Source of the DNA: Escherichia phage SmurfNell | Length of the DNA stretch: 64,000 nucleotides | Direction: 5' to 3' (one strand) | Sequence record: OR896824.1 | Shown here: piece after piece, positions 1 to 64,000 of the stretch | Layout: each line of letters begins with the position of its first letter | How positions within the stretch are numbered: position 1 is the first letter of the stretch | Translations under genes and position numbers: made by a program | The notes under the pieces: model-generated | Told to the model about the DNA's origin: nothing | The model's database searches: none | Seen by the model: only the letters and a program-made list of their open reading frames with translations

Positions 1-2196
1 AACCAACATGACGATCTTCATCTCTTTTCCTAGACCCAGGGACAGGATTTCTTCATCAGCATCAATAGCACCTAACAGGAGACTGTCAGAAGATGCAGAC
101 TGAATGATTGCGTTAAATCCAGAACGGATTTCTTCACCCTGAACACCACGATCTTCAGAATGGATATTGTGCAGACGACGCTTACGACCAAAGTGACTGT
201 AGATGAATCCAAAGTTCTTGATCTGATCGTGGCACTTATCAATCCAACGCTTAAGCTGAGGGAATTGACCGAAGTAAGTTTCGATATAGTCCTTCGCATC
301 TGCAACGGTACATTCAACAAACGGTTCGCCTGTCTTAGCGGCCTGTTCCAGAAGAGCTTCATTAACAGAATGAGCAACTTTAGCTGGGCCAGAACCATAC
401 AAAATACCGAAGGTAATTGCCTTAGCAGCCTGACGCAGAGCTGGGAACAGCTTCTTAACATCACGTGGCTCACAGGTCAGTTTAAATACCATGTGTGCGA
501 TGTTAGAGTGGAAGTCAGGGTATTTATCCGGCTCATTCTTCATGTTGATAAATACTTGTTGCATGTTTCTGTCACCAGACAGTACAGCAGCGTAATAAAC
601 TTCCGCAGTTGTTAAGTCCCATGCGATTACACGGTATCCAGGAGGAGCTACTACACAACCCTTGATAATAGATTCATCACGTGGTAACTGTTGCAGGTTC
701 AGCTTACCAGAAGAACTCAGACGACCAGAAGTAGTCATATGTTCATGGAAACCAGTACGAATGCAACCATCTGCATCAATGCTCAGAAGAATCTTCTCAA
801 CATAAGTAGAGATCAGCTTAGTCAGCTTACGAATCTCTAGCAGAGTCTTAGCAATTGGATGCTGAGTAGCCAGTTCGTTCAGAGCTTCTGCGTTTGTAGA
901 ATCTGCACCTGTATCCGTCAGTTTACCAGTTGGAGTCAAACCAACATAATCAAACAGAAGAACACGGAGTTGCTTAACAGAGTTCGGGTTAAACGCTTCG
1001 TTCTGATCCTTCTCCAGCTGAACGACTTCTGGATAAGTATACAGCTTCTCACGAGCCTTGTTCAGGTTGTGAGTTAACTGATACTGAGCTTCTTTCAAGC
1101 GATCAACAGAAATTGGTACACCACGATCTTCAACACGTTGCAGGAATACGCAACCAGGCATCAGAACATCATAGTATAGACTGCGAAGTTTTTCATTCTT
1201 CTCAATTTTCGGTAAGAAGAAGTTATGCAGACGCAGAGTAGCATCGGTATCTTTTGCAGCATAAGGCCACATAATATCAAATGGAATCAGATCATAGCTG
1301 AAATCTTCTTTCTTGATTTTATGTGCTTTGCAATAATCATCCTTGAACTTATCCAGTTCAAAGTCGTAATCGCCCATGTCAGTATACTTCATAGCCAGAG
1401 ATTTCAAGCCGTGAGTACCACGACGTTCATCGAGAACATAGTGTTGTAACATGGTATCATGAAGTCTACGCTCTTTATGTGCTTTCTCGAAGGAAAGTCC
1501 TAGATGATAGGAGTAAAAGTGCATATCAAACTTCAAGTTATGAAAAACGATCTGATGATTCTTGCTATCCAGAATTTTCTGGAGATAATGTACAGCTACT
1601 TCGGTGATACTGTCAGAGTCAATATAGACACCCTGATACTCTTGGTGAGACATAGAAACACCAAGCAGATAACCATCACGAGCATACAGAGCCGAGGTTT
1701 CGGAGTCGAATGCGATAGGCCCGATAACCATGTTATACACCATCTTGATGTATTCTTCAGCTTCATCTGGATCAGTAATAGGACGATAGTCACCGGCTTT
1801 TGCAATCTTCTCGCGACCATTAATAATGTCGTGAATACTTTCTACAGTTGCTTCAAAGACCGGTTTCATTTCAGGCTTAAAGTGTAGCTGAGCTGGACTG
1901 ATACTTGCAATCCAGTTGGCGTAGCCACCATGCTCTACACGTTTACCAGTATAATCACCGATACCTTTCTTACCTGCGAAATACAGGAAAGGTTCAGCAC
2001 CAACTAGTACCACAAAATCGTAATCGTTCGGATCGAACGGGTTATCTGGAGTTCCGATTGTAATATGCTTTTTCAGCAAACGACCAGATAACTTCTCGTT
2101 ACACATATGGAATACATCAACTTCCTCACCATAAAGCTGGAAGTGTTTATCATAACGAGTGTTATTTAGAGCTTTATCAACTACTGCAATTTTCAA
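1..2196 (-). CDS. DNA polymerase, family A with 3'-5' exonuclease domain (N-terminal part; C-terminus lies beyond window start)
   Basis: Minus-strand reading frame open from 2196 to the window edge; N-terminus MKIAVVDKALNNTRYDK... matches the T5 DNA polymerase as I recall it; TTG start at 2196 with GGAGA RBS 7 nt upstream. Not in ORF track because it lacks an in-window stop. Confidence 0.85.
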   Translation of the reverse strand, partial: MKIAVVDKALNNTRYDKHFQLYGEEVDVFHMCNEKLSGRLLKKHITIGTPDNPFDPNDYDFVVLVGAEPFLYFAGKKGIGDYTGKRVEHGGYANWIASISPAQLHFKPEMKPVFEATVESIHDIINGREKIAKAGDYRPITDPDEAEEYIKMVYNMVIGPIAFDSETSALYARDGYLLGVSMSHQEYQGVYIDSDSITEVAVHYLQKILDSKNHQIVFHNLKFDMHFYSYHLGLSFEKAHKERRLHDTMLQHYVLDERRGTHGLKSLAMKYTDMGDYDFELDKFKDDYCKAHKIKKEDFSYDLIPFDIMWPYAAKDTDATLRLHNFFLPKIEKNEKLRSLYYDVLMPGCVFLQRVEDRGVPISVDRLKEAQYQLTHNLNKAREKLYTYPEVVQLEKDQNEAFNPNSVKQLRVLLFDYVGLTPTGKLTDTGADSTNAEALNELATQHPIAKTLLEIRKLTKLISTYVEKILLSIDADGCIRTGFHEHMTTSGRLSSSGKLNLQQLPRDESIIKGCVVAPPGYRVIAWDLTTAEVYYAAVLSGDRNMQQVFINMKNEPDKYPDFHSNIAHMVFKLTCEPRDVKKLFPALRQAAKAITFGILYGSGPAKVAHSVNEALLEQAAKTGEPFVECTVADAKDYIETYFGQFPQLKRWIDKCHDQIKNFGFIYSHFGRKRRLHNIHSEDRGVQGEEIRSGFNAIIQSASSDSLLLGAIDADEEILSLGLGKEMKIVMLV

Positions 2197-2258
2197 ATTT
2201 AGTCTCCTTTTGGTAAGTAAGTATAACTTCAGTGTTTCTTCTCTAACTTACCAATATA

Positions 2259-3149
2259 TTATACCAAATCTTTGAGCGATTCGGCAACTAAAATTTCAAT
2301 ACGTTGAGCCAACATATCGATCTCTTCTTTATTTAAATCACCCGGGTCTTTACCTTCTGGAAGAAGGAAGTTACCAATTACAGGTGTTAAACGTGTTTTT
2401 GTACGAATTAGCTTCGCCAATGCTTGCGCAGCTTTATTACCAGAAGCATCGTTATCTAGCAAGATAACTACTACTCTTACTCCAGCAATAATGTAAGGAC
2501 TGAACTTATCGGCAATGTTATCAGATGTAAACTGATGTGTACCAAAGCAGCAAGAAGCATAATCCACACCGTTATCTTCTAGATTTAACATATCAAAGAT
2601 ACCTTCAACTAGAACAAGAACTGGTGTATTATATCGTACAGGGAAAATCGGTGGTGAAACTTGTTTTGGTTTTACTAAGTATTTAGGAGGGGCAGAACTG
2701 TTTATAGAACGTCCCAGGAATAGGATATTGCGTCCAACAGCATCTGTTATTGGGAATACAATTCTGCCTTCCCAGTCTGCTTGATGTTGGAAAGCAAAAT
2801 ATTTCTTCAAGGTCTTAGAACTGATACCTCGGAAATCACCTTCGAAAAGGTAAGCAGATTCAGGAATTGCAAGATTCGTAGATCCATTCCTAATCTCTGA
2901 AATCTTTTTACGTACTTGTGACAATCTTGGGGACTGTCTGTACTGAGTCTCATTAAAATAATGGTAAATGCTCGGTATTCCTCTACCGAAGCCACAGCTC
3001 AAGCAATGCATAATACCTGATTCAGGATCAATACGCAAGCTTGGGTGTTTATCATCATGATCTGGATTGAGACAACAGATGAGGATGTCCCCACCTGTGT
3101 CTTTGTATTCAATGCCTTTCAGATCAAGTAGTTCTGTTATTCTACTCAT
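2259..3149 (-). CDS. DNA primase (DnaG-like, zinc-binding N-term plus TOPRIM)
   Basis: CxxH...CxxC zinc motif (CCLNPDHDDKHPSLRID...CLSCGFGRG) and TOPRIM-like VLVLVEGIFDM; sits between helicase and polymerase. Confidence 0.75.
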   Translation of the reverse strand: MSRITELLDLKGIEYKDTGGDILICCLNPDHDDKHPSLRIDPESGIMHCLSCGFGRGIPSIYHYFNETQYRQSPRLSQVRKKISEIRNGSTNLAIPESAYLFEGDFRGISSKTLKKYFAFQHQADWEGRIVFPITDAVGRNILFLGRSINSSAPPKYLVKPKQVSPPIFPVRYNTPVLVLVEGIFDMLNLEDNGVDYASCCFGTHQFTSDNIADKFSPYIIAGVRVVVILLDNDASGNKAAQALAKLIRTKTRLTPVIGNFLLPEGKDPGDLNKEEIDMLAQRIEILVAESLKDLV

Positions 3150-4618
3150 ATATCGCTGGCCTGTTCACCTGTTGAATTTTCAGCTTTGTCTTTCTTAGCA
3201 CGTTTAGGTTGAGCTGGTTTATCCTTTTCAATAGGAATAACGAACTCAGCTTCCATTTGCGCAATATCTTCCATTGCTAGGTTGGTAGTGTTATCCATTC
3301 GCAGAGTTTCCCAGTTCATCTTAGGCATAAACTTCACACTATCAGAGGAACGAGTCTTAACGAAGTCAAACATAATAGCACCTTGACCATTATCAGCTTT
3401 TGCAGCATTAAGATTAGCAGCCATATCTGCGGAATCAAGAATCCCTTTAGACATACGCGTTCTACCATCTTGGTCAATCTGGTAAGGAGCAACACCAGCC
3501 ACGTTATGTTTCTGGCAGATAGATTTGAAAGACGAACTAACAACCATCTGTTCTTTCCAGTCATACATGTCAATGGTCTTTGAATCTGGAAGTCTTGTTT
3601 GGTTAATATAGTCTAGAAGAGCTACAGTAACCTTATCACCATACTTAGCAACTAGTTTATTTAATTCTACGTCAACCGTCGTAATAGACAGTTCAGGATC
3701 GTAAACGATGATCATAGGAGTGTGAAGCTCATAGCCTTCAAGGAGTTTACTTTCCATATCATAGAAGTCACTCATTTTAGCCATAGTGTATTGCTTAACG
3801 AAGTTATCGAAAAGCTCTTCACCACCATTAAACATCCTAGCCCTAGTTCTAGCTAATCTCAACAGAGCAGCACCTTCAAGAGTGTTATTACGCATTGCTA
3901 ATGCAGATACTCCAGCTAACATAGCCAGATTACGTCTAAACACTTCGTGCTCTTTCATCTCAATTGAGAAATATGGAGCAATGTCTCCATTCAAATATTG
4001 CTGAACCTGTATGTTTGAACAGATAATGGATTTACCAGTACCACGCCAACCACCAAGCAGTAACGTTTCTGTGCGAGCTAAACCAATTTGAGCGTCGAAC
4101 TCATTACAAATACCAAGAGCGATCAAGTTCAGTTTGGTATCTTCTTCTCTCTGGAAAATACGCATTGTGTCTGCGTTGAATACCTTTCCAGTATTCGTTA
4201 CTTTCTCTTCTAATTTTAAGTGAAGGGAGGCAACTCGGTTGAGAATTTCTCCCTGATCCAGCATTGTTAAATCTTGAAGCACGTCTGTTTCTAGAAGTTT
4301 CAGGAATAGATCCTGTGTATATTCGGCTTCTAGGACTTCAAGCGCCTGTTCCATGCTCACTTCTGGAATTTGAGTGTTAGCTAAGACGACAAGAGCTTGA
4401 GAAAGGCGGGCGTTCCTATTGGCCTCAAGCATCAGTGCGTCAATGGACGGCATTGCGTTATATTTCTTATAATAATTCTGGACGGCTTGGTAAATTGAGG
4501 AGAAAGCGTCATTAAAATGATCTTTATGCAGTTTTGAGAATGTTTCCAATGCTTCTTGCTTCTGTTCAGAAGCAAGAAGCATCTTCAACACTACAGCTTG
4601 CACGTTAAACAAGGTCAT
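3146..4618 (-). CDS. Replicative DNA helicase (DnaB-like); start uncertain (ORF extends to 4669)
   Basis: Walker A GGWRGTGKS and DnaB-like architecture; ATG at 4618 has an AAGGAG RBS, whereas the ORF-track start at 4669 lies inside the upstream terminator hairpin. Confidence 0.75.
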   Translation of the reverse strand: MTLFNVQAVVLKMLLASEQKQEALETFSKLHKDHFNDAFSSIYQAVQNYYKKYNAMPSIDALMLEANRNARLSQALVVLANTQIPEVSMEQALEVLEAEYTQDLFLKLLETDVLQDLTMLDQGEILNRVASLHLKLEEKVTNTGKVFNADTMRIFQREEDTKLNLIALGICNEFDAQIGLARTETLLLGGWRGTGKSIICSNIQVQQYLNGDIAPYFSIEMKEHEVFRRNLAMLAGVSALAMRNNTLEGAALLRLARTRARMFNGGEELFDNFVKQYTMAKMSDFYDMESKLLEGYELHTPMIIVYDPELSITTVDVELNKLVAKYGDKVTVALLDYINQTRLPDSKTIDMYDWKEQMVVSSSFKSICQKHNVAGVAPYQIDQDGRTRMSKGILDSADMAANLNAAKADNGQGAIMFDFVKTRSSDSVKFMPKMNWETLRMDNTTNLAMEDIAQMEAEFVIPIEKDKPAQPKRAKKDKAENSTGEQASDI

Positions 4619-4650
4619 TCTCCTTTGCACGCTTTCGTGCCTTCTAAATG

Positions 4651-4682
4651 CAAAAAGGGGAAGGAGCATAGCCCCCTCCCCT
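4651..4682 (-). terminator. rho-independent terminator (minus strand)
   Basis: GC-rich hairpin GGGGAGG...CCTTCCCC followed by U-run on the minus-strand transcript, just after the stop of gene 4701-5468. Confidence 0.5.
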
Positions 4683-4700
4683 TAGGTTTAATTTACCAGA

Positions 4701-5468
4701 TTATTCAGCAGCCGCAGCTTTTGCATCCAGTTTAGCACGCTTAGCGGCACCATCATAGTCCTTAGCAACCAGACCACGACGAGACAGCATAGATTTAACA
4801 CCGCGCTCAGACTTACCAGTTTTCTCAGCGATCTCAGCAACAGTCATGTTAGCCAGATCCAGACCTTCTAACAGATCTTCACGAGTTTTAGCACTTGAAG
4901 TTTCCTGTACCGGCATAGCAGCGATACGACCTTCACGAAGCAGACTCAGAGCTTTACCACGGATCTGCTTAATATTGCGACCGAAGTGAGCAGCGATAGC
5001 TTCAATAGTAGCACCAGCAACAACCTGATTAACGAAATCAGTTTCTTCGTCAGGAGTGAAGGAACGAACAGCAGCAGCTTTTTCGGTTGGCTTAACAGAA
5101 GCAGTCATTTCCAGACTCAGGATCTTACCCTGTACCTGCTTAGCACCGAACTGACCACCAGCTACAGCAGCAGCGATTTCAGCGTAAGTATACTGACCAG
5201 CATGAGCGTTCAGGAAATCAACCAGTTCAGCTTCCTGCTCAGGAGTCCACGGGGATTTCTGTACTTCGTTAGCTTTCTGTACTTCGAAACCTTCTTTACG
5301 CAGCTTAGATCCAACAGAGCGAGCGGTAACGTCTTTACCAGTCTCGGTAGCCAGTTCAGCAGCGATAGCAGCTACTTGTTCTTGAGAGATTACAGCAACA
5401 CCCAGAGCAGTGGCTTTTGCTTTCAGAGACTCGGTTACACCTTCTACGTTCCAGTTCAGTTTAGACAT
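4701..5468 (-). CDS. Ala-rich putative DNA-binding protein with three HTH-like repeats
   Basis: 255-aa ORF with three repeated HTH-like modules (YAEIAAAVAGG, IEAIAAHFGRN, VAEIAEKTGKS); codon usage resembles highly expressed E. coli genes. Confidence 0.6.
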   Translation of the reverse strand: MSKLNWNVEGVTESLKAKATALGVAVISQEQVAAIAAELATETGKDVTARSVGSKLRKEGFEVQKANEVQKSPWTPEQEAELVDFLNAHAGQYTYAEIAAAVAGGQFGAKQVQGKILSLEMTASVKPTEKAAAVRSFTPDEETDFVNQVVAGATIEAIAAHFGRNIKQIRGKALSLLREGRIAAMPVQETSSAKTREDLLEGLDLANMTVAEIAEKTGKSERGVKSMLSRRGLVAKDYDGAAKRAKLDAKAAAAE

Positions 5469-6243
5469 TATTATTTTTCTCCAATAGTTCTTTAATCGAC
5501 AGGATTTCTATCCCATTCGTTTCGGCTTTCTTATAAGATGAGGAAGAACGTTTTGATTCATCCTCACAGATTAGGTATTTGACGTCTTTGGTAACGGACT
5601 TCTTAACCGTATATCCTAGACTTTCTAAATAGTTTGTTGCATCCGTTCGATTTGCAAAATCTTGCAAAGATCCGGTAATACAGACCGTGATTCCATTTGG
5701 CTGGGCAACTAAATCATCTGTAATGATGATATCCGCTTTAGCACCTCGAATACCCGTTGAGAATTTCCACGGTAATTCAATAACATCCTTGCCTTGTGGG
5801 GAATTTAGCCAGGTTTTGTAATTTTCTCCAGCCTTGCCGTCAGCCTTCACATCGTGGAAGCTAGTGCAATTTTGGGACAGTTTCTTTGCTGCAACCTCTC
5901 CAATAAGAGGAATTCCTAAAGAACCGAGAACTGAACCAAAGTCAATGTCTCCGCGAACCTTAGTATTTAACTCGCTAATCAATTTAGCGGCAACCTTGCT
6001 ACCCACAGCTCCGACCAAATCTTCTTCGGTCAGGTAAAACAGTTCTGAGATCTTAGTCAGCTCCAGCTTCTCAATAGTTTTCGGGCCAAAGCCCTTTAAC
6101 TTCATTTTTGTGCAGAAGTTCTCGATTAACTTACTTGATTGCGCTGGACAGTTGGACTTATTCCTACAGAATAATTGCCCGTTGACAAGATCTAGCTTAG
6201 AACCACAAGAGGGACATTGTGTTGGAATTTCGATTTTCATCAA
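5461..6243 (-). CDS. ligB: NAD-dependent DNA ligase, C-terminal subunit (Zn finger, HhH, BRCT)
   Basis: CPSCGSKLDLVNGQLFCRNKSNCPAQ zinc finger and BRCT-like C-terminus typical of the LigA C-terminal half; own promoter and RBS upstream. Confidence 0.75.
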   Translation of the reverse strand: MMKIEIPTQCPSCGSKLDLVNGQLFCRNKSNCPAQSSKLIENFCTKMKLKGFGPKTIEKLELTKISELFYLTEEDLVGAVGSKVAAKLISELNTKVRGDIDFGSVLGSLGIPLIGEVAAKKLSQNCTSFHDVKADGKAGENYKTWLNSPQGKDVIELPWKFSTGIRGAKADIIITDDLVAQPNGITVCITGSLQDFANRTDATNYLESLGYTVKKSVTKDVKYLICEDESKRSSSSYKKAETNGIEILSIKELLEKNNNV

Positions 6244-6270
6244 ATTTCTTCCTTATCAATTTATATAAAT

Positions 6271-6299
6271 ATTATAGCAAGTATTTAAGCATTTAGCAA
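6271..6299 (-). promoter_or_regulatory. T5-type sigma70 promoter upstream of ligB (minus strand)
   Basis: Reverse complement reads TTGCTA-17 nt-TATAAT; lies in the gap between ligA and ligB. Confidence 0.6.
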
Positions 6300-6442
6300 C
6301 TACAATTTTAACTAACTTTGCTTACCCTCGCCATAACTTTCTATCCCTCAACTGAATGATAATAGTATATACCTAAGCGGCGAAAATGTCAATAACCACT
6401 TTATAATTCCGACATGGTAAACGGGTAGCAAAGGGTTACGAA

Positions 6443-7414
6443 TTAGTCGTATACTCGCTCTACTATACAAGGGATTACACCACCAGCACGAATCACTCGA
6501 ATCTGGCAACCGATCTCTAAATCGAGAGCGTTAATATAATCAACGTTATTAAGAGTTGCTTTAACAATTGTGGCATCATCAATAATCACCGGCTCGAAAT
6601 AACCAACTGGAGTTACTTTACCAGAAGCCCCTACTTGCCATTCAACTTTAACAAGTGTGGTAATTTCGCCTTCTTCATCCTCTTTAATAGCAAATGCACC
6701 ACGAGGAAATTTATTAGTCCAACCTTCGCGATAGAATTTGTTGTTGTCATTAATACGAACAACTTTACCATCCGTCGGAATCCACTTAAAGAAGGAACGC
6801 ACGTTAACAACTGTTAAGAAGTTCTCATTCTCTAACCAAAGCATATCTTTTAAATAGGCTTCTGTAATACCGACTGTTTCCGCTGAACACTGGATACCAT
6901 ATGCAACGAAGATTAACCCACCTTCACCAATACGTTGCATGAAATCATCACTGTCTTTCAGGTTAATAGCACCAGAAGCGTAGTTACGCTTGTTCTCTAC
7001 TTCTTTAGTAATGAGAACTTCACCAGTGATTTGAGTTGGTACTTTTTGGGAAATAGTTTTGGGGATGTTCAGCATTTTAACATTATTCGTTACATCATTC
7101 CCTAGAATACCGTTACCACGAGTTAACGCTTGAACAAATTCACCATTAATGTATAATAGAGAAATCGCACAACCATCTAACTTATCAGTTTCAACCTGAC
7201 CTAATGGATTAAACGGAGCTTTATCACCACGATCGTAATAGACTTTCTGTAAAGAATACATACGATACAAATGAGGAATATCACCTTTCGGCCCGATTTC
7301 TTCCTCTAACGGGAATCTTTTAATCAGACGATCATATTCTTCATCGGAAATAAGACTCATTCCCTGGTAGTACGCTTCTTGACAACGTTTGATAAAGTCT
7401 TTTACATTATTCAT
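6443..7414 (-). CDS. ligA: NAD-dependent DNA ligase, N-terminal adenylation/OB subunit
   Basis: KxDG adenylation motif (ETDKLDGCAIS) and N-terminal Ia-like region (YYQGMSLISDEEYD); encoded separately from the C-terminal half. Confidence 0.75.
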   Translation of the reverse strand: MNNVKDFIKRCQEAYYQGMSLISDEEYDRLIKRFPLEEEIGPKGDIPHLYRMYSLQKVYYDRGDKAPFNPLGQVETDKLDGCAISLLYINGEFVQALTRGNGILGNDVTNNVKMLNIPKTISQKVPTQITGEVLITKEVENKRNYASGAINLKDSDDFMQRIGEGGLIFVAYGIQCSAETVGITEAYLKDMLWLENENFLTVVNVRSFFKWIPTDGKVVRINDNNKFYREGWTNKFPRGAFAIKEDEEGEITTLVKVEWQVGASGKVTPVGYFEPVIIDDATIVKATLNNVDYINALDLEIGCQIRVIRAGGVIPCIVERVYD

Positions 7415-7625
7415 CGTCTGCTATTTCCATTTTGAGTTCTTTATTATACTGAGCAGCCATACCAGCTAAATCAGCAGCTTCTTTCAACCACGCATCTTTG
7501 TACGCTTTCTGGTTTGGAGTGCCGATACTATCCTGGTAATTGATTCTTGCTATGGAGAGCAAATTAAGTTTTGCTTGAATCTTTGGAAGTGTTATTGTCA
7601 TTGCCATAATTGATCCTCTCATCAA
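7407..7625 (-). CDS. hypothetical protein (72 aa)
   Basis: ORF directly downstream of a minus-strand T5-type promoter at 7637-7665. Confidence 0.5.
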   Translation of the reverse strand: MMRGSIMAMTITLPKIQAKLNLLSIARINYQDSIGTPNQKAYKDAWLKEAADLAGMAAQYNKELKMEIADDE

Positions 7626-7636
7626 TTTATATAAAT

Positions 7637-7665
7637 ATTATATATGAAAACTGAGTCGAAAGCAA
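7637..7665 (-). promoter_or_regulatory. T5-type sigma70 promoter (minus strand)
   Basis: Reverse complement reads TTGCTT-17-TATAAT followed by the conserved ATTTATATAAATTGATG leader. Confidence 0.6.
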
Positions 7666-7692
7666 GTACATTTATAAAGAAAAAGCCAAGAA

Positions 7693-8001
7693 CTAGGCAT
7701 TCTTGGCTTTGAGTTCTTCAGCTCGTTTCTGTACTTCATGCAAGACCTCGGATTCACTGAGGATTTGCGTAAAAGCGTAGAATAGCTGTGATGTAGTTTC
7801 TAGGGTATAAGGAAAAGAGAAGCCGGATTTCGTTGGAAACCACTCTCCAGTAATATCTTGGAGCCAGTAACGAATTCCCATGTATAGATTCCCACGAAAT
7901 TCAGATACGGTTAGTCTTACTTGTTCCCCCTCCTTCTCCCAAAGCATGATGGACTGGTCGTCAACGTGTCCTTCATAGTTTTGATTTACCTGATCGCTCA
8001 T
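7693..8001 (-). CDS. hypothetical protein (102 aa)
   Basis: ORF in the minus-strand operon; a minus-strand terminator follows at 8021-8042. Confidence 0.5.
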   Translation of the reverse strand: MSDQVNQNYEGHVDDQSIMLWEKEGEQVRLTVSEFRGNLYMGIRYWLQDITGEWFPTKSGFSFPYTLETTSQLFYAFTQILSESEVLHEVQKRAEELKAKNA

Positions 8002-8020
8002 TTACATATCCCAAATACAC

Positions 8021-8042
8021 AAAAAGCCCCCTATAGGGGGCT
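8021..8042 (-). terminator. rho-independent terminator (minus strand)
   Basis: AGCCCCC-TATA-GGGGGCT hairpin followed by UUUUU on the minus-strand transcript. Confidence 0.65.
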
Positions 8043-8052
8043 AATTGGTTTC

Positions 8053-8349
8053 TTATCGGCCTACTGGAGAAGCACGATCTAACTCTGACTGGAGGCTCGT
8101 CACACGGCGAACTTTCGCAACAGGAATGAAACGGAAGCTATCGTTAGTACGAGAGAAAACGAGGATTTCATCTTCTTTCGGCTTACGGATGCGCTCACGT
8201 TTAATACGCTCAGCCAGGTATTTATCCTGAGCTGGATCAAATTCCATAGTACCCTGAAGGTATGTAGTTCCTTTCTGACGAAGTTTTTCGTAATGAAGAT
8301 AAAACTCACCAAATTTTTCGCATTGAGCAATAATTTCAGCTTTATTCAT
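8053..8349 (-). CDS. hypothetical protein (98 aa)
   Basis: ORF in the compact minus-strand early operon. Confidence 0.5.
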   Translation of the reverse strand: MNKAEIIAQCEKFGEFYLHYEKLRQKGTTYLQGTMEFDPAQDKYLAERIKRERIRKPKEDEILVFSRTNDSFRFIPVAKVRRVTSLQSELDRASPVGR

Positions 8350-8385
8350 AACTGTATTCCTTGTGTTGGTGGATTTATCTAAGAA

Positions 8386-8796
8386 TTACTTAGTGATAGC
8401 TCGGATAGCTTCTGCCAGATGAGCAGCTGCTTTACCGGTCAGCTTGTCGATGATTGCGTCGTCCAGGAAGTCCGGTGCTAAGCCAGCATCAGAGAATGCA
8501 GAGCGAAGATCGGAGTGAGCCTGAGCTTTGGAAGTACGAGAACCACCAGAAGCTTTTTCTCCAGTAGATGCGTTTGATTTAGAAGTAGAGCCAGCAGCTT
8601 TCTTGATATACAGACCTGCTTTGGTCAGCTTCATACGGAAACCGTTCGGAGTTACACCATTTTCCTGAGCAATTTCGCTAACAATTTCCATGCTAACGCC
8701 CGGACGCTCATCTTCTGGGAATTGCTCCATACGAGCAACGTAGTCGGAAGACATTTTTTCGAACAGTTCATCAGTCCACTGAGTTGGAGTAGTCAT
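8386..8796 (-). CDS. hypothetical Ala/Ser-rich protein (136 aa)
   Basis: ORF downstream of minus-strand promoter at 8855-8883; host-like codon usage. Confidence 0.55.
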   Translation of the reverse strand: MTTPTQWTDELFEKMSSDYVARMEQFPEDERPGVSMEIVSEIAQENGVTPNGFRMKLTKAGLYIKKAAGSTSKSNASTGEKASGGSRTSKAQAHSDLRSAFSDAGLAPDFLDDAIIDKLTGKAAAHLAEAIRAITK

Positions 8797-8854
8797 ATTT
8801 TTCGATTTCCTTAATTAAGAATTAAACAGAATAGTTCTTTCAAACTATGAGAAT

Positions 8855-8883
8855 ATTATATCAAGAATTACAGGATTAAGCAA
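8855..8883 (-). promoter_or_regulatory. T5-type sigma70 promoter (minus strand)
   Basis: Reverse complement reads TTGCTT-17-TATAAT. Confidence 0.6.
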
Positions 8884-8903
8884 CTGAAATTTTTCAGTAA
8901 CTG

Positions 8904-9158
8904 CTACACATCTAGTTCAACGATCTCCCAATCGTCGGCCAGAGCTTCGTCTAGAGTTAGCTCAGTGGTTTTCCACGATGCATCGTCTAGCGTGAGTTTA
9001 GTACGCCCATCTTTAGACCACCACCAAGTAAATTCTATAATGTCGTTATTATCAACATCTACTTTGATGATAGTGGTAGAATAAGTATTATTTTCCCAGC
9101 TATCTCGCTGGAGATATTTTACGTCTCCAGCTTTTAACAGACCAGTTAGTTTACTCAC
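8904..9158 (-). CDS. hypothetical protein (84 aa)
   Basis: ORF overlapping the upstream gene by 8 nt (translational coupling). Confidence 0.5.
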   Translation of the reverse strand: MSKLTGLLKAGDVKYLQRDSWENNTYSTTIIKVDVDNNDIIEFTWWWSKDGRTKLTLDDASWKTTELTLDEALADDWEIVELDV

Positions 9159-9855
9159 GGCGTTTTCCTTTCTCTTTATCGAGTTTCAAGGCAGCTTTAA
9201 CAGCTTCATTAACCAATGTGATAACTTCTTCACGGCTCCACTTAAAGCCCAGAGCCTTAACATCAACTCCCAGCTTTTCCAGATGTTTAACAGAAGCTAA
9301 TTCGTAGTGCATATAGTGAACGTTCTGTTGTTTACCTTCTGATAACAACCAAACACGATAGCAACCAACTGGGTTAGTCATTGCTTTCTTGATTTCACCA
9401 ATACACTGATAGCCAGGAACCCAAACAAGTTCACCAACTTCAAATTCCTCTGCCATTGCATCATCAGGAATCAATGGAGGATTCAATGGATCAACAATAT
9501 CATTTAAACGAAGCAGAGCACCGTAACGTTCCAGGACAGATTTAATCATCGCTACAGAACGATAATTACGATCAGCAATTTCTTCAAAAGAATCACCAGA
9601 AAGATACTGTTCAATTACGTTTGCAAGCTCAACACCTTCAATCAGTGTTCCACGCTTCTTCTTTTTCATTTCCGCAACTTGAACCTGACGATCTCTCCAT
9701 TCCTCGATCATTCGTTCCATAGTTGGGTTAGAAGAAACACCGAGCATTTCACATGCTACTTTCTTAGTACCACCATTCTCCAGATGTTCAATGACCTTTT
9801 TAAAGGTTTCATCAGGGATTTCATGGATAAGTTTCTTTCTACGAGAACCAGCCAT
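9151..9855 (-). CDS. putative HTH DNA-binding protein (234 aa)
   Basis: N-terminal HTH-like segment (GGTKKVACEMLGVSSNPTMERMIEEW); first gene downstream of the P_N25-like promoter. Confidence 0.55.
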   Translation of the reverse strand: MAGSRRKKLIHEIPDETFKKVIEHLENGGTKKVACEMLGVSSNPTMERMIEEWRDRQVQVAEMKKKKRGTLIEGVELANVIEQYLSGDSFEEIADRNYRSVAMIKSVLERYGALLRLNDIVDPLNPPLIPDDAMAEEFEVGELVWVPGYQCIGEIKKAMTNPVGCYRVWLLSEGKQQNVHYMHYELASVKHLEKLGVDVKALGFKWSREEVITLVNEAVKAALKLDKEKGKRRE

Positions 9856-9886
9856 ATTTAAACTCCTCTCTCAAATTTATGAATCT

Positions 9887-9915
9887 ATTATACAGAAAAT
9901 TTTTCCTGAAAGCAA
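9887..9915 (-). promoter_or_regulatory. T5 P_N25-like early promoter (minus strand)
   Basis: Reverse complement AAAATTTATTTGCTTTCAGGAAAATTTTTCTGTATAATAGATTCATAAATTTGAGAGAGGAG matches the classic T5 P_N25 sequence as I recall it. Confidence 0.8.
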
Positions 9916-9923
9916 ATAAATTT

Positions 9924-10382
9924 TTAAGCTGGATATAGCTCGGCTTTGAAAGCAGCTCTAACTTCTATTGCCTCTTCTAACGAATTGCATTGTTGGTACT
10001 TACGAGTATTTCCTTTTTGCATAAGTACACAGTATTTTTCACCGCGCATATAGATATTAGATTCTCCTAACTTATTGTCCTTTCTCACATCTATATTATG
10101 CATTTGATCAGATCTATTGGAATCTTCTAGATTCTCTATGAAATTACAATCCTTAATTCTGTTCTTGTGGTCTATCTCCTCAGGAATATATCCTTTATGA
10201 TACAGAAAGACTAACTGATGTTCTCCCCATTTCTTGCCTTTGAAACCAATCCTGATATACCCTTTGTGCTTCCCACCCGCAAACTGCCCTATTAACCTCT
10301 TTTGGTTAGTTTTCCTCCATTTGAGGTGGCCAGTTTCTGGATCATATTCAAAGGCTTCTCTAACCTCTTCTTGAGTTATCAT
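9924..10382 (-). CDS. HNH homing endonuclease
   Basis: N-terminal EYDPETGHLKWR motif shared with the other HNH ORFs in this window, plus YHKGYIPEEIDHKNRIKDCN HNH core. Confidence 0.7.
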   Translation of the reverse strand: MITQEEVREAFEYDPETGHLKWRKTNQKRLIGQFAGGKHKGYIRIGFKGKKWGEHQLVFLYHKGYIPEEIDHKNRIKDCNFIENLEDSNRSDQMHNIDVRKDNKLGESNIYMRGEKYCVLMQKGNTRKYQQCNSLEEAIEVRAAFKAELYPA

Positions 10383-10611
10383 CTTCTTTAATTAATTCTC
10401 CTAATTCCTTATAAACACGTTCTAACTCAAAAGGGATACGTAAGGATACTCGTACCTTACGTTGTTTTAATAGCCATATAGATACGTTCGGAATACCAGC
10501 CAATCTGGGAGGGACCACTCGGCATAGTTTCTCCGCAGTATCGTAAACAGAAGTTTTACGTTCTTTTACGTAAAACTTCCTTGTTTCCCACTTTTTATTC
10601 TTCGCTGTCAT
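10360..10611 (-). CDS. hypothetical basic protein (about 83 aa)
   Basis: Small ORF between the HNH gene and the 929-aa gene; start at 10611 chosen to minimise overlap, uncertain. Confidence 0.35.
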   Translation of the reverse strand: MTAKNKKWETRKFYVKERKTSVYDTAEKLCRVVPPRLAGIPNVSIWLLKQRKVRVSLRIPFELERVYKELGELIKEDDNSRRG

Positions 10612-13384
10612 TTCTAGCCCCCAATTCAGCAAGAGCTTCCTCATGCATCTGACGTTCTTCATCTGTCATAAACTTAACTGGAATCGGCATACATTCGATC
10701 TTACAGTAAGTTCTGTACCAGTCCACAATCTTTTCCGTATCCAGATCTTTACCGATACCCATCATGCCAAGATACATACGAGCATATTTTGGGTTAGCGC
10801 TCTGACCTGTCTTAAGGAAGAAATCCTTCTTCTTATTCTTAAGAGCTTCGATAAACGGTTTGATTGTTACGTTTGAACACTTTTTAATATCTTCCCAGAA
10901 CATGTCGTGCATCTTATGGAAGAATGCAGCTCTATCGTTTGGTTTATCCTTGATATACTGTTCAACGTGTTCCACTGTTACATCTTTAATAGAATCCAGA
11001 TGATAATAGCGAACCAGAAGCAATTTAGCTTCATAGGCATCTGCATGACGTGGTGCGCAATATTCAGGAGTTGAGTGCAAAATAGCTTTGATTCGCTCTT
11101 CTGTATACTCTTTGCCTGCACCTTCGATAGTTCCCCAGCTTTCACTGAAAATATCAATAGTTGCACCCTGATCAAGCAGATAATAACGCAAAGTACTAGT
11201 ATAGTTTCTGGACTCCAGTTCACGACGACGTGCATACAGCTGCTGAGCTAACTCAACCCAACCCTCATCAATATTATATTGCTCGGAACCCGCAGAAAAT
11301 CCACTCGTAGATTTATCAATAAAATAATAAATGTTCTGAGCACCACGGTCGCGCCTGATTGCTTGGAAACGCATGTTTGGCGCTTGGTTTGAGGTTCTAG
11401 TGATAACAAATACGTTATCAAAATAGTTAAAGTCAACGCCACTCGTTACAGATGGACTACATAACAAACAATCAATCTGTTGATCAATTAGCTCATTAGT
11501 AGTGTAATCCAGAATACGTCGGATATCTACATCAGACGTAGAGTTTGAGTGAATTTCTTTAACTAACGCACCAGTGTTACGACGTAACGCCATCCCCTTT
11601 TCATTCAGTTCATCTGGCCCACAGTCAGATACTAGGATTGATTTCTCCCCCATCTCTAGTGAAGTCTGGAGTGCGACCCAAATACTGGATTCATCAGGGA
11701 ACTCATATGCATGAGCTTTTGCCAGCATTTTACGGTGATGATTATAGAACGCGACCGGTTTATCAAAATCAATCAAAGAACCATAGGCTTCAATCGTTTC
11801 TGCACTGATATCACCATCAGATAAGATAACCGTTTTTGCAGTAATAAGAATATCGCGAAGAACCTGAATACATTCACGACGGTTTTTAACAACCGGGGCG
11901 AATAACAGATCATTCATTACTGCGTCACATTCATCAATAAAGATCGTATCAATCTGACCCACAAAGCTCTTGAACTTATGGATAGAGTGAATAGTTGAAG
12001 ACATACGATCAATAGCACCACGTTTGAAGTTCAGCATATCAACTGACTTATCATACTGACCAGCACCGAATTTCTTCGCGTTTGAAGATACAAGTGCCCT
12101 AGTATTCGTGATTGCAATAAAGTTTCCTGGAAGAACACCTGCATCTAGCCACTTAGTTACTGCTGTGGTTTTACCTGTACCAAGACTTGCCTTAACAAAT
12201 GTTAAATGTCCTTTTGGGGGTACAATGTTAATCTTCAAGTATGGAACTTCTGGCGGTGAATCTGTGTCCAGACGCTTTAGTGGTACACCTTTTAAGTTGG
12301 GTGGAATCTCACGTTTGGAGTTATTCACAAAGGCTTTTAGAGCCTGCTTACGACCGTTATTAAAGTAATCTTGAATATTACGACTATTATCTTTAGTTGC
12401 AATATATTCAGATAAAGCTGGTTTAATCTCACGTTCTAACCACGTAAAGTCAACACCATCTTCTAACGCTCTGTGATAAAGTTTTGGGATAATACGCAGG
12501 TACACCCCATCCTCAGCTTCTTCTAGTTCGCTGATGGTTTCTTCCACTTTATCAGATGCAGCCTTCTTGCCTTTAATTTGGTCAAGTAAGGAGTAGAATT
12601 CTTCTTTAAACTCACCTCTAGTTGTTTCAAAGTCAACTAGGTTATTGGGTAGATTCACTTTCGAACCCTTAACATACACAAGACGTGGTTTATTCTCCGC
12701 TTTAAACGGATCGACTATACCATCATCAAATAAGGGATCTGCGAAATAGTGAAGCTGAACAGAAGAATAATAAGCTAAGTCAGCAATATCAAAGCCATAC
12801 TTTTGCTTACTACTGTCATTGATGGATGTAAATAAGAATTTTAATTGCCCCTGCGTTACCTTGACATTAGATTCTAGCATTAAGTGCATTCGGATACCTG
12901 GTTTTAATCCAGCCGAAGACGATGCATGAGCAATAAACCCTGCATCAAGAGGAAACATATCCTCACTAATACTATTCAACATCTTAATAATATGACGTGC
13001 CATGCCAACAAGATTAAACTTGTCATAGCCACCAGTATCTACAATACCATCCACGTCCATAGCAATAATATGACTAGGATTGGATACGTTAAAGTTTCCC
13101 CTGGTACGACGCACATTATCTTTTGGAGCTAAACATTTACCACGAATAGCTACAATATGCGGGTCTTTGGTAAGACGACGCATGATAGGTAACATTTCAG
13201 CAAGGTTTTGCGGGTCAAGTTCTTCAAGTACATCAAATTTGAAGGGCATGGAAGCTGGTTTACCTTCTGGATGCTCTTTAGAGAATCGCTTTGCAAAGGT
13301 GTAATCTTCCACTTTGATCTCTTTCCAGATGCCAGTGGCTTTATCTCTGGAAAATCCTGCGTGACCTTGTAGGATTGAGAACAC
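10595..13384 (-). CDS. putative replication origin-binding / helicase-like protein (929 aa from GTG 13384)
   Basis: Walker A LGTGKTT and Walker B FIDECD in the central region; GTG start at 13384 has an AGGAG RBS 8 nt upstream, while the ORF-track ATG at 13507 adds an implausible Cys-rich N-terminus. Confidence 0.65.
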   Translation of the reverse strand: MFSILQGHAGFSRDKATGIWKEIKVEDYTFAKRFSKEHPEGKPASMPFKFDVLEELDPQNLAEMLPIMRRLTKDPHIVAIRGKCLAPKDNVRRTRGNFNVSNPSHIIAMDVDGIVDTGGYDKFNLVGMARHIIKMLNSISEDMFPLDAGFIAHASSSAGLKPGIRMHLMLESNVKVTQGQLKFLFTSINDSSKQKYGFDIADLAYYSSVQLHYFADPLFDDGIVDPFKAENKPRLVYVKGSKVNLPNNLVDFETTRGEFKEEFYSLLDQIKGKKAASDKVEETISELEEAEDGVYLRIIPKLYHRALEDGVDFTWLEREIKPALSEYIATKDNSRNIQDYFNNGRKQALKAFVNNSKREIPPNLKGVPLKRLDTDSPPEVPYLKINIVPPKGHLTFVKASLGTGKTTAVTKWLDAGVLPGNFIAITNTRALVSSNAKKFGAGQYDKSVDMLNFKRGAIDRMSSTIHSIHKFKSFVGQIDTIFIDECDAVMNDLLFAPVVKNRRECIQVLRDILITAKTVILSDGDISAETIEAYGSLIDFDKPVAFYNHHRKMLAKAHAYEFPDESSIWVALQTSLEMGEKSILVSDCGPDELNEKGMALRRNTGALVKEIHSNSTSDVDIRRILDYTTNELIDQQIDCLLCSPSVTSGVDFNYFDNVFVITRTSNQAPNMRFQAIRRDRGAQNIYYFIDKSTSGFSAGSEQYNIDEGWVELAQQLYARRRELESRNYTSTLRYYLLDQGATIDIFSESWGTIEGAGKEYTEERIKAILHSTPEYCAPRHADAYEAKLLLVRYYHLDSIKDVTVEHVEQYIKDKPNDRAAFFHKMHDMFWEDIKKCSNVTIKPFIEALKNKKKDFFLKTGQSANPKYARMYLGMMGIGKDLDTEKIVDWYRTYCKIECMPIPVKFMTDEERQMHEEALAELGARNDSEE

Positions 13385-13880
13385 AACAATACTCCTATGT
13401 TGGTTATTCGGATATCTTTCTTTAGGACTATTCAAAAGAATAGAACAACTATTACTACCATTTACACAAACATTAATCATCATCAAGCAGTATGAATAAG
13501 TTATCATACCTCAGTGCTGCGCTCTCTTAACTCTTATCCAGATCAGAACCTAGGTCATTGGCCGCTAAGCCGATTCTGATTGCCCTCACTATCCTATTGG
13601 TAGGTGGCTACTGGACGTGTCACCATTCGCTGCTCTTTTCGTTCGCACCCCCATATAAAGCTCTGCCTATATAACGAGCTAAATATGCACGGTTTGGATT
13701 TACCTTTCCGAATTCAGGGTACGCAGATCACTTAATTGATAATTAACTAATGCAGTATAAACACTAGTAATAGTTAAAACAACCCTTAATGGGGCAGCCT
13801 AACTGTTCCGTATTGCGGATTGTAAACAAGAAAAATTAGCAAAATCAATTTTTACTAATGTCTCTCAATTCAATATAAAT
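13385..13880 (-). other. long ORF-free leader / possible structured RNA upstream of the 929-aa helicase-like gene
   Basis: About 500 nt between minus-strand promoter 13881-13909 and the GTG start at 13384 with no ORF of 60 aa or more on either strand; locally GC-rich segment at 13540-13660. Confidence 0.3.
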
Positions 13881-13909
13881 ATTATATCAAGATTTTGAGC
13901 ATCCTGCAA
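13881..13909 (-). promoter_or_regulatory. T5-type sigma70 promoter with ~500-nt leader (minus strand)
   Basis: Reverse complement reads TTGCAG-17-TATAAT; nearest downstream start is the GTG at 13384. Confidence 0.5.
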
Positions 13910-14000
13910 GTAAAATTTTTCCGAAGGTGCTATCAGTGTCCTTGAGCACAGAGAAAACCGAGTCATTTTGACTCGGTAATCAGGATTGAGCTAATGAAAA

Positions 14001-14396
14001 TCAATCATCATTTAGGCCTGGGACATAGATTCCAATGCGATTTAATTGACCTTTAGCTTCTTCGAGAATATCTTCGGTGTACTCCCAAATATCATCTTCT
14101 ACTTGCAAAAGATAAGGGGATTCACCAGTTTCGGGGTCACGTGTAATGGCTAAGCCACGTGGATGGAATATAGAGAAGTTGAGGGCAACAATCAAGCCCA
14201 TGCTGGACAATTCATTCCAGTCAGCTTCCCAACCATCATCTTCATCTTCGTCCACAAAGACACCTACACTAGGGTCTGTTACAGAAGTAAACGGAAATGT
14301 TACACTAACCTTGTCAACCCCCAACCAACGTGCAAGGAGCCCTTCAGCACGCTCTACCAAACTAGGATCTATCTGACGCCAAAATACTTGTTCCAT
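14001..14396 (-). CDS. hypothetical protein, paralog A (131 aa)
   Basis: Shares conserved segments with the adjacent 142-aa ORF (W.EL..MGL..ALN...F.P....I.....TGE.P). Confidence 0.55.
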   Translation of the reverse strand: MEQVFWRQIDPSLVERAEGLLARWLGVDKVSVTFPFTSVTDPSVGVFVDEDEDDGWEADWNELSSMGLIVALNFSIFHPRGLAITRDPETGESPYLLQVEDDIWEYTEDILEEAKGQLNRIGIYVPGLNDD

Positions 14397-14405
14397 TCTG
14401 CCTCC

Positions 14406-14834
14406 TTAAGCAGTTAAACCTGGGATCATATACCCGAAACGACGAAGTTTCTGAATCCCCTCATTTACTTCTTCGGGCGAATATGACCAGCCCTCACGTT
14501 CATTTACCTGGAAAGCAGGAGCTTCACCAGTGCGATAGTTTACAATAAGACGGTGATTTGCAGGCATAAACAGCTTATGGTTCAAGGCAAAAACCAGACC
14601 CATTTCATCTAGTTCTTTCCAGTCTACAATTTCTTCTACTCTCTCACCTAAATCCACGCTAACTCCAATACATGGAGCTTCCTCTAGTGGGCCTTTAAAG
14701 GATAGGAAGATATCGTTATTCTCACACCAAATCTTAAGCAGATTGATGGTTTCATTATACATACCATTAGGGAGAGAACGCCAGAAGTTGAGGAGCATAG
14801 GGTTTACCTCTTTCATGAAAAGATTATCGAACAT
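14406..14834 (-). CDS. hypothetical protein, paralog B (142 aa)
   Basis: Tandem paralog of 14001-14396. Confidence 0.55.
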   Translation of the reverse strand: MFDNLFMKEVNPMLLNFWRSLPNGMYNETINLLKIWCENNDIFLSFKGPLEEAPCIGVSVDLGERVEEIVDWKELDEMGLVFALNHKLFMPANHRLIVNYRTGEAPAFQVNEREGWSYSPEEVNEGIQKLRRFGYMIPGLTA

Positions 14835-14836
14835 AT

Positions 14837-15376
14837 TTACACCTTAAGTTTCTGAAGAGCCTTACACATTTCAAGATCTGGACTAAACTCCAGCATATAG
14901 CTGATAGCATTTAAATCTTGAAGGTTTATTCCAGTCCTGCCATTTACAATAACAGTAGGGAATTGGTACATCATAGCACCAGCATCATCTAGGACACACC
15001 AATGCTTGAGCTTATATTTTTCGACGAAACGTAAAACAGAATTACCCCGAGATAAACCACCTCCAGTAAAATCTGTTGTACCAAGGAAACGATCGATCAA
15101 ACCGAGCCCGGTCATAATCTGAACGTTCTCCATCTCATTTCGTACAGAAAACCATGAAGATACCCCAACAATCATTATTGGGGATGGCTTAAGAAAGTTC
15201 TGAAAAGCCTGGAGTAATGGCTTGTAAACCCAATCACCACCAAAGAATAGCTTCTCACTATCTGGAGCATGATGGTGAGAGATGCTCGAATTGAGCACCC
15301 CATCAATATCCAGGAAAATCACAGGAGTATTACTTATTTCCACCAGTAGCATCCCACGTCCAGACTTTAACTTCAT
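14837..15376 (-). CDS. HAD-superfamily-like hydrolase (putative nucleotidase/phosphatase)
   Basis: HAD motif I FLDIDGVLN near the N-terminus and conserved downstream Asp (WCVLDD). Confidence 0.55.
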   Translation of the reverse strand: MKLKSGRGMLLVEISNTPVIFLDIDGVLNSSISHHHAPDSEKLFFGGDWVYKPLLQAFQNFLKPSPIMIVGVSSWFSVRNEMENVQIMTGLGLIDRFLGTTDFTGGGLSRGNSVLRFVEKYKLKHWCVLDDAGAMMYQFPTVIVNGRTGINLQDLNAISYMLEFSPDLEMCKALQKLKV

Positions 15377-15515
15377 CAGTAAAAGGAACTGGAACCTTCA
15401 ATTCACCTTTACCCCACATAACAGATAGGAACAGAGAATAAATGGTAATCATACCGATTAGGTTGACAAACCATACTAGACCTTTCCAGATACCCTTAAA
15501 AATCTTCTTCACCAT
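15330..15515 (-). CDS. small membrane protein (about 61 aa)
   Basis: Internal ATG of ORF 15330-15638 yields a hydrophobic peptide (LVWFVNLIGMITIYSLFLSVMW); fits the gap between Sir2 and the HAD gene. Confidence 0.35.
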   Translation of the reverse strand: MVKKIFKGIWKGLVWFVNLIGMITIYSLFLSVMWGKGELKVPVPFTDEVKVWTWDATGGNK

Positions 15516-15663
15516 ATTCTCCCTCCTTAATAAGGAACTCTTTCCATTCTGCTGTATCCTCATAGATAACGCAGAAATCATCACTCTTCCATGAGAAGTC
15601 ATCAGTAGCAAATTCGAAACGGTAGCACCAACTACCATCTGGCCATACTAAAAGATCACACAT
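15496..15663 (-). CDS. small acidic protein (about 55 aa)
   Basis: ATG at 15663 overlaps the Sir2 stop (ATGTGTGA arrangement). Confidence 0.35.
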   Translation of the reverse strand: MCDLLVWPDGSWCYRFEFATDDFSWKSDDFCVIYEDTAEWKEFLIKEGEYGEEDF

Positions 15664-16507
15664 GCTTTTCTGGGACATAAATATTTCCCTCCATAAAAGC
15701 TTCAACTTGATCAATAAAGTGTTTATTACCAAAAACTTCGGCAGCTCCAGCACGCCATACAGTAACACCACGTTTCTCATACTCAAGCTGTTCGTCATAA
15801 CGAACTTGTGGGTTAACAACCATCATCTTAGTTCCACGACATACAGCAGGAAATAATTCCCAGTTGAAGTTGATAACTTGGTTACTACAACCCACCACAA
15901 TAACCATGTCATTGCTAGTAAGAGTATCAAACAGGTTGATTTGACCCATGTACCACGGAGCTGTCTCACCAAAGAACACCACGTTTGGTTTTACCCATTC
16001 GTAATCTTCAGGGGCAATCGCAGTATACCCAACATCTTCGATGATTTGATTGCGACCCTGATGATAGATCACCTCTTTCAAGTACCCGTGAGCGTGAATG
16101 ATTTCATCACGAGGGATACCAGCACGTTCCAGAAGGTCATCAACGTTAGTAGTGAAGTTCTTCACGCTACCCGCATCATAACGCTGGAACCATTCTGCAA
16201 TTCGCAGATGGGCAATGTTAGGCTCAACAGTCTGTAGTTCCTGACGACGCATGTTGTAGAACTCATGAGTCTTGAGATACAGATCGTTACCATCTTCATC
16301 AATGCCAGGGAAACGAGCGCTGAAGTAGTTAGGATCATCTTCACCACAGAAGCGACGGAAGCCAGCTTCAAAGTTAGGCAAGCTACATACTTCCTCTAGA
16401 TCGTACTCATCCCACAAAGATTTTCCACTAGCAGTATCAGTACGGAAAGCACGAACACCACTATCTACACTCAAACCTGCACCACTAACAACAATTAGTC
16501 TACGCAT
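15656..16507 (-). CDS. Sir2-family (sirtuin-like) NAD-dependent protein
   Basis: Sirtuin signature GAGLSVDSGVRAFR near the N-terminus and TNVDDLLERAG...HG central motif. Confidence 0.7.
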   Translation of the reverse strand: MRRLIVVSGAGLSVDSGVRAFRTDTASGKSLWDEYDLEEVCSLPNFEAGFRRFCGEDDPNYFSARFPGIDEDGNDLYLKTHEFYNMRRQELQTVEPNIAHLRIAEWFQRYDAGSVKNFTTNVDDLLERAGIPRDEIIHAHGYLKEVIYHQGRNQIIEDVGYTAIAPEDYEWVKPNVVFFGETAPWYMGQINLFDTLTSNDMVIVVGCSNQVINFNWELFPAVCRGTKMMVVNPQVRYDEQLEYEKRGVTVWRAGAAEVFGNKHFIDQVEAFMEGNIYVPEKHV

Positions 16508-16701
16508 TATACGATTCCTTGCTTGAATCCTTCGATGATATTTTGGAGCAGAATTGCTTCTTCTGGGCGAACCTTCTCTTGCTTAATAAGCATATCCAAA
16601 CCAGCAATACAGGTAGCTACTCCAGCATTATACCCAGCATTCCACTGCTCCATAAGCATATTTTCTAAATTACTTTTTAGATTCTGATTCAAGAAGTCCA
16701 T
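16507..16701 (-). CDS. hypothetical protein (64 aa)
   Basis: ATG at 16701 preceded by a strong GGAGG RBS. Confidence 0.45.
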   Translation of the reverse strand: MDFLNQNLKSNLENMLMEQWNAGYNAGVATCIAGLDMLIKQEKVRPEEAILLQNIIEGFKQGIV

Positions 16702-16873
16702 AAAGTTTTTCCTCCAATTCCATAATACGATTTTCGTAAGAAGCACGCAGCTTCTCGATGGACAAAGCACGAACTGTAACTTCATCTGAATTGATCGCTA
16801 GCTGAGCTAGATCTTCTGTTTCCATACGTCCGTTGTAAATTAAGCGATATTTAAGATGTTTTACGTTTTTCAT
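16670..16873 (-). CDS. hypothetical protein (67 aa)
   Basis: ORF with AAGGA RBS. Confidence 0.45.
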   Translation of the reverse strand: MKNVKHLKYRLIYNGRMETEDLAQLAINSDEVTVRALSIEKLRASYENRIMELEEKLYGLLESESKK

Positions 16874-16882
16874 TCTTGTTCC

Positions 16883-17164
16883 TTAGTTCTGTACTGTAAA
16901 TTCATTCTTATCACAGTGAGCATAATAATATCCATACATACGATAAATTTTCACAGCCTTAGTAGACCCCTTCGATTCTTCATAATCAATCCAGAGCCAC
17001 TTGTCTTTACCTACATAATGTACCCGAAACTTCTTAACTTTCTTATCATTCCATGTTGCAACAACACGACGATAATCAAATCCGCCCAACCAATCTAGAG
17101 CCTTACGTTCTTCACTAGGCTCTCCAAGATAGGAAACATCTACTTTCGGAAGCAATTCGCTCAT
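16883..17164 (-). CDS. hypothetical protein (93 aa)
   Basis: First ORF downstream of minus-strand promoter 17193-17221; GAGAGGAG RBS. Confidence 0.55.
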   Translation of the reverse strand: MSELLPKVDVSYLGEPSEERKALDWLGGFDYRRVVATWNDKKVKKFRVHYVGKDKWLWIDYEESKGSTKAVKIYRMYGYYYAHCDKNEFTVQN

Positions 17165-17192
17165 AGCTTTCTCCTCTCAAATTTATAAATCA

Positions 17193-17221
17193 ATTATACA
17201 TAAGTTTTAGCTCGAAAGCAA
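17193..17221 (-). promoter_or_regulatory. T5-type sigma70 promoter (minus strand)
   Basis: Reverse complement reads TTGCTT-17-TATAAT followed by TGATTTATAAATTTGAGAGGAG leader. Confidence 0.6.
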
Positions 17222-17256
17222 ATAAAATAAAAGCCAGGTCGACTAGCAACCTGGCT
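17221..17256 (-). terminator. rho-independent terminator downstream of nrdD (minus strand)
   Basis: AGCCAGGT...ACCTGGCT hairpin followed by UUUAUUUUAUU on the minus-strand transcript. Confidence 0.6.
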
Positions 17257-17262
17257 GATTCA

Positions 17263-19137
17263 TTATTTAGCGCGAATGTCCTGATGTTTCACTCGACCCA
17301 TAACCTCATGTTGTTTACCTGGGTTAAATGGACGAGCACCTGGATTTCCGAGATATCCACAAACTCGACGAGTTACCTCAAGAGTCTCAGGATCATGGTT
17401 GCCACAAATTGGGCATTTGAAACCATCCTCAGAAGCTATAGTTTCACCCAAGAACCCACATTCCCCACAAGAGTCTACTGGAGTATTAATACCAAAGTAA
17501 TGAACTTTACTTGCGGCATAGTTAATAACCCATTCCAGTGCATCTGGGAATCGTTTCATATCCGGCAATTCCACATAGGAAATGCATCCACCAGAAGCAA
17601 TTGGAGTAAAGTTAGACTCATAATCGAACTTCACGTTTGGAGCAACCTTACGTTCTACATCAAGGTGATGGGAATTAGTGTAATATCCTTTAGCCAGAAT
17701 ATCTTCATGCTCTGGAAAATACTCACGGTCTAGGCGACAGAAGCGATCACATAGAGATTCAGATGGTGTAGCATATAGACTATACCCTAATTGAGTCTCT
17801 TCCTTCTTCTGATCAGCACGATCACGCATGTATTGTAGCACACGTTGAACGAACTTGACACAAGACTCAGACATTGTATCTACATCTTTACCAAACATGA
17901 ACTGCAACATTTCGTGGCAGCCTATATATCCTAGAGATACAGAAGCACGCTTGTAGAAATGATCAAACACATATTCATCTGGCCCCAGACGTAATCCAAA
18001 GGCTCCTGACATATAGAGGATGGGTGCAGCTTTAGCTTGGATGTATTTTAAGCGATCAACCCTCCACTCCAATGCTTTTAACGCGGTATCCACACGCAGC
18101 TCAAGTAGATCGAAGAATAGATCAATATTTCCTTCCGCTTCGATAGCGATTCGAGGAAGGTTTACGGAAACAACACCTAAGTTATTACGGCCAGAAGTTT
18201 CACCATCTTCCGCAGCAGCTAGGAATGATCGACAGCCCATAGAGACTTTGTAGTCTCCCGTAACTTCTACAACCTTATCATAACTGATGTAGTCAGGATA
18301 CATACGTTCAGCAGTACATTTCATAGCTAACTTCTTGATATCATAGTTAACATCACCAGGTTTCATATTTACGCCATCACGCAAAACAAATACCAGTTTA
18401 GGGAAGATAGCTGTACGTTTATTGATACCCAAACCATCCATACGCACTTCTAAGATTGCTTTCTGTACAAGACGTGCTTCCCAGGAAGTTCCTAGACCAA
18501 AACCAAAGGTAATAAATGGACTCTGACCATTAGAGTTGAACATCGTATTGATTTCATACTCTAGACCTTGACAGGCATCGTAAACTTCTTTCTCAGTCAT
18601 TTCCGTAGCCATTACAGATGCTTTGGCTTCATCCTTAGTCCAACGCTTTGCAAACGCATGATTCTTATCATAAGACTTACGAACATAAGGAGCCAGTACT
18701 TCATCTAATCGGTCTACAGAAGTACCACCATATTGATGGGAGCTAACCTGAGTAATAATCTGAGCTGTAATAGCAGCCGCAGTAGTAATGGAGTTTGGCG
18801 TACTGATTTCAGCATTACCAACCTTCATACCGTTTTTCAACATATCTTCCAAAGCAACCAGGCAACAGTTAGTCATACCTAACACAGCGTAATCAGCATC
18901 ATGGAAGTGAATATCACCAATCATGTGAGCATTTCGAATCTGGATTGGCATTTCTTCCAGAATCAGATATTTACTCAATTCCCCTGCAAGCATGTCCCTT
19001 TGTGTAGGGAAACGTTCTGAGGGCTTATTGGCATTATTAAACAGCAGCTCTTCATCTGCTGACCCTTCGATAATCTCTTTGCAGTTTCTAATTAACGCCT
19101 GCATTTCTTTATACTTTAGTTCTTCATTGCGATTCAT
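17263..19137 (-). CDS. nrdD: anaerobic ribonucleoside-triphosphate reductase (class III RNR)
   Basis: C-terminal glycyl-radical motif RVCGYLG preceded by a Cys4 zinc ribbon (CGECGF...CPICG); 624 aa. Confidence 0.9.
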   Translation of the reverse strand: MNRNEELKYKEMQALIRNCKEIIEGSADEELLFNNANKPSERFPTQRDMLAGELSKYLILEEMPIQIRNAHMIGDIHFHDADYAVLGMTNCCLVALEDMLKNGMKVGNAEISTPNSITTAAAITAQIITQVSSHQYGGTSVDRLDEVLAPYVRKSYDKNHAFAKRWTKDEAKASVMATEMTEKEVYDACQGLEYEINTMFNSNGQSPFITFGFGLGTSWEARLVQKAILEVRMDGLGINKRTAIFPKLVFVLRDGVNMKPGDVNYDIKKLAMKCTAERMYPDYISYDKVVEVTGDYKVSMGCRSFLAAAEDGETSGRNNLGVVSVNLPRIAIEAEGNIDLFFDLLELRVDTALKALEWRVDRLKYIQAKAAPILYMSGAFGLRLGPDEYVFDHFYKRASVSLGYIGCHEMLQFMFGKDVDTMSESCVKFVQRVLQYMRDRADQKKEETQLGYSLYATPSESLCDRFCRLDREYFPEHEDILAKGYYTNSHHLDVERKVAPNVKFDYESNFTPIASGGCISYVELPDMKRFPDALEWVINYAASKVHYFGINTPVDSCGECGFLGETIASEDGFKCPICGNHDPETLEVTRRVCGYLGNPGARPFNPGKQHEVMGRVKHQDIRAK

Positions 19138-19166
19138 TATACTCTCCTTCTCTAACTAAGACTACT

Positions 19167-19195
19167 ATTATAACTCATTCGAGGGCGGATGTCAA
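19167..19195 (-). promoter_or_regulatory. consensus sigma70 promoter upstream of nrdD (minus strand)
   Basis: Reverse complement reads TTGACA-17-TATAAT, a perfect consensus. Confidence 0.6.
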
Positions 19196-19264
19196 TATAA
19201 TTTTTCTCTTAGACATTGTATTTTGATCTGTGCTAAGAAAATTGATCAGAATGTCAAAATTTTA

Positions 19265-19291
19265 TTGACACCACCATAACTTTTGTATAAG
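19265..19291 (+). promoter_or_regulatory. sigma70-like promoter upstream of the HNH gene at 19331
   Basis: TTGACA-15-TGTATAAG (extended -10). Confidence 0.45.
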
Positions 19292-19330
19292 ATATACACA
19301 TAACTTAAAAATTTTGACAAGGAAATAAAA

Positions 19331-19822
19331 ATGAATACTGAAATAACACAAGACCTACTAAGAACCTACTTTGACTATAAAGATGGAGAATTGTTTTACA
19401 AACCAACCTATAAAACCCCTGCGGGAAGAATATCCAAAAAAGCAGGTAAATCTGCCAGACTAACTCCGTGTAACGGGTACTATCGTATAAATGTACCAAG
19501 AATAGGTGTACAGAAAGAACATAGGATGATTTTCCTATATCATGAAGGATACCTACCAGAAGTAGTAGATCATATTGATAGGGATAAAGAAAATAATAGG
19601 ATAGAGAACCTTAGGGCATCTAATCTTCAGGATAACGCTATTAATCGCTCCATAAGTAAGAGTAATACCTCTGGTATTGTGGGTGTACATTATGATGAAT
19701 CATATGGTAAGTGGGTTGTAACGTATAGGGGTAAGTACTTTGGAAGATTCGATACTAAAGAAGAAGCTGCCGAAGTTAATGCTAATGTTCGTGCCCTTGA
19801 TCAAACCCGTATAAATAGTTGA
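19331..19822 (+). CDS. HNH homing endonuclease
   Basis: YLPEVVDHIDRDKENNRIENLR HNH core and N-terminal FDYKDGELFYKP motif; free-standing between nrdD and phoH. Confidence 0.7.
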   Translation: MNTEITQDLLRTYFDYKDGELFYKPTYKTPAGRISKKAGKSARLTPCNGYYRINVPRIGVQKEHRMIFLYHEGYLPEVVDHIDRDKENNRIENLRASNLQDNAINRSISKSNTSGIVGVHYDESYGKWVVTYRGKYFGRFDTKEEAAEVNANVRALDQTRINS

Positions 19823-19905
19823 GTATCTAGTACCACACATCTCCCAATAAAAGCAAGCAAATTTTTTATTTAAAAGCAATATCATAGGCTTATTTAAAAT
19901 TGTAG

Positions 19906-19934
19906 TTGCTTTCTCCCGTATATATTGGTATAAT
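19906..19934 (+). promoter_or_regulatory. T5-type sigma70 promoter upstream of phoH
   Basis: TTGCTT-17-TATAAT. Confidence 0.55.
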
Positions 19935-20007
19935 ATATTTGTAAGTTGATAAACAAGATCTTTTTGTTGATCCTCTGTTAGCGAAGTACACTATAGGAGT
20001 GTTATTT

Positions 20008-20760
20008 ATGGGAAAAGCACGTCAAAAAAGAGAGAACCGCAATGGTTCAAGAAAGCGTGGCAACAAGTACGAGAGCAACGTAATTCAAGCAGATTTCTCT
20101 GGTGATTACGCCAATCCAGTTGCTAAACCCCTAGTTGGTAAAAACCGTGAGCAAAAATCATATATCAATATGATCAAGAACAACACAGTGACTGTGGGTA
20201 TTGGTGAACCAGGTACTGGTAAAACCTTTATTCCATCCGTTCTTGCAGCTCAGGAACTCGTAGACATTCACTCAGATATTGAGCAAGTGATCCTCGTGCG
20301 TCCGAACGAACCTCTAGGTAAATCTCTTGGTATGCTCCCAGGTGATCTGGCAGAAAAGCTAGAGCCTTGGTTAGAGCCAATAGCTGATGGCATGAAATGG
20401 GCAATCGGTGATCACGCCTACAAAGGATATGTCGAACGTCAGAAAATTAAATTCCTGGCTATCGAACATGCCCGTGGCCGAACTTTCAACAACTCCTATG
20501 TAATTGTCGATGAAGCTCAGAATATCTCCGTTGAAGCAATGATCTGTCTCCTGACTCGTGTAGGACAAGATTGTCGTTTAATTATCTGTGGGGATATAGC
20601 GCAGAAAGACATCAAGGGTGATTCAGGTCTAGCACTTCTTATGGAAGTCTATGAGAAGTATGAAAACTCTCCTTTCTCTATGATCGAACTGATCGACAAC
20701 GTTCGCTCACCAGAGTCTAAAGCATTCTACGATATCTTTAAGGATATGGGGAAGGTGTAA
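20008..20760 (+). CDS. phoH: PhoH-like ATPase
   Basis: Walker A GEPGTGKTF and Walker B YVIVDEAQN; ATG 20008 with TAGGAG RBS. Confidence 0.85.
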   Translation: MGKARQKRENRNGSRKRGNKYESNVIQADFSGDYANPVAKPLVGKNREQKSYINMIKNNTVTVGIGEPGTGKTFIPSVLAAQELVDIHSDIEQVILVRPNEPLGKSLGMLPGDLAEKLEPWLEPIADGMKWAIGDHAYKGYVERQKIKFLAIEHARGRTFNNSYVIVDEAQNISVEAMICLLTRVGQDCRLIICGDIAQKDIKGDSGLALLMEVYEKYENSPFSMIELIDNVRSPESKAFYDIFKDMGKV

Positions 20761-20761
20761 T

Positions 20762-21004
20762 ATGGGAAACGTCGTACATCTGCACCGCAAAACTAAGATC
20801 CACCGTACTTCACTGAGTGCTGCTAATATGATTACACGTAAGGAAGGGGAAGAAAGTCCTAAGACTACCCTAGCGTGGAAAATTGTAGCCTCTAATCCAA
20901 ATCGGCCTTTTAATTATAATGAACTTTCAACATCAGTAGATATTCTTCTGAGGGCGAATGCGAAAGCAAAAGTAATTAATCAAGCCGAAAAACTAGACTG
21001 GTAA
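20762..21004 (+). CDS. hypothetical protein (80 aa)
   Basis: ORF immediately following phoH. Confidence 0.45.
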   Translation: MGNVVHLHRKTKIHRTSLSAANMITRKEGEESPKTTLAWKIVASNPNRPFNYNELSTSVDILLRANAKAKVINQAEKLDW

Positions 21005-21057
21005 TATAGAAGGCCTGGGTATGAAAATATCCGGGCTCTTTTTATCTGTAAAATTGT

Positions 21058-21086
21058 ACTTGCAAAATGACCCAAAACAAAGTAGA
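21058..21086 (+). promoter_or_regulatory. sigma70-like promoter upstream of nrdA
   Basis: TTGCAA-17-TAGAAT, about 40 nt upstream of the nrdA RBS. Confidence 0.45.
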
Positions 21087-21126
21087 ATATTTCCTAAATC
21101 CTGATAACTACAAAAAGGAAAGCCAA

Positions 21127-23457
21127 ATGAGCCATCGCATAGAAAAAGTAATTAAACGTGACGGTACTGTAGAAGACTTTGCTCCTGAAAAACTCAATGG
21201 TTGGGCAGTGTATGGCTGCAAAACAGTTGATGTAAGCTGGTCATCCATCACTATGGCTGCTCAAAAAACTCTACCTAAAGGTGTTGTAGACTCCGACACC
21301 CTAATGGATGCGTTAATTAAAGCCGCTGAAGGTCTTATCAAAGATAACCCAGCATATGACGTGCCGGCTAAGGAATTACGTCTTGCGCAGATGCGTAAAC
21401 GTCTATATGATTCCTTCGAGCCTCCTTCTCTGCGTTTCTTCCACGATCATATGGTTAGTGTTGGAGCTTGGGAAGACATGAGTGCATGGATTACTGATGA
21501 ACAATTTGAAGCTCTGAATCAAGTTATCGACCATGATCGTGATCGTTTATTCACCAGTGGTGGACTGAAACAGTTCTTCGACAAGTATTCCCGTCGTAAT
21601 ATTGCAACTGGTGAAATTTATGAAACTCCGCAGTTTGCCTACATGGGTATGGCAATGGCGATGCTATCTCAACCTAACTGGACAATTCTAGATGCAATCG
21701 ACCTCTACAATGCAATGTCGCTCCACAAAATCAACGTTCCTACGCCGCCACTGGTTGGCCTGCGCTCTAGTGACCGTGGATTTGCTAGTTGCTGCCTCGT
21801 GGATTCCACTGACACGCTGGATTCAATCGACACAGCCGAGCACATCGTCTTCAAAATGGTCGCAGCCAGAGCGGGAATCGGGTATCATCTTGAAAGCCGA
21901 TCAATTGCTGATCCGGTGCGAAATGGGGCATTCCCGCATTCCGGAAAACTGCCATATTATAGACACATTGACCGATCAGTAAAAGCTAACACTCAGCAAA
22001 CCCGTGGTGGTTCTGCTACTGTGTCTTACCCATACTTCGATCCTGAAATCATTCAGTTGATGCAGGTTAAACAGCAACGTGCTACAGACGAGAATAAAAT
22101 CGATAAGATGGATTACTCTCTGAGCTTTAACAACCTTCTGTTAAAACGTTACCTGAAAAACGAAGATATTACGCTAATGTCCTACTTCTACGCACCAGAA
22201 GTTCATAAAGCGTTTTATGGTGAAGATGAGGCTAAGTTTGAAGAAATCTACGTGGCAGCGGAGAAACGTGTGGCATCTCTTACAAAGATCGACCACGAAG
22301 GAAAAACAATTCCAGCAGCTCCTAGAATCTCTGCAAAAGAAATCCTAGATACTTGGTTACGTATCCGTATGGAAACAGGGCGTATGTATGCTCATCACAT
22401 TGGTGAATCTAACCGTCATGGTAACTTCCTTGACCCGATTCGTATGACCAACCTTTGTGTTGAAATTACTCAGCCAACCCGTCCATTCCATCACATTACG
22501 GAACTGTATAAGACCCAAGATCAGTTAGACGATATGCGTCCAGAAGATATTGGTGAAGTATCTTTGTGTAACTTAGGTGGTGTTGTACTAGGTCGCATGG
22601 AATCTCTAGCTGAATGGGAGAAAACTTGCTACATCCTTCTGAAATTCGTTGATACAATCATCGAGATTCAGGACTACCCATTCCCAACCATGGAATACAC
22701 GGCTAAGAAACGTCGTAACGTTGGTATTGGTCTGATGAACGCGGCAGGTGCAATGGCAGCAGAAGGTTTGGCTTACGAAGGTGTTGAAGCCCGTAACTGG
22801 ATTCACCGTGAAGCTGAAAAGCTGTCCTACTTCCTGCACAAAGCCTCTGTACGTCTGGCTAAAGAACAAGGTGCATGTGACTGGTTTAATCGTACTAAAC
22901 CATCCAAAGGAACTCTGGTAATCGACACGTACAAGAAAACTGTTGATGAACTGGTAACTGTAGGTCTAGAAATGGATTGGGAATCTCTGCGTGCAGATAT
23001 TCTGAAATATGGTATGCGCAACTCTGTTCTGACTGCTCAGATGCCGGGAGAAAGTTCCTCTGTACTGCTAGGTGTTACTAACTCTATCGAGCCGCCTCGT
23101 AAGATTGTATCTATCAAGGGTAGTGCAGTGAATAAAGTAATTGCAATTGCTCCAGGTGCAACCGATTGGGATACATTAATGAGTTATAAACTGGCTTATG
23201 ATGTAGATCGTATCGAGTGGATCAAATGGGTAGCAACCATGCAGAAATTCTTCAGTCAGTCTATCAGTACGAATATGTACTATGACTACACCAAGTTTGA
23301 GAATGAAATCATTCCTGGTCCAGTAGTAGTTCGTGATTTCATGACTGCTGTTAAGTACGGCTGGAAAACTTGGTACTACGCTAACTTCAACACTGAAAAT
23401 GGTGGTGGAGCTGGTGAAGAAGCAGCAGGTTGTGCATCAGGTGGTTGTACTATTTAA
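21127..23457 (+). CDS. nrdA: ribonucleoside-diphosphate reductase alpha subunit (class Ia)
   Basis: ATP-cone N-terminus (IEKVIKRDGTVEDF) and long RNR catalytic body; start 21127 has AAAGGAAAG RBS, while the ORF-track ATG at 21067 falls inside the promoter. Confidence 0.85.
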   Translation: MSHRIEKVIKRDGTVEDFAPEKLNGWAVYGCKTVDVSWSSITMAAQKTLPKGVVDSDTLMDALIKAAEGLIKDNPAYDVPAKELRLAQMRKRLYDSFEPPSLRFFHDHMVSVGAWEDMSAWITDEQFEALNQVIDHDRDRLFTSGGLKQFFDKYSRRNIATGEIYETPQFAYMGMAMAMLSQPNWTILDAIDLYNAMSLHKINVPTPPLVGLRSSDRGFASCCLVDSTDTLDSIDTAEHIVFKMVAARAGIGYHLESRSIADPVRNGAFPHSGKLPYYRHIDRSVKANTQQTRGGSATVSYPYFDPEIIQLMQVKQQRATDENKIDKMDYSLSFNNLLLKRYLKNEDITLMSYFYAPEVHKAFYGEDEAKFEEIYVAAEKRVASLTKIDHEGKTIPAAPRISAKEILDTWLRIRMETGRMYAHHIGESNRHGNFLDPIRMTNLCVEITQPTRPFHHITELYKTQDQLDDMRPEDIGEVSLCNLGGVVLGRMESLAEWEKTCYILLKFVDTIIEIQDYPFPTMEYTAKKRRNVGIGLMNAAGAMAAEGLAYEGVEARNWIHREAEKLSYFLHKASVRLAKEQGACDWFNRTKPSKGTLVIDTYKKTVDELVTVGLEMDWESLRADILKYGMRNSVLTAQMPGESSSVLLGVTNSIEPPRKIVSIKGSAVNKVIAIAPGATDWDTLMSYKLAYDVDRIEWIKWVATMQKFFSQSISTNMYYDYTKFENEIIPGPVVVRDFMTAVKYGWKTWYYANFNTENGGGAGEEAAGCASGGCTI

Positions 23458-23465
23458 TAAAAACA

Positions 23466-23492
23466 AGGAGATCTTCGGGTCTCCTTTTTCTT
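23466..23492 (+). terminator. rho-independent terminator downstream of nrdA
   Basis: GGAGATC-TTCG-GGTCTCC hairpin followed by TTTTTCTTT. Confidence 0.7.
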
Positions 23493-23502
23493 TGAAATTT
23501 TA

Positions 23503-23531
23503 CTTGCTAATCGCTACCAGATTTGCTATAA
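23503..23531 (+). promoter_or_regulatory. T5-type sigma70 promoter abutting the nrdA/nrdB intergenic HNH gene
   Basis: TTGCTA-17-TGCTATAAT; the HNH ATG lies 8 nt after the -10. Confidence 0.55.
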
Positions 23532-23538
23532 TATCTAT

Positions 23539-24036
23539 ATGAAATTAACACAGAGTAGATTAAAAGAGCTAATCTCCTATGACCCTGAAACTGGCGAATT
23601 TACCTGGCTCCCAAGAAAAACTTTAGCAAAGCATTTATGGAACGCTAAAGCAGGAACCTATGATAAATTAGGGTATCTTCGTATAAAAGTTGAAGGAGTT
23701 CAATATTTAGCTCATCGCCTAGCCTTCTTGTATATGACTGGAGAAATACCAGAAGGAAAAATTGACCATAAAGATACTAATCCGTCTAATTGCGCCTGGG
23801 ATAATCTCCGTGAAGCCACGAGTTCTCAAAATTCTATGAACTCGTGTGCAAGATCGGATAACCAGCTTGGAATGAAAAATATTCGTGTAAAAGGCACTTC
23901 ATTTCAGGTTAGGATAGGCAAAGACGGCAAATCTTATACAAAAACTTTTAAAACCCTAGAAGAAGCTATAGAATGGAGAGACACCAAACTACTAGAACTT
24001 CATGGGGACTTTGCAAACAACGGAGAAGCTAAATGA
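23539..24036 (+). CDS. HNH homing endonuclease (inserted between nrdA and nrdB)
   Basis: N-terminal ELISYDPETGEFTWL motif and EGKIDHKDTNPSNCAWDNLR HNH core. Confidence 0.7.
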   Translation: MKLTQSRLKELISYDPETGEFTWLPRKTLAKHLWNAKAGTYDKLGYLRIKVEGVQYLAHRLAFLYMTGEIPEGKIDHKDTNPSNCAWDNLREATSSQNSMNSCARSDNQLGMKNIRVKGTSFQVRIGKDGKSYTKTFKTLEEAIEWRDTKLLELHGDFANNGEAK

Positions 24037-25178
24037 CTACTTTACTTAACTTAGAATGGGAACATACTAACGCTGATCTTTTCCTCGGTGATTCTTTGGG
24101 TATCGCAGATTATGTGCGTGTGGCACACCCCGAACTAGAGCGATTAGCTCTGTTGCAGCGTTCCCAGTTCTGGACTGAAACTGAAATTAGTCTTGAAGCT
24201 GATAAAAAGCAGTGGGGTAATCTCCCGCGTGATATTCAGGAAATTACTCTCCTGAACTTAGCATGGCAAACCCAAACAGATTCTTTCATTAGTCGTGCTC
24301 CTGAAGCAGCTATTATGCCACTTGTAAGCCGTCCTGAACTGGAAGGTATGCTCAAGCAGTGGAGCTACTTCGAAGATCTGCACAGCCGTGCGTATAGTAA
24401 TATTATTCGTAACGTTCTGACTGATCCAGCAGAATTTATTGATTCTGTAACTAAAAACCAAGAAGCATTTGCACGTATCGCAGATTCTGTTGAACTGTTT
24501 GATGAATTGTATCTGTTAGGTCAGTATTTCCTTGCAGTACGTGATCATCGTGGTGATAATACTTATCCAGAAACTGAGTTCCCTGAAGTTAAACGTGAAA
24601 CTCAGGCTAAGCTGTTAGATGCTTACTTTGCAATCTACGGTCTGGAAGCAATGCAGTTCTACGCATCCTTTGCATGTACCTTTGCTCTAGCAGAGAACGA
24701 TATTCTGCAAGGTATTGCCAAGAACCTGCAACTAATTGCTAAAGATGAAGCTCTGCACACTCAAATGTCTAAAGCTATCATCCAGATTATGTTTCAGCAA
24801 TTTGATAAAGATCTGGTAGATGAAGCATTAGCTAAAGCACCAGCACAACTCCTAAAAACTCTGAAAACTGAGATTGAATGGGGTCACTTTATCTTTAAAG
24901 GCCGTAGTCTGATTGGTTTGAACGCAGAACTGCTTGAAGAATATCTTTACTTTGTAGGACGTAACGCATTTATGCACATTGGTGTAGAATGGCCAAGCCA
25001 CTTACCTGTAATTACTAAGAACCCTATTCCGTGGATTATGAACTGGTTGGATACTACATCTTTACAACCTGCTCCGCAAGAGATTCAGATTGGTGCAGCA
25101 TATCGTGTAGGTCAGGTAACTGAAACCTCTGCTGATACTCTGAAAGATCTTGGCAACGAATTTGAGGGTATGTTCTAA
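24033..25178 (+). CDS. nrdB: ribonucleoside-diphosphate reductase beta subunit
   Basis: Di-iron ligand motifs (YFEDLHSRAYS; EALHTQ) typical of R2 proteins. Confidence 0.8.
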   Translation: MTTLLNLEWEHTNADLFLGDSLGIADYVRVAHPELERLALLQRSQFWTETEISLEADKKQWGNLPRDIQEITLLNLAWQTQTDSFISRAPEAAIMPLVSRPELEGMLKQWSYFEDLHSRAYSNIIRNVLTDPAEFIDSVTKNQEAFARIADSVELFDELYLLGQYFLAVRDHRGDNTYPETEFPEVKRETQAKLLDAYFAIYGLEAMQFYASFACTFALAENDILQGIAKNLQLIAKDEALHTQMSKAIIQIMFQQFDKDLVDEALAKAPAQLLKTLKTEIEWGHFIFKGRSLIGLNAELLEEYLYFVGRNAFMHIGVEWPSHLPVITKNPIPWIMNWLDTTSLQPAPQEIQIGAAYRVGQVTETSADTLKDLGNEFEGMF

Positions 25179-25708
25179 TGATAGCAGCAATCTATGCAAC
25201 TGGGCCGAATGGGGAGTTCGGCCTCAATGGTAAACTCCCTTGGGGTTCTTTCAAAGAAGAACTAGATATCTTCTATGCTACTTTGGATTCTCTAGCACCT
25301 GACAATATTATTGTAGGAGCAGGAACTTGGTTAGCATTCCCTGAGACTCTGCAAAAAAGAATACTAGGAGATTCTGACCTATTTATTTATGCAAATAGAC
25401 CACTACCTAACTCTGTAGGATCAGCCACACGCATAAGTAACATTGGATACAGTCTACCTGATTTCCTCAAGGAAGAAGTAACTGTAGTATTAGGGGGAGC
25501 AACTCTGCTTCTTGAAATGTATGTCAAAAATCATCTAGATATGGCGTATATCTCTACTATTACTTCAGCTACACCATTATCTGCTGATGTACATCTGCAT
25601 CATCACATTACTTTAACTAATTCAATGGCAACTAGAATGGACTATGTGGCAGGACAGAATGCAGATAAAACGCTTTCATTCTTACAAGAATTGGTGATAT
25701 TTAAATGA
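25178..25708 (+). CDS. dihydrofolate reductase
   Basis: N-terminal [22 protein letters not shown] is DHFR-like; located between nrdB and thyA. Confidence 0.75.
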
Positions 25709-26559
25709 AGCAATATATTGAAACTGGAAAACGTATTCTTGAAGAGGGTGTATGGGTAACGAATCCTAGAACAGGGGTTCGTTGCCTAACCATTATTGAT
25801 GCAGACTTTACCTTTAACGTAGGAGCAGGAGAACTGCCGCTAGTAACTACTCGTAAAGCATTTGCTAAACAAGCAATAATGGAAATGATCGGATATCTCC
25901 GTGGGTACGACTCAGCAGCACAATTCCGCGCTATTGGTGTTAATACATGGAATGCTAATGCAAATGAAAATATTGCCTGGCTAGGTAATCCATTCCGTAA
26001 AGGCGAGGATGATATGGGACGAGTCTATGGTGTTCAAGGACGTCATTGGACTAATTCTGATGGTATGGTATTTGATCAGTTAGCCAAAGTCTATCATAAT
26101 TTGAAAAGAGGGATTGACGATCGTGGAGAAATTTTAACTTTTTGGAACCCTGGGGAATTTCGTAGAGGATGCCTACGTCCGTGTATGCATACCCATCAAT
26201 TCTCTATTTTAGGTGATACACTATACCTAAACTCTTTCCAGAGGTCTAATGATTTCTTGCTGGGCCAAGTATTTAATATGGTGCAATGCTATGCACTTCT
26301 AGCTATTATGGCACAGATTACAGGTCTTAAGCCAGGTATTGCTCGTCAAAAGATTATTAATCTTCATATCTATGAAGATCAGTATAATGTTCTGATGGAG
26401 CACAAGCAATTCGATCGTGAACCTTTTGCACCTCCTACTTTAGAAATCAATCCAAATATTAGAACTTTGGATGATGTATTAACGTGGGTAAGTAAGGATG
26501 ATTTTACTGTTCGTGGCTATGAACACCATCCTGCTATTGCATACCCATTCACAGTCTAA
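25705..26559 (+). CDS. thyA: thymidylate synthase
   Basis: ThyA-like N-terminus ([15 protein letters not shown]), PLVTTRK motif and catalytic-Cys region ([10 protein letters not shown]); overlaps DHFR stop (ATGA). Confidence 0.8.
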
Positions 26560-26565
26560 TTCAAA

Positions 26566-26590
26566 TAGCCCTTCGGGGCTATTATATTTA
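26566..26590 (+). terminator. putative terminator downstream of thyA
   Basis: TAGCCC-TTCG-GGGCTA hairpin followed by an interrupted T-run (TTATATTTA). Confidence 0.45.
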
Positions 26591-26598
26591 AATTTCAT

Positions 26599-26627
26599 TT
26601 GCTTACTGAGTGAAATTCAAATATAAT
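26599..26627 (+). promoter_or_regulatory. T5-type sigma70 promoter
   Basis: TTGCTT-17-TATAAT. Confidence 0.55.
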
Positions 26628-26657
26628 ATACTTCTAATTTGACAGAAGGATTTAATA

Positions 26658-27236
26658 ATGACAGCCATAGTAGCATTTAAATATAAAGATAAAGTATACT
26701 TAGCTGGTGATCGTATGGGTTCTAATGGCTATACGAAACTGCTGGTTAAAAATCCGAAAGTATTCAAAATCTCTGATGATTTGTACTTCGGATACACTAG
26801 TTCCTTCTACATGGGACAATTACTAGAGCATAGCTTTACTGTACCACCACGTTTAGCAGATATTTCCGATGATAAATATTTATATACGGAAATAGTACCT
26901 AAATTACGTGATATGTTTAACCAGAAAGACTTTGGCGAAAAGAAAAATGAAAAATATGCTGAACCTAATCTGGGACAATTTATTATGCTCTACAAAGGAA
27001 GAATCTTTATTTTCCAATCTAATGCTTCTATTCTAGAAGTTGAATATGCCGGTGTAGGCTGTGGAGGAGAAGATGTACTTTCCAGTATTCGTACAGGTTT
27101 AGCTATTGCGGATTGTCGAGCCACAGATTTAGATGTAGATGATATATTTGAAATCATTGATCTGGCTTTTACGCATTGTGCAGATTATATGTGTGGTGTA
27201 TCTTCCCAACATGATGTTTTAGTAATTGGAGAATAA
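26658..27236 (+). CDS. HslV/proteasome-beta-like Ntn-hydrolase protein
   Basis: N-terminus MTAIVAFKYKDKVYLAGDRMGSNG aligns by eye with HslV ([23 protein letters not shown]), including Thr1 after Met removal. Confidence 0.5.
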   Translation: MTAIVAFKYKDKVYLAGDRMGSNGYTKLLVKNPKVFKISDDLYFGYTSSFYMGQLLEHSFTVPPRLADISDDKYLYTEIVPKLRDMFNQKDFGEKKNEKYAEPNLGQFIMLYKGRIFIFQSNASILEVEYAGVGCGGEDVLSSIRTGLAIADCRATDLDVDDIFEIIDLAFTHCADYMCGVSSQHDVLVIGE

Positions 27237-27238
27237 AT

Positions 27239-27508
27239 ATGTCTATTCTTTTATCTGCTTTAGAAGCAAAACAAAATACTATTGCTAGTATTAAAAAGGA
27301 AGTAATTGACTTAGAGTCACTTATTGCCGTAGAGATTGACAAAGCCATCAAAGATAAAGAATTTAATTGCCACATCCAGGGACTGACTGAATACTCAGAA
27401 AACGCTAGAAATAGCGTTATGCAAAAACTTAGCAAACTAGGTTATGTTGTGGAAGCTAAGTATGAACAGCGTGAAGGTTTTTGGCTTGAAATTGATTGGA
27501 GCAAATAA
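27239..27508 (+). CDS. hypothetical protein (89 aa)
   Basis: ORF tightly packed between the HslV-like gene and rnh. Confidence 0.45.
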   Translation: MSILLSALEAKQNTIASIKKEVIDLESLIAVEIDKAIKDKEFNCHIQGLTEYSENARNSVMQKLSKLGYVVEAKYEQREGFWLEIDWSK

Positions 27509-27984
27509 TGTCGGTTTTCCACATATATACAGATGGTGCATGTAAAGGCAATCCTGGTTTAGGTGCGTGGGGATTCGTTGTCTATAATGATAATGATGAT
27601 CGTATTGGCTCTAAATCTGGCTTCAGCCCTAAAACTACTAATAACGAAATGGAACTTACTGCAATTGTAGAAGTTCTTCGTTGGTCTACTAAGAAAGATA
27701 ATCGTCCAGTAATTATCTACACTGATTCTGCTTACTGCAAAAATGGTATGGAAAGCTGGATGTGGTCTTGGCAGAAGAAAGGCTGGAAGAAGGGAGATGG
27801 TGAAACTCCTCTTAATCTAGAACTCTGGCAAGAAGCATTTAAACTAACTCAACAGTATATTAACTTCCATGATACCAATCCAACCTTTGTTAAGGTTAAA
27901 GGTCACTCAGGTATTCGTGGTAATGAAGAAGTTGATGCTCTATGCAATACTGTAATTACTGAGCAAGAACTTGCTGAGATGTAA
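27496..27984 (+). CDS. rnhA: ribonuclease H (RNase HI family)
   Basis: IYTDGACKGNPGLGAWG, TNNEMELTAIVEVL and IIYTDSAY motifs of RNase HI. Confidence 0.85.
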   Translation: MEQIMSVFHIYTDGACKGNPGLGAWGFVVYNDNDDRIGSKSGFSPKTTNNEMELTAIVEVLRWSTKKDNRPVIIYTDSAYCKNGMESWMWSWQKKGWKKGDGETPLNLELWQEAFKLTQQYINFHDTNPTFVKVKGHSGIRGNEEVDALCNTVITEQELAEM

Positions 27985-28004
27985 TAAATAATTTAAAAAT
28001 TCAC

Positions 28005-28033
28005 TTACTTAAAGCCCTCGAATTTAGTATAAT
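28005..28033 (+). promoter_or_regulatory. T5-type sigma70 promoter
   Basis: TTACTT-17-TATAAT with upstream A-tract. Confidence 0.5.
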
Positions 28034-28060
28034 ATTCGTATTGAAAGTGAGGAGGGCTTT

Positions 28061-28339
28061 ATGCGAATTTACAACTCAAATTCATTAGGATTTAAACCTT
28101 TGAGAAAACGCGCACAATCTCCGCGTCAGATCAGAAAGGCAAATATTGGTGAGCCAGAAACTAGGCTTCCACCACCTCCGGAGCAGCGTCTAGTTTATCT
28201 AGATGAAGAATTAGCCGAAAGGGAACGCAAAGCTCAAGAAGAAATTGAGCGTAAGAAACTGTGTACTGCTCCTGCATATAACAAGGGTGGTTATCAGTAC
28301 GTTTCCAGTGAGGAACAAGCTAAGATGATCGGCAGATAA
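28061..28339 (+). CDS. hypothetical protein (92 aa)
   Basis: First ORF after promoter 28005-28033. Confidence 0.5.
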   Translation: MRIYNSNSLGFKPLRKRAQSPRQIRKANIGEPETRLPPPPEQRLVYLDEELAERERKAQEEIERKKLCTAPAYNKGGYQYVSSEEQAKMIGR

Positions 28340-28355
28340 TTTTTAAAAAATTCAT

Positions 28356-28384
28356 TTGCTAAACGCTTCAAAATTTCGTATAAT
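28356..28384 (+). promoter_or_regulatory. T5-type sigma70 promoter
   Basis: AAAAATTCATTTGCTA-17-CGTATAATAT plus conserved CATAAATTGAT leader. Confidence 0.65.
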
Positions 28385-28422
28385 ATATCTCATAAATTGA
28401 TCAACAAAAAGGAAAACAAATA

Positions 28423-28938
28423 ATGGCTAAGCAGAAAAACGCAAAAACTCAGGCAGCTCCGGCAGTTAAAACTTTCGCTCAGACCGAAGCCAATCGTAAG
28501 GCTCGTCTGGAACGTCATCTGCGTAAGCATCCTACTGATGCTCAGGCTCAGACTGCCCTGAAGTCTGCGGCTCCGGTTCGCCAGAAGCCGAAGGCCAAGA
28601 ACTCTACTCGCGCAACTGCTAAGCAGGTTGTGTTCATCAAGGGTGAAGGTCATAAGTCTGTACCGGTAACTCTGAGCTTTAACGGCGGTGCTGAGATGTT
28701 CGCCCGCAACGGTATGGCTCTGAAAGACTACGAAAAAGCAGTCAATCAGAAGCGTAAGCCAATGGCTGACGTAATGCGTGAATCCCGTGGACAGTTTGGC
28801 TCCGTTAAACCGAATATTTTCGGTGTAGAGTATAGCCGTGACAACGTTCGCGCTCTGTGCTACGGTATCGGTATTAAGTTTACTGGTGCTTCTGATCGTA
28901 AATCCGCTAAACCTACTCGTAAGCGTAAAGCGAAGTAA
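28423..28938 (+). CDS. hypothetical highly basic protein (171 aa)
   Basis: Downstream of promoter 28356-28384; Lys/Arg-rich with markedly host-like optimal codons (CGT, CTG, GCT). Confidence 0.6.
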   Translation: MAKQKNAKTQAAPAVKTFAQTEANRKARLERHLRKHPTDAQAQTALKSAAPVRQKPKAKNSTRATAKQVVFIKGEGHKSVPVTLSFNGGAEMFARNGMALKDYEKAVNQKRKPMADVMRESRGQFGSVKPNIFGVEYSRDNVRALCYGIGIKFTGASDRKSAKPTRKRKAK

Positions 28939-28999
28939 TGATTGATGGGGCGAAAGCCCCATATACTAACTCTTTCTCTGACTAATTAAGGATATTTTT

Positions 29000-29215
29000 A
29001 TGTTCTCTAAGAAACCACGTTCCGTTACTGAAATCGTTGCTTCCTTTACCACTATTACTGATGAACTTCAAGCTCGTATTGAAGCTGACCAGAAAACTGC
29101 TGCTGATATTCAGAAACAGCAGGAAGAACTCGCTCTGAAACTGGCTGAAACCAATAAGAGTGAAAAATCTGCTCAAACTATTAAGGAAAATATCCTTAAA
29201 CTGCTGGGCAAGTAA
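29000..29215 (+). CDS. hypothetical coiled-coil protein (71 aa)
   Basis: ORF with RBS, followed by a terminator hairpin at 29224-29247. Confidence 0.5.
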   Translation: MFSKKPRSVTEIVASFTTITDELQARIEADQKTAADIQKQQEELALKLAETNKSEKSAQTIKENILKLLGK

Positions 29216-29223
29216 TTTAAATC

Positions 29224-29247
29224 AGGGGGCGAAAGCCCCTCTTATTT
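29224..29247 (+). terminator. putative terminator
   Basis: AGGGGGC-GAAA-GCCCCT hairpin followed by CTTATTT; a similar GGGGC-GAAA-GCCCC hairpin at 28947-28960 lacks a T-run. Confidence 0.45.
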
Positions 29248-29256
29248 GGAGAAACT

Positions 29257-29469
29257 ATGCGTAACTTCGTTGCAAAGAATGATTTTAACCGTGCTAGCAC
29301 TCACAAGTCTGCTAGAGACTACACTCGTCTTTCTAAACATGAGCTTCTAGAAGAAATCATGGAAGAAAACTGGGATGTTAGTGAAAATGGAACAGACCTG
29401 TTTGAAGAAGAGGAACTTCCTCTGAAAGACCCCAAACAGTGGGAGTCTATTAAAGAGACAGCTCTTTAA
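29257..29469 (+). CDS. hypothetical acidic protein (70 aa)
   Basis: ORF with GGAGA RBS. Confidence 0.5.
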   Translation: MRNFVAKNDFNRASTHKSARDYTRLSKHELLEEIMEENWDVSENGTDLFEEEELPLKDPKQWESIKETAL

Positions 29470-29499
29470 TAGTTTTCTACAACAATAAAGGACATAATT

Positions 29500-30201
29500 A
29501 TGAAATTCAAGCCCTTTGGTATGCTGGACATTGAATCTCTAGGTACTCCAGGAAATTGCGGTACTACTCATATTGCAATGCCTTCTTTCGCTTTTGTAGC
29601 GATGCACGGAATTGATAAAGATCCTGATCTGGTATTCGTTACTCTAGACGTTCAAGATCAGCTTAATGCGGGTGCTAAGGTAACTGCCTCTACTATTGCA
29701 TTCTGGATGGATCAAGCTAAAAACAGTCCATCTGCGCTCCATATTATGGAGGCTCTAAATGGTCGTAATCCTAAGCTGATTGCCTTCCGTGATGGTAAGC
29801 ATCACTGCACTAATGACGTAGGCTCTAATTATGCTGCCTTCTCTATGGCTCAGAACATTATGGAATTGTCTCTAGGAGATAATGCTCTGTATTACGGCAA
29901 TGGCCCAGAGTTTGATATGACAATCTACTCTGCAAATACGTTCCATGCCGGAACCCATGAAGAAATAGTTCCGTGGAAATTCTGGAACTTAGGTAACGTT
30001 CGATCTTTCCGTAATCAGTGGATGCAAGCTGGTTATAGCTATAAAGATCTAGAAGCCGAAGGTGCTAGCTGGGCAAAAGCTAAAATGGAAAAGATGGACA
30101 CCATTCGTTATGGAATCTATCCTGTGAAGCATGATCCAGCATTCGATGCTTTAGTTGAAAGTTATTGTGTAGCCGTCATGATCGAAAAAATCAAAATTTG
30201 A
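29500..30201 (+). CDS. putative DEDD-type 3'-5' exonuclease
   Basis: Exo I-like MLDIESLGT, Exo II-like GPEFDM and Exo III-like HDPAFDALVESY motifs. Confidence 0.5.
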   Translation: MKFKPFGMLDIESLGTPGNCGTTHIAMPSFAFVAMHGIDKDPDLVFVTLDVQDQLNAGAKVTASTIAFWMDQAKNSPSALHIMEALNGRNPKLIAFRDGKHHCTNDVGSNYAAFSMAQNIMELSLGDNALYYGNGPEFDMTIYSANTFHAGTHEEIVPWKFWNLGNVRSFRNQWMQAGYSYKDLEAEGASWAKAKMEKMDTIRYGIYPVKHDPAFDALVESYCVAVMIEKIKI

Positions 30202-30202
30202 T

Positions 30203-30231
30203 TTGCTTTCAGCTCCAAAATTCTGTATAAT
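30203..30231 (+). promoter_or_regulatory. T5-type sigma70 promoter
   Basis: TTGCTT-17-TGTATAATAT plus ATTCATAAATTTGAGAGAA leader. Confidence 0.65.
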
Positions 30232-30271
30232 ATATTCATAAATTTGAGAGAACAACAAAAGGAAAATAATT

Positions 30272-30454
30272 ATGCCAGTATCTAAAAACGTCCGTAAAAA
30301 TGGTAAAGTAGCAAAACGTAACCTGGGTCTGCGTCGTATGGCTGAGCGTCAGTCCGGCATCCAGAAAATCTTTAATGTACTGAATCGCGCCAACCCGAAT
30401 ATTGATAACAGTTCTGATACTGTTCTGCGCACTCTGCTGGCAATCGGTCTGTAA
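30272..30454 (+). CDS. hypothetical basic protein (60 aa)
   Basis: ORF after promoter 30203-30231; host-like codon usage. Confidence 0.5.
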   Translation: MPVSKNVRKNGKVAKRNLGLRRMAERQSGIQKIFNVLNRANPNIDNSSDTVLRTLLAIGL

Positions 30455-30508
30455 TAGGCCGTTTTTAAAACAAATTCAAATCTCAAACTTCATATAAGGA
30501 AGCAAATA

Positions 30509-31147
30509 ATGACTACTCGTATCTCTAAAACTCGTGCTCTGGCAACTATCAAGTCTCTGGAAGCTAAAATCCGTAAAGCTACTGAACAACAGCTTTTGAT
30601 CGCTGTTGGTGAAGGTAAGGACAAGAACCAAGTTGTCGTTGGCGCTGCAATCGAAGTAGATGCTCTGTCTACTCGTATTAAGACTGATTTCCAGTCTCTG
30701 CTGGATATGATGTCCCAGCGTGATCAGCTGAAAGCTGCGCTGATCAAGAGCAATGCTGAAACTGTTGTAGAGATCGGTTCTCGCTCTATGACTGTTGCGG
30801 AAGCAATCGAAGCTAAGCGTTCTATGGAACTCAAAGCTCAGTTGCTGGCTAACATGCGTAAGCAGTTCCATGCTGCTACTGTTAAGTTTAACACTCAGAA
30901 GGCTCAGTTTGACGCCAAGTATGAGCGTCTGCAGGATACCATGGCTACCCGCGACAAGAAGACTTCCGAGGATGAAGTTAAGATGCAGCTTAACCTGCTG
31001 GAACTCAAGAACACTCCGTTCCTGATCGATCCGCTGGAGCTAGAAAAGCTGATCAAGCAACACGACGAAGAATACCAGGACTTTGCAACTAACGTTGACT
31101 TTGTTCTGTCTGAGTCCAACGCCTCTACTTTCATCGAAGTAGAGTAA
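30509..31147 (+). CDS. hypothetical coiled-coil protein (212 aa)
   Basis: Long ORF with host-like optimal codon usage and AAGGAAG RBS. Confidence 0.6.
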   Translation: MTTRISKTRALATIKSLEAKIRKATEQQLLIAVGEGKDKNQVVVGAAIEVDALSTRIKTDFQSLLDMMSQRDQLKAALIKSNAETVVEIGSRSMTVAEAIEAKRSMELKAQLLANMRKQFHAATVKFNTQKAQFDAKYERLQDTMATRDKKTSEDEVKMQLNLLELKNTPFLIDPLELEKLIKQHDEEYQDFATNVDFVLSESNASTFIEVE

Positions 31148-31527
31148 TAATTTAAAAGACTAGTAAATCGGTAGACGAAAGCCCAAGCATCTTACCTCGC
31201 AGCAGCGGTTGAAATACGAGGTTAAATAAGACCGCTGACCATACTATAAAGTATAATCTATTGGAGATTATGTTTATTACACCAGCCTCTTAAGCTGAAC
31301 TGTAAAAACGGTCGTTGGTAGTACCAACACAACTTCAAAGATCAACGCTCAAGTATGAAAGCTGAAAAGTTAAAAGAACTCAAACTTCTAACCTTCTAAA
31401 GCTAAAAGATGCAAAGTATTCGTTGATGATTCAAACCCTAGATCAAAGGTACATGGCTCATAAGATATGGCCTGTGGCGCCTCTAGGCTGTTTATCGGTT
31501 CACTAGTCTCTCAATTTAAAAATGTAT

Positions 31528-31556
31528 TTGCTAATTAGTTTAGTTTTCTATATAAT
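31528..31556 (+). promoter_or_regulatory. T5-type sigma70 promoter
   Basis: TTGCTA-17-TATAATAT plus TTTTTAAATTGATGAGACGAGG leader. Confidence 0.65.
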
Positions 31557-31586
31557 ATATTTTTAAATTGATGAGACGAGGCTATT

Positions 31587-31904
31587 ATGATTTTTCATAT
31601 TCTGATTGATGATGTTCGTGACCTGCATGGGATGGATATTATCATTCGAACCCCCGAAGCCGCTATTGAGTTTCTGAATACAACCGATACCACCGGACAT
31701 TTCGTTTATATGGATAATGATCTGGCTGTAGATGGTATGGAAGGTTATCAAATTCTTCGTTTACTCCTAGAATTTGGACAGAGACCCAAGAAAGTGGTAC
31801 TAGTAACCTCGAACCCTGTAGCTAAGCAGAACATGCGTAATGATTTGCTTGACGAAGGGTATCAAGAAAGCCCTAATCGTATTGAGTACGATTGGCCGGA
31901 GTAA
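31587..31904 (+). CDS. hypothetical protein with receiver-domain-like features (105 aa)
   Basis: Downstream of promoter 31528-31556; ILIDDVRD ... YMDNDLAVDGMEG ... VVLVTS pattern resembles a CheY-like receiver fold. Confidence 0.4.
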   Translation: MIFHILIDDVRDLHGMDIIIRTPEAAIEFLNTTDTTGHFVYMDNDLAVDGMEGYQILRLLLEFGQRPKKVVLVTSNPVAKQNMRNDLLDEGYQESPNRIEYDWPE

Positions 31905-31909
31905 ATAAA

Positions 31910-32359
31910 ATGAAGGCAGCTTTGCTTCTAATAGCTGCCCTAACCTATAGCTTCAATAGTCATGCTACCTACGACTCAAAGCAGATTGATTGCATTGCAA
32001 AAAATATCTACTTCGAAGCACGAGGTGATGGCACAAAGGGAATGATTGCAGTTGCACAGGTTACTAAAAACCGTGTAAACTCCGGTAAATTCCCTGATTC
32101 TTACTGTAAAGTAGTATATCAGTCTAACCAATTCAGCTGGACAGCTAAAAAACCTAGGGTTGATAAAACAGATGAGACTTGGCAAGTTGCTAAGAACTTA
32201 GCTAGAGTGATATACTACGTTGATTTACCACAAGATCCAACACAGGGGGCGTTATACTTCCATAGCGGTAAAGATAAACCGTACTGGACAAAGAAGTTTA
32301 AGAAAACAACGAAGATTCAAGGCCATACGTTCTACAAGCCTGTGGTTAAGAAAACTTAA
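31910..32359 (+). CDS. secreted cell-wall hydrolase (SleB-like)
   Basis: Signal peptide MKAALLLIAALTYSFNSHA followed by IDCIAKNIYFEARGDG...AVAQVTKNRV, typical of SleB-type hydrolases; ATG 31910 has GGAG RBS. Confidence 0.65.
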   Translation: MKAALLLIAALTYSFNSHATYDSKQIDCIAKNIYFEARGDGTKGMIAVAQVTKNRVNSGKFPDSYCKVVYQSNQFSWTAKKPRVDKTDETWQVAKNLARVIYYVDLPQDPTQGALYFHSGKDKPYWTKKFKKTTKIQGHTFYKPVVKKT

Positions 32360-32367
32360 AAATTCGA

Positions 32368-32396
32368 TTGCTTAAAGACTTAAATTTCTGTATAAT
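32368..32396 (+). promoter_or_regulatory. T5-type sigma70 promoter
   Basis: TTGCTT-17-TGTATAATAC plus TTTCATAAATTAATGAGAGGAAG leader. Confidence 0.65.
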
Positions 32397-32427
32397 ACTT
32401 TCATAAATTAATGAGAGGAAGCGAAAT

Positions 32428-32598
32428 ATGAAATCAGTTGTAATTATTGGTGTTAATACCCGTGGTATCCGTACTACGAAAACAGTTAAAACTACTAACG
32501 TTGCTGAAATTACTACAAACCCTAAGAAGTTTGATTTCGCCAAAGTCTCGGCAGTTATGACAGAACAATCTTTTAACCAAGCACTGGGAATTAAATAA
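32428..32598 (+). CDS. hypothetical small protein (56 aa)
   Basis: Below ORF-track cutoff; GAGAGGAAG RBS directly downstream of promoter 32368-32396. Confidence 0.45.
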   Translation: MKSVVIIGVNTRGIRTTKTVKTTNVAEITTNPKKFDFAKVSAVMTEQSFNQALGIK

Positions 32599-33041
32599 TG
32601 GAAGAAAATATTCTAAATGTTTTGCGTAGGGCTTTGCAGGAATCTAAGATTGATGGCTCTGATAAAGAGGTAGCTAAAAGCTACCAGACCATAATCGAAG
32701 ATCTTCAGCGTGTTGATAAAGACTTCATTACTTCTGAACAGTTTGTGTCTTATCTCAAAGCTCAGCTGAAAAGCATTAATCAGACGAAAGCTAAACTTCA
32801 TGGTCAAGACCTTGATAATTATAGCTTGCAGTCTGCTCAGTATGAATATATACTGAACAAATGGCTACAACAGTATCTGCCGCCTCAGCTTTCTGATTCT
32901 GAGATTCGCAAATACTTTGCAGAATTAGTTAAGTTGAACCCTGGGATTACGAAGAGTATGCTGATGAAAGCGATTAAGGAAGAATTCCCTGGTCGTTATG
33001 ACGGTGGCATCGCTGCTCAGGTTGCTGGCGAATTTAACTAA
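32598..33041 (+). CDS. hypothetical protein (147 aa)
   Basis: ORF overlapping the preceding stop (ATAATGG). Confidence 0.55.
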   Translation: MEENILNVLRRALQESKIDGSDKEVAKSYQTIIEDLQRVDKDFITSEQFVSYLKAQLKSINQTKAKLHGQDLDNYSLQSAQYEYILNKWLQQYLPPQLSDSEIRKYFAELVKLNPGITKSMLMKAIKEEFPGRYDGGIAAQVAGEFN

Positions 33042-33049
33042 AAATTGAT

Positions 33050-33078
33050 TTGCTAAACGCTTCAAAATTCTGTATAAT
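33050..33078 (+). promoter_or_regulatory. T5-type sigma70 promoter driving the ORF-free 33.1-33.9 kb region and tRNA-Arg
   Basis: TTGCTA-17-TGTATAATAG plus ATTCATAAATTAGAGAACAG leader; no ORF for about 950 nt downstream. Confidence 0.65.
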
Positions 33079-33084
33079 AGATTC

Positions 33085-33937
33085 ATAAATTAGAGAACAG
33101 CGAGCCGATTACGCTGAGTGAGTTTAGTGATTCCTACTAGGATAGCTACTCCACTGAATAGAGTCGGTGAGTTGGAGACTAGTAAGTACTCTGAGAGAGG
33201 CTACGAGCTAACGCTTATTGCTATTGATAGGGAACTGAAAATCTGCGGAAAACTCGGGAGCTGTCCCGAAATCTCGTAAACTCTTCTCTAGTTTATGTTA
33301 GTGGGGTGTCGAACTGACTTATGTGATAACACTGCCGTCCTAGTATAAACGGTAATATCAAACCGTAACTGGTGGAAGATGCAGGTTCGAATCCTGCGGT
33401 CGGAAAGAATCAGATAACTCGGGCTTATACCGGATAAGCATTCGCTGCTGTAGTACATACTATGACGGTTCAGGAGGTACGCCTCCTGATCAGTATTAGG
33501 TTAGAATCGAAACAGCTAAACCACGAGGAAACCTGACGGCCTCAACCAAACTCGGAACTCGGGATCACTGCCTAGTGTGTACCCCGTTTAACCTGAGACT
33601 AGGCATCCAGCTTCGCATCGAAAATCGGAGGTGCGATTCTAACAGACCGCGTGAATATGAGAGTGGGAAACGCTGACATGAGAGATGTCACTAATGGTGC
33701 CCAATAGTACAGGTAATTCGCGATAATTCCTGTTGAGCGGCAGCAGTAGGCTGGGAGTCATGACCTAAGCCTAACCGAGTTCTTCACATACGGAGAACAT
33801 AACCACAAAGTCACCCTGACTTAAACTGGAAGATATTGTCTGACGGAAGGGCTGCAGAGCTTAATCTGAGGGGGCTGACCCTACCTACCGTCGGGTATCT
33901 TTAAGAGCTTTTATAAGAGTTCTTAAAAATACCTAAA
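33085..33937 (+). other. ORF-free transcribed region (putative ncRNA / tRNA precursor leader) containing a degenerate tRNA-like element
   Basis: About 850 nt downstream of promoter 33050-33078 with no ORF of 60 aa or more on either strand; ends at tRNA-Arg(TCT); contains several hairpins (e.g. CAGGAGG-TACG-CCTCCTG at 33487-33504). Confidence 0.35.
33346..33417 (+). other. degenerate tRNA-like element (canonical T-arm, 8-nt putative anticodon loop, imperfect acceptor stem)
   Basis: GCAGG-TTCGAAT-CCTGC T-arm and ACGGT/ACCGT hairpin with 8-nt loop; acceptor pairing has a U-U mismatch and no CCA. Confidence 0.25.
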
Positions 33938-34012
33938 CGGGGTGTAGTCTAAGGGATAGGCAGGAGTCTTCTAAATTCCTTTATGCAGGTTCGAATCCTG
34001 TCACCTCGGCCA
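33938..34012 (+). tRNA. tRNA-Arg (anticodon TCT)
   Basis: Hand-folded cloverleaf: acceptor CGGGGTG/CACCTCG, anticodon loop CTTCTAA, T-loop TTCGAAT, encoded CCA. Confidence 0.7.
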
Positions 34013-34038
34013 ATTTTATTAACTGCTAGGAAAATAAA

Positions 34039-34239
34039 GTGAAAACACGATATATAGTAAAAGTAGTAGGTGAACATTCACAAGTAAATACCACCGATGT
34101 TACAGCGCTAGCATTTGAAGTAGTCTCCGGTATAGTCATATTTCATAACGGAGATATCAAAGCTCCTGAATTTGCTGTGGATGCTAGCCTGTTTATTTCT
34201 GCAACTAAAGTAACTGTAGTAGCTAACCCTTCTAAATAA
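34039..34239 (+). CDS. hypothetical protein (66 aa, GTG start)
   Basis: ORF immediately after tRNA-Arg with AGGAAA RBS. Confidence 0.4.
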   Translation: MKTRYIVKVVGEHSQVNTTDVTALAFEVVSGIVIFHNGDIKAPEFAVDASLFISATKVTVVANPSK

Positions 34240-34250
34240 TAAGGAAATAT

Positions 34251-35195
34251 ATGTTTACTAAAAACACTAAAGAACTGACTTCCGATCAAAAAGTAATTCG
34301 TACTATTAAACGTTGGGGCGTTGGTGCTGTAGTTGGTCTTGGCGCTCTTATTCTGGCTCTCAATTCCTATACAGTTGTTCAGGACGGTACGGTTAAAACT
34401 CAGACTTTCCTGGGTAAAGTTAGTCCTAATCCTGTATTGCCGGGGTTCCATATTGTCAACCCATTCGCCTCTTTTGATACTTTTAGTACGAAAGATATTT
34501 CTATGAAACTGGATAAACTTCAGGTTCCTAGCCAGGATAAGTTTAAGTCCACTGTTGACATTACCGTTATGTTGCAGTTTGATGGTGCTAAAGCTCCTAT
34601 GAACCGTGTTAACGCAGGTACTCAGGATCAAGCTCTGAACAAGTACGTTGAAGAGAAGATGCTATCTACGATTCGTGAGTTTGGTAAGTCTGTACCAAAA
34701 GCACAAGATCTGTTCGACGCTAAGATTCAGGCTCAACTGCAAACTGCTATTCAGCAAGAAGTAGAAGAGTACGCGCGTCCTTATGGTTACACGGTTAAGC
34801 AAGTATTCCTTCAGGATATTACTCTGCCACCTGTAATCATGGAACAGGTACAAAACACAAAAGTTCGTGAAGAACAAGTTAACGCCGCTAAAGCTGAATT
34901 GGCTCGTGTTGAACAAGAAGCACAGCAGAAAGTTAAGCAAGCTGAAGCTGATCGTTCTGCTCGTGAAAACATGGCAGTAGCTAACGAACGTGACGCAGAT
35001 GCTAAACTGTACGCAGCTAAGAAAGAAGCTGAAGCTAACGCCGCGCTGCAACGTACCATTACTCCTGAAATGATTCGTTGGAAGCAGCTGGAAGTTGAAA
35101 TGCTTCGTGCTGAAAAATACCAAGGTGGTGTACCGCAGACTATTGTTGGTACTGGCTACGATGGTCAAATGATCATGGATATGCGTAACAAGTAA
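34251..35195 (+). CDS. SPFH/band-7 (prohibitin/HflKC-like) membrane protein
   Basis: N-terminal transmembrane helix (WGVGAVVGLGALILAL) followed by an SPFH-like domain and a long coiled coil; terminator at 35219-35260. Confidence 0.65.
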   Translation: MFTKNTKELTSDQKVIRTIKRWGVGAVVGLGALILALNSYTVVQDGTVKTQTFLGKVSPNPVLPGFHIVNPFASFDTFSTKDISMKLDKLQVPSQDKFKSTVDITVMLQFDGAKAPMNRVNAGTQDQALNKYVEEKMLSTIREFGKSVPKAQDLFDAKIQAQLQTAIQQEVEEYARPYGYTVKQVFLQDITLPPVIMEQVQNTKVREEQVNAAKAELARVEQEAQQKVKQAEADRSARENMAVANERDADAKLYAAKKEAEANAALQRTITPEMIRWKQLEVEMLRAEKYQGGVPQTIVGTGYDGQMIMDMRNK

Positions 35196-35218
35196 TAGTT
35201 ACACGTAATCTTCGAACC

Positions 35219-35260
35219 AAGCCCGCGTTTCCTCCGAGAGCGCGGGCTTTTCTGTATTTA
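35219..35260 (+). terminator. rho-independent terminator downstream of the SPFH gene
   Basis: AAGCCCGCG...CGCGGGCTT stem followed by TTCTGTATTT. Confidence 0.6.
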
Positions 35261-35407
35261 AGGCAAAAGAAAAGCCCATAAGTTATTCAACTAAGGTCTT
35301 TAGTATTTAATTCTTTAATTCTTTAGAATCATATACTATTATTGTAGCAACAACGTGCTACCACTAAATGCCTTGAGATTTTTCCACTAAAAAGTTTAAA
35401 AATTCGA

Positions 35408-35436
35408 TTGCTTGAACGCTAAATTCTCTGTATAAT
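35408..35436 (+). promoter_or_regulatory. T5-type sigma70 promoter upstream of nadR-pnuC
   Basis: TTGCTT-17-TGTATAATAT plus ATTTATAAATTTGAGAGAGGAATCAAAT leader. Confidence 0.7.
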
Positions 35437-35466
35437 ATATTTATAAATTTGAGAGAGGAATCAAAT

Positions 35467-36522
35467 ATGATTAAGACTGGTCTAGTAATTGGTAAGTTCG
35501 CGCCATTAACGCGTGGTCATATTAACCTAATAAACACAGCAGCAACTATGTGTGAACGAGTTATTGTTGTAGTTAGTCATGATAATCGTTGGCTGGATAA
35601 GCAGAACACACGTGATCAGGAAGTATTACAGTTAAAGAATCGACTTCGTTGGTTAGAACAAACTTACGCGGATATTGAGCACATTTCGGTAGAGTACATT
35701 ATTGAAGATGATATTCCTGAATATCCGAATGGTTGGCCGGAATATGCTAGAATCCTTAATGAAAATTACGGACATTTGCCTGAGATCACCGTTTTCTCTA
35801 GCGAACTAGACTATGATGCAGAATATAAGAAATATCTGCCGAAGTTTGGTCATTATATTGTAGATTCTGATCGGACTCGTGTTCCAATCTCAGCTACAAT
35901 GATTCGTAATGATCTTATGAAGTATTGGGAGTTTCTTCCTAGCGTAGTTCGTAAAGATTACGTGCGTAAGGTTGTAATCATTGGGACTGAAAGCTCGGGA
36001 AAGACTACTTTAACAAAATACCTTGCGAAGCTATACAACACTTCGTGGGTAGAAGAATATGGCCGAACGTATTGTGAAGTTGATCTAGTTGGTAACGAAA
36101 ATCTACTTATCAGTGAAGATTACAGTAAAATTGCGTTCAGACACAAAGAGCTAGAGTTTGAGGCAGAACGTACTGCAAATAAGATCATGTTTGTAGACAC
36201 AAATGCTTTTATTACTGAGTTCTACCACAGACTTTATGAACATCGTAAGAATCCTGTGGTTACAGCAATTGCAAAAGAAGAACATTACGATTTAGTAATT
36301 GTTCTAGCGCCTACTGTTAAGTGGGTAGATGATGGTTTACGTATTAACTCCGATCGTTCAATTACTTCTGAACTGTTCGAGCAGATGAAGAAAGAATTTC
36401 CAAATCAGTTCCCTGAAGGGCGTACTGTTTACATCGACTCCCCGGACTACAAAGTTCGTATGGACGAAGCAGTAAACGCAGTAGACTGGCTGATTCATCA
36501 CTTTAACGTTGGAGAGTTTTAA
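35467..36522 (+). CDS. nadR: NadR-like bifunctional NMN adenylyltransferase / ribosylnicotinamide kinase
   Basis: Cytidylyltransferase (H/T)xGH motif region (GKFAPLTRGHINLI) followed by a P-loop kinase domain (VVIIGTESSGKTTL); start 35467 after GAGAGAGGAA RBS. Confidence 0.75.
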   Translation: MIKTGLVIGKFAPLTRGHINLINTAATMCERVIVVVSHDNRWLDKQNTRDQEVLQLKNRLRWLEQTYADIEHISVEYIIEDDIPEYPNGWPEYARILNENYGHLPEITVFSSELDYDAEYKKYLPKFGHYIVDSDRTRVPISATMIRNDLMKYWEFLPSVVRKDYVRKVVIIGTESSGKTTLTKYLAKLYNTSWVEEYGRTYCEVDLVGNENLLISEDYSKIAFRHKELEFEAERTANKIMFVDTNAFITEFYHRLYEHRKNPVVTAIAKEEHYDLVIVLAPTVKWVDDGLRINSDRSITSELFEQMKKEFPNQFPEGRTVYIDSPDYKVRMDEAVNAVDWLIHHFNVGEF

Positions 36523-36523
36523 T

Positions 36524-37201
36524 ATGACTAACTATCTTGTAAATGACTTTAAAAACTGGAAACCTTTGGAATATCTGTGGCTGTTTATAGCAGTCGCCTT
36601 TATTAGTTTAGCAAACTATAATGGTACAGCTCTAGATTGGGCTACTGCAATAACCAATGTGGTTTGTGTTATTCTGGTTGCAAAAGGACGTGTTTCCAAC
36701 TATATTTGGGGCTTAGTGGGTGTTCTTACATATGGTATTACAGCTTTAAACGCAGATCTTTATGGTAACGCTGCACTAAACCTGCTATACTACGTTCCTA
36801 TGCAGTTTTATGGAATGTACTTATGGCATAAAAATAAGCCAAGTAATCTGCCAGATGTTCCAACTAAGTTTCTGACTAAAGCCCAAGCTCTGCTGACTCT
36901 AGGGATTCTAGCAGTAGCCACGTTAGGGTATGGTAGTTTCTTAGCTACTACAGCTGATCCATTCCCAATGCTCGATGCATTTACTGCGGTTGGTAGTGTG
37001 ATCGCTATGTGGCTTATGGTTAAGCAGTATGCCGAGCAGTGGCTGATCTGGATTGCTATTAACATTGGTACTGTGTACATTTGGCTTGTAACTGCTCAAT
37101 CTACAGGTGCATCTTATGCAATCCTAGCAATGTGGCTAGTATTCTTAGGTAACTCTATTATGGGAGCCTATAAAGGATACTTTGTACGCGTTAACAAATA
37201 A
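36524..37201 (+). CDS. pnuC: PnuC-like nicotinamide riboside transporter
   Basis: About 225-aa polytopic membrane protein with Trp/Tyr-rich motifs (NYIWGLVGVLTYG, LYYVPMQFYGMYLW) typical of PnuC; overlaps nadR stop. Confidence 0.7.
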   Translation: MTNYLVNDFKNWKPLEYLWLFIAVAFISLANYNGTALDWATAITNVVCVILVAKGRVSNYIWGLVGVLTYGITALNADLYGNAALNLLYYVPMQFYGMYLWHKNKPSNLPDVPTKFLTKAQALLTLGILAVATLGYGSFLATTADPFPMLDAFTAVGSVIAMWLMVKQYAEQWLIWIAINIGTVYIWLVTAQSTGASYAILAMWLVFLGNSIMGAYKGYFVRVNK

Positions 37202-37207
37202 AGTAGT

Positions 37208-37236
37208 TATAGCCCTCGCTTAGAGGGCTATTATAC
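37208..37236 (+). terminator. putative terminator downstream of pnuC
   Basis: TAGCCCTC-GCTTA-GAGGGCTA hairpin followed by a weak T-run. Confidence 0.4.
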
Positions 37237-37248
37237 AGAAATTTTCAC

Positions 37249-37277
37249 TTGCTTAATATAGAAAATTTCTGTATAAT
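37249..37277 (+). promoter_or_regulatory. T5-type sigma70 promoter
   Basis: TTGCTT-17-TGTATAATAT plus ATTTATAAATTCGAGAGAGGAATCAAAC leader. Confidence 0.7.
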
Positions 37278-37307
37278 ATATTTATAAATTCGAGAGAGGA
37301 ATCAAAC

Positions 37308-37604
37308 ATGAAACGCATTGTACTTGCATTGACTCTAGTATCTACTTCTGTATTTGCTGCTCCGCAACAGGAACTTTGTCAAGTTCAGGTTTGTAATAAG
37401 CTAGAACGATTTACTCTAAACATTTGGTCCCATATTAAAGATAATATGGGTGAACAGTGTTTTGATATTGTTCTGCCAAAAGAACAGGCTATTCCTGGTG
37501 CTGTTCTTAGCTCAGAATCACGTTGGTGGCAGGGTTCTTCTATCAATCCAACTAAGAAGTCAGTGACACGTATCAAACAAGTATATCAGTGCAAGGTTCA
37601 GTAA
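37308..37604 (+). CDS. secreted hypothetical protein (98 aa)
   Basis: Signal peptide MKRIVLALTLVSTSVFAAP; downstream of promoter 37249-37277. Confidence 0.55.
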   Translation: MKRIVLALTLVSTSVFAAPQQELCQVQVCNKLERFTLNIWSHIKDNMGEQCFDIVLPKEQAIPGAVLSSESRWWQGSSINPTKKSVTRIKQVYQCKVQ

Positions 37605-37612
37605 AATTTCAC

Positions 37613-37641
37613 TTGCTTAATGTCGAAATTTTCTGTATAAT
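37613..37641 (+). promoter_or_regulatory. T5-type sigma70 promoter driving the first tRNA block
   Basis: TTGCTT-17-TGTATAATAT; tRNA-Ser starts 15 nt after the -10. Confidence 0.65.
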
Positions 37642-37655
37642 ATATTCATAAATTC

Positions 37656-37749
37656 GGAAGATTAACCCTAATGGTAAGGGAGCTGTTTGCTAAACAGCCA
37701 GTAGCTGTGGAGACACGGTGTGCCAGTTCGAATCTGGCATCTTCCTCCA
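37656..37749 (+). tRNA. tRNA-Ser (anticodon GCT), type II
   Basis: Acceptor GGAAGAT/ATCTTCC, anticodon stem-loop GCTGT-TTGCTAA-ACAGC, long variable arm, T-arm GCCAG-TTCGAAT-CTGGC, CCA. Confidence 0.7.
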
Positions 37750-37754
37750 GATTT

Positions 37755-37832
37755 GGTTCTCAAGCTCATTTGGTATGAGCCGTCGCCTCATAAGCGAAAG
37801 GTAGGTAGGTTCGAATCCTCCGGGAGCCACCA
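37755..37832 (+). tRNA. tRNA with CAT anticodon (Met or Ile2)
   Basis: Acceptor GGTTCTC/GGGAGCC with G-U pairs, D-stem GCTC/GAGC, anticodon loop CTCATAA, CCA; one mismatch in T-stem. Confidence 0.55.
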
Positions 37833-37849
37833 ATTAATTAGGAGACTAT

Positions 37850-38035
37850 ATGTCACGCTTTCGAGAAATTGCTCAAGAGCTAGAAGAATGTGCCTGCCCA
37901 AAATGCTTCGGAGCAGGTGAATGGAACGATGCTGAACCTGGTGATACATGGTATAATACATACGTTTGTACACATTGTAATAGTTCTGGTATTAATCCTG
38001 AATGCGGTATTTCTCTAGATATTGAGCGAGGCTAA
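37850..38035 (+). CDS. small Cys-rich zinc-ribbon protein (61 aa)
   Basis: CxxC...CxxC (CACPKCFGAG...CTHCNSSG); GGAG RBS. Confidence 0.5.
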   Translation: MSRFREIAQELEECACPKCFGAGEWNDAEPGDTWYNTYVCTHCNSSGINPECGISLDIERG

Positions 38036-38369
38036 GATGGATATCTACACTACACCAGCAGTAAACCTGATTGGCTCTTGCCTTGTGCATTTCCGCTTCT
38101 TCCAAACGGATGATAGCAAAGAGGAGTATACCTATCCTCTGATGGATTTTCAGATTGAGGACTTCTTCCGTGAAGTGCGTAATATCTCTGAGAACTTCTA
38201 TTATGGCATGGATAAGGAAGACTTTGACATTAAGTTCCCTATAATCTCTCGTTATTTCCTAGAGCAGTCCGATGCTCGGTTTGAGAAGATTGAACACATG
38301 GAAGTAGCCTGGGCTATCCAGTTCGAAATTACTGGCTTTGCTCGATACATTCAAGGTTACGAACTATGA
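38022..38369 (+). CDS. hypothetical protein (115 aa)
   Basis: ORF overlapping the upstream gene. Confidence 0.5.
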   Translation: MSEAKMDIYTTPAVNLIGSCLVHFRFFQTDDSKEEYTYPLMDFQIEDFFREVRNISENFYYGMDKEDFDIKFPIISRYFLEQSDARFEKIEHMEVAWAIQFEITGFARYIQGYEL

Positions 38370-38461
38370 AATTAAAAGATTATTATATTGGTTGGTTTGT
38401 AGGACTAATAGTAGGATTTTCACTGGGCTACAACTTGTATCAACTGATAAACTGATTACAT

Positions 38462-38538
38462 GGGGGTGTAATCGAATTGGCATAGGTACTGGACTTAAAA
38501 TTCAGGTTTTGTGGGTTCGAATCCCACCACCCCTACCA
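38462..38538 (+). tRNA. tRNA with TAA anticodon (Leu-type) but short variable loop
   Basis: Acceptor GGGGGTG/CACCCCT, anticodon stem-loop CTGGA-CTTAAAA-TTCAG, T-arm GTGGG-TTCGAAT-CCCAC, A73, CCA; D-arm pairing weak. Confidence 0.5.
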
Positions 38539-38554
38539 AATTAAGGAAATAAAA

Positions 38555-38677
38555 ATGAAAGCTATTAAGAAAGCACTACGTAAATTTATGTACTGTCGTT
38601 TTCATAGCATCAAGTCTTCGACTAATGGTACGACTTATGATCGCTATGATCCTAAGTTTGGCTTACATTCTAAATAA
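38555..38677 (+). CDS. hypothetical small protein (40 aa)
   Basis: Short ORF with AAGGAAAT RBS right after tRNA 38462-38538. Confidence 0.3.
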   Translation: MKAIKKALRKFMYCRFHSIKSSTNGTTYDRYDPKFGLHSK

Positions 38678-38690
38678 CTGGAGAAAACAA

Positions 38691-38897
38691 ATGGCTAATC
38701 CTGAAATTACAGCACAACGCTTTATGCTGAAAGGAATTATTGCTGAAGCAGGCATGACAGAAGAAGTTGCAGATTTTCAAAAGCAATTCCTCAATATTCT
38801 CACTCAAGCCAAAGAGCTAGGAGAGAAAGAACATGACGCAGCTGTTATGGCAATCACGTTGGTTGGGCTTGATCTGGCAGAAGAATCAGGAGTTTAA
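38691..38897 (+). CDS. hypothetical protein (68 aa)
   Basis: ATG 38691 with GGAG RBS; the ORF-track start 38625 gives an unlikely hydrophobic extension. Confidence 0.45.
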   Translation: MANPEITAQRFMLKGIIAEAGMTEEVADFQKQFLNILTQAKELGEKEHDAAVMAITLVGLDLAEESGV

Positions 38898-38926
38898 CTC
38901 CTCCAAGCAGAAATTTTAAAAATGTA

Positions 38927-38956
38927 CTTGCTTTTTACTTAAGATTTCTGCTATAA
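38927..38956 (+). promoter_or_regulatory. T5-type sigma70 promoter
   Basis: TTGCTT-18-TGCTATAATAG plus TTATATAAATTGATGAAGGAG leader. Confidence 0.6.
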
Positions 38957-38987
38957 TAGTTATATAAATTGATGAAGGAGTTAACGA

Positions 38988-39263
38988 ATGTCAAAACGTG
39001 TTACTGCAACTGGTGTTGAAAGTGCTGTTTGTAAATCCTGGGGTGGCTGGGAAGGTGAGATTGAATGGCTTTATTTCTACGACGTAGAACTTCTGCCGGA
39101 AGTCAAAGCTAAATGTGTGGAAGCCGGTATGGCTCCTGATGCAAAGGCTGATATCGAAATCACCATGCCTAAGCTAGAAGGTCGTGTAATTACGCTCAAT
39201 GATGATTATGAAGAAGTGTTCGAGCTTCCCTTCAAACTGAGTGTCACTCCTAGCTTCGAGTAA
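38988..39263 (+). CDS. hypothetical protein (91 aa)
   Basis: Downstream of promoter 38927-38956; GAAGGAG RBS. Confidence 0.55.
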   Translation: MSKRVTATGVESAVCKSWGGWEGEIEWLYFYDVELLPEVKAKCVEAGMAPDAKADIEITMPKLEGRVITLNDDYEEVFELPFKLSVTPSFE

Positions 39264-39299
39264 CTGATATAGCACTGAGCAAGTTCTTTAAAATTTGAC

Positions 39300-39328
39300 T
39301 TGCTCAGTCCTTCAAATCTTGATATAAT
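39300..39328 (+). promoter_or_regulatory. T5-type sigma70 promoter upstream of the tRNA-Tyr block
   Basis: TTGACTTGCTC ... GATATAATAG; -35 either TTGACT or TTGCTC at 17-nt spacing. Confidence 0.55.
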
Positions 39329-39391
39329 AGTTATCTAATTTGGAAACATATTTAAAAGTGTTTAAACTAGTATTTGAATATTTCTAAATAT

Positions 39392-39482
39392 GTTGGATTA
39401 GTATCGTAGAGGTAGCGAAGCAGACTGTAAATCTGCCGACTCGGAAGGGTCTCGGGTGGTTCGACTCCATCATCCAACACCA
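39392..39482 (+). tRNA. tRNA-Tyr (anticodon GTA), type II
   Basis: Anticodon arm GCAGACTGTAAATCTGC identical to E. coli tRNA-Tyr as recalled; perfect acceptor GTTGGAT/ATCCAAC; long variable arm; CCA. Confidence 0.8.
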
Positions 39483-39489
39483 AATTTAA

Positions 39490-39566
39490 GTCCTGTTAGA
39501 CAAACTGGTAAAGTCACTACCCTTTCAAGGTAGGATTTGCGGGTTCGATCCCCGCACAGGACGCCA
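39490..39566 (+). tRNA. tRNA-Glu (anticodon TTC)
   Basis: Acceptor GTCCTGT/ACAGGAC, anticodon stem-loop CTACC-CTTTCAA-GGTAG, T-arm GCGGG-TTCGATC-CCCGC, CCA. Confidence 0.75.
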
Positions 39567-39573
39567 ATTTCTG

Positions 39574-39651
39574 CATTCCTAGAGTGTTACTGGACAGCAT
39601 GTCGGTCTCCAAAACCGTACGGTCTAGGTTCGAGTCCTAGTAGGTTTGCCA
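39574..39651 (+). tRNA. candidate tRNA-Trp (anticodon CCA); acceptor stem imperfect
   Basis: T-arm CTAGG-TTCGAGT-CCTAG and anticodon hairpin CGGT-CTCCAAA-ACCG are clear, but 5'/3' acceptor pairing has two U-U mismatches. Confidence 0.3.
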
Positions 39652-39657
39652 ATATTT

Positions 39658-39732
39658 GCGACTTTAGCTGAGATGGATTAGCGTCTCCCTGAAAAGGAGA
39701 AGAGGTACGATCGTTACGTACAGGTTGCACCA
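39658..39732 (+). tRNA. tRNA-Phe (anticodon GAA)
   Basis: Acceptor GCGACTT/AGGTTGC, anticodon stem-loop TCTCC-CTGAAAA-GGAGA, CCA; unusual T-loop ATCGTTA. Confidence 0.65.
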
Positions 39733-39749
39733 ATTTGAAGGAGATGCTG

Positions 39750-40022
39750 ATGCATCCTGAAAACTTCTTTATTTACTGTGCGGATAAGTCATTAAAACGC
39801 AGAATTAACAAAGTCTACCATTATCGTGCTAGTCAACAGCCTTATGTTTATGCTTTTGATGGAGAAACCATTCCACTAAAGCAGTTGGCATGTGATTACA
39901 TGGTCTTGAAGAACTTTGATGAGACAAAGATCTCAAGCGTTCATAATCGACAGAATCCATTAACGTGGAAGTATAAGAAGAAAAAGAAAGGCATCAAATT
40001 TCTGAAAAATGTAGTTGCTTAA
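39750..40022 (+). CDS. hypothetical protein (about 90 aa)
   Basis: ORF after tRNA-Phe; AAGGAG RBS. Confidence 0.45.
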   Translation: MHPENFFIYCADKSLKRRINKVYHYRASQQPYVYAFDGETIPLKQLACDYMVLKNFDETKISSVHNRQNPLTWKYKKKKKGIKFLKNVVA

Positions 40023-40043
40023 ATCCTTAAAGTTCTGTATAAT
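40015..40043 (+). promoter_or_regulatory. T5-type sigma70 promoter
   Basis: TTGCTT-17-TGTATAATTA plus TTACATAAATTGAACTGGAG leader. Confidence 0.6.
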
Positions 40044-40072
40044 TATTACATAAATTGAACTGGAGAAGCAAC

Positions 40073-40297
40073 ATGACAGAACAAGAATTAAAAGAACGTA
40101 AGCTGGTAATGCTTCGCTTACTAAACATTTTCTCTGGTATGGATGGTGGTATTGACTTCGTTCAACTACGCACTTTTGTAGAAGAAGCTGAAGGCGAATC
40201 TATTACTAAAATCCTTAAACATATGGGTTTATTACTAGACGCTGCTAATGTAGCTACTGAATATAAATTAGAAGATCTACCGGAGCGTGTTTCATGA
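40073..40297 (+). CDS. hypothetical protein (74 aa)
   Basis: Downstream of promoter 40015-40043; CTGGAGAAG RBS. Confidence 0.5.
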   Translation: MTEQELKERKLVMLRLLNIFSGMDGGIDFVQLRTFVEEAEGESITKILKHMGLLLDAANVATEYKLEDLPERVS

Positions 40298-40485
40298 AAA
40301 TGTTAGTTAAATTTAAGTGTTGTGGTTCTGAACATATTTTCACTCGTTATAGAGAGTTTAAGATGTGTGAGTGTGGTAAGTCAGGCTATGATGCTGGAGA
40401 TGGCTATTATGCTAGATCTATAGGACATTCTAAAGATCTAGAGTTTACTAATCTCGAAAAGCAAGATAAATCGACCGTTGGCTGA
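40294..40485 (+). CDS. small Cys-rich protein (63 aa)
   Basis: CCGSEH...CECGKSG zinc-ribbon-like; overlaps previous stop; 3' end overlaps tRNA-Cys by 14 nt. Confidence 0.45.
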   Translation: MKMLVKFKCCGSEHIFTRYREFKMCECGKSGYDAGDGYYARSIGHSKDLEFTNLEKQDKSTVG

Positions 40486-40547
40486 ATGGCTTAGGCGGAG
40501 GCCTGCAAAACCTCCTTATGTGAGTTCGAATCTCATGCGGTCGTCCA
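40472..40547 (+). tRNA. tRNA-Cys (anticodon GCA)
   Basis: Acceptor CGACCGT/GCGGTCG, anticodon loop CTGCAAA, U73 discriminator as in bacterial tRNA-Cys, CCA. Confidence 0.65.
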
Positions 40548-40554
40548 AATTTTA

Positions 40555-40637
40555 GGGTCGTTAGCCAAGCGGTTTGGCGGTGGACTGTTAATCCATGTCG
40601 AAAGACAACGTAGGTTCGAATCCTACACGGCCCGCCA
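40555..40637 (+). tRNA. tRNA with GTT anticodon (Asn-type) carrying a 13-nt variable arm
   Basis: Acceptor GGGTCGT/ACGGCCC, D-arm GCCA-AGCGGTT-TGGC, anticodon stem-loop GTGGA-CTGTTAA-TCCAT, variable arm GTCGAAAGACAAC, T-arm GTAGG-TTCGAAT-CCTAC, CCA. Confidence 0.6.
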
Positions 40638-40739
40638 TATTCTGTGTAGAGTTAAGTAAACCGGTAGCCAACCAGCTATCATTACTGATATTGAATTCAG
40701 TCACAGATACCATTTTCATTAATAACTGAGGAAATAGAT

Positions 40740-40925
40740 ATGACAACTCGTGCAATTGCTCGACTAGAAGCTGATCGTGATAGTCTGATTAATAATATTA
40801 AGGTTTGGGATCAAGAAATTGAAAACCAAAAACTGACATTAATTCAAGATATGCAGCAACAGAATGCCCGTCGTGAAGCTCTAAAAGAGGTTGAGGAAGC
40901 TATCGAAAAACTCAAAACTGAGTAA
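40740..40925 (+). CDS. hypothetical coiled-coil protein (61 aa)
   Basis: ORF with GAGGAAA RBS between tRNA genes. Confidence 0.45.
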   Translation: MTTRAIARLEADRDSLINNIKVWDQEIENQKLTLIQDMQQQNARREALKEVEEAIEKLKTE

Positions 40926-40933
40926 ATAAATTA

Positions 40934-41010
40934 TGCGATCGGGGCTGGCTTGGTAATGGTACTCCCCTGTCACGGGAGAAAATGTGGGTTCGAATCCCAT
41001 CGGTCGCGCC
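40934..41010 (+). tRNA. tRNA-Asp (anticodon GTC)
   Basis: Acceptor GCGATCG/CGGTCGC, anticodon stem-loop CTCCC-CTGTCAC-GGGAG, T-loop TTCGAAT, G73, CCA. Confidence 0.7.
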
Positions 41011-41087
41011 AATTTTTGCAGGACGCTGGTATAGATAACCACCGCGTGGGAAGTGTCTATATTTAGAGCACTGCAAAACATAATAAT

Positions 41088-41163
41088 ACATCCATAGCTC
41101 AATGGTTAGAGCTACCGCCTCTTAAGCGGAGGGTTCTAGGTTCAAGTCCTAGTGGGTGTACCA
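41088..41163 (+). tRNA. tRNA-Lys (anticodon CTT)
   Basis: Acceptor ACATCCA/TGGGTGT, D-arm GCTC-AATGGTTA-GAGC, anticodon loop CTCTTAA, T-arm CTAGG-TTCAAGT-CCTAG, CCA. Confidence 0.65.
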
Positions 41164-41169
41164 AACATC

Positions 41170-41370
41170 AGAGTAGCGTGATGTACTGCAAAGACCCAAA
41201 GTCCGGGGTGGACTTCTTGATTCAAAGGAGCAGGCATTAATTATCATTCTAGCGTGGTGGAGAGGGGACACCAGCTTGCCGAGGGTAGAAGCTCGTTCGA
41301 TTCGAGTGAAAGAATGGTTCTCGTAAATCCGCACAAGTGATAGCAGGTTCAAGTCCTGCCTAGATTGACT
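41170..41370 (+). other. unresolved tRNA-like / structured RNA region between tRNA-Lys(CTT) and tRNA-Gly(GCC)
   Basis: Contains two T-arm-like hairpins (CTCG-TTCGATT-CGAG; GCAGG-TTCAAGT-CCTGC) and a TGGTG...CACCA hairpin, but no cloverleaf could be folded by hand. Confidence 0.3.
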
Positions 41371-41376
41371 TATTAT

Positions 41377-41450
41377 GCGTTCGTAGTTAAAAGGTATAAT
41401 TTTTGGTTGCCAACCAGAAGTTGAGGGTTCGATTCCCTCCGACCGCACCA
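41377..41450 (+). tRNA. tRNA-Gly (anticodon GCC)
   Basis: Acceptor GCGTTCG/CGACCGC (one U-C mismatch), anticodon stem-loop TTTGG-TTGCCAA-CCAGA, T-arm GAGGG-TTCGATT-CCCTC, CCA. Confidence 0.65.
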
Positions 41451-41698
41451 AATTTAGGTTTCTGCTTCCTAGAGAACTGACGCCTAGATAAACAAGGCGA
41501 TGAGTTTCCGGCCGGTTCTAGTCGCTGAAAATCCTCCCGACCAGGTAGGTGTAAGTAAACGAAAGTTTACTTATTAAGTAAGTCCGACACATCGGCGGGT
41601 GTGTTCTAGTACTTAAAGAAGGTCTCGCAAACTTTCTCGCTAGCATGAGTTGATAGCTCGGTGACTTACCTAATAAGTAAATTTATTAAAAAATGTAG

Positions 41699-41727
41699 TT
41701 GCTATTTAGCTTAATTCTCTGTATAAT
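41699..41727 (+). promoter_or_regulatory. T5-type sigma70 promoter upstream of the tRNA-Pro block
   Basis: TTGCTA-17-TGTATAATAT. Confidence 0.65.
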
Positions 41728-41759
41728 ATATTTTATAAAGTGAGTTAACAAAGAATATT

Positions 41760-41837
41760 CTCCGTGTAGCTCAGTTTGGCCAGAGCGTTTCGTTTGGGGC
41801 GATAGGGTCGGGGGTTCAAATCCTCCCACGGAGACCA
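41760..41837 (+). tRNA. tRNA-Pro (anticodon TGG)
   Basis: Acceptor CTCCGTG/CACGGAG, D-arm GCTC...GAGC, anticodon loop TTTGGGG, T-loop TTCAAAT, CCA; begins about 33 nt downstream of promoter -10. Confidence 0.6.
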
Positions 41838-41843
41838 AACAAT

Positions 41844-41921
41844 TGCGGGTTAGATCTCTGGTAGAGATCGCTAGTCTCATAAGCTAGAAAGAGGTAGGTT
41901 CGATTCCTGCACCCGCTTCCA
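41844..41921 (+). tRNA. tRNA with CAT anticodon (Met or Ile2), U1-U72 mismatch
   Basis: Palindromic D-stem GATC/GATC, anticodon stem-loop CTAGT-CTCATAA-GCTAG, T-loop TTCGATT, CCA; terminal acceptor pair unpaired. Confidence 0.55.
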
Positions 41922-41942
41922 ATTTAATAGAAGGATTTCTAA

Positions 41943-42107
41943 ATGAAATTGTTTCGTTTAAAAGTAAGTGATATACGTTCTAGTAAAGATCGTAAGAAGT
42001 ATCCACTAGCTCACTACGGTAAAGATGAAAACGAAGTGATGGCGGAATTTGGTATTAATCATCCTTACTTGAAAATATACTCTATCAAAGAAGTATACAT
42101 GTATTAA
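41943..42107 (+). CDS. hypothetical small protein (54 aa)
   Basis: Short ORF between two tRNAs, below track cutoff. Confidence 0.3.
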   Translation: MKLFRLKVSDIRSSKDRKKYPLAHYGKDENEVMAEFGINHPYLKIYSIKEVYMY

Positions 42108-42109
42108 AT

Positions 42110-42188
42110 AGATCGCTAGCTCAATTGGTTTAGCAGCACCCGGCTTTTAACCGGAAGGTTCTGGGTTCGAGTCCCAGGCGGTCTACCA
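42110..42188 (+). tRNA. tRNA-Lys (anticodon TTT)
   Basis: Acceptor AGATCGC/GCGGTCT, anticodon hairpin CCGG-CTTTTAA-CCGG, T-arm CTGGG-TTCGAGT-CCCAG, CCA. Confidence 0.65.
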
Positions 42189-42205
42189 ATTTAAAGGAAT
42201 TTGTT

Positions 42206-42523
42206 ATGAATATTAACAAAGTTCTAGAAACAATATCAGAAATGTCTGGTAGAGCTGGAAAACGCTTTACTGAACTATGTATTAAAAATCAAAAAATACC
42301 AGAACATCAATGTCATTATTGTCGAGACTGTGAACAATACCATGAAATGTGTGTGGTTGAAGATTGGATCTGGGATCAGATAAGAAAAGAACAATCCAAA
42401 GATATTGTTCTATGTTTTACTTGTATGGAACGACGTTTAGGACGTAAAATTACTCTTAAAGATCTTAAACATGTTCCCTGTAACGCTCCTTACTTCATTG
42501 GTTTTAGAATGGAGAGATTTTGA
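42206..42523 (+). CDS. Cys-rich putative zinc-binding protein (105 aa)
   Basis: CHYCRDCEQYHEMC...CFTCMERR; AAGGAA RBS. Confidence 0.5.
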   Translation: MNINKVLETISEMSGRAGKRFTELCIKNQKIPEHQCHYCRDCEQYHEMCVVEDWIWDQIRKEQSKDIVLCFTCMERRLGRKITLKDLKHVPCNAPYFIGFRMERF

Positions 42524-42666
42524 TGATAATCTGGTTTTACTTAATGAAACAAAAAGTCAAGCAGTACAACGTATTTTCTGCTGATTTTACTATTGGAATG
42601 TTCTTAGCAGGATTATGTGAGTTTCTGTTTGAAGCATTCTTAATCGGAAGTCTTTTGCTCGGTTAG
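42523..42666 (+). CDS. small hydrophobic protein (47 aa)
   Basis: ATGA overlap with upstream gene; predicted single TM; 3' end overlaps tRNA-Val. Confidence 0.3.
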   Translation: MIIWFYLMKQKVKQYNVFSADFTIGMFLAGLCEFLFEAFLIGSLLLG

Positions 42667-42730
42667 TTTAATGGGAGAACCCCGTCTTTACACGGCGGTT
42701 GCGATAGTTCGATTCTATCACCGAGTACCA
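42657..42730 (+). tRNA. tRNA-Val (anticodon TAC)
   Basis: Acceptor GCTCGGT/ACCGAGT, D-stem GTTT/GAAC, anticodon stem-loop CCGTC-TTTACAC-GGCGG, T-arm GATAG-TTCGATT-CTATC, CCA. Confidence 0.7.
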
Positions 42731-42749
42731 ATTAACTCAAAATAAGGAA

Positions 42750-43109
42750 TTGCAAATGCAATTATCAAGCAAGGTTCAAGGCTACTTCGGTCATGTAACA
42801 ATGGAGTTCGCTATCTCTAAAGGTTGGGACTTCGAACAAGATTTAGCTGAGTTCTACAAAGATATTGATCTGAACGTACCGTACATGGGACTCTCTACTG
42901 GTCAGGAAATCACAGAAGCCGATGTATTCAAGGCAAGTCAAGGTGAGATAACACCTAGTTTTGCCGAGTTCTGGTTAGGAATTACTCTGAAAGATGATGC
43001 ACCGGATGGTGGTGTGGTTATGCAGAGTATGCACTCTGGAAGCTCTGATTACCTTTTCGTTAGCGACGTTAAGGAAATACAAGAAATCTGCAAAAATGTA
43101 CTTGCTTGA
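42750..43109 (+). CDS. hypothetical protein (119 aa)
   Basis: ORF with AAGGAA RBS after tRNA-Val. Confidence 0.55.
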   Translation: MQMQLSSKVQGYFGHVTMEFAISKGWDFEQDLAEFYKDIDLNVPYMGLSTGQEITEADVFKASQGEITPSFAEFWLGITLKDDAPDGGVVMQSMHSGSSDYLFVSDVKEIQEICKNVLA

Positions 43110-43131
43110 TACTTAATTTCTTGTTATAATA
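43103..43131 (+). promoter_or_regulatory. T5-type sigma70 promoter upstream of an ORF-free region and the tRNA-Ala pair
   Basis: TTGCTT-17-TGTTATAATAT plus TTATATAAATTGATGAGGAG leader. Confidence 0.65.
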
Positions 43132-43392
43132 TTTATATAAATTGATGAGGAGAAATCCTCATCAAAGTTCACTAAGGTATTAGCTCGACCTAGGACTGGC
43201 TGCCAAAAAGCACGGTTGCAATTAGACCCCTAATGGCGGGGGATACTTTGCAAGAAGTTCTAGATTAGTCCACTAGATTCAGCGGCAACTGAATAGTGTA
43301 TCGGGTTTGTGAAGAGCGGTTATCCTCTACTGGCTAATGTCTGAGGGTAATACGCACGCCGAGCTAATAGCCTTAGTAAACTTAAAGATTTT

Positions 43393-43466
43393 GGGGATAT
43401 AGTTTAATGGTAGAACATCTGCTTTGCACGCAGAAGACGAGGGTTCAACTCCCCCTTTCTCCACCA
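43393..43466 (+). tRNA. tRNA-Ala (anticodon TGC)
   Basis: Anticodon arm TCTGC-TTTGCAC-GCAGA as in E. coli tRNA-Ala; G3-U70 identity pair; CCA. Confidence 0.7.
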
Positions 43467-43472
43467 AAATTT

Positions 43473-43548
43473 GGGGTCATAGGTTATTTGGTTAAACTTA
43501 CTGCCTTGCAAGCAGTGGAACTCAGTTCAATTCTGAGTGACTCCACCA
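43473..43548 (+). tRNA. tRNA-Ala (anticodon TGC), second copy
   Basis: Acceptor GGGGTCA/TGACTCC with G3-U70, D-stem GGTT/AACT, anticodon stem-loop ACTGC-CTTGCAA-GCAGT, T-arm CTCAG-TTCAATT-CTGAG, CCA. Confidence 0.65.
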
Positions 43549-43561
43549 AATTAGAGGAAGC

Positions 43562-44023
43562 ATGGCTAGAACAGATATATTGGAAAGAAAGGATGAAATT
43601 CTTCTCTGGATAGAAGAAAATCAACCCAAAGCTGAAATTGCTAGAAGATTACGCTGCAAAGTTGATACACTGAATACTTATCTGAAAAAGATGGGAATAC
43701 AATATTCAGGTAACTCTGCTAGAAAAGGTTTTATACGTTCTGAGATACAGGATGGGTATATTCCGGCAGTGAATTACTTTTACAAAAATAGCCCAATATC
43801 TTCTAGTCAGCTTAGAATAAAGATACTACGTGATGGCTTAAAACCTCACAAATGTGAAAATTGTAATTTATCTGAATGGATGGGAGTTCCAATCCCCTTA
43901 GAGTTAGAGCATAAAGATGGTGATCATTATAATAATGAGTGGGATAATTTAGCTTTATTATGTCCCAACTGTCATACACTAACAGATACACATTCAGGTA
44001 AGAATAAAGGAACATACGCGTGA
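43562..44023 (+). CDS. HNH homing endonuclease (inside tRNA cluster)
   Basis: HNH core LELEHKDGDHYNNEWDNLALLCPNCH; flanked by tRNA genes on both sides. Confidence 0.7.
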   Translation: MARTDILERKDEILLWIEENQPKAEIARRLRCKVDTLNTYLKKMGIQYSGNSARKGFIRSEIQDGYIPAVNYFYKNSPISSSQLRIKILRDGLKPHKCENCNLSEWMGVPIPLELEHKDGDHYNNEWDNLALLCPNCHTLTDTHSGKNKGTYA

Positions 44024-44094
44024 TTGATGGAATTGGCATACATACCGTCCTTAGAAGTCGGGTTTTGAGGGTTCGAATCCCTTGTCACGCACCA
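44018..44094 (+). tRNA. tRNA with TAG anticodon (Leu-type) but short variable loop
   Basis: Acceptor GCGTGAT/GTCACGC, anticodon stem-loop CCGTC-CTTAGAA-GTCGG (one U-U), T-arm GAGGG-TTCGAAT-CCCTT, CCA; overlaps the HNH stop codon. Confidence 0.45.
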
Positions 44095-44111
44095 ATTTTG
44101 TAGTAAACAAC

Positions 44112-44203
44112 GGAAGAGCAAATCGATAGGTGACGAAAACCGCTTGGAAAGTGGCTGACTTGTGAAAGCAGGCTTGAGAGTTCGAATCTCTCTTCTTCCG
44201 CCA
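44112..44203 (+). tRNA. tRNA-Ser (anticodon GGA), type II
   Basis: Acceptor GGAAGAG/TTCTTCC, anticodon hairpin CCGC-TTGGAAA-GTGG, long variable arm, T-arm GAGAG-TTCGAAT-CTCTC, G73, CCA. Confidence 0.6.
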
Positions 44204-44209
44204 AACAAT

Positions 44210-44299
44210 AGAAGATAGGACGTAGTGGTACGTAACCGGTCTTGAAAACCGGCCCGCTGTAGTGATACGGTGATGGTTCGACTCCATTATCTTCTGCCA
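44210..44299 (+). tRNA. tRNA-Ser (anticodon TGA), type II
   Basis: Perfect acceptor AGAAGAT/ATCTTCT, anticodon stem-loop CCGGT-CTTGAAA-ACCGG, long variable arm, G73, CCA. Confidence 0.75.
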
Positions 44300-44450
44300 A
44301 ATCTTGAAGTATGCCGGAATCGGTAGACGGGGCTTCCTAAAGGGCGTAAGAGGAACATCCACTCCTCATAAGATACCCGAAAACGAGGCTGAGATAAATG
44401 GTCTATCTCGTGAAGGTTCAAGTCCTTCTGCTTCTTGATATTCAATGGCT
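44300..44450 (+). other. unresolved tRNA-like element (canonical T-arm GAAGG-TTCAAGT-CCTTC, no assignable acceptor stem)
   Basis: Perfect T-arm plus upstream 6-bp hairpin GAGATA-AATGGTC-TATCTC; about 130 nt between flanking tRNAs with no ORF. Confidence 0.3.
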
Positions 44451-44519
44451 CAAAGAGTAACGGTGCACCTTTCTAGAGAATTTTCTGGGCGAGAATCCAG
44501 AAGTAATCAACTAGTTGTT

Positions 44520-44626
44520 AGTGTGATGAGTTTCGGAGAGCCGCCACAATTGAAGTCTTTAGAATGGGTATCGCCCTTTAGCCCCTCCGAAAGGGATAAC
44601 TAGAGATTTCAATTGTGGCTATATCA
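44520..44626 (+). repeat. long-range inverted repeat (GCCACAATTGAA ... TTCAATTGTGGC) enclosing a hairpin and overlapping the 5' end of tRNA-His
   Basis: 12-bp perfect inverted repeat with arms around 44548-44559 and 44609-44620; internal hairpin CCCTTT...AAAGGG. Confidence 0.45.
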
Positions 44627-44691
44627 TAATTGGTTAATGATCCTGATTGTGAATCAGGCCTATGTGGATTCGAATTCCACTAGCCACCCCA
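44615..44691 (+). tRNA. tRNA-His (anticodon GTG)
   Basis: Acceptor GTGGCTA/TAGCCAC, D-stem TCAT/ATGA, anticodon stem-loop CCTGA-TTGTGAA-TCAGG, T-arm GTGGA-TTCGAAT-TCCAC, C73, CCA. Confidence 0.75.
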
Positions 44692-44697
44692 AATATT

Positions 44698-44772
44698 GCG
44701 TCCTTATTTCAATGGAAAGAATGTAAAGCTACGAACTTTACGATCGGGGTTCGATTCCCTGAGGATGCACCA
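44698..44772 (+). tRNA. tRNA-Arg (anticodon ACG)
   Basis: Acceptor GCGTCCT/AGGATGC, anticodon stem-loop TAAAG-CTACGAA-CTTTA, T-arm CGGGG-TTCGATT-CCCTG, CCA. Confidence 0.7.
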
Positions 44773-44796
44773 ATTAACTTATATAGGAAATAAAAT

Positions 44797-44997
44797 ATGG
44801 CTGATTTCTGCAAAGAATGCTCTATCGATATGTGGGGCAAAGATACTGGTGATCTTTCTGGTCTGATTACAGAAGCCGAAGTTAAAGAAGGCTATGGTGC
44901 TGTTGTAATCTGTGAAGGTTGTGGTATTATTCGTGTTGATCATAATGGTAAACGTCTAGAAGAACCAGATCCAATTGCCACGGTTCCTGTAGAATAA
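44797..44997 (+). CDS. small Cys-rich zinc-ribbon protein (66 aa)
   Basis: CKEC...CEGCG motifs; AGGAAA RBS. Confidence 0.5.
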   Translation: MADFCKECSIDMWGKDTGDLSGLITEAEVKEGYGAVVICEGCGIIRVDHNGKRLEEPDPIATVPVE

Positions 44998-45004
44998 AAA
45001 TTAT

Positions 45005-45080
45005 TGGGATGTAGATCAATTGGCAGATCGTCGGCCTCTGACTCCGAAGGTTCCACGTTCGATCCGTGGCATCCCAGCCA
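45005..45080 (+). tRNA. tRNA-Gln (anticodon CTG)
   Basis: U1-A72 and G73 as in E. coli tRNA-Gln; D-arm GATC-AATTGGCA-GATC; anticodon loop CTCTGAC; T-arm CCACG-TTCGATC-CGTGG; CCA. Confidence 0.7.
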
Positions 45081-45086
45081 AATACT

Positions 45087-45162
45087 TGGAGAGTAGTGTA
45101 ACGGTTAGCACAACGGCCTTTGACTCCGTTAATGGTAGGTTCGATTCCTCCTTCTCCAGCCA
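45087..45162 (+). tRNA. tRNA-Gln (anticodon TTG)
   Basis: U1-A72, G73; anticodon loop CTTTGAC; CCA; one mismatch in T-stem. Confidence 0.65.
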
Positions 45163-45168
45163 ATTTAT

Positions 45169-45243
45169 GCGTGATTAGTTCAGTGGCTAGAATAACTGGC
45201 TTCCAACCAGTAGACACGAGTTCGACTCTCGTATCCCGCACCA
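45169..45243 (+). tRNA. tRNA-Gly (anticodon TCC)
   Basis: Acceptor GCGTGAT/ATCCCGC (U4-C69 mismatch), D-arm GTTC-AGTGGCTA-GAAT, anticodon stem-loop ACTGG-CTTCCAA-CCAGT, T-arm ACGAG-TTCGACT-CTCGT, CCA. Confidence 0.65.
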
Positions 45244-45259
45244 AATATAAGAAAACGTT

Positions 45260-45481
45260 ATGGACGTTTTTGAGTTTCGTAATAAAAACCCTAGTAGACG
45301 AGTTTTAATTATTGGTGAAACATATCGAGCTTATGAGCAAGAAGATGGTTCGGTTTTATTAAATGATGAAAAGCAAGGCTATAGTTTTCATCCAGAAGAA
45401 ACATATGAGGAATTTCGTACTAAGTTTCTTTTACCAGACTGGCTAGCAATAGCTGAGCAAAGAGAACCCGAAGATGGCTGA
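45260..45481 (+). CDS. hypothetical acidic protein (73 aa)
   Basis: ORF after tRNA-Gly. Confidence 0.45.
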   Translation: MDVFEFRNKNPSRRVLIIGETYRAYEQEDGSVLLNDEKQGYSFHPEETYEEFRTKFLLPDWLAIAEQREPEDG

Positions 45482-45510
45482 TAATCTAAAGCTAAAGGTA
45501 GATAAACAAA

Positions 45511-45639
45511 TGAAGTGCGTTGAGGTTGAGTTGGGTGAAGAACGTTTAAAACTCTCCTTCGAATTCTTACAACAGTTGGCTATGACAGTAATGTCTGATA
45601 AGTCTCCTGTATTTGAAAAAGAAATTCCGTTGAAATAAC
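45511..45639 (+). CDS. hypothetical small protein (42 aa)
   Basis: Short ORF ending just before tRNA-Thr. Confidence 0.3.
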
Positions 45640-45647
45640 GGGTTTAT

Positions 45648-45722
45648 TGCTCCTAAAGCATTGCTGGCGATGCAGTTGCCTTGTAAGCATCTGAACCGGG
45701 TTCGATTCCTGGTGGGAGCACC
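45648..45722 (+). tRNA. tRNA-Thr (anticodon TGT)
   Basis: Acceptor GCTCCTA/TGGGAGC, D-arm GCAT-TGCTGGCG-ATGC, anticodon loop CTTGTAA, T-arm CCGGG-TTCGATT-CCTGG, CCA. Confidence 0.7.
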
Positions 45723-45737
45723 AAATTTAAAAATTCA

Positions 45738-45766
45738 TTTGCCTTCTCTCTTATTTCTTGTTATAA
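45738..45766 (+). promoter_or_regulatory. T5-type sigma70 promoter
   Basis: TTGCCT-17-TGTTATAATAT plus TTATATAAATTAATGAGAGGG leader. Confidence 0.6.
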
Positions 45767-45797
45767 TATTTATATAAATTAATGAGAGGGAAACCAA

Positions 45798-46091
45798 ATG
45801 AAACGTTATCTTTCTGTCGTGTTCCAAACTGGTGGTCAACGCTACACTTATGAATTTCCTGAGTCCTGGAAAATTAAAGAAGGTGATCAAGTTGTTGTAT
45901 TAACACCTCGTGAAGGCTTCAAAGTAGTAACGGTTAAACAAGTATTTCCAAAAGATCACGAACCATCTAAGTCTATTCAGTACAAGATGATTCATGGTCT
46001 AGTTCGTAAAGTACCACGAACTGAGGTAGAAGTAGATAAGACTGGTGAAGCTAAATACCAGTATACTTCTTACTTAGATGAAATGATGTAA
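45798..46091 (+). CDS. hypothetical protein (97 aa)
   Basis: Downstream of promoter 45738-45766; GAGAGGGAAA RBS. Confidence 0.55.
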   Translation: MKRYLSVVFQTGGQRYTYEFPESWKIKEGDQVVVLTPREGFKVVTVKQVFPKDHEPSKSIQYKMIHGLVRKVPRTEVEVDKTGEAKYQYTSYLDEMM

Positions 46092-46092
46092 T

Positions 46093-46168
46093 GCTCTGAT
46101 AGTTCAACAGGTTAGAACAGGCGACCGATAATCGTCAAATCTTGGTTCGATCCCAAGTCGGAGTACCA
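46093..46168 (+). tRNA. tRNA-Ile (anticodon GAT)
   Basis: Acceptor GCTCTGA/TCGGAGT, D-arm GTTC-AACAGGTTA-GAAC, anticodon stem-loop GGCGA-CCGATAA-TCGTC (C at position 33), T-arm CTTGG-TTCGATC-CCAAG, CCA. Confidence 0.6.
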
Positions 46169-46174
46169 AATTAT

Positions 46175-46247
46175 AGTTAGTTGGCAGAGCGGTTATGCAC
46201 CTCCTTCATACGGAGCGACTACAGTGGTTCAAATCCACTACTAACTA
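46175..46247 (+). tRNA. tRNA with CAT anticodon (Met-type), CCA not encoded
   Basis: Perfect acceptor AGTTAGT/ACTAACT, anticodon hairpin CTCC-TTCATAC-GGAG, T-arm AGTGG-TTCAAAT-CCACT; 3' end followed by CTA rather than CCA. Confidence 0.55.
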
Positions 46248-46619
46248 CTAAACAGAGGATCAGGTAATTGTACCAGATCCTGCTGAGAAGAGAGTCCACA
46301 TTCTATAAATGGCCGGGCGTGACAGCAGGAAGTAGACTGCAACTCCATGCTATCCAGGAGTATAAATGTAGAAGCTAAGACTTTAGATAGCCATTGTCTT
46401 AGCGTGAGCAATCACGTAGTTGCAACAGACCTGGAAGATCGCAACGTTAAAATCAAAGTTCCAGTGCTTATTTATCTAATCGAGACCATCAATCTCACCG
46501 GAATGCTAGCACCCCAACAGTAGCTAGTGATTAGATAATAAGCAAGCCTGCCTTCCAGTTTTTATCTTGCTTCTGGGTTAACAAAAAGCTGAGCCAAATT
46601 CTAACATCAGGGAGATCTA

Positions 46620-46988
46620 ATGAAAGCATATCAAAGTCTTAAGTCTGGCGTAATTAACATTGTTCATAACAATCAGATCATTCAACTATACTCTAAAGAT
46701 GGTGAACTTAAACAGAAAGTTCTAGTTGAAGATCTAGAAGGTATCACACCTCACTTTGACCCTGAGGCCTTTCGCATTGTAGATGTGGAAGTGGTTCCCC
46801 AAGTCGAGGGTGGTCAGCACCTAAATGTCAATGTGTTAAGCCGTGATCAGCTTTTGGATGCGCAGAAACATCCTGAAAAATATCCTCAGTTGACCATCCG
46901 TGTCTCTGGCTATGCTGTTCGATTTAACGCATTGACGCGTGAACAACAGAACGACGTTATTAGTCGTACATTTACTCAGGCGATATAA
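46620..46988 (+). CDS. grcA: autonomous glycyl radical cofactor (GrcA/YfiD-like)
   Basis: C-terminal [57 protein letters not shown] is near-identical to E. coli GrcA as I recall it, including the RVSGYAV glycyl-radical motif. Confidence 0.85.
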
Positions 46989-47069
46989 TGGGGTTTGGAT
47001 ACGATTTCTCCCAGCTACGCAAGGTAGTCGAGCAAACTCCATTTATCTCCCAAGTTTTAGGAGAAATGT

Positions 47070-47363
47070 GTGGATCGAGCATTAAGACGCCATCACTGGC
47101 AACGTGTGAAAAACAACCGAAAGAAGTATTGGACAGTATTCCCTCATGAAGAAAGTCCTAAGCGGTTAGGCATTATTACTACCACGCCTTGCATCTGTTC
47201 TTGTTGGATGTGTGGGAATCCTCGCAAATACTATAAGAATAGTAAAGCAGGTATGAAAATCTCGGAGATTAAAAAGATGGATGCAATGATCTTAGGTATC
47301 GGATACGGCGAAGGTATTTCAAATGATGAATTTGATGGCTTCGTAGGTTTCGGTGAAGGTTAA
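47070..47363 (+). CDS. hypothetical Cys-containing protein (97 aa)
   Basis: ORF (probable GTG start) followed by a terminator at 47372-47410. Confidence 0.45.
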   Translation: MDRALRRHHWQRVKNNRKKYWTVFPHEESPKRLGIITTTPCICSCWMCGNPRKYYKNSKAGMKISEIKKMDAMILGIGYGEGISNDEFDGFVGFGEG

Positions 47364-47371
47364 TTAATAAT

Positions 47372-47410
47372 AAACCCCGGCTATTGAATAAGTAGTCTGG
47401 GGTTTTCTTG
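47372..47410 (+). terminator. rho-independent terminator
   Basis: AAACCCCGG...CTGGGGTTT stem followed by TCTTG. Confidence 0.55.
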
Positions 47411-47427
47411 TATATAGGATTTTCGAA

Positions 47428-47613
47428 ATGAAAATTTTTAAAGTGAACTATAGCGGCCTGTGGTTAGGTGGTACAGCTATTGTTGTTGCGGAAACTGCAG
47501 AAGAAGCAATCGAACTGGCTAGAAATCATAGAAGTTCTATAGAATTCGAGAATGTGACAGTAGAAGAACTCCCTAGCAGTGGGGTAGTATACAACGACAA
47601 CGGAGATTACTAA
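47428..47613 (+). CDS. hypothetical protein (61 aa)
   Basis: ORF after terminator. Confidence 0.4.
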   Translation: MKIFKVNYSGLWLGGTAIVVAETAEEAIELARNHRSSIEFENVTVEELPSSGVVYNDNGDY

Positions 47614-47671
47614 TGTTATATTTTGAAGTTCGTCCACATTAAGTTAATTTAAAAGACTTAATGGAGGTAAT

Positions 47672-48067
47672 ATGAGCCGTACATATCGTAAACAATCTGG
47701 TGATCGTCACTGGCGTGATGCACATCGTTCTACTTATAATTTTCATAGCACTAATATCCGTATTCCGTATATCTACACGGATAGGGATGGTAAGCAGTGG
47801 AAATATTATCAAGTTCGATCCAATGAAGCATGGGCTAAAACTTGGGATGAAATTGAGAAGGAGATTCAGGAAAATATCATTCGTAACGAGAAGAAAGATG
47901 GGCACTGGTGGGATTCTATTAGTAGAAGTGTTAAGTGGCATTCTAACAAAATGGTTCGTCAGGGAAACCGTCGTGAACTTCACCGTGTGATGAAAGATCC
48001 AGAAAATTACGACTATAATCGTGATCATGACCTGCGTAAGCGTGGGTTATGGTGGGTTTACGACTAA
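47672..48067 (+). CDS. hypothetical basic protein (131 aa)
   Basis: ORF with GGAGG RBS. Confidence 0.55.
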   Translation: MSRTYRKQSGDRHWRDAHRSTYNFHSTNIRIPYIYTDRDGKQWKYYQVRSNEAWAKTWDEIEKEIQENIIRNEKKDGHWWDSISRSVKWHSNKMVRQGNRRELHRVMKDPENYDYNRDHDLRKRGLWWVYD

Positions 48068-48084
48068 TTTCATAAATAATTCAT

Positions 48085-48113
48085 TTGCTAAAACCCTCTC
48101 CTTTTGATATAAT
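48085..48113 (+). promoter_or_regulatory. T5-type sigma70 promoter
   Basis: TTGCTA-17-GATATAATAT plus TTATATAAATTGATGAGAGGG leader. Confidence 0.65.
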
Positions 48114-48143
48114 ATTTATATAAATTGATGAGAGGGCTTTGAA

Positions 48144-48416
48144 ATGAAAGAAGCAGAAATTAATGAAATGGCTAGAATATTCATCGTTTCCTATATGCAA
48201 GGCAGTTGCAATAGTTTATTCGAGTCTGCTATAGTATTTCAGGAAATGTTAGCCGAGAAAGGCGTACATATGGAAGATACTGAAATTGAAGATCTTCTAA
48301 TGGAAACTTGTAGTAGTGCTGAAGTCTTCCAGTGTGGTAACTGTAATTGGTGGTGTCCAGAGCATGATCGTTCTGAAGAAGGTTCCTACTGTTCCGATTG
48401 TGAAGGAGAAGAATAA
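48144..48416 (+). CDS. Cys-rich putative zinc-binding protein (90 aa)
   Basis: Downstream of promoter 48085-48113; CGNCNWWC...CSDC. Confidence 0.55.
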   Translation: MKEAEINEMARIFIVSYMQGSCNSLFESAIVFQEMLAEKGVHMEDTEIEDLLMETCSSAEVFQCGNCNWWCPEHDRSEEGSYCSDCEGEE

Positions 48417-48715
48417 TGAATAAGTTTATTATTGCTCTAGTAATTTCAGCAGTTAGTTTCGGTTCTCTGGCATCTACCAAAGTTTCTATGAAAAATGGTA
48501 ATGTTAAAGTTCAGCAGAATGGCATTACCACCGAATATGGTAAAGTACGTGATGTAAAAGAACGTAATGGCAAAGTAGAAATATATACTAATAAAAACTT
48601 CTCTACTCCGGCTGTTACTGTTAGTAAACGTGGTGAAATCACTACTCAACGTACTAATAGTTCTGATTCTTTTACTTGCCGTTATGACTGCGGCTTTGAA
48701 GGTGAAGATGAGTAA
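48416..48715 (+). CDS. secreted hypothetical protein (99 aa)
   Basis: Signal peptide MNKFIIALVISAVSFGSLAS. Confidence 0.55.
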   Translation: MNKFIIALVISAVSFGSLASTKVSMKNGNVKVQQNGITTEYGKVRDVKERNGKVEIYTNKNFSTPAVTVSKRGEITTQRTNSSDSFTCRYDCGFEGEDE

Positions 48716-49127
48716 TTTAGACCCTAGAATTAAACATGCAGTTGAAGAAATCCAAGATCAAATCGATGAGGATTTCACTGTTTGGTCAAGATTTGGTAAT
48801 GGTGAAGGTTGTCAGCTTTATAGCATGAAAATGGGTATCTCGATTGAACTTAGTATCAATCCCGAGGGTAACGTAGAAGCCCAACCCATGTTCAGTGTTC
48901 CAGGCTTCTCTGGATTTGTTATGGGCATGAAACTATGTCTACCAAATAAACATCTTTACCGTGTTATCTGTCAGCTAGAAACAATTAAACATTTCTTGCC
49001 AGAAGATAACATTAATGACTACTATCATGAAGTTGTAGCAGCTTACATGATGAAAGAACGCAAACGTCGGAGAGCAGAACGTGAAAGAGCTAAATCTCAA
49101 CAGTCTAGTACAGATTCCAGCAACTGA
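48708..49127 (+). CDS. hypothetical protein (about 139 aa)
   Basis: ATG 48708 overlapping previous stop; the ORF-track start 48630 would overlap the upstream gene extensively. Confidence 0.45.
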   Translation: MSNLDPRIKHAVEEIQDQIDEDFTVWSRFGNGEGCQLYSMKMGISIELSINPEGNVEAQPMFSVPGFSGFVMGMKLCLPNKHLYRVICQLETIKHFLPEDNINDYYHEVVAAYMMKERKRRRAERERAKSQQSSTDSSN

Positions 49128-49377
49128 TGCTGTACTAGACTTCCTCAAGCAGGAACATATTAAGTTCTGGACTAACTATGCAGAACAGTACGAAGAAACT
49201 TCTAGTGCAATAACATTCGCGGATAAACGAATAGCTGAGTATACAGATCCTAGAGTTAAAAATGGTATGATTACCTTACCACTTTGGGATGTAATGGAAA
49301 AGTTTGGTAAAGATTTGTGCCCAGGTTGTATACCATTGTTTGTTACTATTCTAATTGACGAAAAGGATCTTAAATGA
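49081..49377 (+). CDS. hypothetical protein (98 aa, start uncertain)
   Basis: ORF with GTG start overlapping the previous gene by 47 nt. Confidence 0.35.
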   Translation: MKELNLNSLVQIPATDAVLDFLKQEHIKFWTNYAEQYEETSSAITFADKRIAEYTDPRVKNGMITLPLWDVMEKFGKDLCPGCIPLFVTILIDEKDLK

Positions 49378-49658
49378 TTATCTCTCCATTTGCTTTGTGG
49401 TTTGTTATTGGTGCAGTTGTCGCGATTTACAGTCTGATTGATGATCTGTATATCTCTAAAAATAAAGATGTTATTCTTTATGTTATAAACAAATATCGTC
49501 CGCCAGAATTAGCAGAATTTGACGATGAAAAGATGTTCAAATTCATTATGTCAGGTATGCTTATTATGGACACCTTGTTCGGGCCAGTAGCTACTTACTT
49601 CTTCTTCCGTAAAACTCGTAAGATGAAAAAGTTTCGCGCTGAAATGCAGAGCAAGTAA
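49374..49658 (+). CDS. small membrane protein (94 aa)
   Basis: Two predicted TM segments; ATGA overlap with the upstream gene. Confidence 0.5.
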   Translation: MIISPFALWFVIGAVVAIYSLIDDLYISKNKDVILYVINKYRPPELAEFDDEKMFKFIMSGMLIMDTLFGPVATYFFFRKTRKMKKFRAEMQSK

Positions 49659-49774
49659 AGAACTCGCGTAGGACCGAGTTGCGTCACCTGCAACTGTTAC
49701 GGATAAGGGAGTCGTGCCCCTTAGTGCGGTAAGTGGTGAGTTGGTCGCTGACCTCAACTTTAACTGGAGATATC

Positions 49775-50125
49775 ATGAGCTTTATTTTATTCATTGTAGC
49801 AGCATGGTTTATTATTGGTTTAGGCTATGCTATTGCAGTTATTCGTCATCTGGATGAATATTCTGCTGAATGGTTTATTAAGTACCTACGTTTAGACGAT
49901 CAAGAACACGAGTTCGACAGTGCTGAGGAAAGACAGGCTGTCCAGTCAATGACTCCCAAAGAATGCTTGCTATACATGCGTGTTATTGGCTTCTTTGGTT
50001 TACTGGTTCTAGGGCCGATCGGTTCCACCATCGCCCCATACAAAGAAACAGTTGCCGACATTAAATTATGGAGAACTGCCGGGTCGCTACGTCGTGCTAG
50101 AGAATTGAGTACCAAAGAAGATTGA
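49775..50125 (+). CDS. membrane protein (about 116 aa)
   Basis: ATG 49775 with GGAG RBS; two hydrophobic segments. Confidence 0.5.
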   Translation: MSFILFIVAAWFIIGLGYAIAVIRHLDEYSAEWFIKYLRLDDQEHEFDSAEERQAVQSMTPKECLLYMRVIGFFGLLVLGPIGSTIAPYKETVADIKLWRTAGSLRRARELSTKED

Positions 50126-50161
50126 CATCAAGTCAACTTACTAGCAAAATAATAATGACAA

Positions 50162-50197
50162 AGCCCAGCCTGCACTTTTGCGACTGGGCTATTTTTG
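50162..50197 (+). terminator. rho-independent terminator
   Basis: AGCCCAG...CTGGGCT stem followed by ATTTTTG. Confidence 0.55.
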
Positions 50198-50211
50198 TAA
50201 TAAAATTTTAG

Positions 50212-50240
50212 TTGCATAGATGCCCAAACTTTTGTATAAT
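50212..50240 (+). promoter_or_regulatory. T5-type sigma70 promoter
   Basis: TTGCAT-17-TGTATAATAT. Confidence 0.6.
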
Positions 50241-50271
50241 ATGTTTATAGATTGAGGCAAGAGGATTAAAT

Positions 50272-50970
50272 ATGAGAATCATTTCTAAATTCGCCGATGT
50301 GTATGACTTGCAGAACAGTTTATTCGACCCCGATCGTGTGTGGGAGCGTAAAACTGAAGAGTTACTGGTAAAAGTAACTGATGATGCAGAAAAGAACATT
50401 GTGCATAATCGCCAAGTATTTCGTGATGGTTCACTATCTTTCCGTGGCGACTTCGAATACTTTGTAAACCCACTGTTTGTTGCAGGTGAAGTTTACTGGT
50501 TACATGAGCTATACTGCTGGCATCCAGCATTTAGTTTCAAAACGTTCAACCTCGACGCTATGTTCGATAAAATGGAAGAGATGGGATTACATGCTCGCTC
50601 TTACCTACTGGATAAGAGTCGTGTGGATGTTCGTGAAACAATGCGTGATTTGCTTGTTGAAGCAAAACCTAAAGCAGAACGTATCTTGTCCGAGCTGCGT
50701 GTACCGATTGCATATGTGAAAGGTATTAAGAAGAACGATAACGACGATGTTCGTAACTTCGTGATTCAGACTAACATTCGTTTCCATCAGTCCGGTATTC
50801 CGTGGCAGGAAATTGAAAGTAACTTATACCGTTTACACCAAGTTCTCGAACAGTATATCTTCGGTGTACTAGGAACTGGTGAGCCTGATATGATTAAAGT
50901 ATCAGATAAAGACAGGTTAGCAGCACATGGATTTGATACAAAAACTTCTTTCAGGAATATGGCAAGGTAA
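50272..50970 (+). CDS. hypothetical protein (232 aa)
   Basis: Downstream of promoter 50212-50240; AAGAGGA RBS. Confidence 0.6.
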   Translation: MRIISKFADVYDLQNSLFDPDRVWERKTEELLVKVTDDAEKNIVHNRQVFRDGSLSFRGDFEYFVNPLFVAGEVYWLHELYCWHPAFSFKTFNLDAMFDKMEEMGLHARSYLLDKSRVDVRETMRDLLVEAKPKAERILSELRVPIAYVKGIKKNDNDDVRNFVIQTNIRFHQSGIPWQEIESNLYRLHQVLEQYIFGVLGTGEPDMIKVSDKDRLAAHGFDTKTSFRNMAR

Positions 50971-51376
50971 GTGGTATATCCTGGGAGCAGGTATAGCGAT
51001 AGGCATCGGATTCGGTGCTTATCACTTAGTAAATAAGGTAGAAACTCTAGCAGGTGATCTTGCAGTAGCTACTAAAAAGATCTCTTCTCTAGAGACTTCT
51101 CTTAATAATGTGAAAGCTGAGAGCGAACTTCGTGAGACTCGTATGAATCAGTATTTCACAATGAATAATGTTTCCCAAGCAGATCTAGACAAGAAAATTA
51201 GTCAGCTTGATAAAGCGCTTAGTCGTCAAGACATTATAGCTGCAAAGCCTGGATTGGTTACATTAATTGCTAAAAAGCAGAGTAAGGAGTTCGAGGAAAG
51301 ATTAGCATGTTTAACTGGAAACTTGGAGTACTGCTCGCAGCCGCAATCACAATCACAGGCTGTGCAGAAGAAATAA
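50927..51376 (+). CDS. putative i-spanin-like membrane protein (N-terminal TM plus coiled coil)
   Basis: N-terminal TM (WYILGAGIAIGIGFGAY) followed by coiled coil; overlaps the downstream lipoprotein gene in another frame. Confidence 0.45.
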   Translation: MDLIQKLLSGIWQGKWYILGAGIAIGIGFGAYHLVNKVETLAGDLAVATKKISSLETSLNNVKAESELRETRMNQYFTMNNVSQADLDKKISQLDKALSRQDIIAAKPGLVTLIAKKQSKEFEERLACLTGNLEYCSQPQSQSQAVQKK

Positions 51377-51660
51377 AACCAGAGCCTTCACATGAGTTAA
51401 AGCAAGCTCATGTTGACTGGCCCAAAGGACTTCAGCCGTGTAGCTTTGATTTCAAATTCGAAAAGAAATTAGCTACAAATGGTGAAGATGGCGTAGTAGT
51501 TGTTGTACCATACAAAGATTGGAATGCAAAAGCAAAATGCGAGGAAGCAGTTTACTCTTACATTTCACGGCTGACTAGTATGGTTTGCTTCTACCGCCAA
51601 GATTTACAAGAAAAACGTTGCTTAGTTTACTATCCACCCATTACAAATAGGAAAGATTAA
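51307..51660 (+). CDS. putative o-spanin-like lipoprotein
   Basis: Lipobox signal peptide (LLAAAITITGC); embedded/overlapping arrangement with the upstream membrane protein. Confidence 0.45.
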   Translation: MFNWKLGVLLAAAITITGCAEEIKPEPSHELKQAHVDWPKGLQPCSFDFKFEKKLATNGEDGVVVVVPYKDWNAKAKCEEAVYSYISRLTSMVCFYRQDLQEKRCLVYYPPITNRKD

Positions 51661-52409
51661 TGTCAGTATTAGTCGGTTTACATGGTGAGGCTGGTGCAGG
51701 GAAAGATACCGTTGCAAAATTAATGATTGACTGGTGCAATGACACGTATCCAACGTGTTTATCCCGTCGTTACAGTTTTGCTAAACCCGTTTACGAACTT
51801 GCATCCGTAATCCTCGGGGTAACTCCAGAGTTTCTGGGAGAGCGCAGGGGAAAAGAGATTAGTCAATGGTTTACAGTGACTCAATCTCAATTGGAGCGAG
51901 CTAGAGACGTATGGTTTAAGTACGGTATTGATAAGTTTGAGGACTTCTCGTACATTTGGCCGATTTTTGAAGGAAAATACCTTGATCCTCAGCAATTGAT
52001 TGGACAAGAAGATGATGCACTCTATAGTGTGTTTATCTCCCCAAGAAAGATGCTACAGCTTGTAGGTACTGAGTTAGGAAGGCAGCTGGTGCATGAACGC
52101 ATTTGGCTCATAATTCTGGAGCAATCCATCGCTAAAGACGACCCAGACGTCGCAATAGTTACAGATGTGAGATTCCCTAATGAAGGAGAGTTAATCCGAG
52201 AAACCAATCATCTAGATATGGATTCTTTGTTGATAAATGTAGTACCAGCAGAGCAGGAATACACTATTAAGACAGATCATCCGTCTGAAAAAGGTATCCC
52301 AGCTAAATACATAATCCATGAACTGGTGAATCCGTTCATCGGTATGGATAACCTTAAACTAGAAGTGTATAACTTCTGTGACTTAGAGCTAGAACCACTA
52401 GTTGGATAA
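51660..52409 (+). CDS. dnk: deoxynucleoside monophosphate kinase
   Basis: N-terminal P-loop GLHGEAGAGKDTVAK typical of phage dNMP kinases. Confidence 0.65.
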   Translation: MSVLVGLHGEAGAGKDTVAKLMIDWCNDTYPTCLSRRYSFAKPVYELASVILGVTPEFLGERRGKEISQWFTVTQSQLERARDVWFKYGIDKFEDFSYIWPIFEGKYLDPQQLIGQEDDALYSVFISPRKMLQLVGTELGRQLVHERIWLIILEQSIAKDDPDVAIVTDVRFPNEGELIRETNHLDMDSLLINVVPAEQEYTIKTDHPSEKGIPAKYIIHELVNPFIGMDNLKLEVYNFCDLELEPLVG

Positions 52410-52421
52410 TTAAGGATCACT

Positions 52422-53021
52422 ATGACTAATAAGAAAGAAGAAAAGACTAACCTGTTCCACTCCGTTCACCAATCTAACGAGTATACTTTTTTCTTTGACG
52501 AGGAACTCGGGCCAGCAGATGAGTATCGTGACTTATCTATGATCCTGGTGCAGGCTAATGAAGGAGATGTCATTAATCTGATGATTAATGGGCCTGGTGG
52601 TTATGTTGATACTGCTGCACAGCTATCTAACCTGATCGCTAACTGTCGTGGAACGGTTATTGGACACCTGCTCGGTCCTAGTGCTTCTGCTTACTGCACA
52701 ATCTTCCTGTCTTGCCACGGTTGGGTTGTTCATCCACACTCTACGCTTATGGGACATACGTTCTCTGGCGGATTCTGTGAGAAGGGTCAAGAAATCAAGA
52801 AAGCCTATGAATCTTACAATCAGTTTGTAGAAGATATGATGCTCGATATCTACTTCCCGTTCTTCTCCATCGAAGAAATTGAGGATATGGTAAAAGAGAA
52901 CAAGAATATCTATCTCAACAGCAAGGAAATCAATAAGCGTATTGAGAAATTGGCAGCATACCGCGAGGAGCAATTCAGCAAAGCTCAATGTCCTCACCCT
53001 GAGGAACATGGAGAAGTGTAA
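52422..53021 (+). CDS. ClpP-like serine peptidase
   Basis: INGPGG, GPSASA (Ser) and VVHPHSTLMGH (His) segments resemble the ClpP catalytic motifs. Confidence 0.5.
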   Translation: MTNKKEEKTNLFHSVHQSNEYTFFFDEELGPADEYRDLSMILVQANEGDVINLMINGPGGYVDTAAQLSNLIANCRGTVIGHLLGPSASAYCTIFLSCHGWVVHPHSTLMGHTFSGGFCEKGQEIKKAYESYNQFVEDMMLDIYFPFFSIEEIEDMVKENKNIYLNSKEINKRIEKLAAYREEQFSKAQCPHPEEHGEV

Positions 53022-53031
53022 GTAGTTTTAA

Positions 53032-53063
53032 GCCAGAGTTTAACGACTCTGGCTTTTCTTTTG
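53032..53063 (+). terminator. rho-independent terminator downstream of the ClpP-like gene
   Basis: AGCCAGAG-TTTAACGA-CTCTGGCT hairpin followed by TTTCTTTT. Confidence 0.7.
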
Positions 53064-53177
53064 CCTAAAATTCTTCTTGACAACGACAAAATTTTGTGCT
53101 CCAGAAGTGATCTTTAAAAACACGTTGTAATTTTCCTCTAGAATTAGTATAATGGTAATGGTTAGAGGAGGTTACAA

Positions 53178-53834
53178 GTGGAAAAGTTTCTACAACTATT
53201 AACGGTACTGCTCCAAGAAGCGAAAGATCCAGCATCGCTTCTTAAACGTCTGCTAACTATCTTAGTTGCTGTCATTATTTTCTTATTTGTTAGTAATACT
53301 AGCGAGGTGATGTCGTTCTTAAAGACTTTCTCCACGTCTGCGGTTTTACAGGATGTTCAAACCCAAAGGATAGATAACTTTCCTAATATAGCGAGAGAAA
53401 AGAGCATGGTTCTTTTCTCCCAGACGGGTGCGGATGCTGTTTTTGTAGTCAAGTATAAACCCGATGCTATCAATGATTATTCCAACATTATTGCATGGGA
53501 AAGCAATGCGCAATTAGATAGGGCTGACTTGGCCGATAAAGCAGTAAATAAGACGTCTGAGATGTATAGACGTCACCTAGAAGGTTTTAACTACGCTTCG
53601 GATTTAACTGTAAAGATTAATAAATACATGGGGGCAAATATCCCTTCGTTTAAAAACGTAACATTTAATTATATTTACACGTGTCCGTACTTCAACCTAA
53701 ACAACATCTATGCTGGATATATTGGTGTTGCTTGGAAGGATAAACCCGTAGATAATGCCGACTCGGAACAATTTAACGAGTACTTAACAAAGCTCTGTTC
53801 ACCACAGCAGAGATCATTAGGTAGATCAATATGA
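53178..53834 (+). CDS. holin (T5-type, 218 aa)
   Basis: Single TM (LLTILVAVIIFLFV); immediately upstream of and overlapping the endolysin gene; length matches the T5 holin as I recall it. Confidence 0.6.
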   Translation: MEKFLQLLTVLLQEAKDPASLLKRLLTILVAVIIFLFVSNTSEVMSFLKTFSTSAVLQDVQTQRIDNFPNIAREKSMVLFSQTGADAVFVVKYKPDAINDYSNIIAWESNAQLDRADLADKAVNKTSEMYRRHLEGFNYASDLTVKINKYMGANIPSFKNVTFNYIYTCPYFNLNNIYAGYIGVAWKDKPVDNADSEQFNEYLTKLCSPQQRSLGRSI

Positions 53835-54244
53835 GTTTTAAATTTGGTAAAAATAGTGAAAAACAATTAGCTACTGTTAAGCCTGAGCTACAAAAAGTAG
53901 CTCGTAGGGCTTTAGAACTATCTCCGTATGACTTCACAATCGTACAAGGTATTCGTACAGTAGCACAAAGTGCCCAAAACATTGCTAACGGTACTTCATT
54001 CTTGAAAGACCCTAGCAAGAGTAAGCATGTGACTGGAAATGCCCTCGATTTCGCACCATATATTAATGGTAAGATTGACTGGAAAGATCTAGAAGCATTT
54101 TGGGCAGTTAAGAAGGCTTTTGAACAAGCTGGAAAAGAACTTGGTATCAAACTTCGTTTTGGTGCTGACTGGAATGCCTCAGGGGATTATCATGACGAAA
54201 TCGATCGTGGTACCTATGACGGCGGTCATGTAGAATTGGTTTAA
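53831..54244 (+). CDS. endolysin (L-alanyl-D-glutamate peptidase, T5-type)
   Basis: 137 aa; H...D...H zinc-peptidase arrangement (SKHVTGNALDF...DGGHVEL); terminator at 54256-54278. Confidence 0.75.
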   Translation: MSFKFGKNSEKQLATVKPELQKVARRALELSPYDFTIVQGIRTVAQSAQNIANGTSFLKDPSKSKHVTGNALDFAPYINGKIDWKDLEAFWAVKKAFEQAGKELGIKLRFGADWNASGDYHDEIDRGTYDGGHVELV

Positions 54245-54255
54245 ATAGTAAGTTA

Positions 54256-54278
54256 AGGCGGGCTTGTCCCGCCTTTTA
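54256..54278 (+). terminator. rho-independent terminator downstream of endolysin
   Basis: AGGCGGG-CTTGT-CCCGCCT hairpin followed by TTTT. Confidence 0.7.
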
Positions 54279-54319
54279 AAGCAAAGGGGGCTTTAAAAAC
54301 TTAATGATAGGAGAAAGCC

Positions 54320-54736
54320 ATGTTTGCAGAACTATTCACCATGATATTACTAGGAGTATGGAAAATAAGCCTAGTAGTTTTCATCTTAATGATAATTCTC
54401 ACTGTTGTCGCACTAGTTACCCAAAATGATACATTAAAGAAAGTCGTTCATGGGCTAGAGTATATAATTATGGGCACATTCGGCGTTTGCAAATGCAACT
54501 GCCAGAGGAATACGAAATATTGTTGGCTTTGGATGGAGTTAGAGAACTGCATCACAGTAGCCCTGGCTGTCTCATTCGGTATGATTCTTATGGCCCTTAC
54601 TCTAGCATTGATACCACTAATGTTAGCTGGGGGAGTCACGGCTTATTTCACCCTTTTCTCCCCTATACTTATGTATTCAATATATCCAATAACTATGTAC
54701 TTAGTTAGGAAGAGATTCCCACATCAAGCACACTAA
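54320..54736 (+). CDS. polytopic membrane protein (138 aa)
   Basis: Three to four hydrophobic helices. Confidence 0.5.
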   Translation: MFAELFTMILLGVWKISLVVFILMIILTVVALVTQNDTLKKVVHGLEYIIMGTFGVCKCNCQRNTKYCWLWMELENCITVALAVSFGMILMALTLALIPLMLAGGVTAYFTLFSPILMYSIYPITMYLVRKRFPHQAH

Positions 54737-54749
54737 TATAAAAAAGTAG

Positions 54750-54778
54750 TTGACTTTCCACTGAAATTTTTATATAAT
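54750..54778 (+). promoter_or_regulatory. T5-type sigma70 promoter
   Basis: TTGACT-17-TATATAATAT plus TTGTATAAATTGAATCAGAGGAG leader. Confidence 0.65.
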
Positions 54779-54811
54779 ATTTGTATAAATTGAATCAGAG
54801 GAGTTTCACAA

Positions 54812-55222
54812 ATGTCAGATCGTTACTATACTCAGATGGCTAACCATTACAATATGGCTCCGTATGAATTGAACATCGCATTACGTGACCTCGATTCACC
54901 AGAGCGTGCAAAACTTGAGAAAAAGGCGGGAATTCGTATGTCTAGCAAGGGCAAGAAACTTACTCGTATTGACTTAAATACCATGCTAATGGAAGAGCTT
55001 GGCGTGAATATTGAAGGTCAGAAGTTGCCTCTCAATGTTCTTGAAACGATGCTGGATAAAGTCAAAAAGAAAACCTATAAGAAAGTACAAGTACCGGAAG
55101 GCAGGCTAAAAGCCCCTTATCAGGCTGCTGTATCTGAGTGCTTAGGTGCTACCTTAGATCTTAGCACTGCAACTGTTAAAGTGATGAAGGCATTTTTGGA
55201 GGCCATTAATAAACATGAGTAA
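54812..55222 (+). CDS. hypothetical protein (136 aa)
   Basis: Downstream of promoter 54750-54778; CAGAGGAG RBS. Confidence 0.55.
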   Translation: MSDRYYTQMANHYNMAPYELNIALRDLDSPERAKLEKKAGIRMSSKGKKLTRIDLNTMLMEELGVNIEGQKLPLNVLETMLDKVKKKTYKKVQVPEGRLKAPYQAAVSECLGATLDLSTATVKVMKAFLEAINKHE

Positions 55223-55505
55223 ATTAGTATATCTACTGAAGGGATCTACCTGCAATCCTTGTAAACTTTTCGAGCCTGTATTCGATAAAGTAGTACAGGA
55301 CTACAGTCTAGAAGTTCATAAAGAGACTGATAACACAGAACTTATGCAGAAATTTGGCGTTCGTCAGGTTCCTGTAGTAGTTCTAGCAGATCGTCTCCCT
55401 AATGGTCGTGTGGAAGCCAACCACATTCTGATTGGTCGTCAACTTCGTAAAGAAACTATGCATGACGCAATAAAAAACTTCCTGGAAGATAATCCAGAAG
55501 ATTAA
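55215..55505 (+). CDS. thioredoxin/glutaredoxin-like protein
   Basis: CxxC active-site motif (STCNPCK) near the N-terminus in a 96-aa protein; terminator at 55515-55542. Confidence 0.55.
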   Translation: MSKLVYLLKGSTCNPCKLFEPVFDKVVQDYSLEVHKETDNTELMQKFGVRQVPVVVLADRLPNGRVEANHILIGRQLRKETMHDAIKNFLEDNPED

Positions 55506-55514
55506 TAAATCTAA

Positions 55515-55542
55515 CCCAGATCTTAGCTGATCTGGGTTTTTT
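55515..55542 (+). terminator. rho-independent terminator
   Basis: CCCAGATC-TTAGCT-GATCTGGG hairpin followed by TTTTTT. Confidence 0.75.
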
Positions 55543-55547
55543 ATTAC

Positions 55548-55576
55548 TTGCTTTCTGCTAAAAATTTTGATATAAT
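55548..55576 (+). promoter_or_regulatory. T5-type sigma70 promoter
   Basis: TTGCTT-17-GATATAATAT plus ATGTATAAATTGATGAGAGGAG leader. Confidence 0.65.
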
Positions 55577-55607
55577 ATATGTATAAATTGATGAGAGGAG
55601 TATCACA

Positions 55608-55988
55608 TTGAATTACGCATATCTTATAATACATAACAACGTGGTCTGTGGTACTCGTGCTGTAGAGATGGGAATCACAGAAGAAAAGTATAACTCTTTG
55701 TCTAAATCGGAGCAAGAATACTATGTTGAACAGGCTGCTTGGGAATATGCTGAGGCTTATCCCGAAGAACGTGAAGGCCGTGTTACTATTGTTGTTACTT
55801 TGGGGCTGGTGGGCTGTGATACCGAAGTTGATACAGATCTAGAAACACTTGAAGAATGGGAAGAATTGGATATTGCAGAACAAAATGCTATCATCCGTCA
55901 ATCTTTCTGGGAAGCAGTAGACTGTCACGTTGTCTTTGAGCCAAATGATACAGAAGCTGAAAAACACACTAATTGGATGACTCGATAA
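55608..55988 (+). CDS. hypothetical acidic protein (126 aa, TTG start)
   Basis: Downstream of promoter 55548-55576. Confidence 0.5.
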   Translation: MNYAYLIIHNNVVCGTRAVEMGITEEKYNSLSKSEQEYYVEQAAWEYAEAYPEEREGRVTIVVTLGLVGCDTEVDTDLETLEEWEELDIAEQNAIIRQSFWEAVDCHVVFEPNDTEAEKHTNWMTR

Positions 55989-56851
55989 TGAAAAAAGAAT
56001 TTAACCTGCACGAAATGTTAGTAGTACCAGACGATGTTAACCTGTTCTTCGTAGGAGATATTCACGGCTGTAATGATATGCTGGAAGATGCTCTTAAACT
56101 AGCAGGATATAAAGAAAAGCGTGACTATGTTGTCTGTGTTGGCGACTTAATTGACCGTGGCCCGCAGAACTTACAGGTTCTAGCCAAATTCTTATATAAC
56201 CCACGCTTCCGCAGCGTTCGTGGCAACCATGATCAGTTTATGATTGCTGGTGACTACGCCAACTGGATGTATAATGGTGGAATGTGGGCAATGAATGATC
56301 TGGATACCGATACAATTAAAGGTATCGCAGAAGATATGGCAGTTAAAATGCCAGTATTCATGACTGTACTCCATCGTGGCAAGAAATACGGTGTTGTTCA
56401 TGGTGGAATACCATTCCAATATAAAGATGCGGGATTCGATGTACATACACCTAATTGGGACGATATTATTGATCATATCGCTGCAAGTGAAAATGATCAT
56501 AATGATCATCCTAGTTATTACATTGAGCCATATCTATGGGATCGTGATGTAATTCAGGAAATTGGTTTTCATCTGTCTAAGCAAGGTGCAGAGCACCCCT
56601 ATTTCCAGCGTTATGCAGGATTTAAAGATGAACTGACTGTGGAAGTGCCAGAAGTTGAAAGTGTAGATTTCGTATTCCATGGTCACACTGGTGTTCCTTA
56701 CCCAATTCTGTACAAGAACCGTGTTTATCTCGATACTGGCGGTGTTTTCAACGGGCAGTTGACGGTTGCGCAAGTTAATGATGAAGCCGGTAAAATCATG
56801 ACATTTACCACAGATAAAAATGATAGCTGTGGTGTACAGAGGATTCTATAA
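55973..56851 (+). CDS. Ser/Thr protein phosphatase (PPP-family metallophosphoesterase)
   Basis: GDIHGC, GDLIDRG and RGNHD metallophosphatase motifs. Confidence 0.8.
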   Translation: MDDSIMKKEFNLHEMLVVPDDVNLFFVGDIHGCNDMLEDALKLAGYKEKRDYVVCVGDLIDRGPQNLQVLAKFLYNPRFRSVRGNHDQFMIAGDYANWMYNGGMWAMNDLDTDTIKGIAEDMAVKMPVFMTVLHRGKKYGVVHGGIPFQYKDAGFDVHTPNWDDIIDHIAASENDHNDHPSYYIEPYLWDRDVIQEIGFHLSKQGAEHPYFQRYAGFKDELTVEVPEVESVDFVFHGHTGVPYPILYKNRVYLDTGGVFNGQLTVAQVNDEAGKIMTFTTDKNDSCGVQRIL

Positions 56852-57219
56852 TGGAACGTGAAGAACGTTATGTAGTTATAAAGCTATCTGATATTGAGAA
56901 AGCCATAGAATTAGGGCATATCACTCAAAGTAACTTTACTACTTTGGAGCATATCTTGTCCAAACTATGGTATAGTCGAGCACAACGTGGTAAAGAGGAT
57001 CTTAAAACAGTCGTAGTAGAGCATGATTGGCCAGAGTACGAAGAAGTCTGGAAGATGCTAGAGAATCGTGTTGAATTTGAACAAGCACGACAGGAAGAGG
57101 TTGACAAAGGCTACCAAGAAGCGAAAGAGCACCATGAGGTTTATGATGAAATATTCAAACTTCGTGGTATTAGTAGTTATTGTCAGGGTTGGAATAAATA
57201 TGCGGAGGAAGTTCTGTAA
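56851..57219 (+). CDS. hypothetical protein (122 aa)
   Basis: ORF overlapping the previous stop (ATAATGG). Confidence 0.5.
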   Translation: MEREERYVVIKLSDIEKAIELGHITQSNFTTLEHILSKLWYSRAQRGKEDLKTVVVEHDWPEYEEVWKMLENRVEFEQARQEEVDKGYQEAKEHHEVYDEIFKLRGISSYCQGWNKYAEEVL

Positions 57220-57425
57220 TGAAGAGATTACTACTATTATCAGTACTAATACTAGCTGGATGTGATTCCTACGACGATAATATGAGATTTACTGCAGAAG
57301 ATACAAAACACTTATGTGATGTAGCTGGAGGTGAGCTAGATTATTCCAGTATTCAAATTGGACTCACAAAAGGTATATTCTACGATAGTTATACTATTAC
57401 ATCCACATGTGTAAGGAATAAATAA
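57219..57425 (+). CDS. small lipoprotein (68 aa)
   Basis: Lipobox signal peptide MKRLLLLSVLILAGC. Confidence 0.5.
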   Translation: MKRLLLLSVLILAGCDSYDDNMRFTAEDTKHLCDVAGGELDYSSIQIGLTKGIFYDSYTITSTCVRNK

Positions 57426-58009
57426 TGAAAGTTAAATTCTGGAGTGAACTCCACTTAGACCACCCAGGGATTCTTCGTTTTCGCCCCTGGTTTAAGAACA
57501 TGAAAGAGCACGATGAGTATATCCTAGATACTTTGTCCAAGCACATTGGCAAGCGTACAAAACTTGTGCTGCTAGGAGATAGTGCCGTGGGGCGAGAAGG
57601 GTTGGCCAAGTTGAAGTCGGTTATCCACAACGTGCCTAACCAACTAATTATGGGAAACCACGATGCTGAGCGTCAGGGTCTGCATATTAAAGATCTTGTA
57701 GACGTTTATGATGATATTCAGGCTCTAGGTAAGCAAACAGGTGGTGGCAAGAAGTTTTGGCTGTCACATTGTCCATTGCACGAAGCAGAACTTCGTGGTA
57801 GGCTAAACATTCACGGACATGTGCACACCAATTCTGTACGTGACCAACGCTATATCAACGTCTCCTTTGAAATGAGTAAGACACCTATTTCCTTGGAAGA
57901 TATCGTATCTGGCAAGTTTCAGACGTGGAACAAGATTGTTGATCCAGTAACTGGTGTTGTATCTGAAATTGATGCTGGCGATTTGGCGATGGGAGTATAC
58001 GATGTTTGA
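57425..58009 (+). CDS. calcineurin-like metallophosphoesterase
   Basis: LLGDS, GNHD and GHVH motifs. Confidence 0.65.
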   Translation: MKVKFWSELHLDHPGILRFRPWFKNMKEHDEYILDTLSKHIGKRTKLVLLGDSAVGREGLAKLKSVIHNVPNQLIMGNHDAERQGLHIKDLVDVYDDIQALGKQTGGGKKFWLSHCPLHEAELRGRLNIHGHVHTNSVRDQRYINVSFEMSKTPISLEDIVSGKFQTWNKIVDPVTGVVSEIDAGDLAMGVYDV

Positions 58010-58111
58010 TTTTGATGGAATGACTCGTGATATAGTTGTAGCAGCAGCAATAATTGTTGTTGTTTCTTTCTTACTTGGCGTAGGAATAGGTATTTTATTA
58101 TAAAAATTCAG

Positions 58112-58140
58112 TTGCTAAAATACCTTAATTTCTGTATAAT
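58112..58140 (+). promoter_or_regulatory. T5-type sigma70 promoter
   Basis: TTGCTA-17-TGTATAATTA plus CTTTATAAATTGATGAGAAGG leader. Confidence 0.65.
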
Positions 58141-58170
58141 TACTTTATAAATTGATGAGAAGGAATCAAA

Positions 58171-58602
58171 ATGCAAAAGATTGATAAAGCACTTTTAATC
58201 GCAACAGCAGATAAGTTTGAGCAAGTTAAAGCTACTTTTAAGGCAGTCTTTCAGTCCTATGTTCAAGACAAATCTAACCCTATTTCTGAGCGTTTGATGA
58301 TGTGGGAATGTTTTGCTTGCAATGCTCTGCTAATTTCCGATTATAATGGAGAAGTATCTGAGGAATTGCATGAGATCTTTATTAATGAGGATACTCCACG
58401 CTATCAGTTAGTGAACTTCCAAGATCTAGCTGAGCAAGTTATTCCTGATGATCTTTGGGACAAGTATTACGGTGATCCTGAAGAAGATGGTATGGAACCT
58501 GAGAAGTGCATCGAACTGATCTGTAAGGATCACATTGAAATTGCTGAGAAATTTGAGCTAGTATTTGCTTCTGAGTTCTCAGGTTTCGTTAACGATTGGT
58601 AA
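58171..58602 (+). CDS. hypothetical acidic protein (143 aa)
   Basis: Downstream of promoter 58112-58140; GAAGGAA RBS. Confidence 0.55.
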   Translation: MQKIDKALLIATADKFEQVKATFKAVFQSYVQDKSNPISERLMMWECFACNALLISDYNGEVSEELHEIFINEDTPRYQLVNFQDLAEQVIPDDLWDKYYGDPEEDGMEPEKCIELICKDHIEIAEKFELVFASEFSGFVNDW

Positions 58603-58619
58603 GTAAATAAAAAATTCAG

Positions 58620-58648
58620 TTGCTTCTAGCTTTAAAATTCTGTATAAT
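58620..58648 (+). promoter_or_regulatory. T5-type sigma70 promoter
   Basis: TTGCTT-17-TGTATAATAA plus GTTCATAAATTAATGAGAGAGG leader. Confidence 0.65.
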
Positions 58649-58680
58649 AAGTTCATAAATTAATGAGAGAGGAAATTCTA

Positions 58681-58932
58681 ATGGAAAACATGACTAAAAC
58701 TGAAATGGCTAACGTTCTGGCAATTCTCCTCGATATGCAGGGTTTTGAAGGTCAGCTCATGAAGATGTCTATTCCGGCAATGAAAAAGATGTATGATTCT
58801 CTGAACAAGAATGCTATGGCATTCAACCTTGCGAAACAAGAAGCACGTTTTGCGAAAGAGCATCAGGCAACTGCCGAACGTCGTGCAGCATCTTTTGAGC
58901 GTGAAGTTAAGCAACTGAAAGGTAAGAAATAA
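58681..58932 (+). CDS. hypothetical protein (83 aa)
   Basis: Downstream of promoter 58620-58648; ATG 58681 after GAGAGAGG RBS. Confidence 0.5.
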   Translation: MENMTKTEMANVLAILLDMQGFEGQLMKMSIPAMKKMYDSLNKNAMAFNLAKQEARFAKEHQATAERRAASFEREVKQLKGKK

Positions 58933-59330
58933 TGACTAACGGAAAATTCTTACTTGTACTAGGGCTGAATGCCCTAGTCTCCCTAGCTATCACACTCGGT
59001 GTTAGTGACTTTATGCTTAATCAGCATGAGAAGAAAGAAGCTCTTGAACAAGTATACATTAGCCCGGAAGTCAAAGAACAAGCAAAACGTAATAAAATGC
59101 TCGCAGAAGCAAACCTTGTGCTTAATCAAGCAGAGTTTGATATAGCTCTCTCAAAATATTCCGGTGCTAAAGTAAAAGATGCACACGTTATGAAAGACTT
59201 GGAAGAAATAAAGCATCAAATTGAAGAGGCCAAAAGATTTTGTAAATCAATTGACCAATCTTTAGAAAAAATCACGTTTTATAGAACTATAAGCCCATAT
59301 ATTGAATGTGGCAACGGAGTATTTAAATGA
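58932..59330 (+). CDS. membrane-anchored protein (132 aa)
   Basis: N-terminal TM; overlaps previous stop. Confidence 0.5.
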   Translation: MTNGKFLLVLGLNALVSLAITLGVSDFMLNQHEKKEALEQVYISPEVKEQAKRNKMLAEANLVLNQAEFDIALSKYSGAKVKDAHVMKDLEEIKHQIEEAKRFCKSIDQSLEKITFYRTISPYIECGNGVFK

Positions 59331-59608
59331 TTACAGAAATTTTAATTGGATTGCTGGTTCTCACGACTTTAGCAGCAATTGGTGGAATCATTGGCATTCT
59401 TAATGCTAATAAAAATATGGAGAGGATGCGCCTCACCAATGATGGGCTAGTTAAACGCCTTGTCGAACAGGAAGAAGATATCGAATTAGCCCAAAGACGT
59501 TCAGATCTCCTTAAAGAAAAGCTAATGAATATTGAAACTCTTGTTGGTAACACTAAACTTCCTATTAAAGTCCTGCGCGCTCAGGTAATCACGGAGATTA
59601 AGAAATGA
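59327..59608 (+). CDS. membrane-anchored coiled-coil protein (93 aa)
   Basis: N-terminal TM; ATGA overlap. Confidence 0.5.
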   Translation: MITEILIGLLVLTTLAAIGGIIGILNANKNMERMRLTNDGLVKRLVEQEEDIELAQRRSDLLKEKLMNIETLVGNTKLPIKVLRAQVITEIKK

Positions 59609-59850
59609 TGTTAATTATCTTAGCTTTTTATCTGGTTATTGTTGGTGTTCTGGTTACTAAGTATCATACCTGGACCCCGAAGAACGTTGGTAAAGTAGCA
59701 CTGTTTGTTCTGCCAGTTCCTATCATCATCGTTGCAATGCTGTTCACGATGTTGGCTGGTAAAGTGACAAAAACTGACGTTAAACGCATTGTAGACGAAC
59801 TACAGCAATCTTCTGACATGATCGAGGATATTCTGAAAGATGAAGCTTAA
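59605..59850 (+). CDS. small membrane protein (81 aa)
   Basis: Two TM helices; ATGA overlap. Confidence 0.5.
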   Translation: MMLIILAFYLVIVGVLVTKYHTWTPKNVGKVALFVLPVPIIIVAMLFTMLAGKVTKTDVKRIVDELQQSSDMIEDILKDEA

Positions 59851-60172
59851 TTTTAGTGAATTAACCCTGCTGGACGAGTTTCTAGGTTTTGTTACTGAAC
59901 GTGGGTTTATTAATGTAGATCCTCAGACACTAGAAGTCTTGCAATCCATCCAGAATAAAACTAAAACAGATCTGGAAGACTTATGGCGACCACTTTCTGA
60001 GCTAACTCCTCTTAATATGAAAGTGATTGTTAAAAATATTGAAACTGGTGAAGAACGTGAGATGGTTCGTAAAGAACTGGCTAATAGTTATTCTCCAGAG
60101 TCCCTAGTGATGCATCATGACGATGAACCAGAAACACTTTGGACAGCCCATTATATGTGGCGTCTGCCTTGA
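59840..60172 (+). CDS. hypothetical protein (110 aa)
   Basis: Overlapping ORF in a tightly packed operon. Confidence 0.5.
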   Translation: MKLNFSELTLLDEFLGFVTERGFINVDPQTLEVLQSIQNKTKTDLEDLWRPLSELTPLNMKVIVKNIETGEEREMVRKELANSYSPESLVMHHDDEPETLWTAHYMWRLP

Positions 60173-60272
60173 TTGATTTAACAACTGTTACGGCAATCCT
60201 AATCTTCGGTTTAGTGGTTGCCGTTTTCATAATCGTTGAGCAGGCCAAAGTAATACGGAGACTTAAAAATAG

Positions 60273-60473
60273 ATGATTAATTTTTATAACCCTAACTTGC
60301 AGAAAGCAACGTGGGATTACTTTATAATTCTACCAGCTTTTATGTTAAGTTGTGCAATCATTAACATTATGTATCAAGAAGCTGGTTGGACAGTCCAAGA
60401 TTTCCACATTTCACAAGTTCTTCCTTTCATGTATGAAGGCGTTATCGCAGCAATAAATGGAGTTCGTAAATGA
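60273..60473 (+). CDS. small membrane protein (66 aa)
   Basis: Hydrophobic ORF. Confidence 0.4.
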   Translation: MINFYNPNLQKATWDYFIILPAFMLSCAIINIMYQEAGWTVQDFHISQVLPFMYEGVIAAINGVRK

Positions 60474-60937
60474 CAGCACTGCAAAGATTACAGAATTACT
60501 GGTTTGATGGCCAATTTAATGATTTATTCATCCAGTTGTTTGTCGAAACGAACGGACGTTTTAATTACCGCTTCTTTAATACTTTCCATGAAACGAAGTT
60601 CTCGCATACAGAGATTAACGCAGCGATTCAAGATCTCACTGGTTCTAAGGTAATTCCTTATCGTGATGTAGATTTTGCACCTGACTGTTTTGGTTTTGAA
60701 CTGTTTAAGAAAGCATATAAGTTCGGTAAGTTCGAAGATGCACGACATTGGGTTCATGACTTCTGGTATAATACCGATATCGTCCCTAGCCGTGTACTGA
60801 TCCTCAACTGGATTGCTAAACAACATCCGCCGAAGGCACAATCGGCATTCCTTCCAACTGATACAGGAAATCTTTACCATGACACAAAAGAAAAATCCAG
60901 TGCTAGAGCAGATGAAGCAGTTGGAGAAGCAGATTGA
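60470..60937 (+). CDS. hypothetical protein (155 aa)
   Basis: ATGA overlap with upstream ORF. Confidence 0.5.
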   Translation: MTALQRLQNYWFDGQFNDLFIQLFVETNGRFNYRFFNTFHETKFSHTEINAAIQDLTGSKVIPYRDVDFAPDCFGFELFKKAYKFGKFEDARHWVHDFWYNTDIVPSRVLILNWIAKQHPPKAQSAFLPTDTGNLYHDTKEKSSARADEAVGEAD

Positions 60938-61262
60938 GGAAGGAAGCGTTGATGGACAGTCAATTGTCAATCATGCTTTTGATCTTACAGTAGGATGTGC
61001 TAATCCGCTGGTGGCAGGTGAAACAGCAGATATTCTTGGGCTTTTAATGGCAGTTGGCCAGTTAATCGAGATTACCCAAGAAGAGCTAGACAATGATGAA
61101 GAAGTAACTGTTCATGATGTTCTTGGTGCTCTAGATCTGATTGTTAATGCTTATGCCTATAAACGCCGCCACTCAATTGATGAATATCTAGTTTCTCGTG
61201 AGATTACCGAATCTCTTCTGGAAACTGCTGATATGGCCTTAAACGGCAAGCAACTTCACTAA
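60879..61262 (+). CDS. hypothetical acidic protein (about 127 aa)
   Basis: Internal ATG of ORF 60813-61262 chosen to reduce overlap; weak terminator hairpin follows at 61271-61298. Confidence 0.4.
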   Translation: MTQKKNPVLEQMKQLEKQIEEGSVDGQSIVNHAFDLTVGCANPLVAGETADILGLLMAVGQLIEITQEELDNDEEVTVHDVLGALDLIVNAYAYKRRHSIDEYLVSREITESLLETADMALNGKQLH

Positions 61263-61282
61263 TCCTAGAGGCCAGGACTTAA

Positions 61283-61825
61283 TTGTTCTGGCCTTTCGTG
61301 TATACTATGAGAGATAAAATAAACGAATTACTTTATGAGGAAGCATTACAGTTTCCCATAAATAGATTCACTAAATCAGATGGATCTATTAATAGAATTA
61401 AACTCAAACAACTTCATCCAGACTTCCAGCAAGATGCACTTAATCTAATCTTTATCAGGAGAGCTGTAGAAGCACATGGTAAGTTCTTTGGATATGAAAG
61501 AGTTAAGTATAGAACTATGCAACAGCAGGTTGAGATCTATTGCCCAGATCACGATGGTTACTTCTTACAAACTGCACGGTCTCACTTAGAAGGACATGGT
61601 TGCCGATTATGTGCTCATAAAGTTGTAACACGCTTAACAGAATATGGAGTGTATACCGTACCAGCACCTTTCCACAAATTTGTAGTTGACGGTGAGCACA
61701 TAATTTGGTATAATAAAGATCAAAAGTTAAAACAGGAGTTAAAGAAAGATGGAGTACGTAGTCTGGTCAAACCCCTTAGCTCTACTCTCCCACAAACTGT
61801 TCAAGACGACGTGGGGAAGGAATGA
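61283..61825 (+). CDS. hypothetical protein (180 aa)
   Basis: ORF containing a His/Cys cluster (CPDHDGY...HLEGHGCRLCAH). Confidence 0.5.
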   Translation: MFWPFVYTMRDKINELLYEEALQFPINRFTKSDGSINRIKLKQLHPDFQQDALNLIFIRRAVEAHGKFFGYERVKYRTMQQQVEIYCPDHDGYFLQTARSHLEGHGCRLCAHKVVTRLTEYGVYTVPAPFHKFVVDGEHIIWYNKDQKLKQELKKDGVRSLVKPLSSTLPQTVQDDVGKE

Positions 61826-62036
61826 GATAATTGTTAACGAGAGTCCTCTTAATCATCAACATCCTTTAGTTCCAGCTCTCTACAAGATTATTATAAATGG
61901 TACAGGATACCTAGTAGATGATTTCGGTAAAGAGTTTGTACAAAAAGCCATAGACAACAATAACATTTCTATGGGCGAATTAATTAATAGAGCATCTAAC
62001 TTTGATAAGAGTTGGATGTTAATTTGGAGTAACTAA
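61749..62036 (+). CDS. hypothetical protein (95 aa, start uncertain)
   Basis: Overlaps previous ORF by 77 nt; no alternative in-frame start found. Confidence 0.3.
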   Translation: MEYVVWSNPLALLSHKLFKTTWGRNEIIVNESPLNHQHPLVPALYKIIINGTGYLVDDFGKEFVQKAIDNNNISMGELINRASNFDKSWMLIWSN

Positions 62037-62269
62037 TGGAATATGTATTAATTATCTTAGCAATTGCATTAGTATTTGCTATTAACACTGCTGTGCATAA
62101 GACTCGTGAAGCCAATCAGGTTATTGACGATAACGTGAAGTTGCGTAGCAAAGTTACTAATCTCAAACAACAGCGTGAAGCTCTGAAGTTATTCGTGGCT
62201 CAAGGTAGCCTAGAGCATGCACCGGAAGACTTCATTGTTTATCTTAAACGTTACATGGGAATCAAATAA
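62036..62269 (+). CDS. membrane-anchored protein (77 aa)
   Basis: N-terminal TM; overlaps upstream stop. Confidence 0.45.
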   Translation: MEYVLIILAIALVFAINTAVHKTREANQVIDDNVKLRSKVTNLKQQREALKLFVAQGSLEHAPEDFIVYLKRYMGIK

Positions 62270-62454
62270 TGGAAACATTACTTCTTATATTACTGGGCGG
62301 TTCACTCTTAACCATTCTAGGCTTGATAATTGTATGTAGTCGCCTCAATGTTAAGAATCTAGAATTAGATAGTGAGAATCAGATTCTTAACCGAGAAATT
62401 AAACAACATAATATCGCAGCTCGTAAGCTGTTAGATAAACTGGAGAATAGATAA
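62269..62454 (+). CDS. small membrane protein (61 aa)
   Basis: N-terminal TM; overlapping stop/start. Confidence 0.45.
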   Translation: METLLLILLGGSLLTILGLIIVCSRLNVKNLELDSENQILNREIKQHNIAARKLLDKLENR

Positions 62455-63065
62455 TGTTTACACAACAAACCATTAAAGTAGTTGCAGATCATGAACTCGA
62501 CACATGGGATTACAGCTTTAAAGATCTGACTGCTACAGTACAGTTTAAATCTATGCAACTGTCGTTTTTGCACATTGATCTTCAGGCTTGCAAAGAGTTT
62601 CAGGCTAAGCTCATGAATGCTCGTAAGATCTTTGGCACGGCTCGCATCCCGGCTGATAATCTGATTAATGCACTAATCGATGCTGGATACAAACTCGTGA
62701 AGACTGAGGTGAACCGCCCGAGTACTCCAGTAACTATTCGAGATCCGTGGCAGTCAGGGCCAATCGCAATGCTGAATAATTCTGATAAAAGATTAATGTC
62801 GGATTTGCACAATGTTCCGTGTGGTGGCGTGGTAAGTAATACGCAATCATATAAGTTTGGGGAAGCATCTAGTGTAGACGAGTGGAATAAAGCTGGAGTT
62901 GCAATGATGAGTTTCGCAAAGGATCGCGGAGCACAGGAAGACTCCGGAGTTTCTAGGAATTCGTACACAATTCGTTTAAGCAATCCTAGCAAAGAAGGTG
63001 AGCTTGAAGAAATGTTAACGAAAGTATTCGAAGCTATTGATGCAGATAAGGCTAGAGGTCGTTAA
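62454..63065 (+). CDS. hypothetical protein (203 aa)
   Basis: ATAATG overlap with upstream ORF. Confidence 0.55.
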   Translation: MFTQQTIKVVADHELDTWDYSFKDLTATVQFKSMQLSFLHIDLQACKEFQAKLMNARKIFGTARIPADNLINALIDAGYKLVKTEVNRPSTPVTIRDPWQSGPIAMLNNSDKRLMSDLHNVPCGGVVSNTQSYKFGEASSVDEWNKAGVAMMSFAKDRGAQEDSGVSRNSYTIRLSNPSKEGELEEMLTKVFEAIDADKARGR

Positions 63066-63796
63066 TGAAAGATTTGGCAGTAAAATTTAAGAATATTCTA
63101 GCCCTCGCTAAGGGGGCTGATCATCGCTGTTTCTCTGATCTAACCGCTGGGGAGAAACATGCAGTAATGTTTGTTTGTGAGATGTTCCCTGCTAGATGGG
63201 AAGGTGGTAAGATTAAGTATGATAACAAAGCTGCAAAAGCTGACCTTGCTTACTCTTACGTTGATATGAATAAACTTCTCAAGTCTTTAGACCCAACTGC
63301 TAAAGGCCACATGGGAAACTATATTCACGTTATTATTGATGAACCTCTCCCAGCTTATAGAGAAACATCCGCTAGAGAAGCATTAGAAGCATATCCAGAA
63401 CAATTATACATTCCACCTAAGAAATGTAAGTTCGATCATCTTCCAACATTAGCATTTGAAACTAGCATCACATTTGAAGATATTTATAGAACGATTGGAG
63501 CTGTAGTAGCACGGATTGCAGTGGCACATTATCGTGATATAGAACTTACTACAGCGGAAGATTATATTCTATATGCTATTCATGATGAAAAGGATTCTTT
63601 CAAACGTTTAATGGATGCCCTAGGATTAGGTAGTCTCACTGCGCTTGTGCTTAACCAGGCTCCTAGAACCAAGCGTTATGCAAAAGGATCTATTACTCTC
63701 GAAGAAACAGGATCTACATCTTCATTCCTTGCTACATATATTTATCTAGCATCTAAAGGAATCTATCTAAAGGCTAGAAAGAATGTCACTATATAA
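63065..63796 (+). CDS. hypothetical protein (243 aa)
   Basis: Overlapping stop/start with upstream ORF. Confidence 0.55.
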   Translation: MKDLAVKFKNILALAKGADHRCFSDLTAGEKHAVMFVCEMFPARWEGGKIKYDNKAAKADLAYSYVDMNKLLKSLDPTAKGHMGNYIHVIIDEPLPAYRETSAREALEAYPEQLYIPPKKCKFDHLPTLAFETSITFEDIYRTIGAVVARIAVAHYRDIELTTAEDYILYAIHDEKDSFKRLMDALGLGSLTALVLNQAPRTKRYAKGSITLEETGSTSSFLATYIYLASKGIYLKARKNVTI

Positions 63797-63860
63797 AGTA
63801 TATATTCTTGCAAATAGGGATCTGACGAAGATCCCTAAGAGAACAAAGATCGGTATTAGT

Positions 63861-64000
63861 ATGAATCCACATAATAGGATTCAAACACTAAACTTAGATA
63901 AGATAGTTTATCGAGGTTTTGACGATCTATATGTGTATGGAATCTATGAAACCCACAATCCTAGAGATCTAGAAGCCGCTGCACATATCTACTTTAAGAA
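63861..64000 (+). CDS. hypothetical protein (N-terminal fragment, continues past window end)
   Basis: ATG 63861 opens a frame that stays open to the window edge. Confidence 0.3.
   Translation, partial: MNPHNRIQTLNLDKIVYRGFDDLYVYGIYETHNPRDLEAAAHIYFK

What the first reader, a model, noticed from the sequence alone, without database searches (positions are those of the whole stretch)
35408..37236. Phage-encoded NAD salvage operon: NadR-like NMN adenylyltransferase/kinase plus PnuC-like transporter
A strong early promoter drives a two-gene operon whose products look like NadR (cytidylyltransferase domain plus P-loop ribosylnicotinamide kinase) and the nicotinamide riboside importer PnuC. Together they would let the infected cell import nicotinamide riboside and rebuild NAD+. 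Several abortive-infection systems act by depleting NAD+ (Sir2, TIR, SEFIR effectors), so this operon is a candidate counter-defense module that differs in enzyme content from the NAD reconstitution pathways I am aware of.
Basis: partly seen in the sequence, partly recalled or inferred. Interest (0 to 1): 0.78.

Follow-up and report, generated by a model that had tools for sequence, protein, structure and literature searches.

The report
Known phage NadR–PnuC NAD salvage operon
A T5-like phage carries two early-expressed genes, a vitamin B3 (nicotinamide riboside) importer and the enzyme that turns it into NAD+. The pair is real, but it is already annotated in hundreds of phages and was already proposed in print as an untested way to resist NAD-destroying bacterial defences.

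Summary
35467-36522 encodes a 351-aa NadR that has the NMN adenylyltransferase and ribosylnicotinamide kinase domains but lacks the DNA-binding HTH. 36524-37201 encodes a 225-aa PnuC. The two genes are 1 nt apart. They sit behind a promoter and leader that is 72/75 nt identical to the annotated T5 early promoter P15a, between an upstream terminator and a downstream hairpin.

The window is an Epseptimavirus (T5-like), and this 2.2 kb is 100% identical to Escherichia phage SuperGirl/Bas29, where both genes are already annotated. About 200 T5-like records carry the full operon, and about 790 of 50,697 phage records carry each gene.

Osterman et al. 2024 explicitly name the NadR+PnuC operon of BASEL phages as a hypothesised, unexamined NAD+ reconstitution pathway. 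A protein 348/351 identical is in the PDB (9x6f/9x6h).

So the biochemical reading is well supported, and the counter-defence role is plausible but untested in any text I could search. Caveats:
- NADase defences yield ADPR and nicotinamide, not NR.
- T5 itself lacks the operon.
- The phage has its own NAD consumers (a split NAD-dependent ligase and a Sir2-like protein).

Verdict: real, ordinary, already known.

The parts
35219..35249 (+). Upstream intrinsic terminator after the SPFH/Band 7 gene. It isolates the nadR-pnuC unit from upstream transcription.
   Evidence: 12-bp stem with 7 GC pairs, followed by TTTTCTGTATTT. Fold energy -19.9 kcal/mol.
35388..35466 (+). T5 P15a-type early promoter and leader. 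A-rich upstream tract, -35 TTGCTT at 35408-35413, 17-nt spacer, -10 TATAAT at 35431-35436, conserved ATATTTATAAATT, and RBS GAGAGAGG ending 7 nt before the ATG.
   Evidence: 72/75 nt identical to the annotated 'promoter P15a' of the T5 RefSeq record. Similarity runs through the ATG and stops there. Belongs to a repeated promoter family.
35467..36522 (+). nadR: a 351-aa bifunctional NMN adenylyltransferase / ribosylnicotinamide kinase without the HTH DNA-binding domain.
   Evidence: Family matches. Motifs: GKFAPLTRGH 9-18, ISATMIR 141-147, Walker A GTESSGKT 173-180, Walker B FVDTN 242-246, DDGLR 288-292. Key residues are invariant across 40 homologs. 348/351 identical to PDB 9x6f; E = 5e-55 to H. 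influenzae NadR 1lw7. AF2 pLDDT 93.1. Foldseek TM 0.84 to NadR 8x7f.
36524..37201 (+). pnuC: a 225-aa PnuC-family nicotinamide riboside transporter. Its ATG lies 1 nt after the nadR stop, so it is probably translationally coupled.
   Evidence: PF04973 148.8 bits, TIGR01528 121.2 bits, phrog_1880. E = 1.4e-32 to the Neisseria mucosa PnuC structure 4qtn over residues 9-215, with the QW..WI..NI and KG..SNY..GL stretches conserved. Junction sequence.
37209..37231 (+). Hairpin after pnuC (9-bp stem AUAGCCCUC/GAGGGCUAU, 5-nt loop). It is a likely 3' end or stabiliser of the transcript. It has no canonical U-run.
   Evidence: RNAfold -18.0 kcal/mol. Not called a terminator by the scan.
5461..7414 (-). 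Context, not part of the operon: a split NAD+-dependent DNA ligase. Subunit B is 5461-6243 and subunit A is 6443-7414. It is a phage-encoded NAD+ consumer whose by-product is NMN, the substrate of the NadR NMNAT domain.
   Evidence: Pfam DNA_ligase_aden and DNA_ligase_OB in subunit A; HHH_2 and BRCT in subunit B. Annotated as NAD-dependent DNA ligase A and B in SuperGirl.
15656..16507 (-). Context, not part of the operon: a phage Sir2-family protein (283 aa), a second potential NAD+ consumer.
   Evidence: Pfam SIR2 78.4 bits. Annotated 'Sir2-like protein' in SuperGirl.

Best explanation
This is a self-contained early transcription unit of a T5-like (Epseptimavirus) phage.

A P15a-type early promoter and leader drive nadR and pnuC. 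PnuC lets nicotinamide riboside (NR) cross the inner membrane. The RNK domain of the phage NadR phosphorylates NR to NMN, which traps it. The NMNAT domain then adenylates NMN to NAD+. The net reaction is NR + 2 ATP -> NAD+.

The phage NadR lacks the HTH domain, so it cannot act as the NAD-responsive repressor. It is a constitutive enzyme made from phage DNA. Inference from the known T5 life cycle: the host chromosome is shut off and degraded early, so the host's own NadR-regulated nadA-pnuC response cannot be induced.

The result would be a phage-controlled top-up of the NAD+ pool. This would do two things:
- Feed the phage's own NAD+-dependent enzymes. The split LigA-type ligase releases NMN, which the NMNAT domain can convert directly back to NAD+. 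The phage also has a Sir2-like protein.
- Buffer the infected cell against NAD+-depleting abortive-infection systems whenever NR is available.

Shown here: gene identity, domain content, motif conservation, operon structure, promoter homology and distribution. Inferred: enzyme activities (by homology to characterised NadR and PnuC), early timing, and both physiological benefits.

My estimates: about 0.85-0.9 that the pair makes NAD+ from NR; about 0.4-0.5 that it measurably counters NAD+-depleting defence under some condition. The confidence given below (0.8) is for the biochemical pathway and operon structure, not for the counter-defence purpose.
For: - Family assignment above curated cut-offs for both proteins.
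- Catalytic motifs are present. G9, K10, F11, G17, H18, A143, R147, G173, E175, G178, K179 and D244 are invariant in 40 homologs of 44-86% identity; S142 and T144 are nearly invariant.
- The Walker A Lys, Walker B Asp and lid are the defining RNK elements according to PMC7221760.
- The NadR is 99% identical to a solved 'nicotinamide-nucleotide adenylyltransferase' (9x6f/9x6h) and homologous over its full length to H. influenzae NadR.
- A confident AF2 model (pLDDT 93.1) superposes on NadR structures with TM 0.74-0.84.
- PnuC is homologous to 4qtn at E = 1.4e-32.
- The genes are 1 nt apart, and their GC content (0.39 and 0.40) equals that of the phage (0.40).
- The promoter and leader match T5 P15a at 72/75 nt.
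- NadR and PnuC occur in near-equal numbers of phage records (791 and 784), across Vibrio, Salmonella, Klebsiella, Escherichia, Bacillus, Lactobacillus, Prevotella and Erwinia phages.
- The same hypothesis has been published for this operon.
- The window itself encodes an NAD-dependent ligase and a Sir2 protein.
Against: - No activity, expression or phenotype data are available here.
- Sir2, TIR and SEFIR NADases yield ADPR and nicotinamide, and neither is a NadR substrate. The operon therefore cannot recycle the breakdown products the way NARP1 and NARP2 do, and it depends on an NR supply.
- The E. coli host already has NadR, which makes NAD+ from NMN.
- T5 itself, HildyBeyeler and STWB21 lack the operon at this slot, so it is dispensable for the T5 life cycle and for the ligase.
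- TIGR01526 (NadR NMNAT equivalog domain) scores 273 bits, below its 341-bit cut-off.
- The second Asp of the enterobacterial and Haemophilus 'DTD' is Asn (DTN) in this clade. The consequence is unknown.
Confidence: 0.8

Rival explanations
1. The operon is purely an auxiliary metabolic module, not counter-defence. It keeps NAD+ available for the phage's own NAD+-dependent DNA ligase (T5-type DNA carries nicks and replicates massively) and for its Sir2-like protein. It would do this mainly by re-adenylating ligase-derived NMN, with NR import as a supplement.
For: - The window encodes a split NAD-dependent ligase and a Sir2-family protein (annotation).
- NAD-dependent ligase homologs occur in 1189 phage records whose genus profile overlaps that of NadR: Vibrio 381 vs 355, Salmonella 272 vs 174, Klebsiella 86 vs 47, Escherichia 134 vs 37, Prevotella 15 vs 15.
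- NMN is the ligase by-product and the direct NMNAT substrate (established biochemistry).
Against: - T5 and other T5-like phages have the ligase but not nadR-pnuC.
- The Enterococcus, Bacillus and Lactobacillus phage groups among the NadR carriers do not appear among the top genera for the ligase.
- The genus-level overlap is confounded by heavy sampling of Demerecviridae. I could not compute it record by record.
Confidence: 0.3
2. The operon is a dedicated counter-defence module, effectively a third phage NAD+ replenishment pathway. Its selective value comes mainly from surviving Sir2-, TIR- or SEFIR-type NAD+ depletion.
For: - Published as a hypothesis for exactly this operon and for phage NadR in general.
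- It occupies a variable accessory-gene slot. In other T5-like phages that slot holds unrelated cargo: the T5.076 Toprim gene, and the T5.077-079 cassette of unknown function. This is the pattern expected of host-range or anti-defence genes.
- It is expressed from an early promoter.
- NARP1 and NARP2 set a precedent that restoring NAD+ defeats several defence systems.
Against: - It is untested.
- Its substrate, NR, is not a product of the NADases, so efficacy would depend on the environment.
- NAD+ synthesis from imported NR may be too slow to outrun an activated NADase.
- I found no paper reporting a phenotype.
Confidence: 0.4
3. The proteins have drifted to another substrate or role. For example, the Pnu-family transporter might carry a different vitamin, or NadR might act as a regulator or as a kinase of another nucleoside.
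For: - The Pnu family includes transporters of other vitamins (my own knowledge).
- The TIGR01526 score is below its cut-off.
- The Walker B region reads DTN instead of DTD.
- The enterobacterial PnuC subfamily model PRK15397 scores only 69 bits against a 335-bit cut-off.
Against: - The PnuC equivalog model TIGR01528 is passed threefold (121 vs 42 bits).
- Linkage of PnuC with NadR is conserved across distant phage groups.
- No HTH is present, so a regulator role is excluded.
- The NMNAT and RNK motifs are invariant across homologs.
- The PDB depositors name the 99%-identical protein an NMN adenylyltransferase.
Confidence: 0.05

Closest known systems
The NadR + PnuC operon of BASEL-collection phages noted by Osterman et al. 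2024, 'Phages reconstitute NAD+ to counter bacterial immunity' (bioRxiv 10.1101/2024.02.11.579819, Discussion and Suppl. Fig. 3B)
   Same: It is the same operon. The 2.2-kb stretch is 100% identical to BASEL phage Bas29/SuperGirl. The proposed function is also the same: an NAD+ reconstitution route from nicotinamide riboside.
   Different: Nothing substantive. [quoted passage not shown] The figure is not held, so I could not confirm that Bas29 itself is among the phages shown in Suppl. Fig. 3B.
PDB 9x6f / 9x6h, 'Nicotinamide-nucleotide adenylyltransferase' (357-aa construct)
   Same: 348 of 351 residues are identical to the window's NadR over its full length.
   Different: There are three substitutions (V109I, I215T, R260S) plus a 6-residue tag. 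The entries are absent from the PDB copy that ends at releases of 2026-04-08, so they appear to be later releases. I found no associated paper, so I do not know what was shown.
Bacterial NadR/PnuC nicotinamide riboside salvage (H. influenzae NadR 1lw7; L. lactis NadR 6gye/6gyf/6gzo; N. mucosa PnuC 4qtn)
   Same: The two-domain NMNAT + RNK architecture, the motifs and the fold match. The PnuC family and its conserved stretches match. HTH-less NadR also exists in bacteria, for example L. lactis and a 57%-identical chromosomal homolog, P0032.
   Different: This copy is phage-borne and sits behind a T5 early promoter. It lacks the HTH found in the E. coli, Salmonella and H. influenzae proteins. 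Both proteins are distant from the enterobacterial host versions: PRK15397 scores 69 bits against a 335-bit cut-off, and NadR is about 30-32% identical to solved NadRs in the structural alignment.
NARP1 (Adps + Namat) and NARP2 (Nampt + NMNAT) phage NAD+ reconstitution pathways
   Same: All are two-gene phage modules whose end product is NAD+. NARP2 shares the final NMN -> NAD+ adenylylation step.
   Different: NARP1 and NARP2 rebuild NAD+ from the products of defence NADases (ADPR and nicotinamide). NadR-PnuC uses imported NR and includes a membrane transporter. The operon contains no Adps, Namat or Nampt homolog. Matches to NadM-type models are far below cut-off (18 bits vs 449).
Phage T5 early promoter P15a and the variable slot between T5.080 and tRNA-Ser(GCU)
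   Same: The promoter and leader are 72/75 nt identical, and the flanks are the same: the SPFH 'lipoprotein' gene on one side and tRNA-Ser(GCU) on the other.
   Different: In T5, P15a drives T5.076 (a Toprim protein), and the slot also holds the opposite-strand T5.077-079 cassette. Here P15a drives nadR-pnuC. Sequence similarity ends right after the ATG.

Membership tests
NadR (bifunctional NMNAT / ribosylnicotinamide kinase) | N-terminal HIGH-superfamily nucleotidyltransferase domain with the (H/T)xGH and ISxTxxR motifs | tested here: met
   PF01467 at residues 7-147, 31.1 bits vs cut-off 21. GKFAPLTRGH 9-18 and ISATMIR 141-147 are present. G17, H18, A143 and R147 are invariant in 40 homologs, and S142 and T144 nearly so.
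NadR (bifunctional NMNAT / ribosylnicotinamide kinase) | C-terminal P-loop RNK domain with Walker A Lys, Walker B Asp and a lid region | tested here: met
   PF13521 AAA_28, 109.3 bits. GTESSGKT 173-180, FVDTN 242-246 and DDGLR...R 288-297 are present. K179 and D244 are invariant; R292 and R297 are nearly invariant. The defining features are as described in PMC7221760.
NadR (bifunctional NMNAT / ribosylnicotinamide kinase) | Score above curated family cut-offs | tested here: inconclusive
   PRK08099 (NadR equivalog) scores 255 bits against a 201-bit cut-off, which is met. TIGR01526 (nadR_NMN_Atrans equivalog domain) scores 273.4 against 341.15, which is not met.
NadR (bifunctional NMNAT / ribosylnicotinamide kinase) | Two-domain NadR fold | tested here: met
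   AF2 pLDDT 93.1 and pTM 0.87. Foldseek TM 0.84 to 8x7f, 0.79 to 1lw7 and 0.73-0.76 to the L. lactis chains 6gye/6gyf/6gzo. 99% sequence identity to solved 9x6f.
Trifunctional enterobacterial NadR (repressor + enzymes) | N-terminal helix-turn-helix DNA-binding domain (about residues 1-60) | tested here: not met
   The alignment to PRK08099 starts at profile position 65 of 411, and protein residue 3 aligns there. There is no HTH Pfam hit. The protein is therefore an enzyme-only NadR, like that of L. lactis.
NadR (bifunctional NMNAT / ribosylnicotinamide kinase) | Catalysis of NR + ATP -> NMN and NMN + ATP -> NAD+ | not testable with these tools
   Needs enzyme assays. The only indirect evidence is the PDB depositors' name for the 99%-identical protein.
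PnuC (nicotinamide riboside transporter, Pnu family) | Match to PF04973 and to the TIGR01528 equivalog above their cut-offs | tested here: met
   148.8 bits vs 27.3, and 121.2 bits vs 42.45.
PnuC (nicotinamide riboside transporter, Pnu family) | Full-length homology to a structurally characterised PnuC, with an all-helical multi-pass membrane topology | tested here: met
   E = 1.4e-32 to 4qtn over residues 9-215. Hydropathy shows hydrophobic segments across the protein. Eight long helices appear in the AF2 secondary structure, but that model has low confidence (pLDDT 47), so no fold search was done.
Enterobacterial PnuC subfamily (PRK15397) | Score above the subfamily cut-off | tested here: not met
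   69.4 bits vs 335. The phage PnuC is not a recent copy of the host's gene.
PnuC (nicotinamide riboside transporter, Pnu family) | Transport of nicotinamide riboside | not testable with these tools
   Needs uptake assays in a delta-pnuC host.
Phage NAD+ reconstitution pathways NARP1 / NARP2 | Enzyme content: Adps + Namat (NARP1), or Nampt + NMNAT (NARP2) | tested here: not met
   The operon holds only NadR-type NMNAT/RNK and PnuC. NadM-type models score 17-18 bits against cut-offs of 397-449. I did not screen the rest of the window for NARP genes.
Phage NAD+ reconstitution pathways NARP1 / NARP2 | Restores NAD+ and rescues phage on hosts with NAD+-depleting defence | not testable with these tools
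No report was found in the library. Osterman et al. say it was not examined.
T5 early promoters (P15a type) | Sequence identity to a promoter annotated in the T5 reference genome, with the -35 TTGCTT / 17 nt / TATAAT layout | tested here: met
   72/75 identity to T5 P15a. TTGCT, TATAATA and the ATAAATT tract are invariant or nearly so among the 6 window copies. Promoter activity itself was not tested.

The most novel reading that the evidence does not exclude
The NadR-PnuC operon is a genuine third phage NAD+ replenishment pathway that works by import rather than by recycling. It would defeat Sir2-, TIR- or SEFIR-type NAD+ depletion only when NR is available. NR might come from the medium. It might come from NAD+ or NMN released by lysed neighbours and dephosphorylated in the periplasm. 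It might also be made from defence-released nicotinamide by host nucleoside phosphorylases; that last step rests on my recollection of E. coli biochemistry and was not checked. If so, counter-defence would depend on the environment, and the pathway would be immune to defences that destroy ADPR or nicotinamide to block NARP1.
Probability: 0.4. Interest if true: 0.5.

Novelty: already known. Interest (0 to 1): 0.25.

Why it matters
If the operon does protect T5-like phages from NAD+-depleting immunity, it would add an import-based route to the two recycling routes known (NARP1 and NARP2). Phage host range would then depend on vitamin B3 availability, which is relevant when choosing Epseptimavirus phages for Salmonella or E. 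coli biocontrol. The idea, the genes and a near-identical protein structure are already public. What remains is the experiment, not a discovery.

Tried and rejected
1. I first assumed the whole window was SuperGirl and converted record coordinates with one offset. The translations were full of stops. The window is mosaic relative to SuperGirl: its first 24 kb is closest to Salmonella phage gmork at 98.6%. I relocated the ligase and Sir2 genes from the ORF list.

2. The generic promoter scan did not list the TTGCTT/17/TATAAT site and showed no excess over shuffles. I therefore based the promoter on homology to the annotated T5 P15a instead.

3. Single-sequence AF2 of PnuC gave pLDDT 47, which is unusable, so no fold search was run. 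I relied on sequence homology to 4qtn.

4. I tried to get the title and date of 9x6f through Foldseek against the PDB. The entry is not in that copy, which ends at releases of 2026-04-08. A full-text search for the PDB ids found nothing relevant.

5. Seven literature searches for an experimental test of phage NadR/PnuC as anti-defence returned only the Osterman hypothesis and genome-survey mentions. 'NARP3' is not a phage term in the library.

6. A regulator role for the phage NadR is rejected because it has no HTH.

7. Recent capture from the enterobacterial host is rejected. The enterobacterial PnuC subfamily model fails, the operon's GC content equals the phage's, and the closest named bacterial homolog is only 57% identical and is not linked to pnuC.
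Full report
**What is in the sequence**

- 35467-36522 (+) encodes 351 aa, starting at an ATG preceded by GAGAGAGG.
- 36524-37201 (+) encodes 225 aa. Its ATG lies one base after the upstream TAA (TAA-T-ATG).
- A canonical terminator lies upstream at 35219-35249 (12-bp stem followed by a T-run).
- A 9-bp GC-rich hairpin follows pnuC at 37209-37231 (-18 kcal/mol). It lacks a proper U-tract.

**Identity of the window**

The 2.2-kb stretch 35200-37400 is 100% identical to Escherichia phage SuperGirl (Bas29 of the BASEL collection; Demerecviridae, Epseptimavirus). There the same two CDSs are annotated 'putative nicotinamide-nucleotide adenylyltransferase' and 'nicotinamide mononucleotide transporter'.

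The window as a whole is not SuperGirl. Its first 24 kb is closest to Salmonella phage gmork at 98.6%, and gene offsets differ. It is therefore a mosaic Epseptimavirus. A run of 30 tRNA genes and the gene content fit a T5-like early region.

**The proteins**

NadR:
- It has a cytidylyltransferase-like domain (residues 7-147) and an AAA_28 P-loop kinase domain (168-314).
- It passes the NCBIfam NadR equivalog PRK08099 (255 vs 201 bits). The alignment covers only profile positions 65-407 of 411, so the N-terminal HTH repressor domain is missing.
- It falls short of the TIGR01526 cut-off (273 vs 341 bits).
- Motifs GKFAPLTRGH, ISATMIR, Walker A GTESSGKT, Walker B FVDTN and DDGLR are present. The key residues are invariant or nearly invariant in 40 homologs of 44-86% identity.
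- HTH-less NadR enzymes are known in bacteria, for example L. lactis, and Walker A, Walker B and the lid define the RNK site (PMC7221760).
- An AlphaFold model built on that alignment is confident (pLDDT 93.1). It superposes on solved NadRs: 8x7f at TM 0.84, 1lw7 at 0.79, and the L. lactis entries at 0.73-0.76.
- PDB entries 9x6f and 9x6h hold a protein 348/351 identical to this one. They are absent from a PDB copy ending at releases of 2026-04-08, so they appear to be very recent. I found no paper citing them.

PnuC:
- It passes PF04973 (148.8 bits) and the PnuC equivalog TIGR01528 (121 vs 42 bits).
- It aligns over residues 9-215 with the Neisseria mucosa PnuC structure 4qtn (E = 1.4e-32).
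- It fails the enterobacterial PnuC subfamily model (69 vs 335 bits), so it is not a recent copy of the host gene.
- The operon's GC content (0.39-0.40) equals the phage's (0.40).

**The promoter**

The site is TTGCTT (35408-35413), 17 nt, TATAAT (35431-35436). The generic scan does not list it and shows no excess of promoter-like sites over shuffles.

The real evidence is homology. Window 35388-35462 is 72/75 identical to the feature annotated 'promoter P15a' in the T5 RefSeq genome. Similarity continues through the RBS and the ATG and stops immediately after it. In T5 this promoter drives T5.076, a Toprim protein.

At least six copies of this promoter type lie between 33.0 and 39.4 kb. One, at 37249-37277, is 81% identical over 73 nt including the leader, and it drives the next gene. 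From memory, T5 early promoters of this design (the PN25/P26 class) are among the strongest known E. coli promoters. The strength of P15a itself was not checked.

**A variable slot**

The region between the SPFH/Band 7 gene and tRNA-Ser(GCU) holds different cargo in different T5-like phages:
- this window and about 200 other records carry nadR-pnuC;
- T5 carries T5.076 plus the opposite-strand T5.077-079 cassette;
- HildyBeyeler (Bas33) carries only the Toprim gene;
- the Epseptimavirus STWB21 carries T5.077/078 homologs (89% identity) in place of nadR-pnuC.

The operon is therefore an accessory cassette, dispensable for the T5 life cycle.

**Distribution**

tblastn finds NadR in 791 and PnuC in 784 of 50,697 phage records. 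They are spread over Vibrio, Salmonella, Klebsiella, Escherichia, Enterococcus, Bacillus, Lactobacillus, Prevotella (Lak) and Erwinia phages. PHROGs already has families for both, under 'moron, auxiliary metabolic gene and host takeover'.

**What is already published**

- Osterman et al. [quoted passage not shown] Their Suppl. Fig. [quoted passage not shown]
- Iyer et al. 2022 list NadR among phage NAD+-synthesis domains that counter NADase effectors.
- A 2024 survey of jumbo phages describes pnuC-nadR-nadM clusters.
- Seven searches found no experimental test.

**Mechanism and rivals**

The best-supported mechanism is this. PnuC admits NR. The RNK domain traps it as NMN. The NMNAT domain makes NAD+. 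The unit is expressed early from phage DNA and is free of NadR-type repression.

Two purposes are plausible and are not exclusive.

First, the operon may supply the phage's own NAD+ consumers. The window encodes a split NAD-dependent DNA ligase (5461-6243 and 6443-7414, minus strand) and a Sir2-family protein (15656-16507, minus strand). Ligase turnover releases NMN, which the NMNAT domain can recycle directly. NAD-dependent ligase homologs occur in 1189 phage records with a genus profile that overlaps that of NadR. However, T5 has the ligase without the operon.

Second, the operon may buffer against NAD+-depleting defence. The main weakness of this reading is that Sir2- and TIR-type NADases produce ADPR and nicotinamide, not NR. 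Unlike NARP1 and NARP2, this module cannot rebuild NAD+ from the debris and needs an NR source.

A regulator role is excluded because there is no HTH. Substrate drift is unlikely given the equivalog scores, the conserved linkage and the invariant motifs.

**Verdict**

The biochemical interpretation is well supported. The counter-defence role is plausible but untested. The novelty claim is not sustained: the genes are annotated, the hypothesis is published for this very phage collection, and a near-identical protein structure has been deposited. Interest is low to moderate and rests only on the experiment that remains to be done.

Noticed in passing
window 33050-39350 (copies near 33050, 35408, 37249, 37613, 38925 and 39300): A family of at least six near-identical T5-type early promoters: A-tract, TTGCT, 17 nt, TATAATA, then ATAAATT. 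They match T5's annotated P15a, P15b, P15c and P14a. The copies at 35398-35470 and 37239-37311 share 81% identity through the RBS and ATG. The promoter, leader and ATG thus act as a portable expression cassette, and cargo genes are swapped exactly at the start codon.
   Followed up: partly
window 35250-37650; L008 (T5) 9248-11721; L005 (STWB21) 2765-4196; L004 (HildyBeyeler) 5228-5746: The slot between the SPFH gene and tRNA-Ser(GCU) is a cargo-exchange hotspot. Some T5-like phages carry nadR-pnuC. Others carry a Toprim-domain protein (T5.076) and/or an opposite-strand cassette, T5.077-079. T5.077 is a Gly/Ala/Gln-rich protein of 321-330 aa (phrog_8119) and T5.078 is a 138-aa protein (phrog_7894). 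Neither of these two has a Pfam match or a known function.
   Followed up: partly
window 15656-16507 (-): The phage encodes a Sir2-family protein (283 aa; PF02146, 78 bits). A phage carrying both an NAD+-consuming sirtuin-like enzyme and an NAD+ salvage operon is worth a look in its own right. Its target and role are unknown to me.
   Followed up: no
window 5461-6243 (-) and 6443-7414 (-): An NAD+-dependent DNA ligase is split into two genes: A carries the adenylation and OB domains, and B carries HhH and BRCT. About 200 bp separates them. Homologs occur in 1189 phage records.
   Followed up: partly
window 37308-37604 (+): A 98-aa protein with an apparent signal peptide (MKRIVLALTLVSTSVFA/AP) and several cysteines; phrog_6894, function unknown. 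It is driven by its own copy of the P15a-like promoter and leader, immediately downstream of pnuC. It is retained in STWB21 even though nadR-pnuC is absent there.
   Followed up: no
window 34251-35195 (+): An SPFH/Band 7 membrane protein (314 aa; PF01145, 70 bits; T5.080 'lipoprotein' homolog) lies immediately upstream. It is conserved in T5-like phages with or without the operon.
   Followed up: no
window 1-24000 compared with 35200-37400: The window is mosaic relative to database phages. The nadR-pnuC stretch is 100% identical to E. coli phage SuperGirl, whereas the replication-gene region is closest to Salmonella phage gmork (98.6%) and is not collinear with SuperGirl. This indicates recombination among Epseptimaviruses of Salmonella and E. 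coli.
   Followed up: partly
NadR residue 246 (window 36202-36204): The Walker B region reads FVDTN. Asn246 is nearly invariant in this phage-rich clade, where H. influenzae NadR has DTD (and, from memory, E. coli NadR also). The effect on RNK catalysis is unknown.
   Followed up: no

Follow-up and report, generated by a model that had tools for sequence, protein, structure and literature searches.

Two class I leucine tRNAs with 5-nt variable loops in the tRNA region of a T5-like phage

Outside animal mitochondria, tRNA-Leu is described as uniformly long-armed in reviews and in recent structural work, one such paper dating from 2025 (PMC9976931, PMC12360207, PMC7609411). Escherichia phage SmurfNell (OR896824.1) carries two tRNA genes with leucine anticodons and variable loops of only 5 nt, which raises the question of whether these are genuine leucine tRNAs and, if so, how they are charged and why the arm is missing. 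The window, by which we mean the whole 64,000-nt stretch of this record that was analysed, holds the tRNA region of a T5-like phage (Demerecviridae), with the Salmonella phages OSY-STA, EH2 and Stitch as its nearest relatives (approx. 95% identity). ARAGORN finds 30 tRNA genes in it, all on the + strand and spanning 33938-46248, and the following two are the full tRNA-Leu set among them:

38462-38538, + strand: tRNA-Leu(UAA), 77 nt, class I, with G1:U72, A73 and an encoded CCA (ARAGORN, Rfam, covariation)
38474-38484, + strand: D loop GAATTGGCATA of tRNA-Leu(UAA), read from the sequence and of the host tRNA-Leu type
38496-38498, + strand: anticodon TAA of tRNA-Leu(UAA) (ARAGORN)
38506-38510, + strand: variable loop GTTTT of tRNA-Leu(UAA), 5 nt (ARAGORN)
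44018-44094, + strand: tRNA-Leu(UAG), 77 nt, class I, with A73 and an encoded CCA (ARAGORN, Rfam, covariation)
44030-44040, + strand: D loop GAATTGGCATA of tRNA-Leu(UAG), identical to that of tRNA-Leu(UAA)
44052-44054, + strand: anticodon TAG of tRNA-Leu(UAG) (ARAGORN)
44062-44066, + strand: variable loop GTTTT of tRNA-Leu(UAG), 5 nt (ARAGORN)

The ARAGORN structure strings give both genes the same plan: 7-bp acceptor, 3-bp D, 5-bp anticodon and 5-bp T stems, with an 11-nt D loop, a 7-nt anticodon loop and a 5-nt variable loop (GUUUU). The anticodon stem of tRNA-Leu(UAG) contains a U30/U40 mismatch. Both genes pass the gathering score of 29 for the Rfam tRNA family RF00005, with 57.4 bits for tRNA-Leu(UAA) and 47.5 bits for tRNA-Leu(UAG). 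A class II tRNA has a variable arm of at least 10 nt that forms a stem-loop, and the 5-nt GUUUU of these genes places them outside that class; in structure they are type I tRNA-Leu (a leucine anticodon with a 4-5-nt variable loop), while their function as tRNA-Leu is deduced from the tRNA body of phage OSYSP discussed below. Long arms are retained in the three tRNA-Ser (90-94 nt) and the tRNA-Tyr (91 nt) of the window (ARAGORN). Copies at least 95% identical are already annotated as tRNA-Leu in hundreds of T5-like genomes, and some depositors have labelled these genes tRNA-OTHER or tRNA-Xle.

A sequence-only reading had placed UAA and UAG tRNAs with 5-nt variable loops at exactly these coordinates, and the ARAGORN calls agree. 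It had offered two explanations: that the anticodon was misplaced, for example through a shifted anticodon stem, or that the phage carries class I tRNAs with leucine anticodons. Automated folding assigns the same UAA and UAG, not other anticodons. To examine the fold beyond single sequences, we aligned 14 homologues from five phage lineages, all of them 77-78-nt tRNA-Leu(UAA or UAG): Demerecviridae of Vibrio and Proteus, Ounavirinae (FO1a, SUSP1), Vequintavirinae (PVP-SE1, an Avunavirus), Schitoviridae (Pseudomonas phage ZC03) and Lahexavirus (Aeromonas phage LAh_6). The cloverleaf with a 5-nt variable loop is paired in 97.9% of cells, 16 of its 20 pairs have changed on both sides, and covariation is strong in each of the four helices. 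None of 500 shuffles matched this covariation, and when partners were slid by 1-3 columns as a control, pairing reached only 41-52%. U33, the anticodon, the T loop, A73 and CCA are invariant in all 14 homologues. Because covariation supports this fold, the anticodon is placed correctly; two tRNA finders and covariation together rule out a shifted anticodon or a wrong fold, and both genes are confirmed as real class I leucine tRNAs, the second of the two explanations.

The D arm of these tRNAs is the one that marks tRNA-Leu in the host. E. coli leuZ (UAA) and leuW (UAG), the long-armed tRNA-Leu of T5 and both phage genes have in common an unusual D arm with a 3-bp stem and a purine13/A22 mismatch, together with A73 and U48; the UAA isoacceptors of host and phage also have G1:U72 in common. 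In both phage genes the mismatch is G13/A22 and the loop reads GAAUUGGYAUA, numbered in tRNA-Leu(UAA) as G13, A14, A15, U16, U17, G18, G19, C20, A20a, U and A22. The D loop is of the GAAUYGGUAGA type in leuZ and leuW (GAATYGGTAGA) and is GAAUUGGCAUA in the phage. These positions matter for charging. E. coli LeuRS reads A73 and a tertiary elbow made up of U8:A14, A15:U48, G18G19, A20a and the pairs that join the D loop to the T loop, with the anticodon and the long arm dispensable (PMC9976931), and a minimal tRNA-Leu without variable and anticodon arms is still charged by it, according to Larkin et al. 2002 as cited in PMC9976931. Both phage genes contain U8:A14, A15:U48, G18G19 and A20a, and their T loop, TTCGAAT, can form G18:U55, G19:C56 and U54:A58. 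Across the 14 homologues A73, A14, G18G19, A20a, A22 and U48 are invariant, and A15 is found in 13. To judge from these positions, both genes keep the full E. coli LeuRS identity set; the A73 that the earlier reading had reported for the UAA gene, proposing that identity elements be inspected, is present in both. Position 3:70 is G:C in both genes.

One position in the anticodon loop differs from the host. The loop of tRNA-Leu(UAG), CUUAGAA (window 44050-44056), has A37, and that of host leuW, UUUAGGU, has G37, the m1G37 position in CUN-reading tRNA-Leu. A37 recurs in 13 of the 14 short-arm homologues and in the T5 long-armed allele, the exception being the Vibrio phage JSF10 gene with U37. 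With A37, the phage tRNA-Leu(UAG) would be independent of TrmD at this position.

The published view of charging is less permissive. E. coli LeuRS is said to be an enzyme that 'only charges type II tRNALeu' and to fail on the type I tRNA-Leu(CAA) of Streptomyces coelicolor; its leucine-specific domain prefers a large variable loop, and a crystal structure shows LeuRS touching arm nucleotides 47f-47i (PMC6614811). Human mitochondrial LeuRS was the sole LeuRS then reported to charge a type I tRNA-Leu (PMC6614811). Given this domain preference and these contacts, charging of the phage tRNAs may be less efficient than that of host tRNA-Leu. The failure on the Streptomyces tRNA may be explained by its different identity set (C74, not A73).

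Experimental support for the use of such a body by E. coli comes from recoded strains. In Syn61 derivatives, serT was replaced by an anticodon-swapped 'bacteriophage-derived (GenBank MF402939.1) tRNA-Leu(CGA)'; this tRNA reads TCG as leucine in E. coli (PMC13596443, a 2026 preprint), although the mass spectrometry in that study does not separate Leu from Ile. The decoding of TCG as leucine was first reported by Nyerges et al. 2023, as cited in PMC13596443. MF402939.1 is Escherichia phage OSYSP, a Tequintavirus. Scanning its whole genome, we found just two tRNA-Leu genes, both of 77 nt: L001:7023-7099 is 100% identical to tRNA-Leu(UAA) of the window and L001:12621-12697 is 100% identical to tRNA-Leu(UAG). 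Since OSYSP has only these two, each the same as one window gene, the body used in E. coli must be identical to one or the other, and a tRNA body of this kind is thus reported to be charged and used on E. coli ribosomes.

We then asked what the cognate codons mean in the phage. Four conserved phage enzymes, NrdA, NrdB, ThyA and NrdD, were aligned to their E. coli K-12 orthologues (33-53% identity). Phage CTA codons (n = 32) stand opposite Leu in 56% of cases and opposite I/V/M/F in 31%; for TTA (n = 31) the proportions are 42% and 32%. The phage's other four leucine codons stand opposite Leu in 41-54% of cases, and non-leucine codons in 5.7%. CTA and TTA align with leucine just as the remaining leucine codons do, so both mean leucine, with no recoding. 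Their usage is high: the window ORFs contain 15.7 CTA and 17.6 TTA per 1000 codons (phage GC content 40%), whereas the four E. coli orthologues contain 1.4 and 2.4 per 1000. The link to rare host codons that had been suggested from the sequence fits these figures. Codon supply as the selective benefit is correlative, and in one mycobacteriophage codon frequency was no different with and without a phage tRNA for the codon (PMC10264068). With the LeuRS identity set intact, CTA and TTA meaning leucine and the OSYSP body reported to insert leucine, the class I body does not imply unusual charging.

Two readings would deny these tRNAs an ordinary role in leucine decoding. On one, the cloverleaf is mistaken, or the sequences are decayed tRNA genes or tRNA-like decoys that stand outside translation. 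The single-sequence minimum free energy (MFE) folds of the two bare gene sequences are not cloverleaves (z-scores -1.2 and -1.4), and the T5 region has several annotated 'tRNA-like stable RNAs with unknown functions'; an MFE failure says little, being common among unmodified AT-rich tRNAs, and the agreement of two independent tRNA finders, the four-helix covariation around invariant functional positions, the preservation of both genes across hundreds of genomes and the reported decoding by the OSYSP body on ribosomes make this reading scarcely conceivable. On the other, a synthetase other than LeuRS charges the class I UAG or UAA tRNA, and CUA or UUA is read as another amino acid. Mitochondria provide precedents, as in some yeasts a class I tRNA(UAG) has reassigned CUN to Thr through an 8-nt anticodon loop (yeast tRNA-Thr(UAG)) or to Ala through G3:U70 (Ashbya tRNA-Ala(UAG)) (PMC7609411), and the uncertain depositor labels and the natural type I tRNA-Leu that E. 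coli LeuRS does not charge (PMC6614811) point the same way. Against this, the phage genes have a 7-nt loop, G3:C70 (G3:U70 occurs in just three of 253 relatives) and the D arm, A73 and A15:U48 signature of tRNA-Leu; their codons lie opposite leucine and other hydrophobic residues, as other leucine codons do; and the identical body is reported to insert Leu (or Ile) in E. coli. We consider recoding or mischarging very improbable, and the data indicate neither a new genetic code nor a new kind of molecule.

Elsewhere in the array, tRNA-Asn(GUU) (40555-40637, + strand, 83 nt) is anomalous in the opposite direction, a class I isotype whose variable arm is extended: its variable region of 12-13 nt, GTCGAAAGACAAC, could fold as a hairpin of 3 bp (GTC/GAC) around a GAAA loop. 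The same 83-nt gene is found in OSYSP (L001:9128-9210), and the T5 gene is 78 nt long. tRNA-Lys(UUU) (42110-42188, + strand, 79 nt) has its anticodon at position 37, with an enlarged D region, and is a tRNA-Lys of the T5-family type. A borderline Rfam tRNA match at 33334-33405 on the + strand (29.3 bits, gathering score 29) has no ARAGORN call and may be one of the annotated tRNA-like stable RNAs of T5.

The leucine loci are polymorphic within the T5 family. In the window, tRNA-Leu(UAG) occupies the slot Ala, Leu(UAG), Ser(GGA), Ser(UGA), and the same slot in T5 holds tRNA-Leu1(UAG) (NC_005859.1, 31624-31708), a long-armed gene of 85 nt with a 13-nt variable region. It is the only leucine gene that ARAGORN finds in the T5 tRNA region (28000-40500), where there is no Leu(UAA), and a curated note in NC_005859.1 records that replacing its anticodon yields an amber suppressor. 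At 95% identity or more, the T5-type long Leu(UAG) is present in about 52 phage records, the short Leu(UAG) of the window type in about 161 and the short Leu(UAA) in about 324, so that at this locus the short UAG allele outnumbers the T5 long allele by roughly three to one. The short UAA gene and the long UAG gene occur together in at least one phage, ESCO30. Since their stems differ, the short and long UAG genes are best read as the outcome of allele replacement, not of recent deletion, and nowhere in the survey did a short gene have a near-identical, truly long (11 nt or more) partner. These two counts rule out that the T5 long allele simply lost its arm. Close T5-like relatives on the same hosts carry either form, natural evidence that one and the same LeuRS accepts both. 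An origin in the E. coli host or a prophage was also considered and is ruled out by the lack of any blastn match in 5,426 E. coli genomes.

The neighbourhood of the UAG gene offers a possible route for such replacement:

43562-44023, + strand: 153-aa ORF between tRNA-Ala and tRNA-Leu(UAG), with a marginal HNH endonuclease match

The match to PF01844 (HNH) scores 21.7 bits against a cut-off of 21.4, with a weak helix-turn-helix-like match at the N-terminus, and the ORF's TGA stop (44021-44023) falls within the first 6 nt of tRNA-Leu(UAG). In T5, tRNA-Ala stands directly next to tRNA-Leu, whose other flank holds an HNH gene, hegC. This arrangement suggests that homing endonucleases may shuffle tRNA alleles in the T5-family tRNA region.

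To see how common short-armed phage tRNA-Leu are, we searched with a structural pattern consisting of the leucine D loop followed by CTTARAA, a 5-nt variable loop and the T stem. Only 32 stretches matched in 596 Gb of bacterial and archaeal genomes, compared with at least 120 in a far smaller viral collection. Nearly all of the cellular matches lie in multi-tRNA clusters (as many as 28 tRNAs within a few kb), with a lone tRNA at two loci; many are on metagenome-assembled genome (MAG) contigs and several come from Flavobacteriaceae isolates. The pattern-selected set, 152 loci among the matches listed, contains 253 short and 49 long tRNA-Leu, as against one short and 151 long tRNA-Ser and seven short and 78 long tRNA-Tyr. 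Between them, its short-armed leucine genes have all six leucine anticodons, and the discriminator is A in 252 of the 252 that are readable, compared with 57% in other tRNAs.

A less biased sample was then drawn with a generic T-arm/CCA anchor, comprising 630 tRNAs on 119 viral contigs. Here 27 tRNA-Leu were short (36%) and 48 long, or 19 and 40 when genes carrying the anchor are set aside, and no short genes were seen among 46 tRNA-Ser and 17 tRNA-Tyr. All 27 short tRNA-Leu have A73. An independent check set of 126 short leucine genes from both samples, not chosen by the search pattern, has A73 in 99%, A15:U48 in 97% and both together in 96%; the two occur together in 94% of long-armed tRNA-Leu from the same contigs and in 18% of non-leucine short tRNAs. 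Roughly a third of phage tRNA-Leu genes thus lack the arm, in a small sample to which host genes at prophage edges may have contributed, and the survey suggests that phages of many host phyla commonly have short-armed tRNA-Leu in their tRNA clusters. The earlier description of such tRNAs as unusual therefore stands in comparison with cellular tRNAs and does not hold among phages.

Several loci from this survey are worth recording. One viral contig (IMG/VR 3300035181_001045, L246, 234,659 bp) has five short-armed tRNA-Leu (74-78 nt) with anticodons UAA, UAG, CAG, GAG and CAA, nearly a full class I leucine decoding set. In a tRNA-Leu(CAA) lineage on viral contigs (L162 and L156 versus L165, L056 and L158), bodies that are 86-91% identical have variable regions of 6, 8 or 9 nt, and variable-region length thus appears to be still shifting through small indels in some phage lineages. 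Dense tRNA arrays on Phocaeicola MAG contigs include suppressor-like CUA and UCA tRNAs that ARAGORN labels Pyl and SeC (L019 334-408; L032 334-408 and 1742-1815) as well as short-armed tRNA-Leu; they are probably stop-codon-recoded phage contigs binned into a MAG. On a Rhodocyclaceae MAG contig (L017 7722-7803), in an 18-tRNA array, ARAGORN calls a tRNA with a 4-base anticodon (caaa) that adjoins one long-armed and one short-armed tRNA-Leu and could be a frameshift-suppressor-like tRNA or a misfold.

Taken together, both genes very probably encode functional leucine tRNAs with the arm reduced to a 5-nt loop, charged by the host LeuRS and supplying UUA and CUA decoding. Structure, conservation, identity elements, the leucine meaning of the codons and the distribution across phages were observed here, and leucine insertion by the OSYSP body comes from the literature; for charging kinetics and the selective reason for arm loss, we infer. 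Apart from the shortened arm, their body is laid out as in bacterial tRNA-Leu. Host LeuRS would charge both, as the enterobacterial enzyme is taken to recognise A73 and the D/T-loop elbow and to read neither anticodon nor variable arm. tRNA-Leu(UAA) would decode UUA (and UUG) and tRNA-Leu(UAG) would decode CUA and possibly other CUN codons. Since UUA and CUA are used heavily by the AT-rich phage and are rare in the host, the phage tRNAs would add to, or buffer, the host tRNA-Leu pool in infection. Only SerRS and bacterial TyrRS use the long arm for recognition (PMC9976931, PMC7954030), so the arm could be lost from tRNA-Leu and not from tRNA-Ser or tRNA-Tyr, and synthetase use of the arm accounts for its loss in Leu only with no further assumptions.

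A further reading extends this explanation without replacing it: the arm was lost, or the short allele acquired, as an anti-defence adaptation, allowing phage copies to escape nucleases that recognise or cut the type II variable arm and to survive when host tRNA-Leu is destroyed. There is a precedent. Host tRNA-Tyr is cleaved in the stem of its variable arm by retron-Eco7 and Septu, which T5 tRNA-Tyr escapes via a divergent variable loop (PMC13096335). T5-family tRNAs are known as counter-defence factors more generally, with virally encoded tRNA-Lys reported to neutralise PARIS, and in Salmonella at least one tRNase encoded by a prophage acts on tRNA-Leu (PMC11610961). A counter-defence tRNA should depart from its host counterpart where a defence nuclease recognises it; compared with host tRNA-Leu, the phage genes lack the arm and have different anticodon loops. 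The threefold excess of the short allele would suit such selection, and the ORF with a marginal HNH match abutting tRNA-Leu(UAG) would fit allele turnover by homing. Yet there is no known nuclease that cuts bacterial tRNA-Leu in its variable arm, and the site of the Gifsy-1 terminase is described in the anticodon region (PMC11610961). Bacterial Schlafen was considered as a type II-specific tRNase and set aside, as the paper on it reports no such specificity. The tRNA-Ser and tRNA-Tyr of the same phages keep their arms, a pattern that the synthetase requirement explains fully. We regard the anti-defence reading as unlikely. It is similarly doubtful that arm loss is a widespread, selected counter-defence trait in tRNAs still charged because bacterial LeuRS ignores the arm. 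If it were, this would explain why approximately a third of phage tRNA-Leu and almost no tRNA-Ser or tRNA-Tyr are class I, and the statement that E. coli-type LeuRS charges only type II tRNA-Leu would be wrong for natural substrates.

Some of this was already known, as the genes have long been annotated and one has been used experimentally. In the open-access literature, to which our search was confined (subscription-only papers, including the 1980s sequencing of T5 tRNAs, lay outside it), we found no earlier description of short-armed phage tRNA-Leu, nor a statement of their class I status, the full LeuRS set, the coexisting long allele or their prevalence in phages. Class I phage tRNA-Leu that are predicted to work in E. 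coli and Salmonella contrast with published statements about the long arm (PMC9976931, PMC12360207, PMC7609411, PMC6614811). For LeuRS recognition rules, the phage genes are ready natural substrates for kinetics and structures; for tRNA annotation, they illustrate how conflicts between class and isotype produce labels such as 'tRNA-OTHER' or 'tRNA-Xle'; and for synthetic biology, an identical tRNA body lies behind a published leucine-swapped genetic firewall. They also bear on why phages carry tRNAs, since variable arms are now known targets of cutting by defence nucleases, and most of the interest hinges on arm loss being adaptive.

Among known systems, E. coli leuZ and leuW share with the phage tRNAs their anticodons, D-arm architecture, A73, U48 and, in the UAA gene, G1:U72. 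The host genes differ in having variable arms of 15 and 13 nt and lengths of 85-87 nt, against 5 nt and 77 nt in the phage, and in their acceptor, anticodon and T stems. T5 tRNA-Leu1(UAG) resembles the window gene in phage family, anticodon, syntenic slot, leucine-type D loop and A73, and differs in being a class II tRNA of 85 nt with different stems. T5 tRNA-Tyr, from the same phage family, also has a variable arm that departs from the host's, but that arm is still long and altered in sequence, and the tRNA has been demonstrated to resist retron-Eco7. The S. coelicolor type I tRNA-Leu(CAA) likewise has a 5-nt variable loop and is leucylated by a bacterial LeuRS, in its own case; unlike the phage tRNAs, it is a chromosomal actinomycete gene, has C74 identity and is not charged by E. 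coli LeuRS (PMC6614811). Animal mitochondrial tRNA-Leu(UUR) is class I with A14 and A73 as determinants (PMC9976931), but is organellar, structurally floppy and served by a dedicated mitochondrial LeuRS, whereas the phage tRNAs have a canonical elbow (G18G19 and a TTCGA T loop). The engineered minimalist E. coli tRNA-Leu, which E. coli LeuRS charges provided that A73 and the tertiary contacts of the D and T arms remain (Larkin et al. 2002, cited in PMC9976931), is a laboratory construct, and the phage genes are its natural, widespread counterparts.
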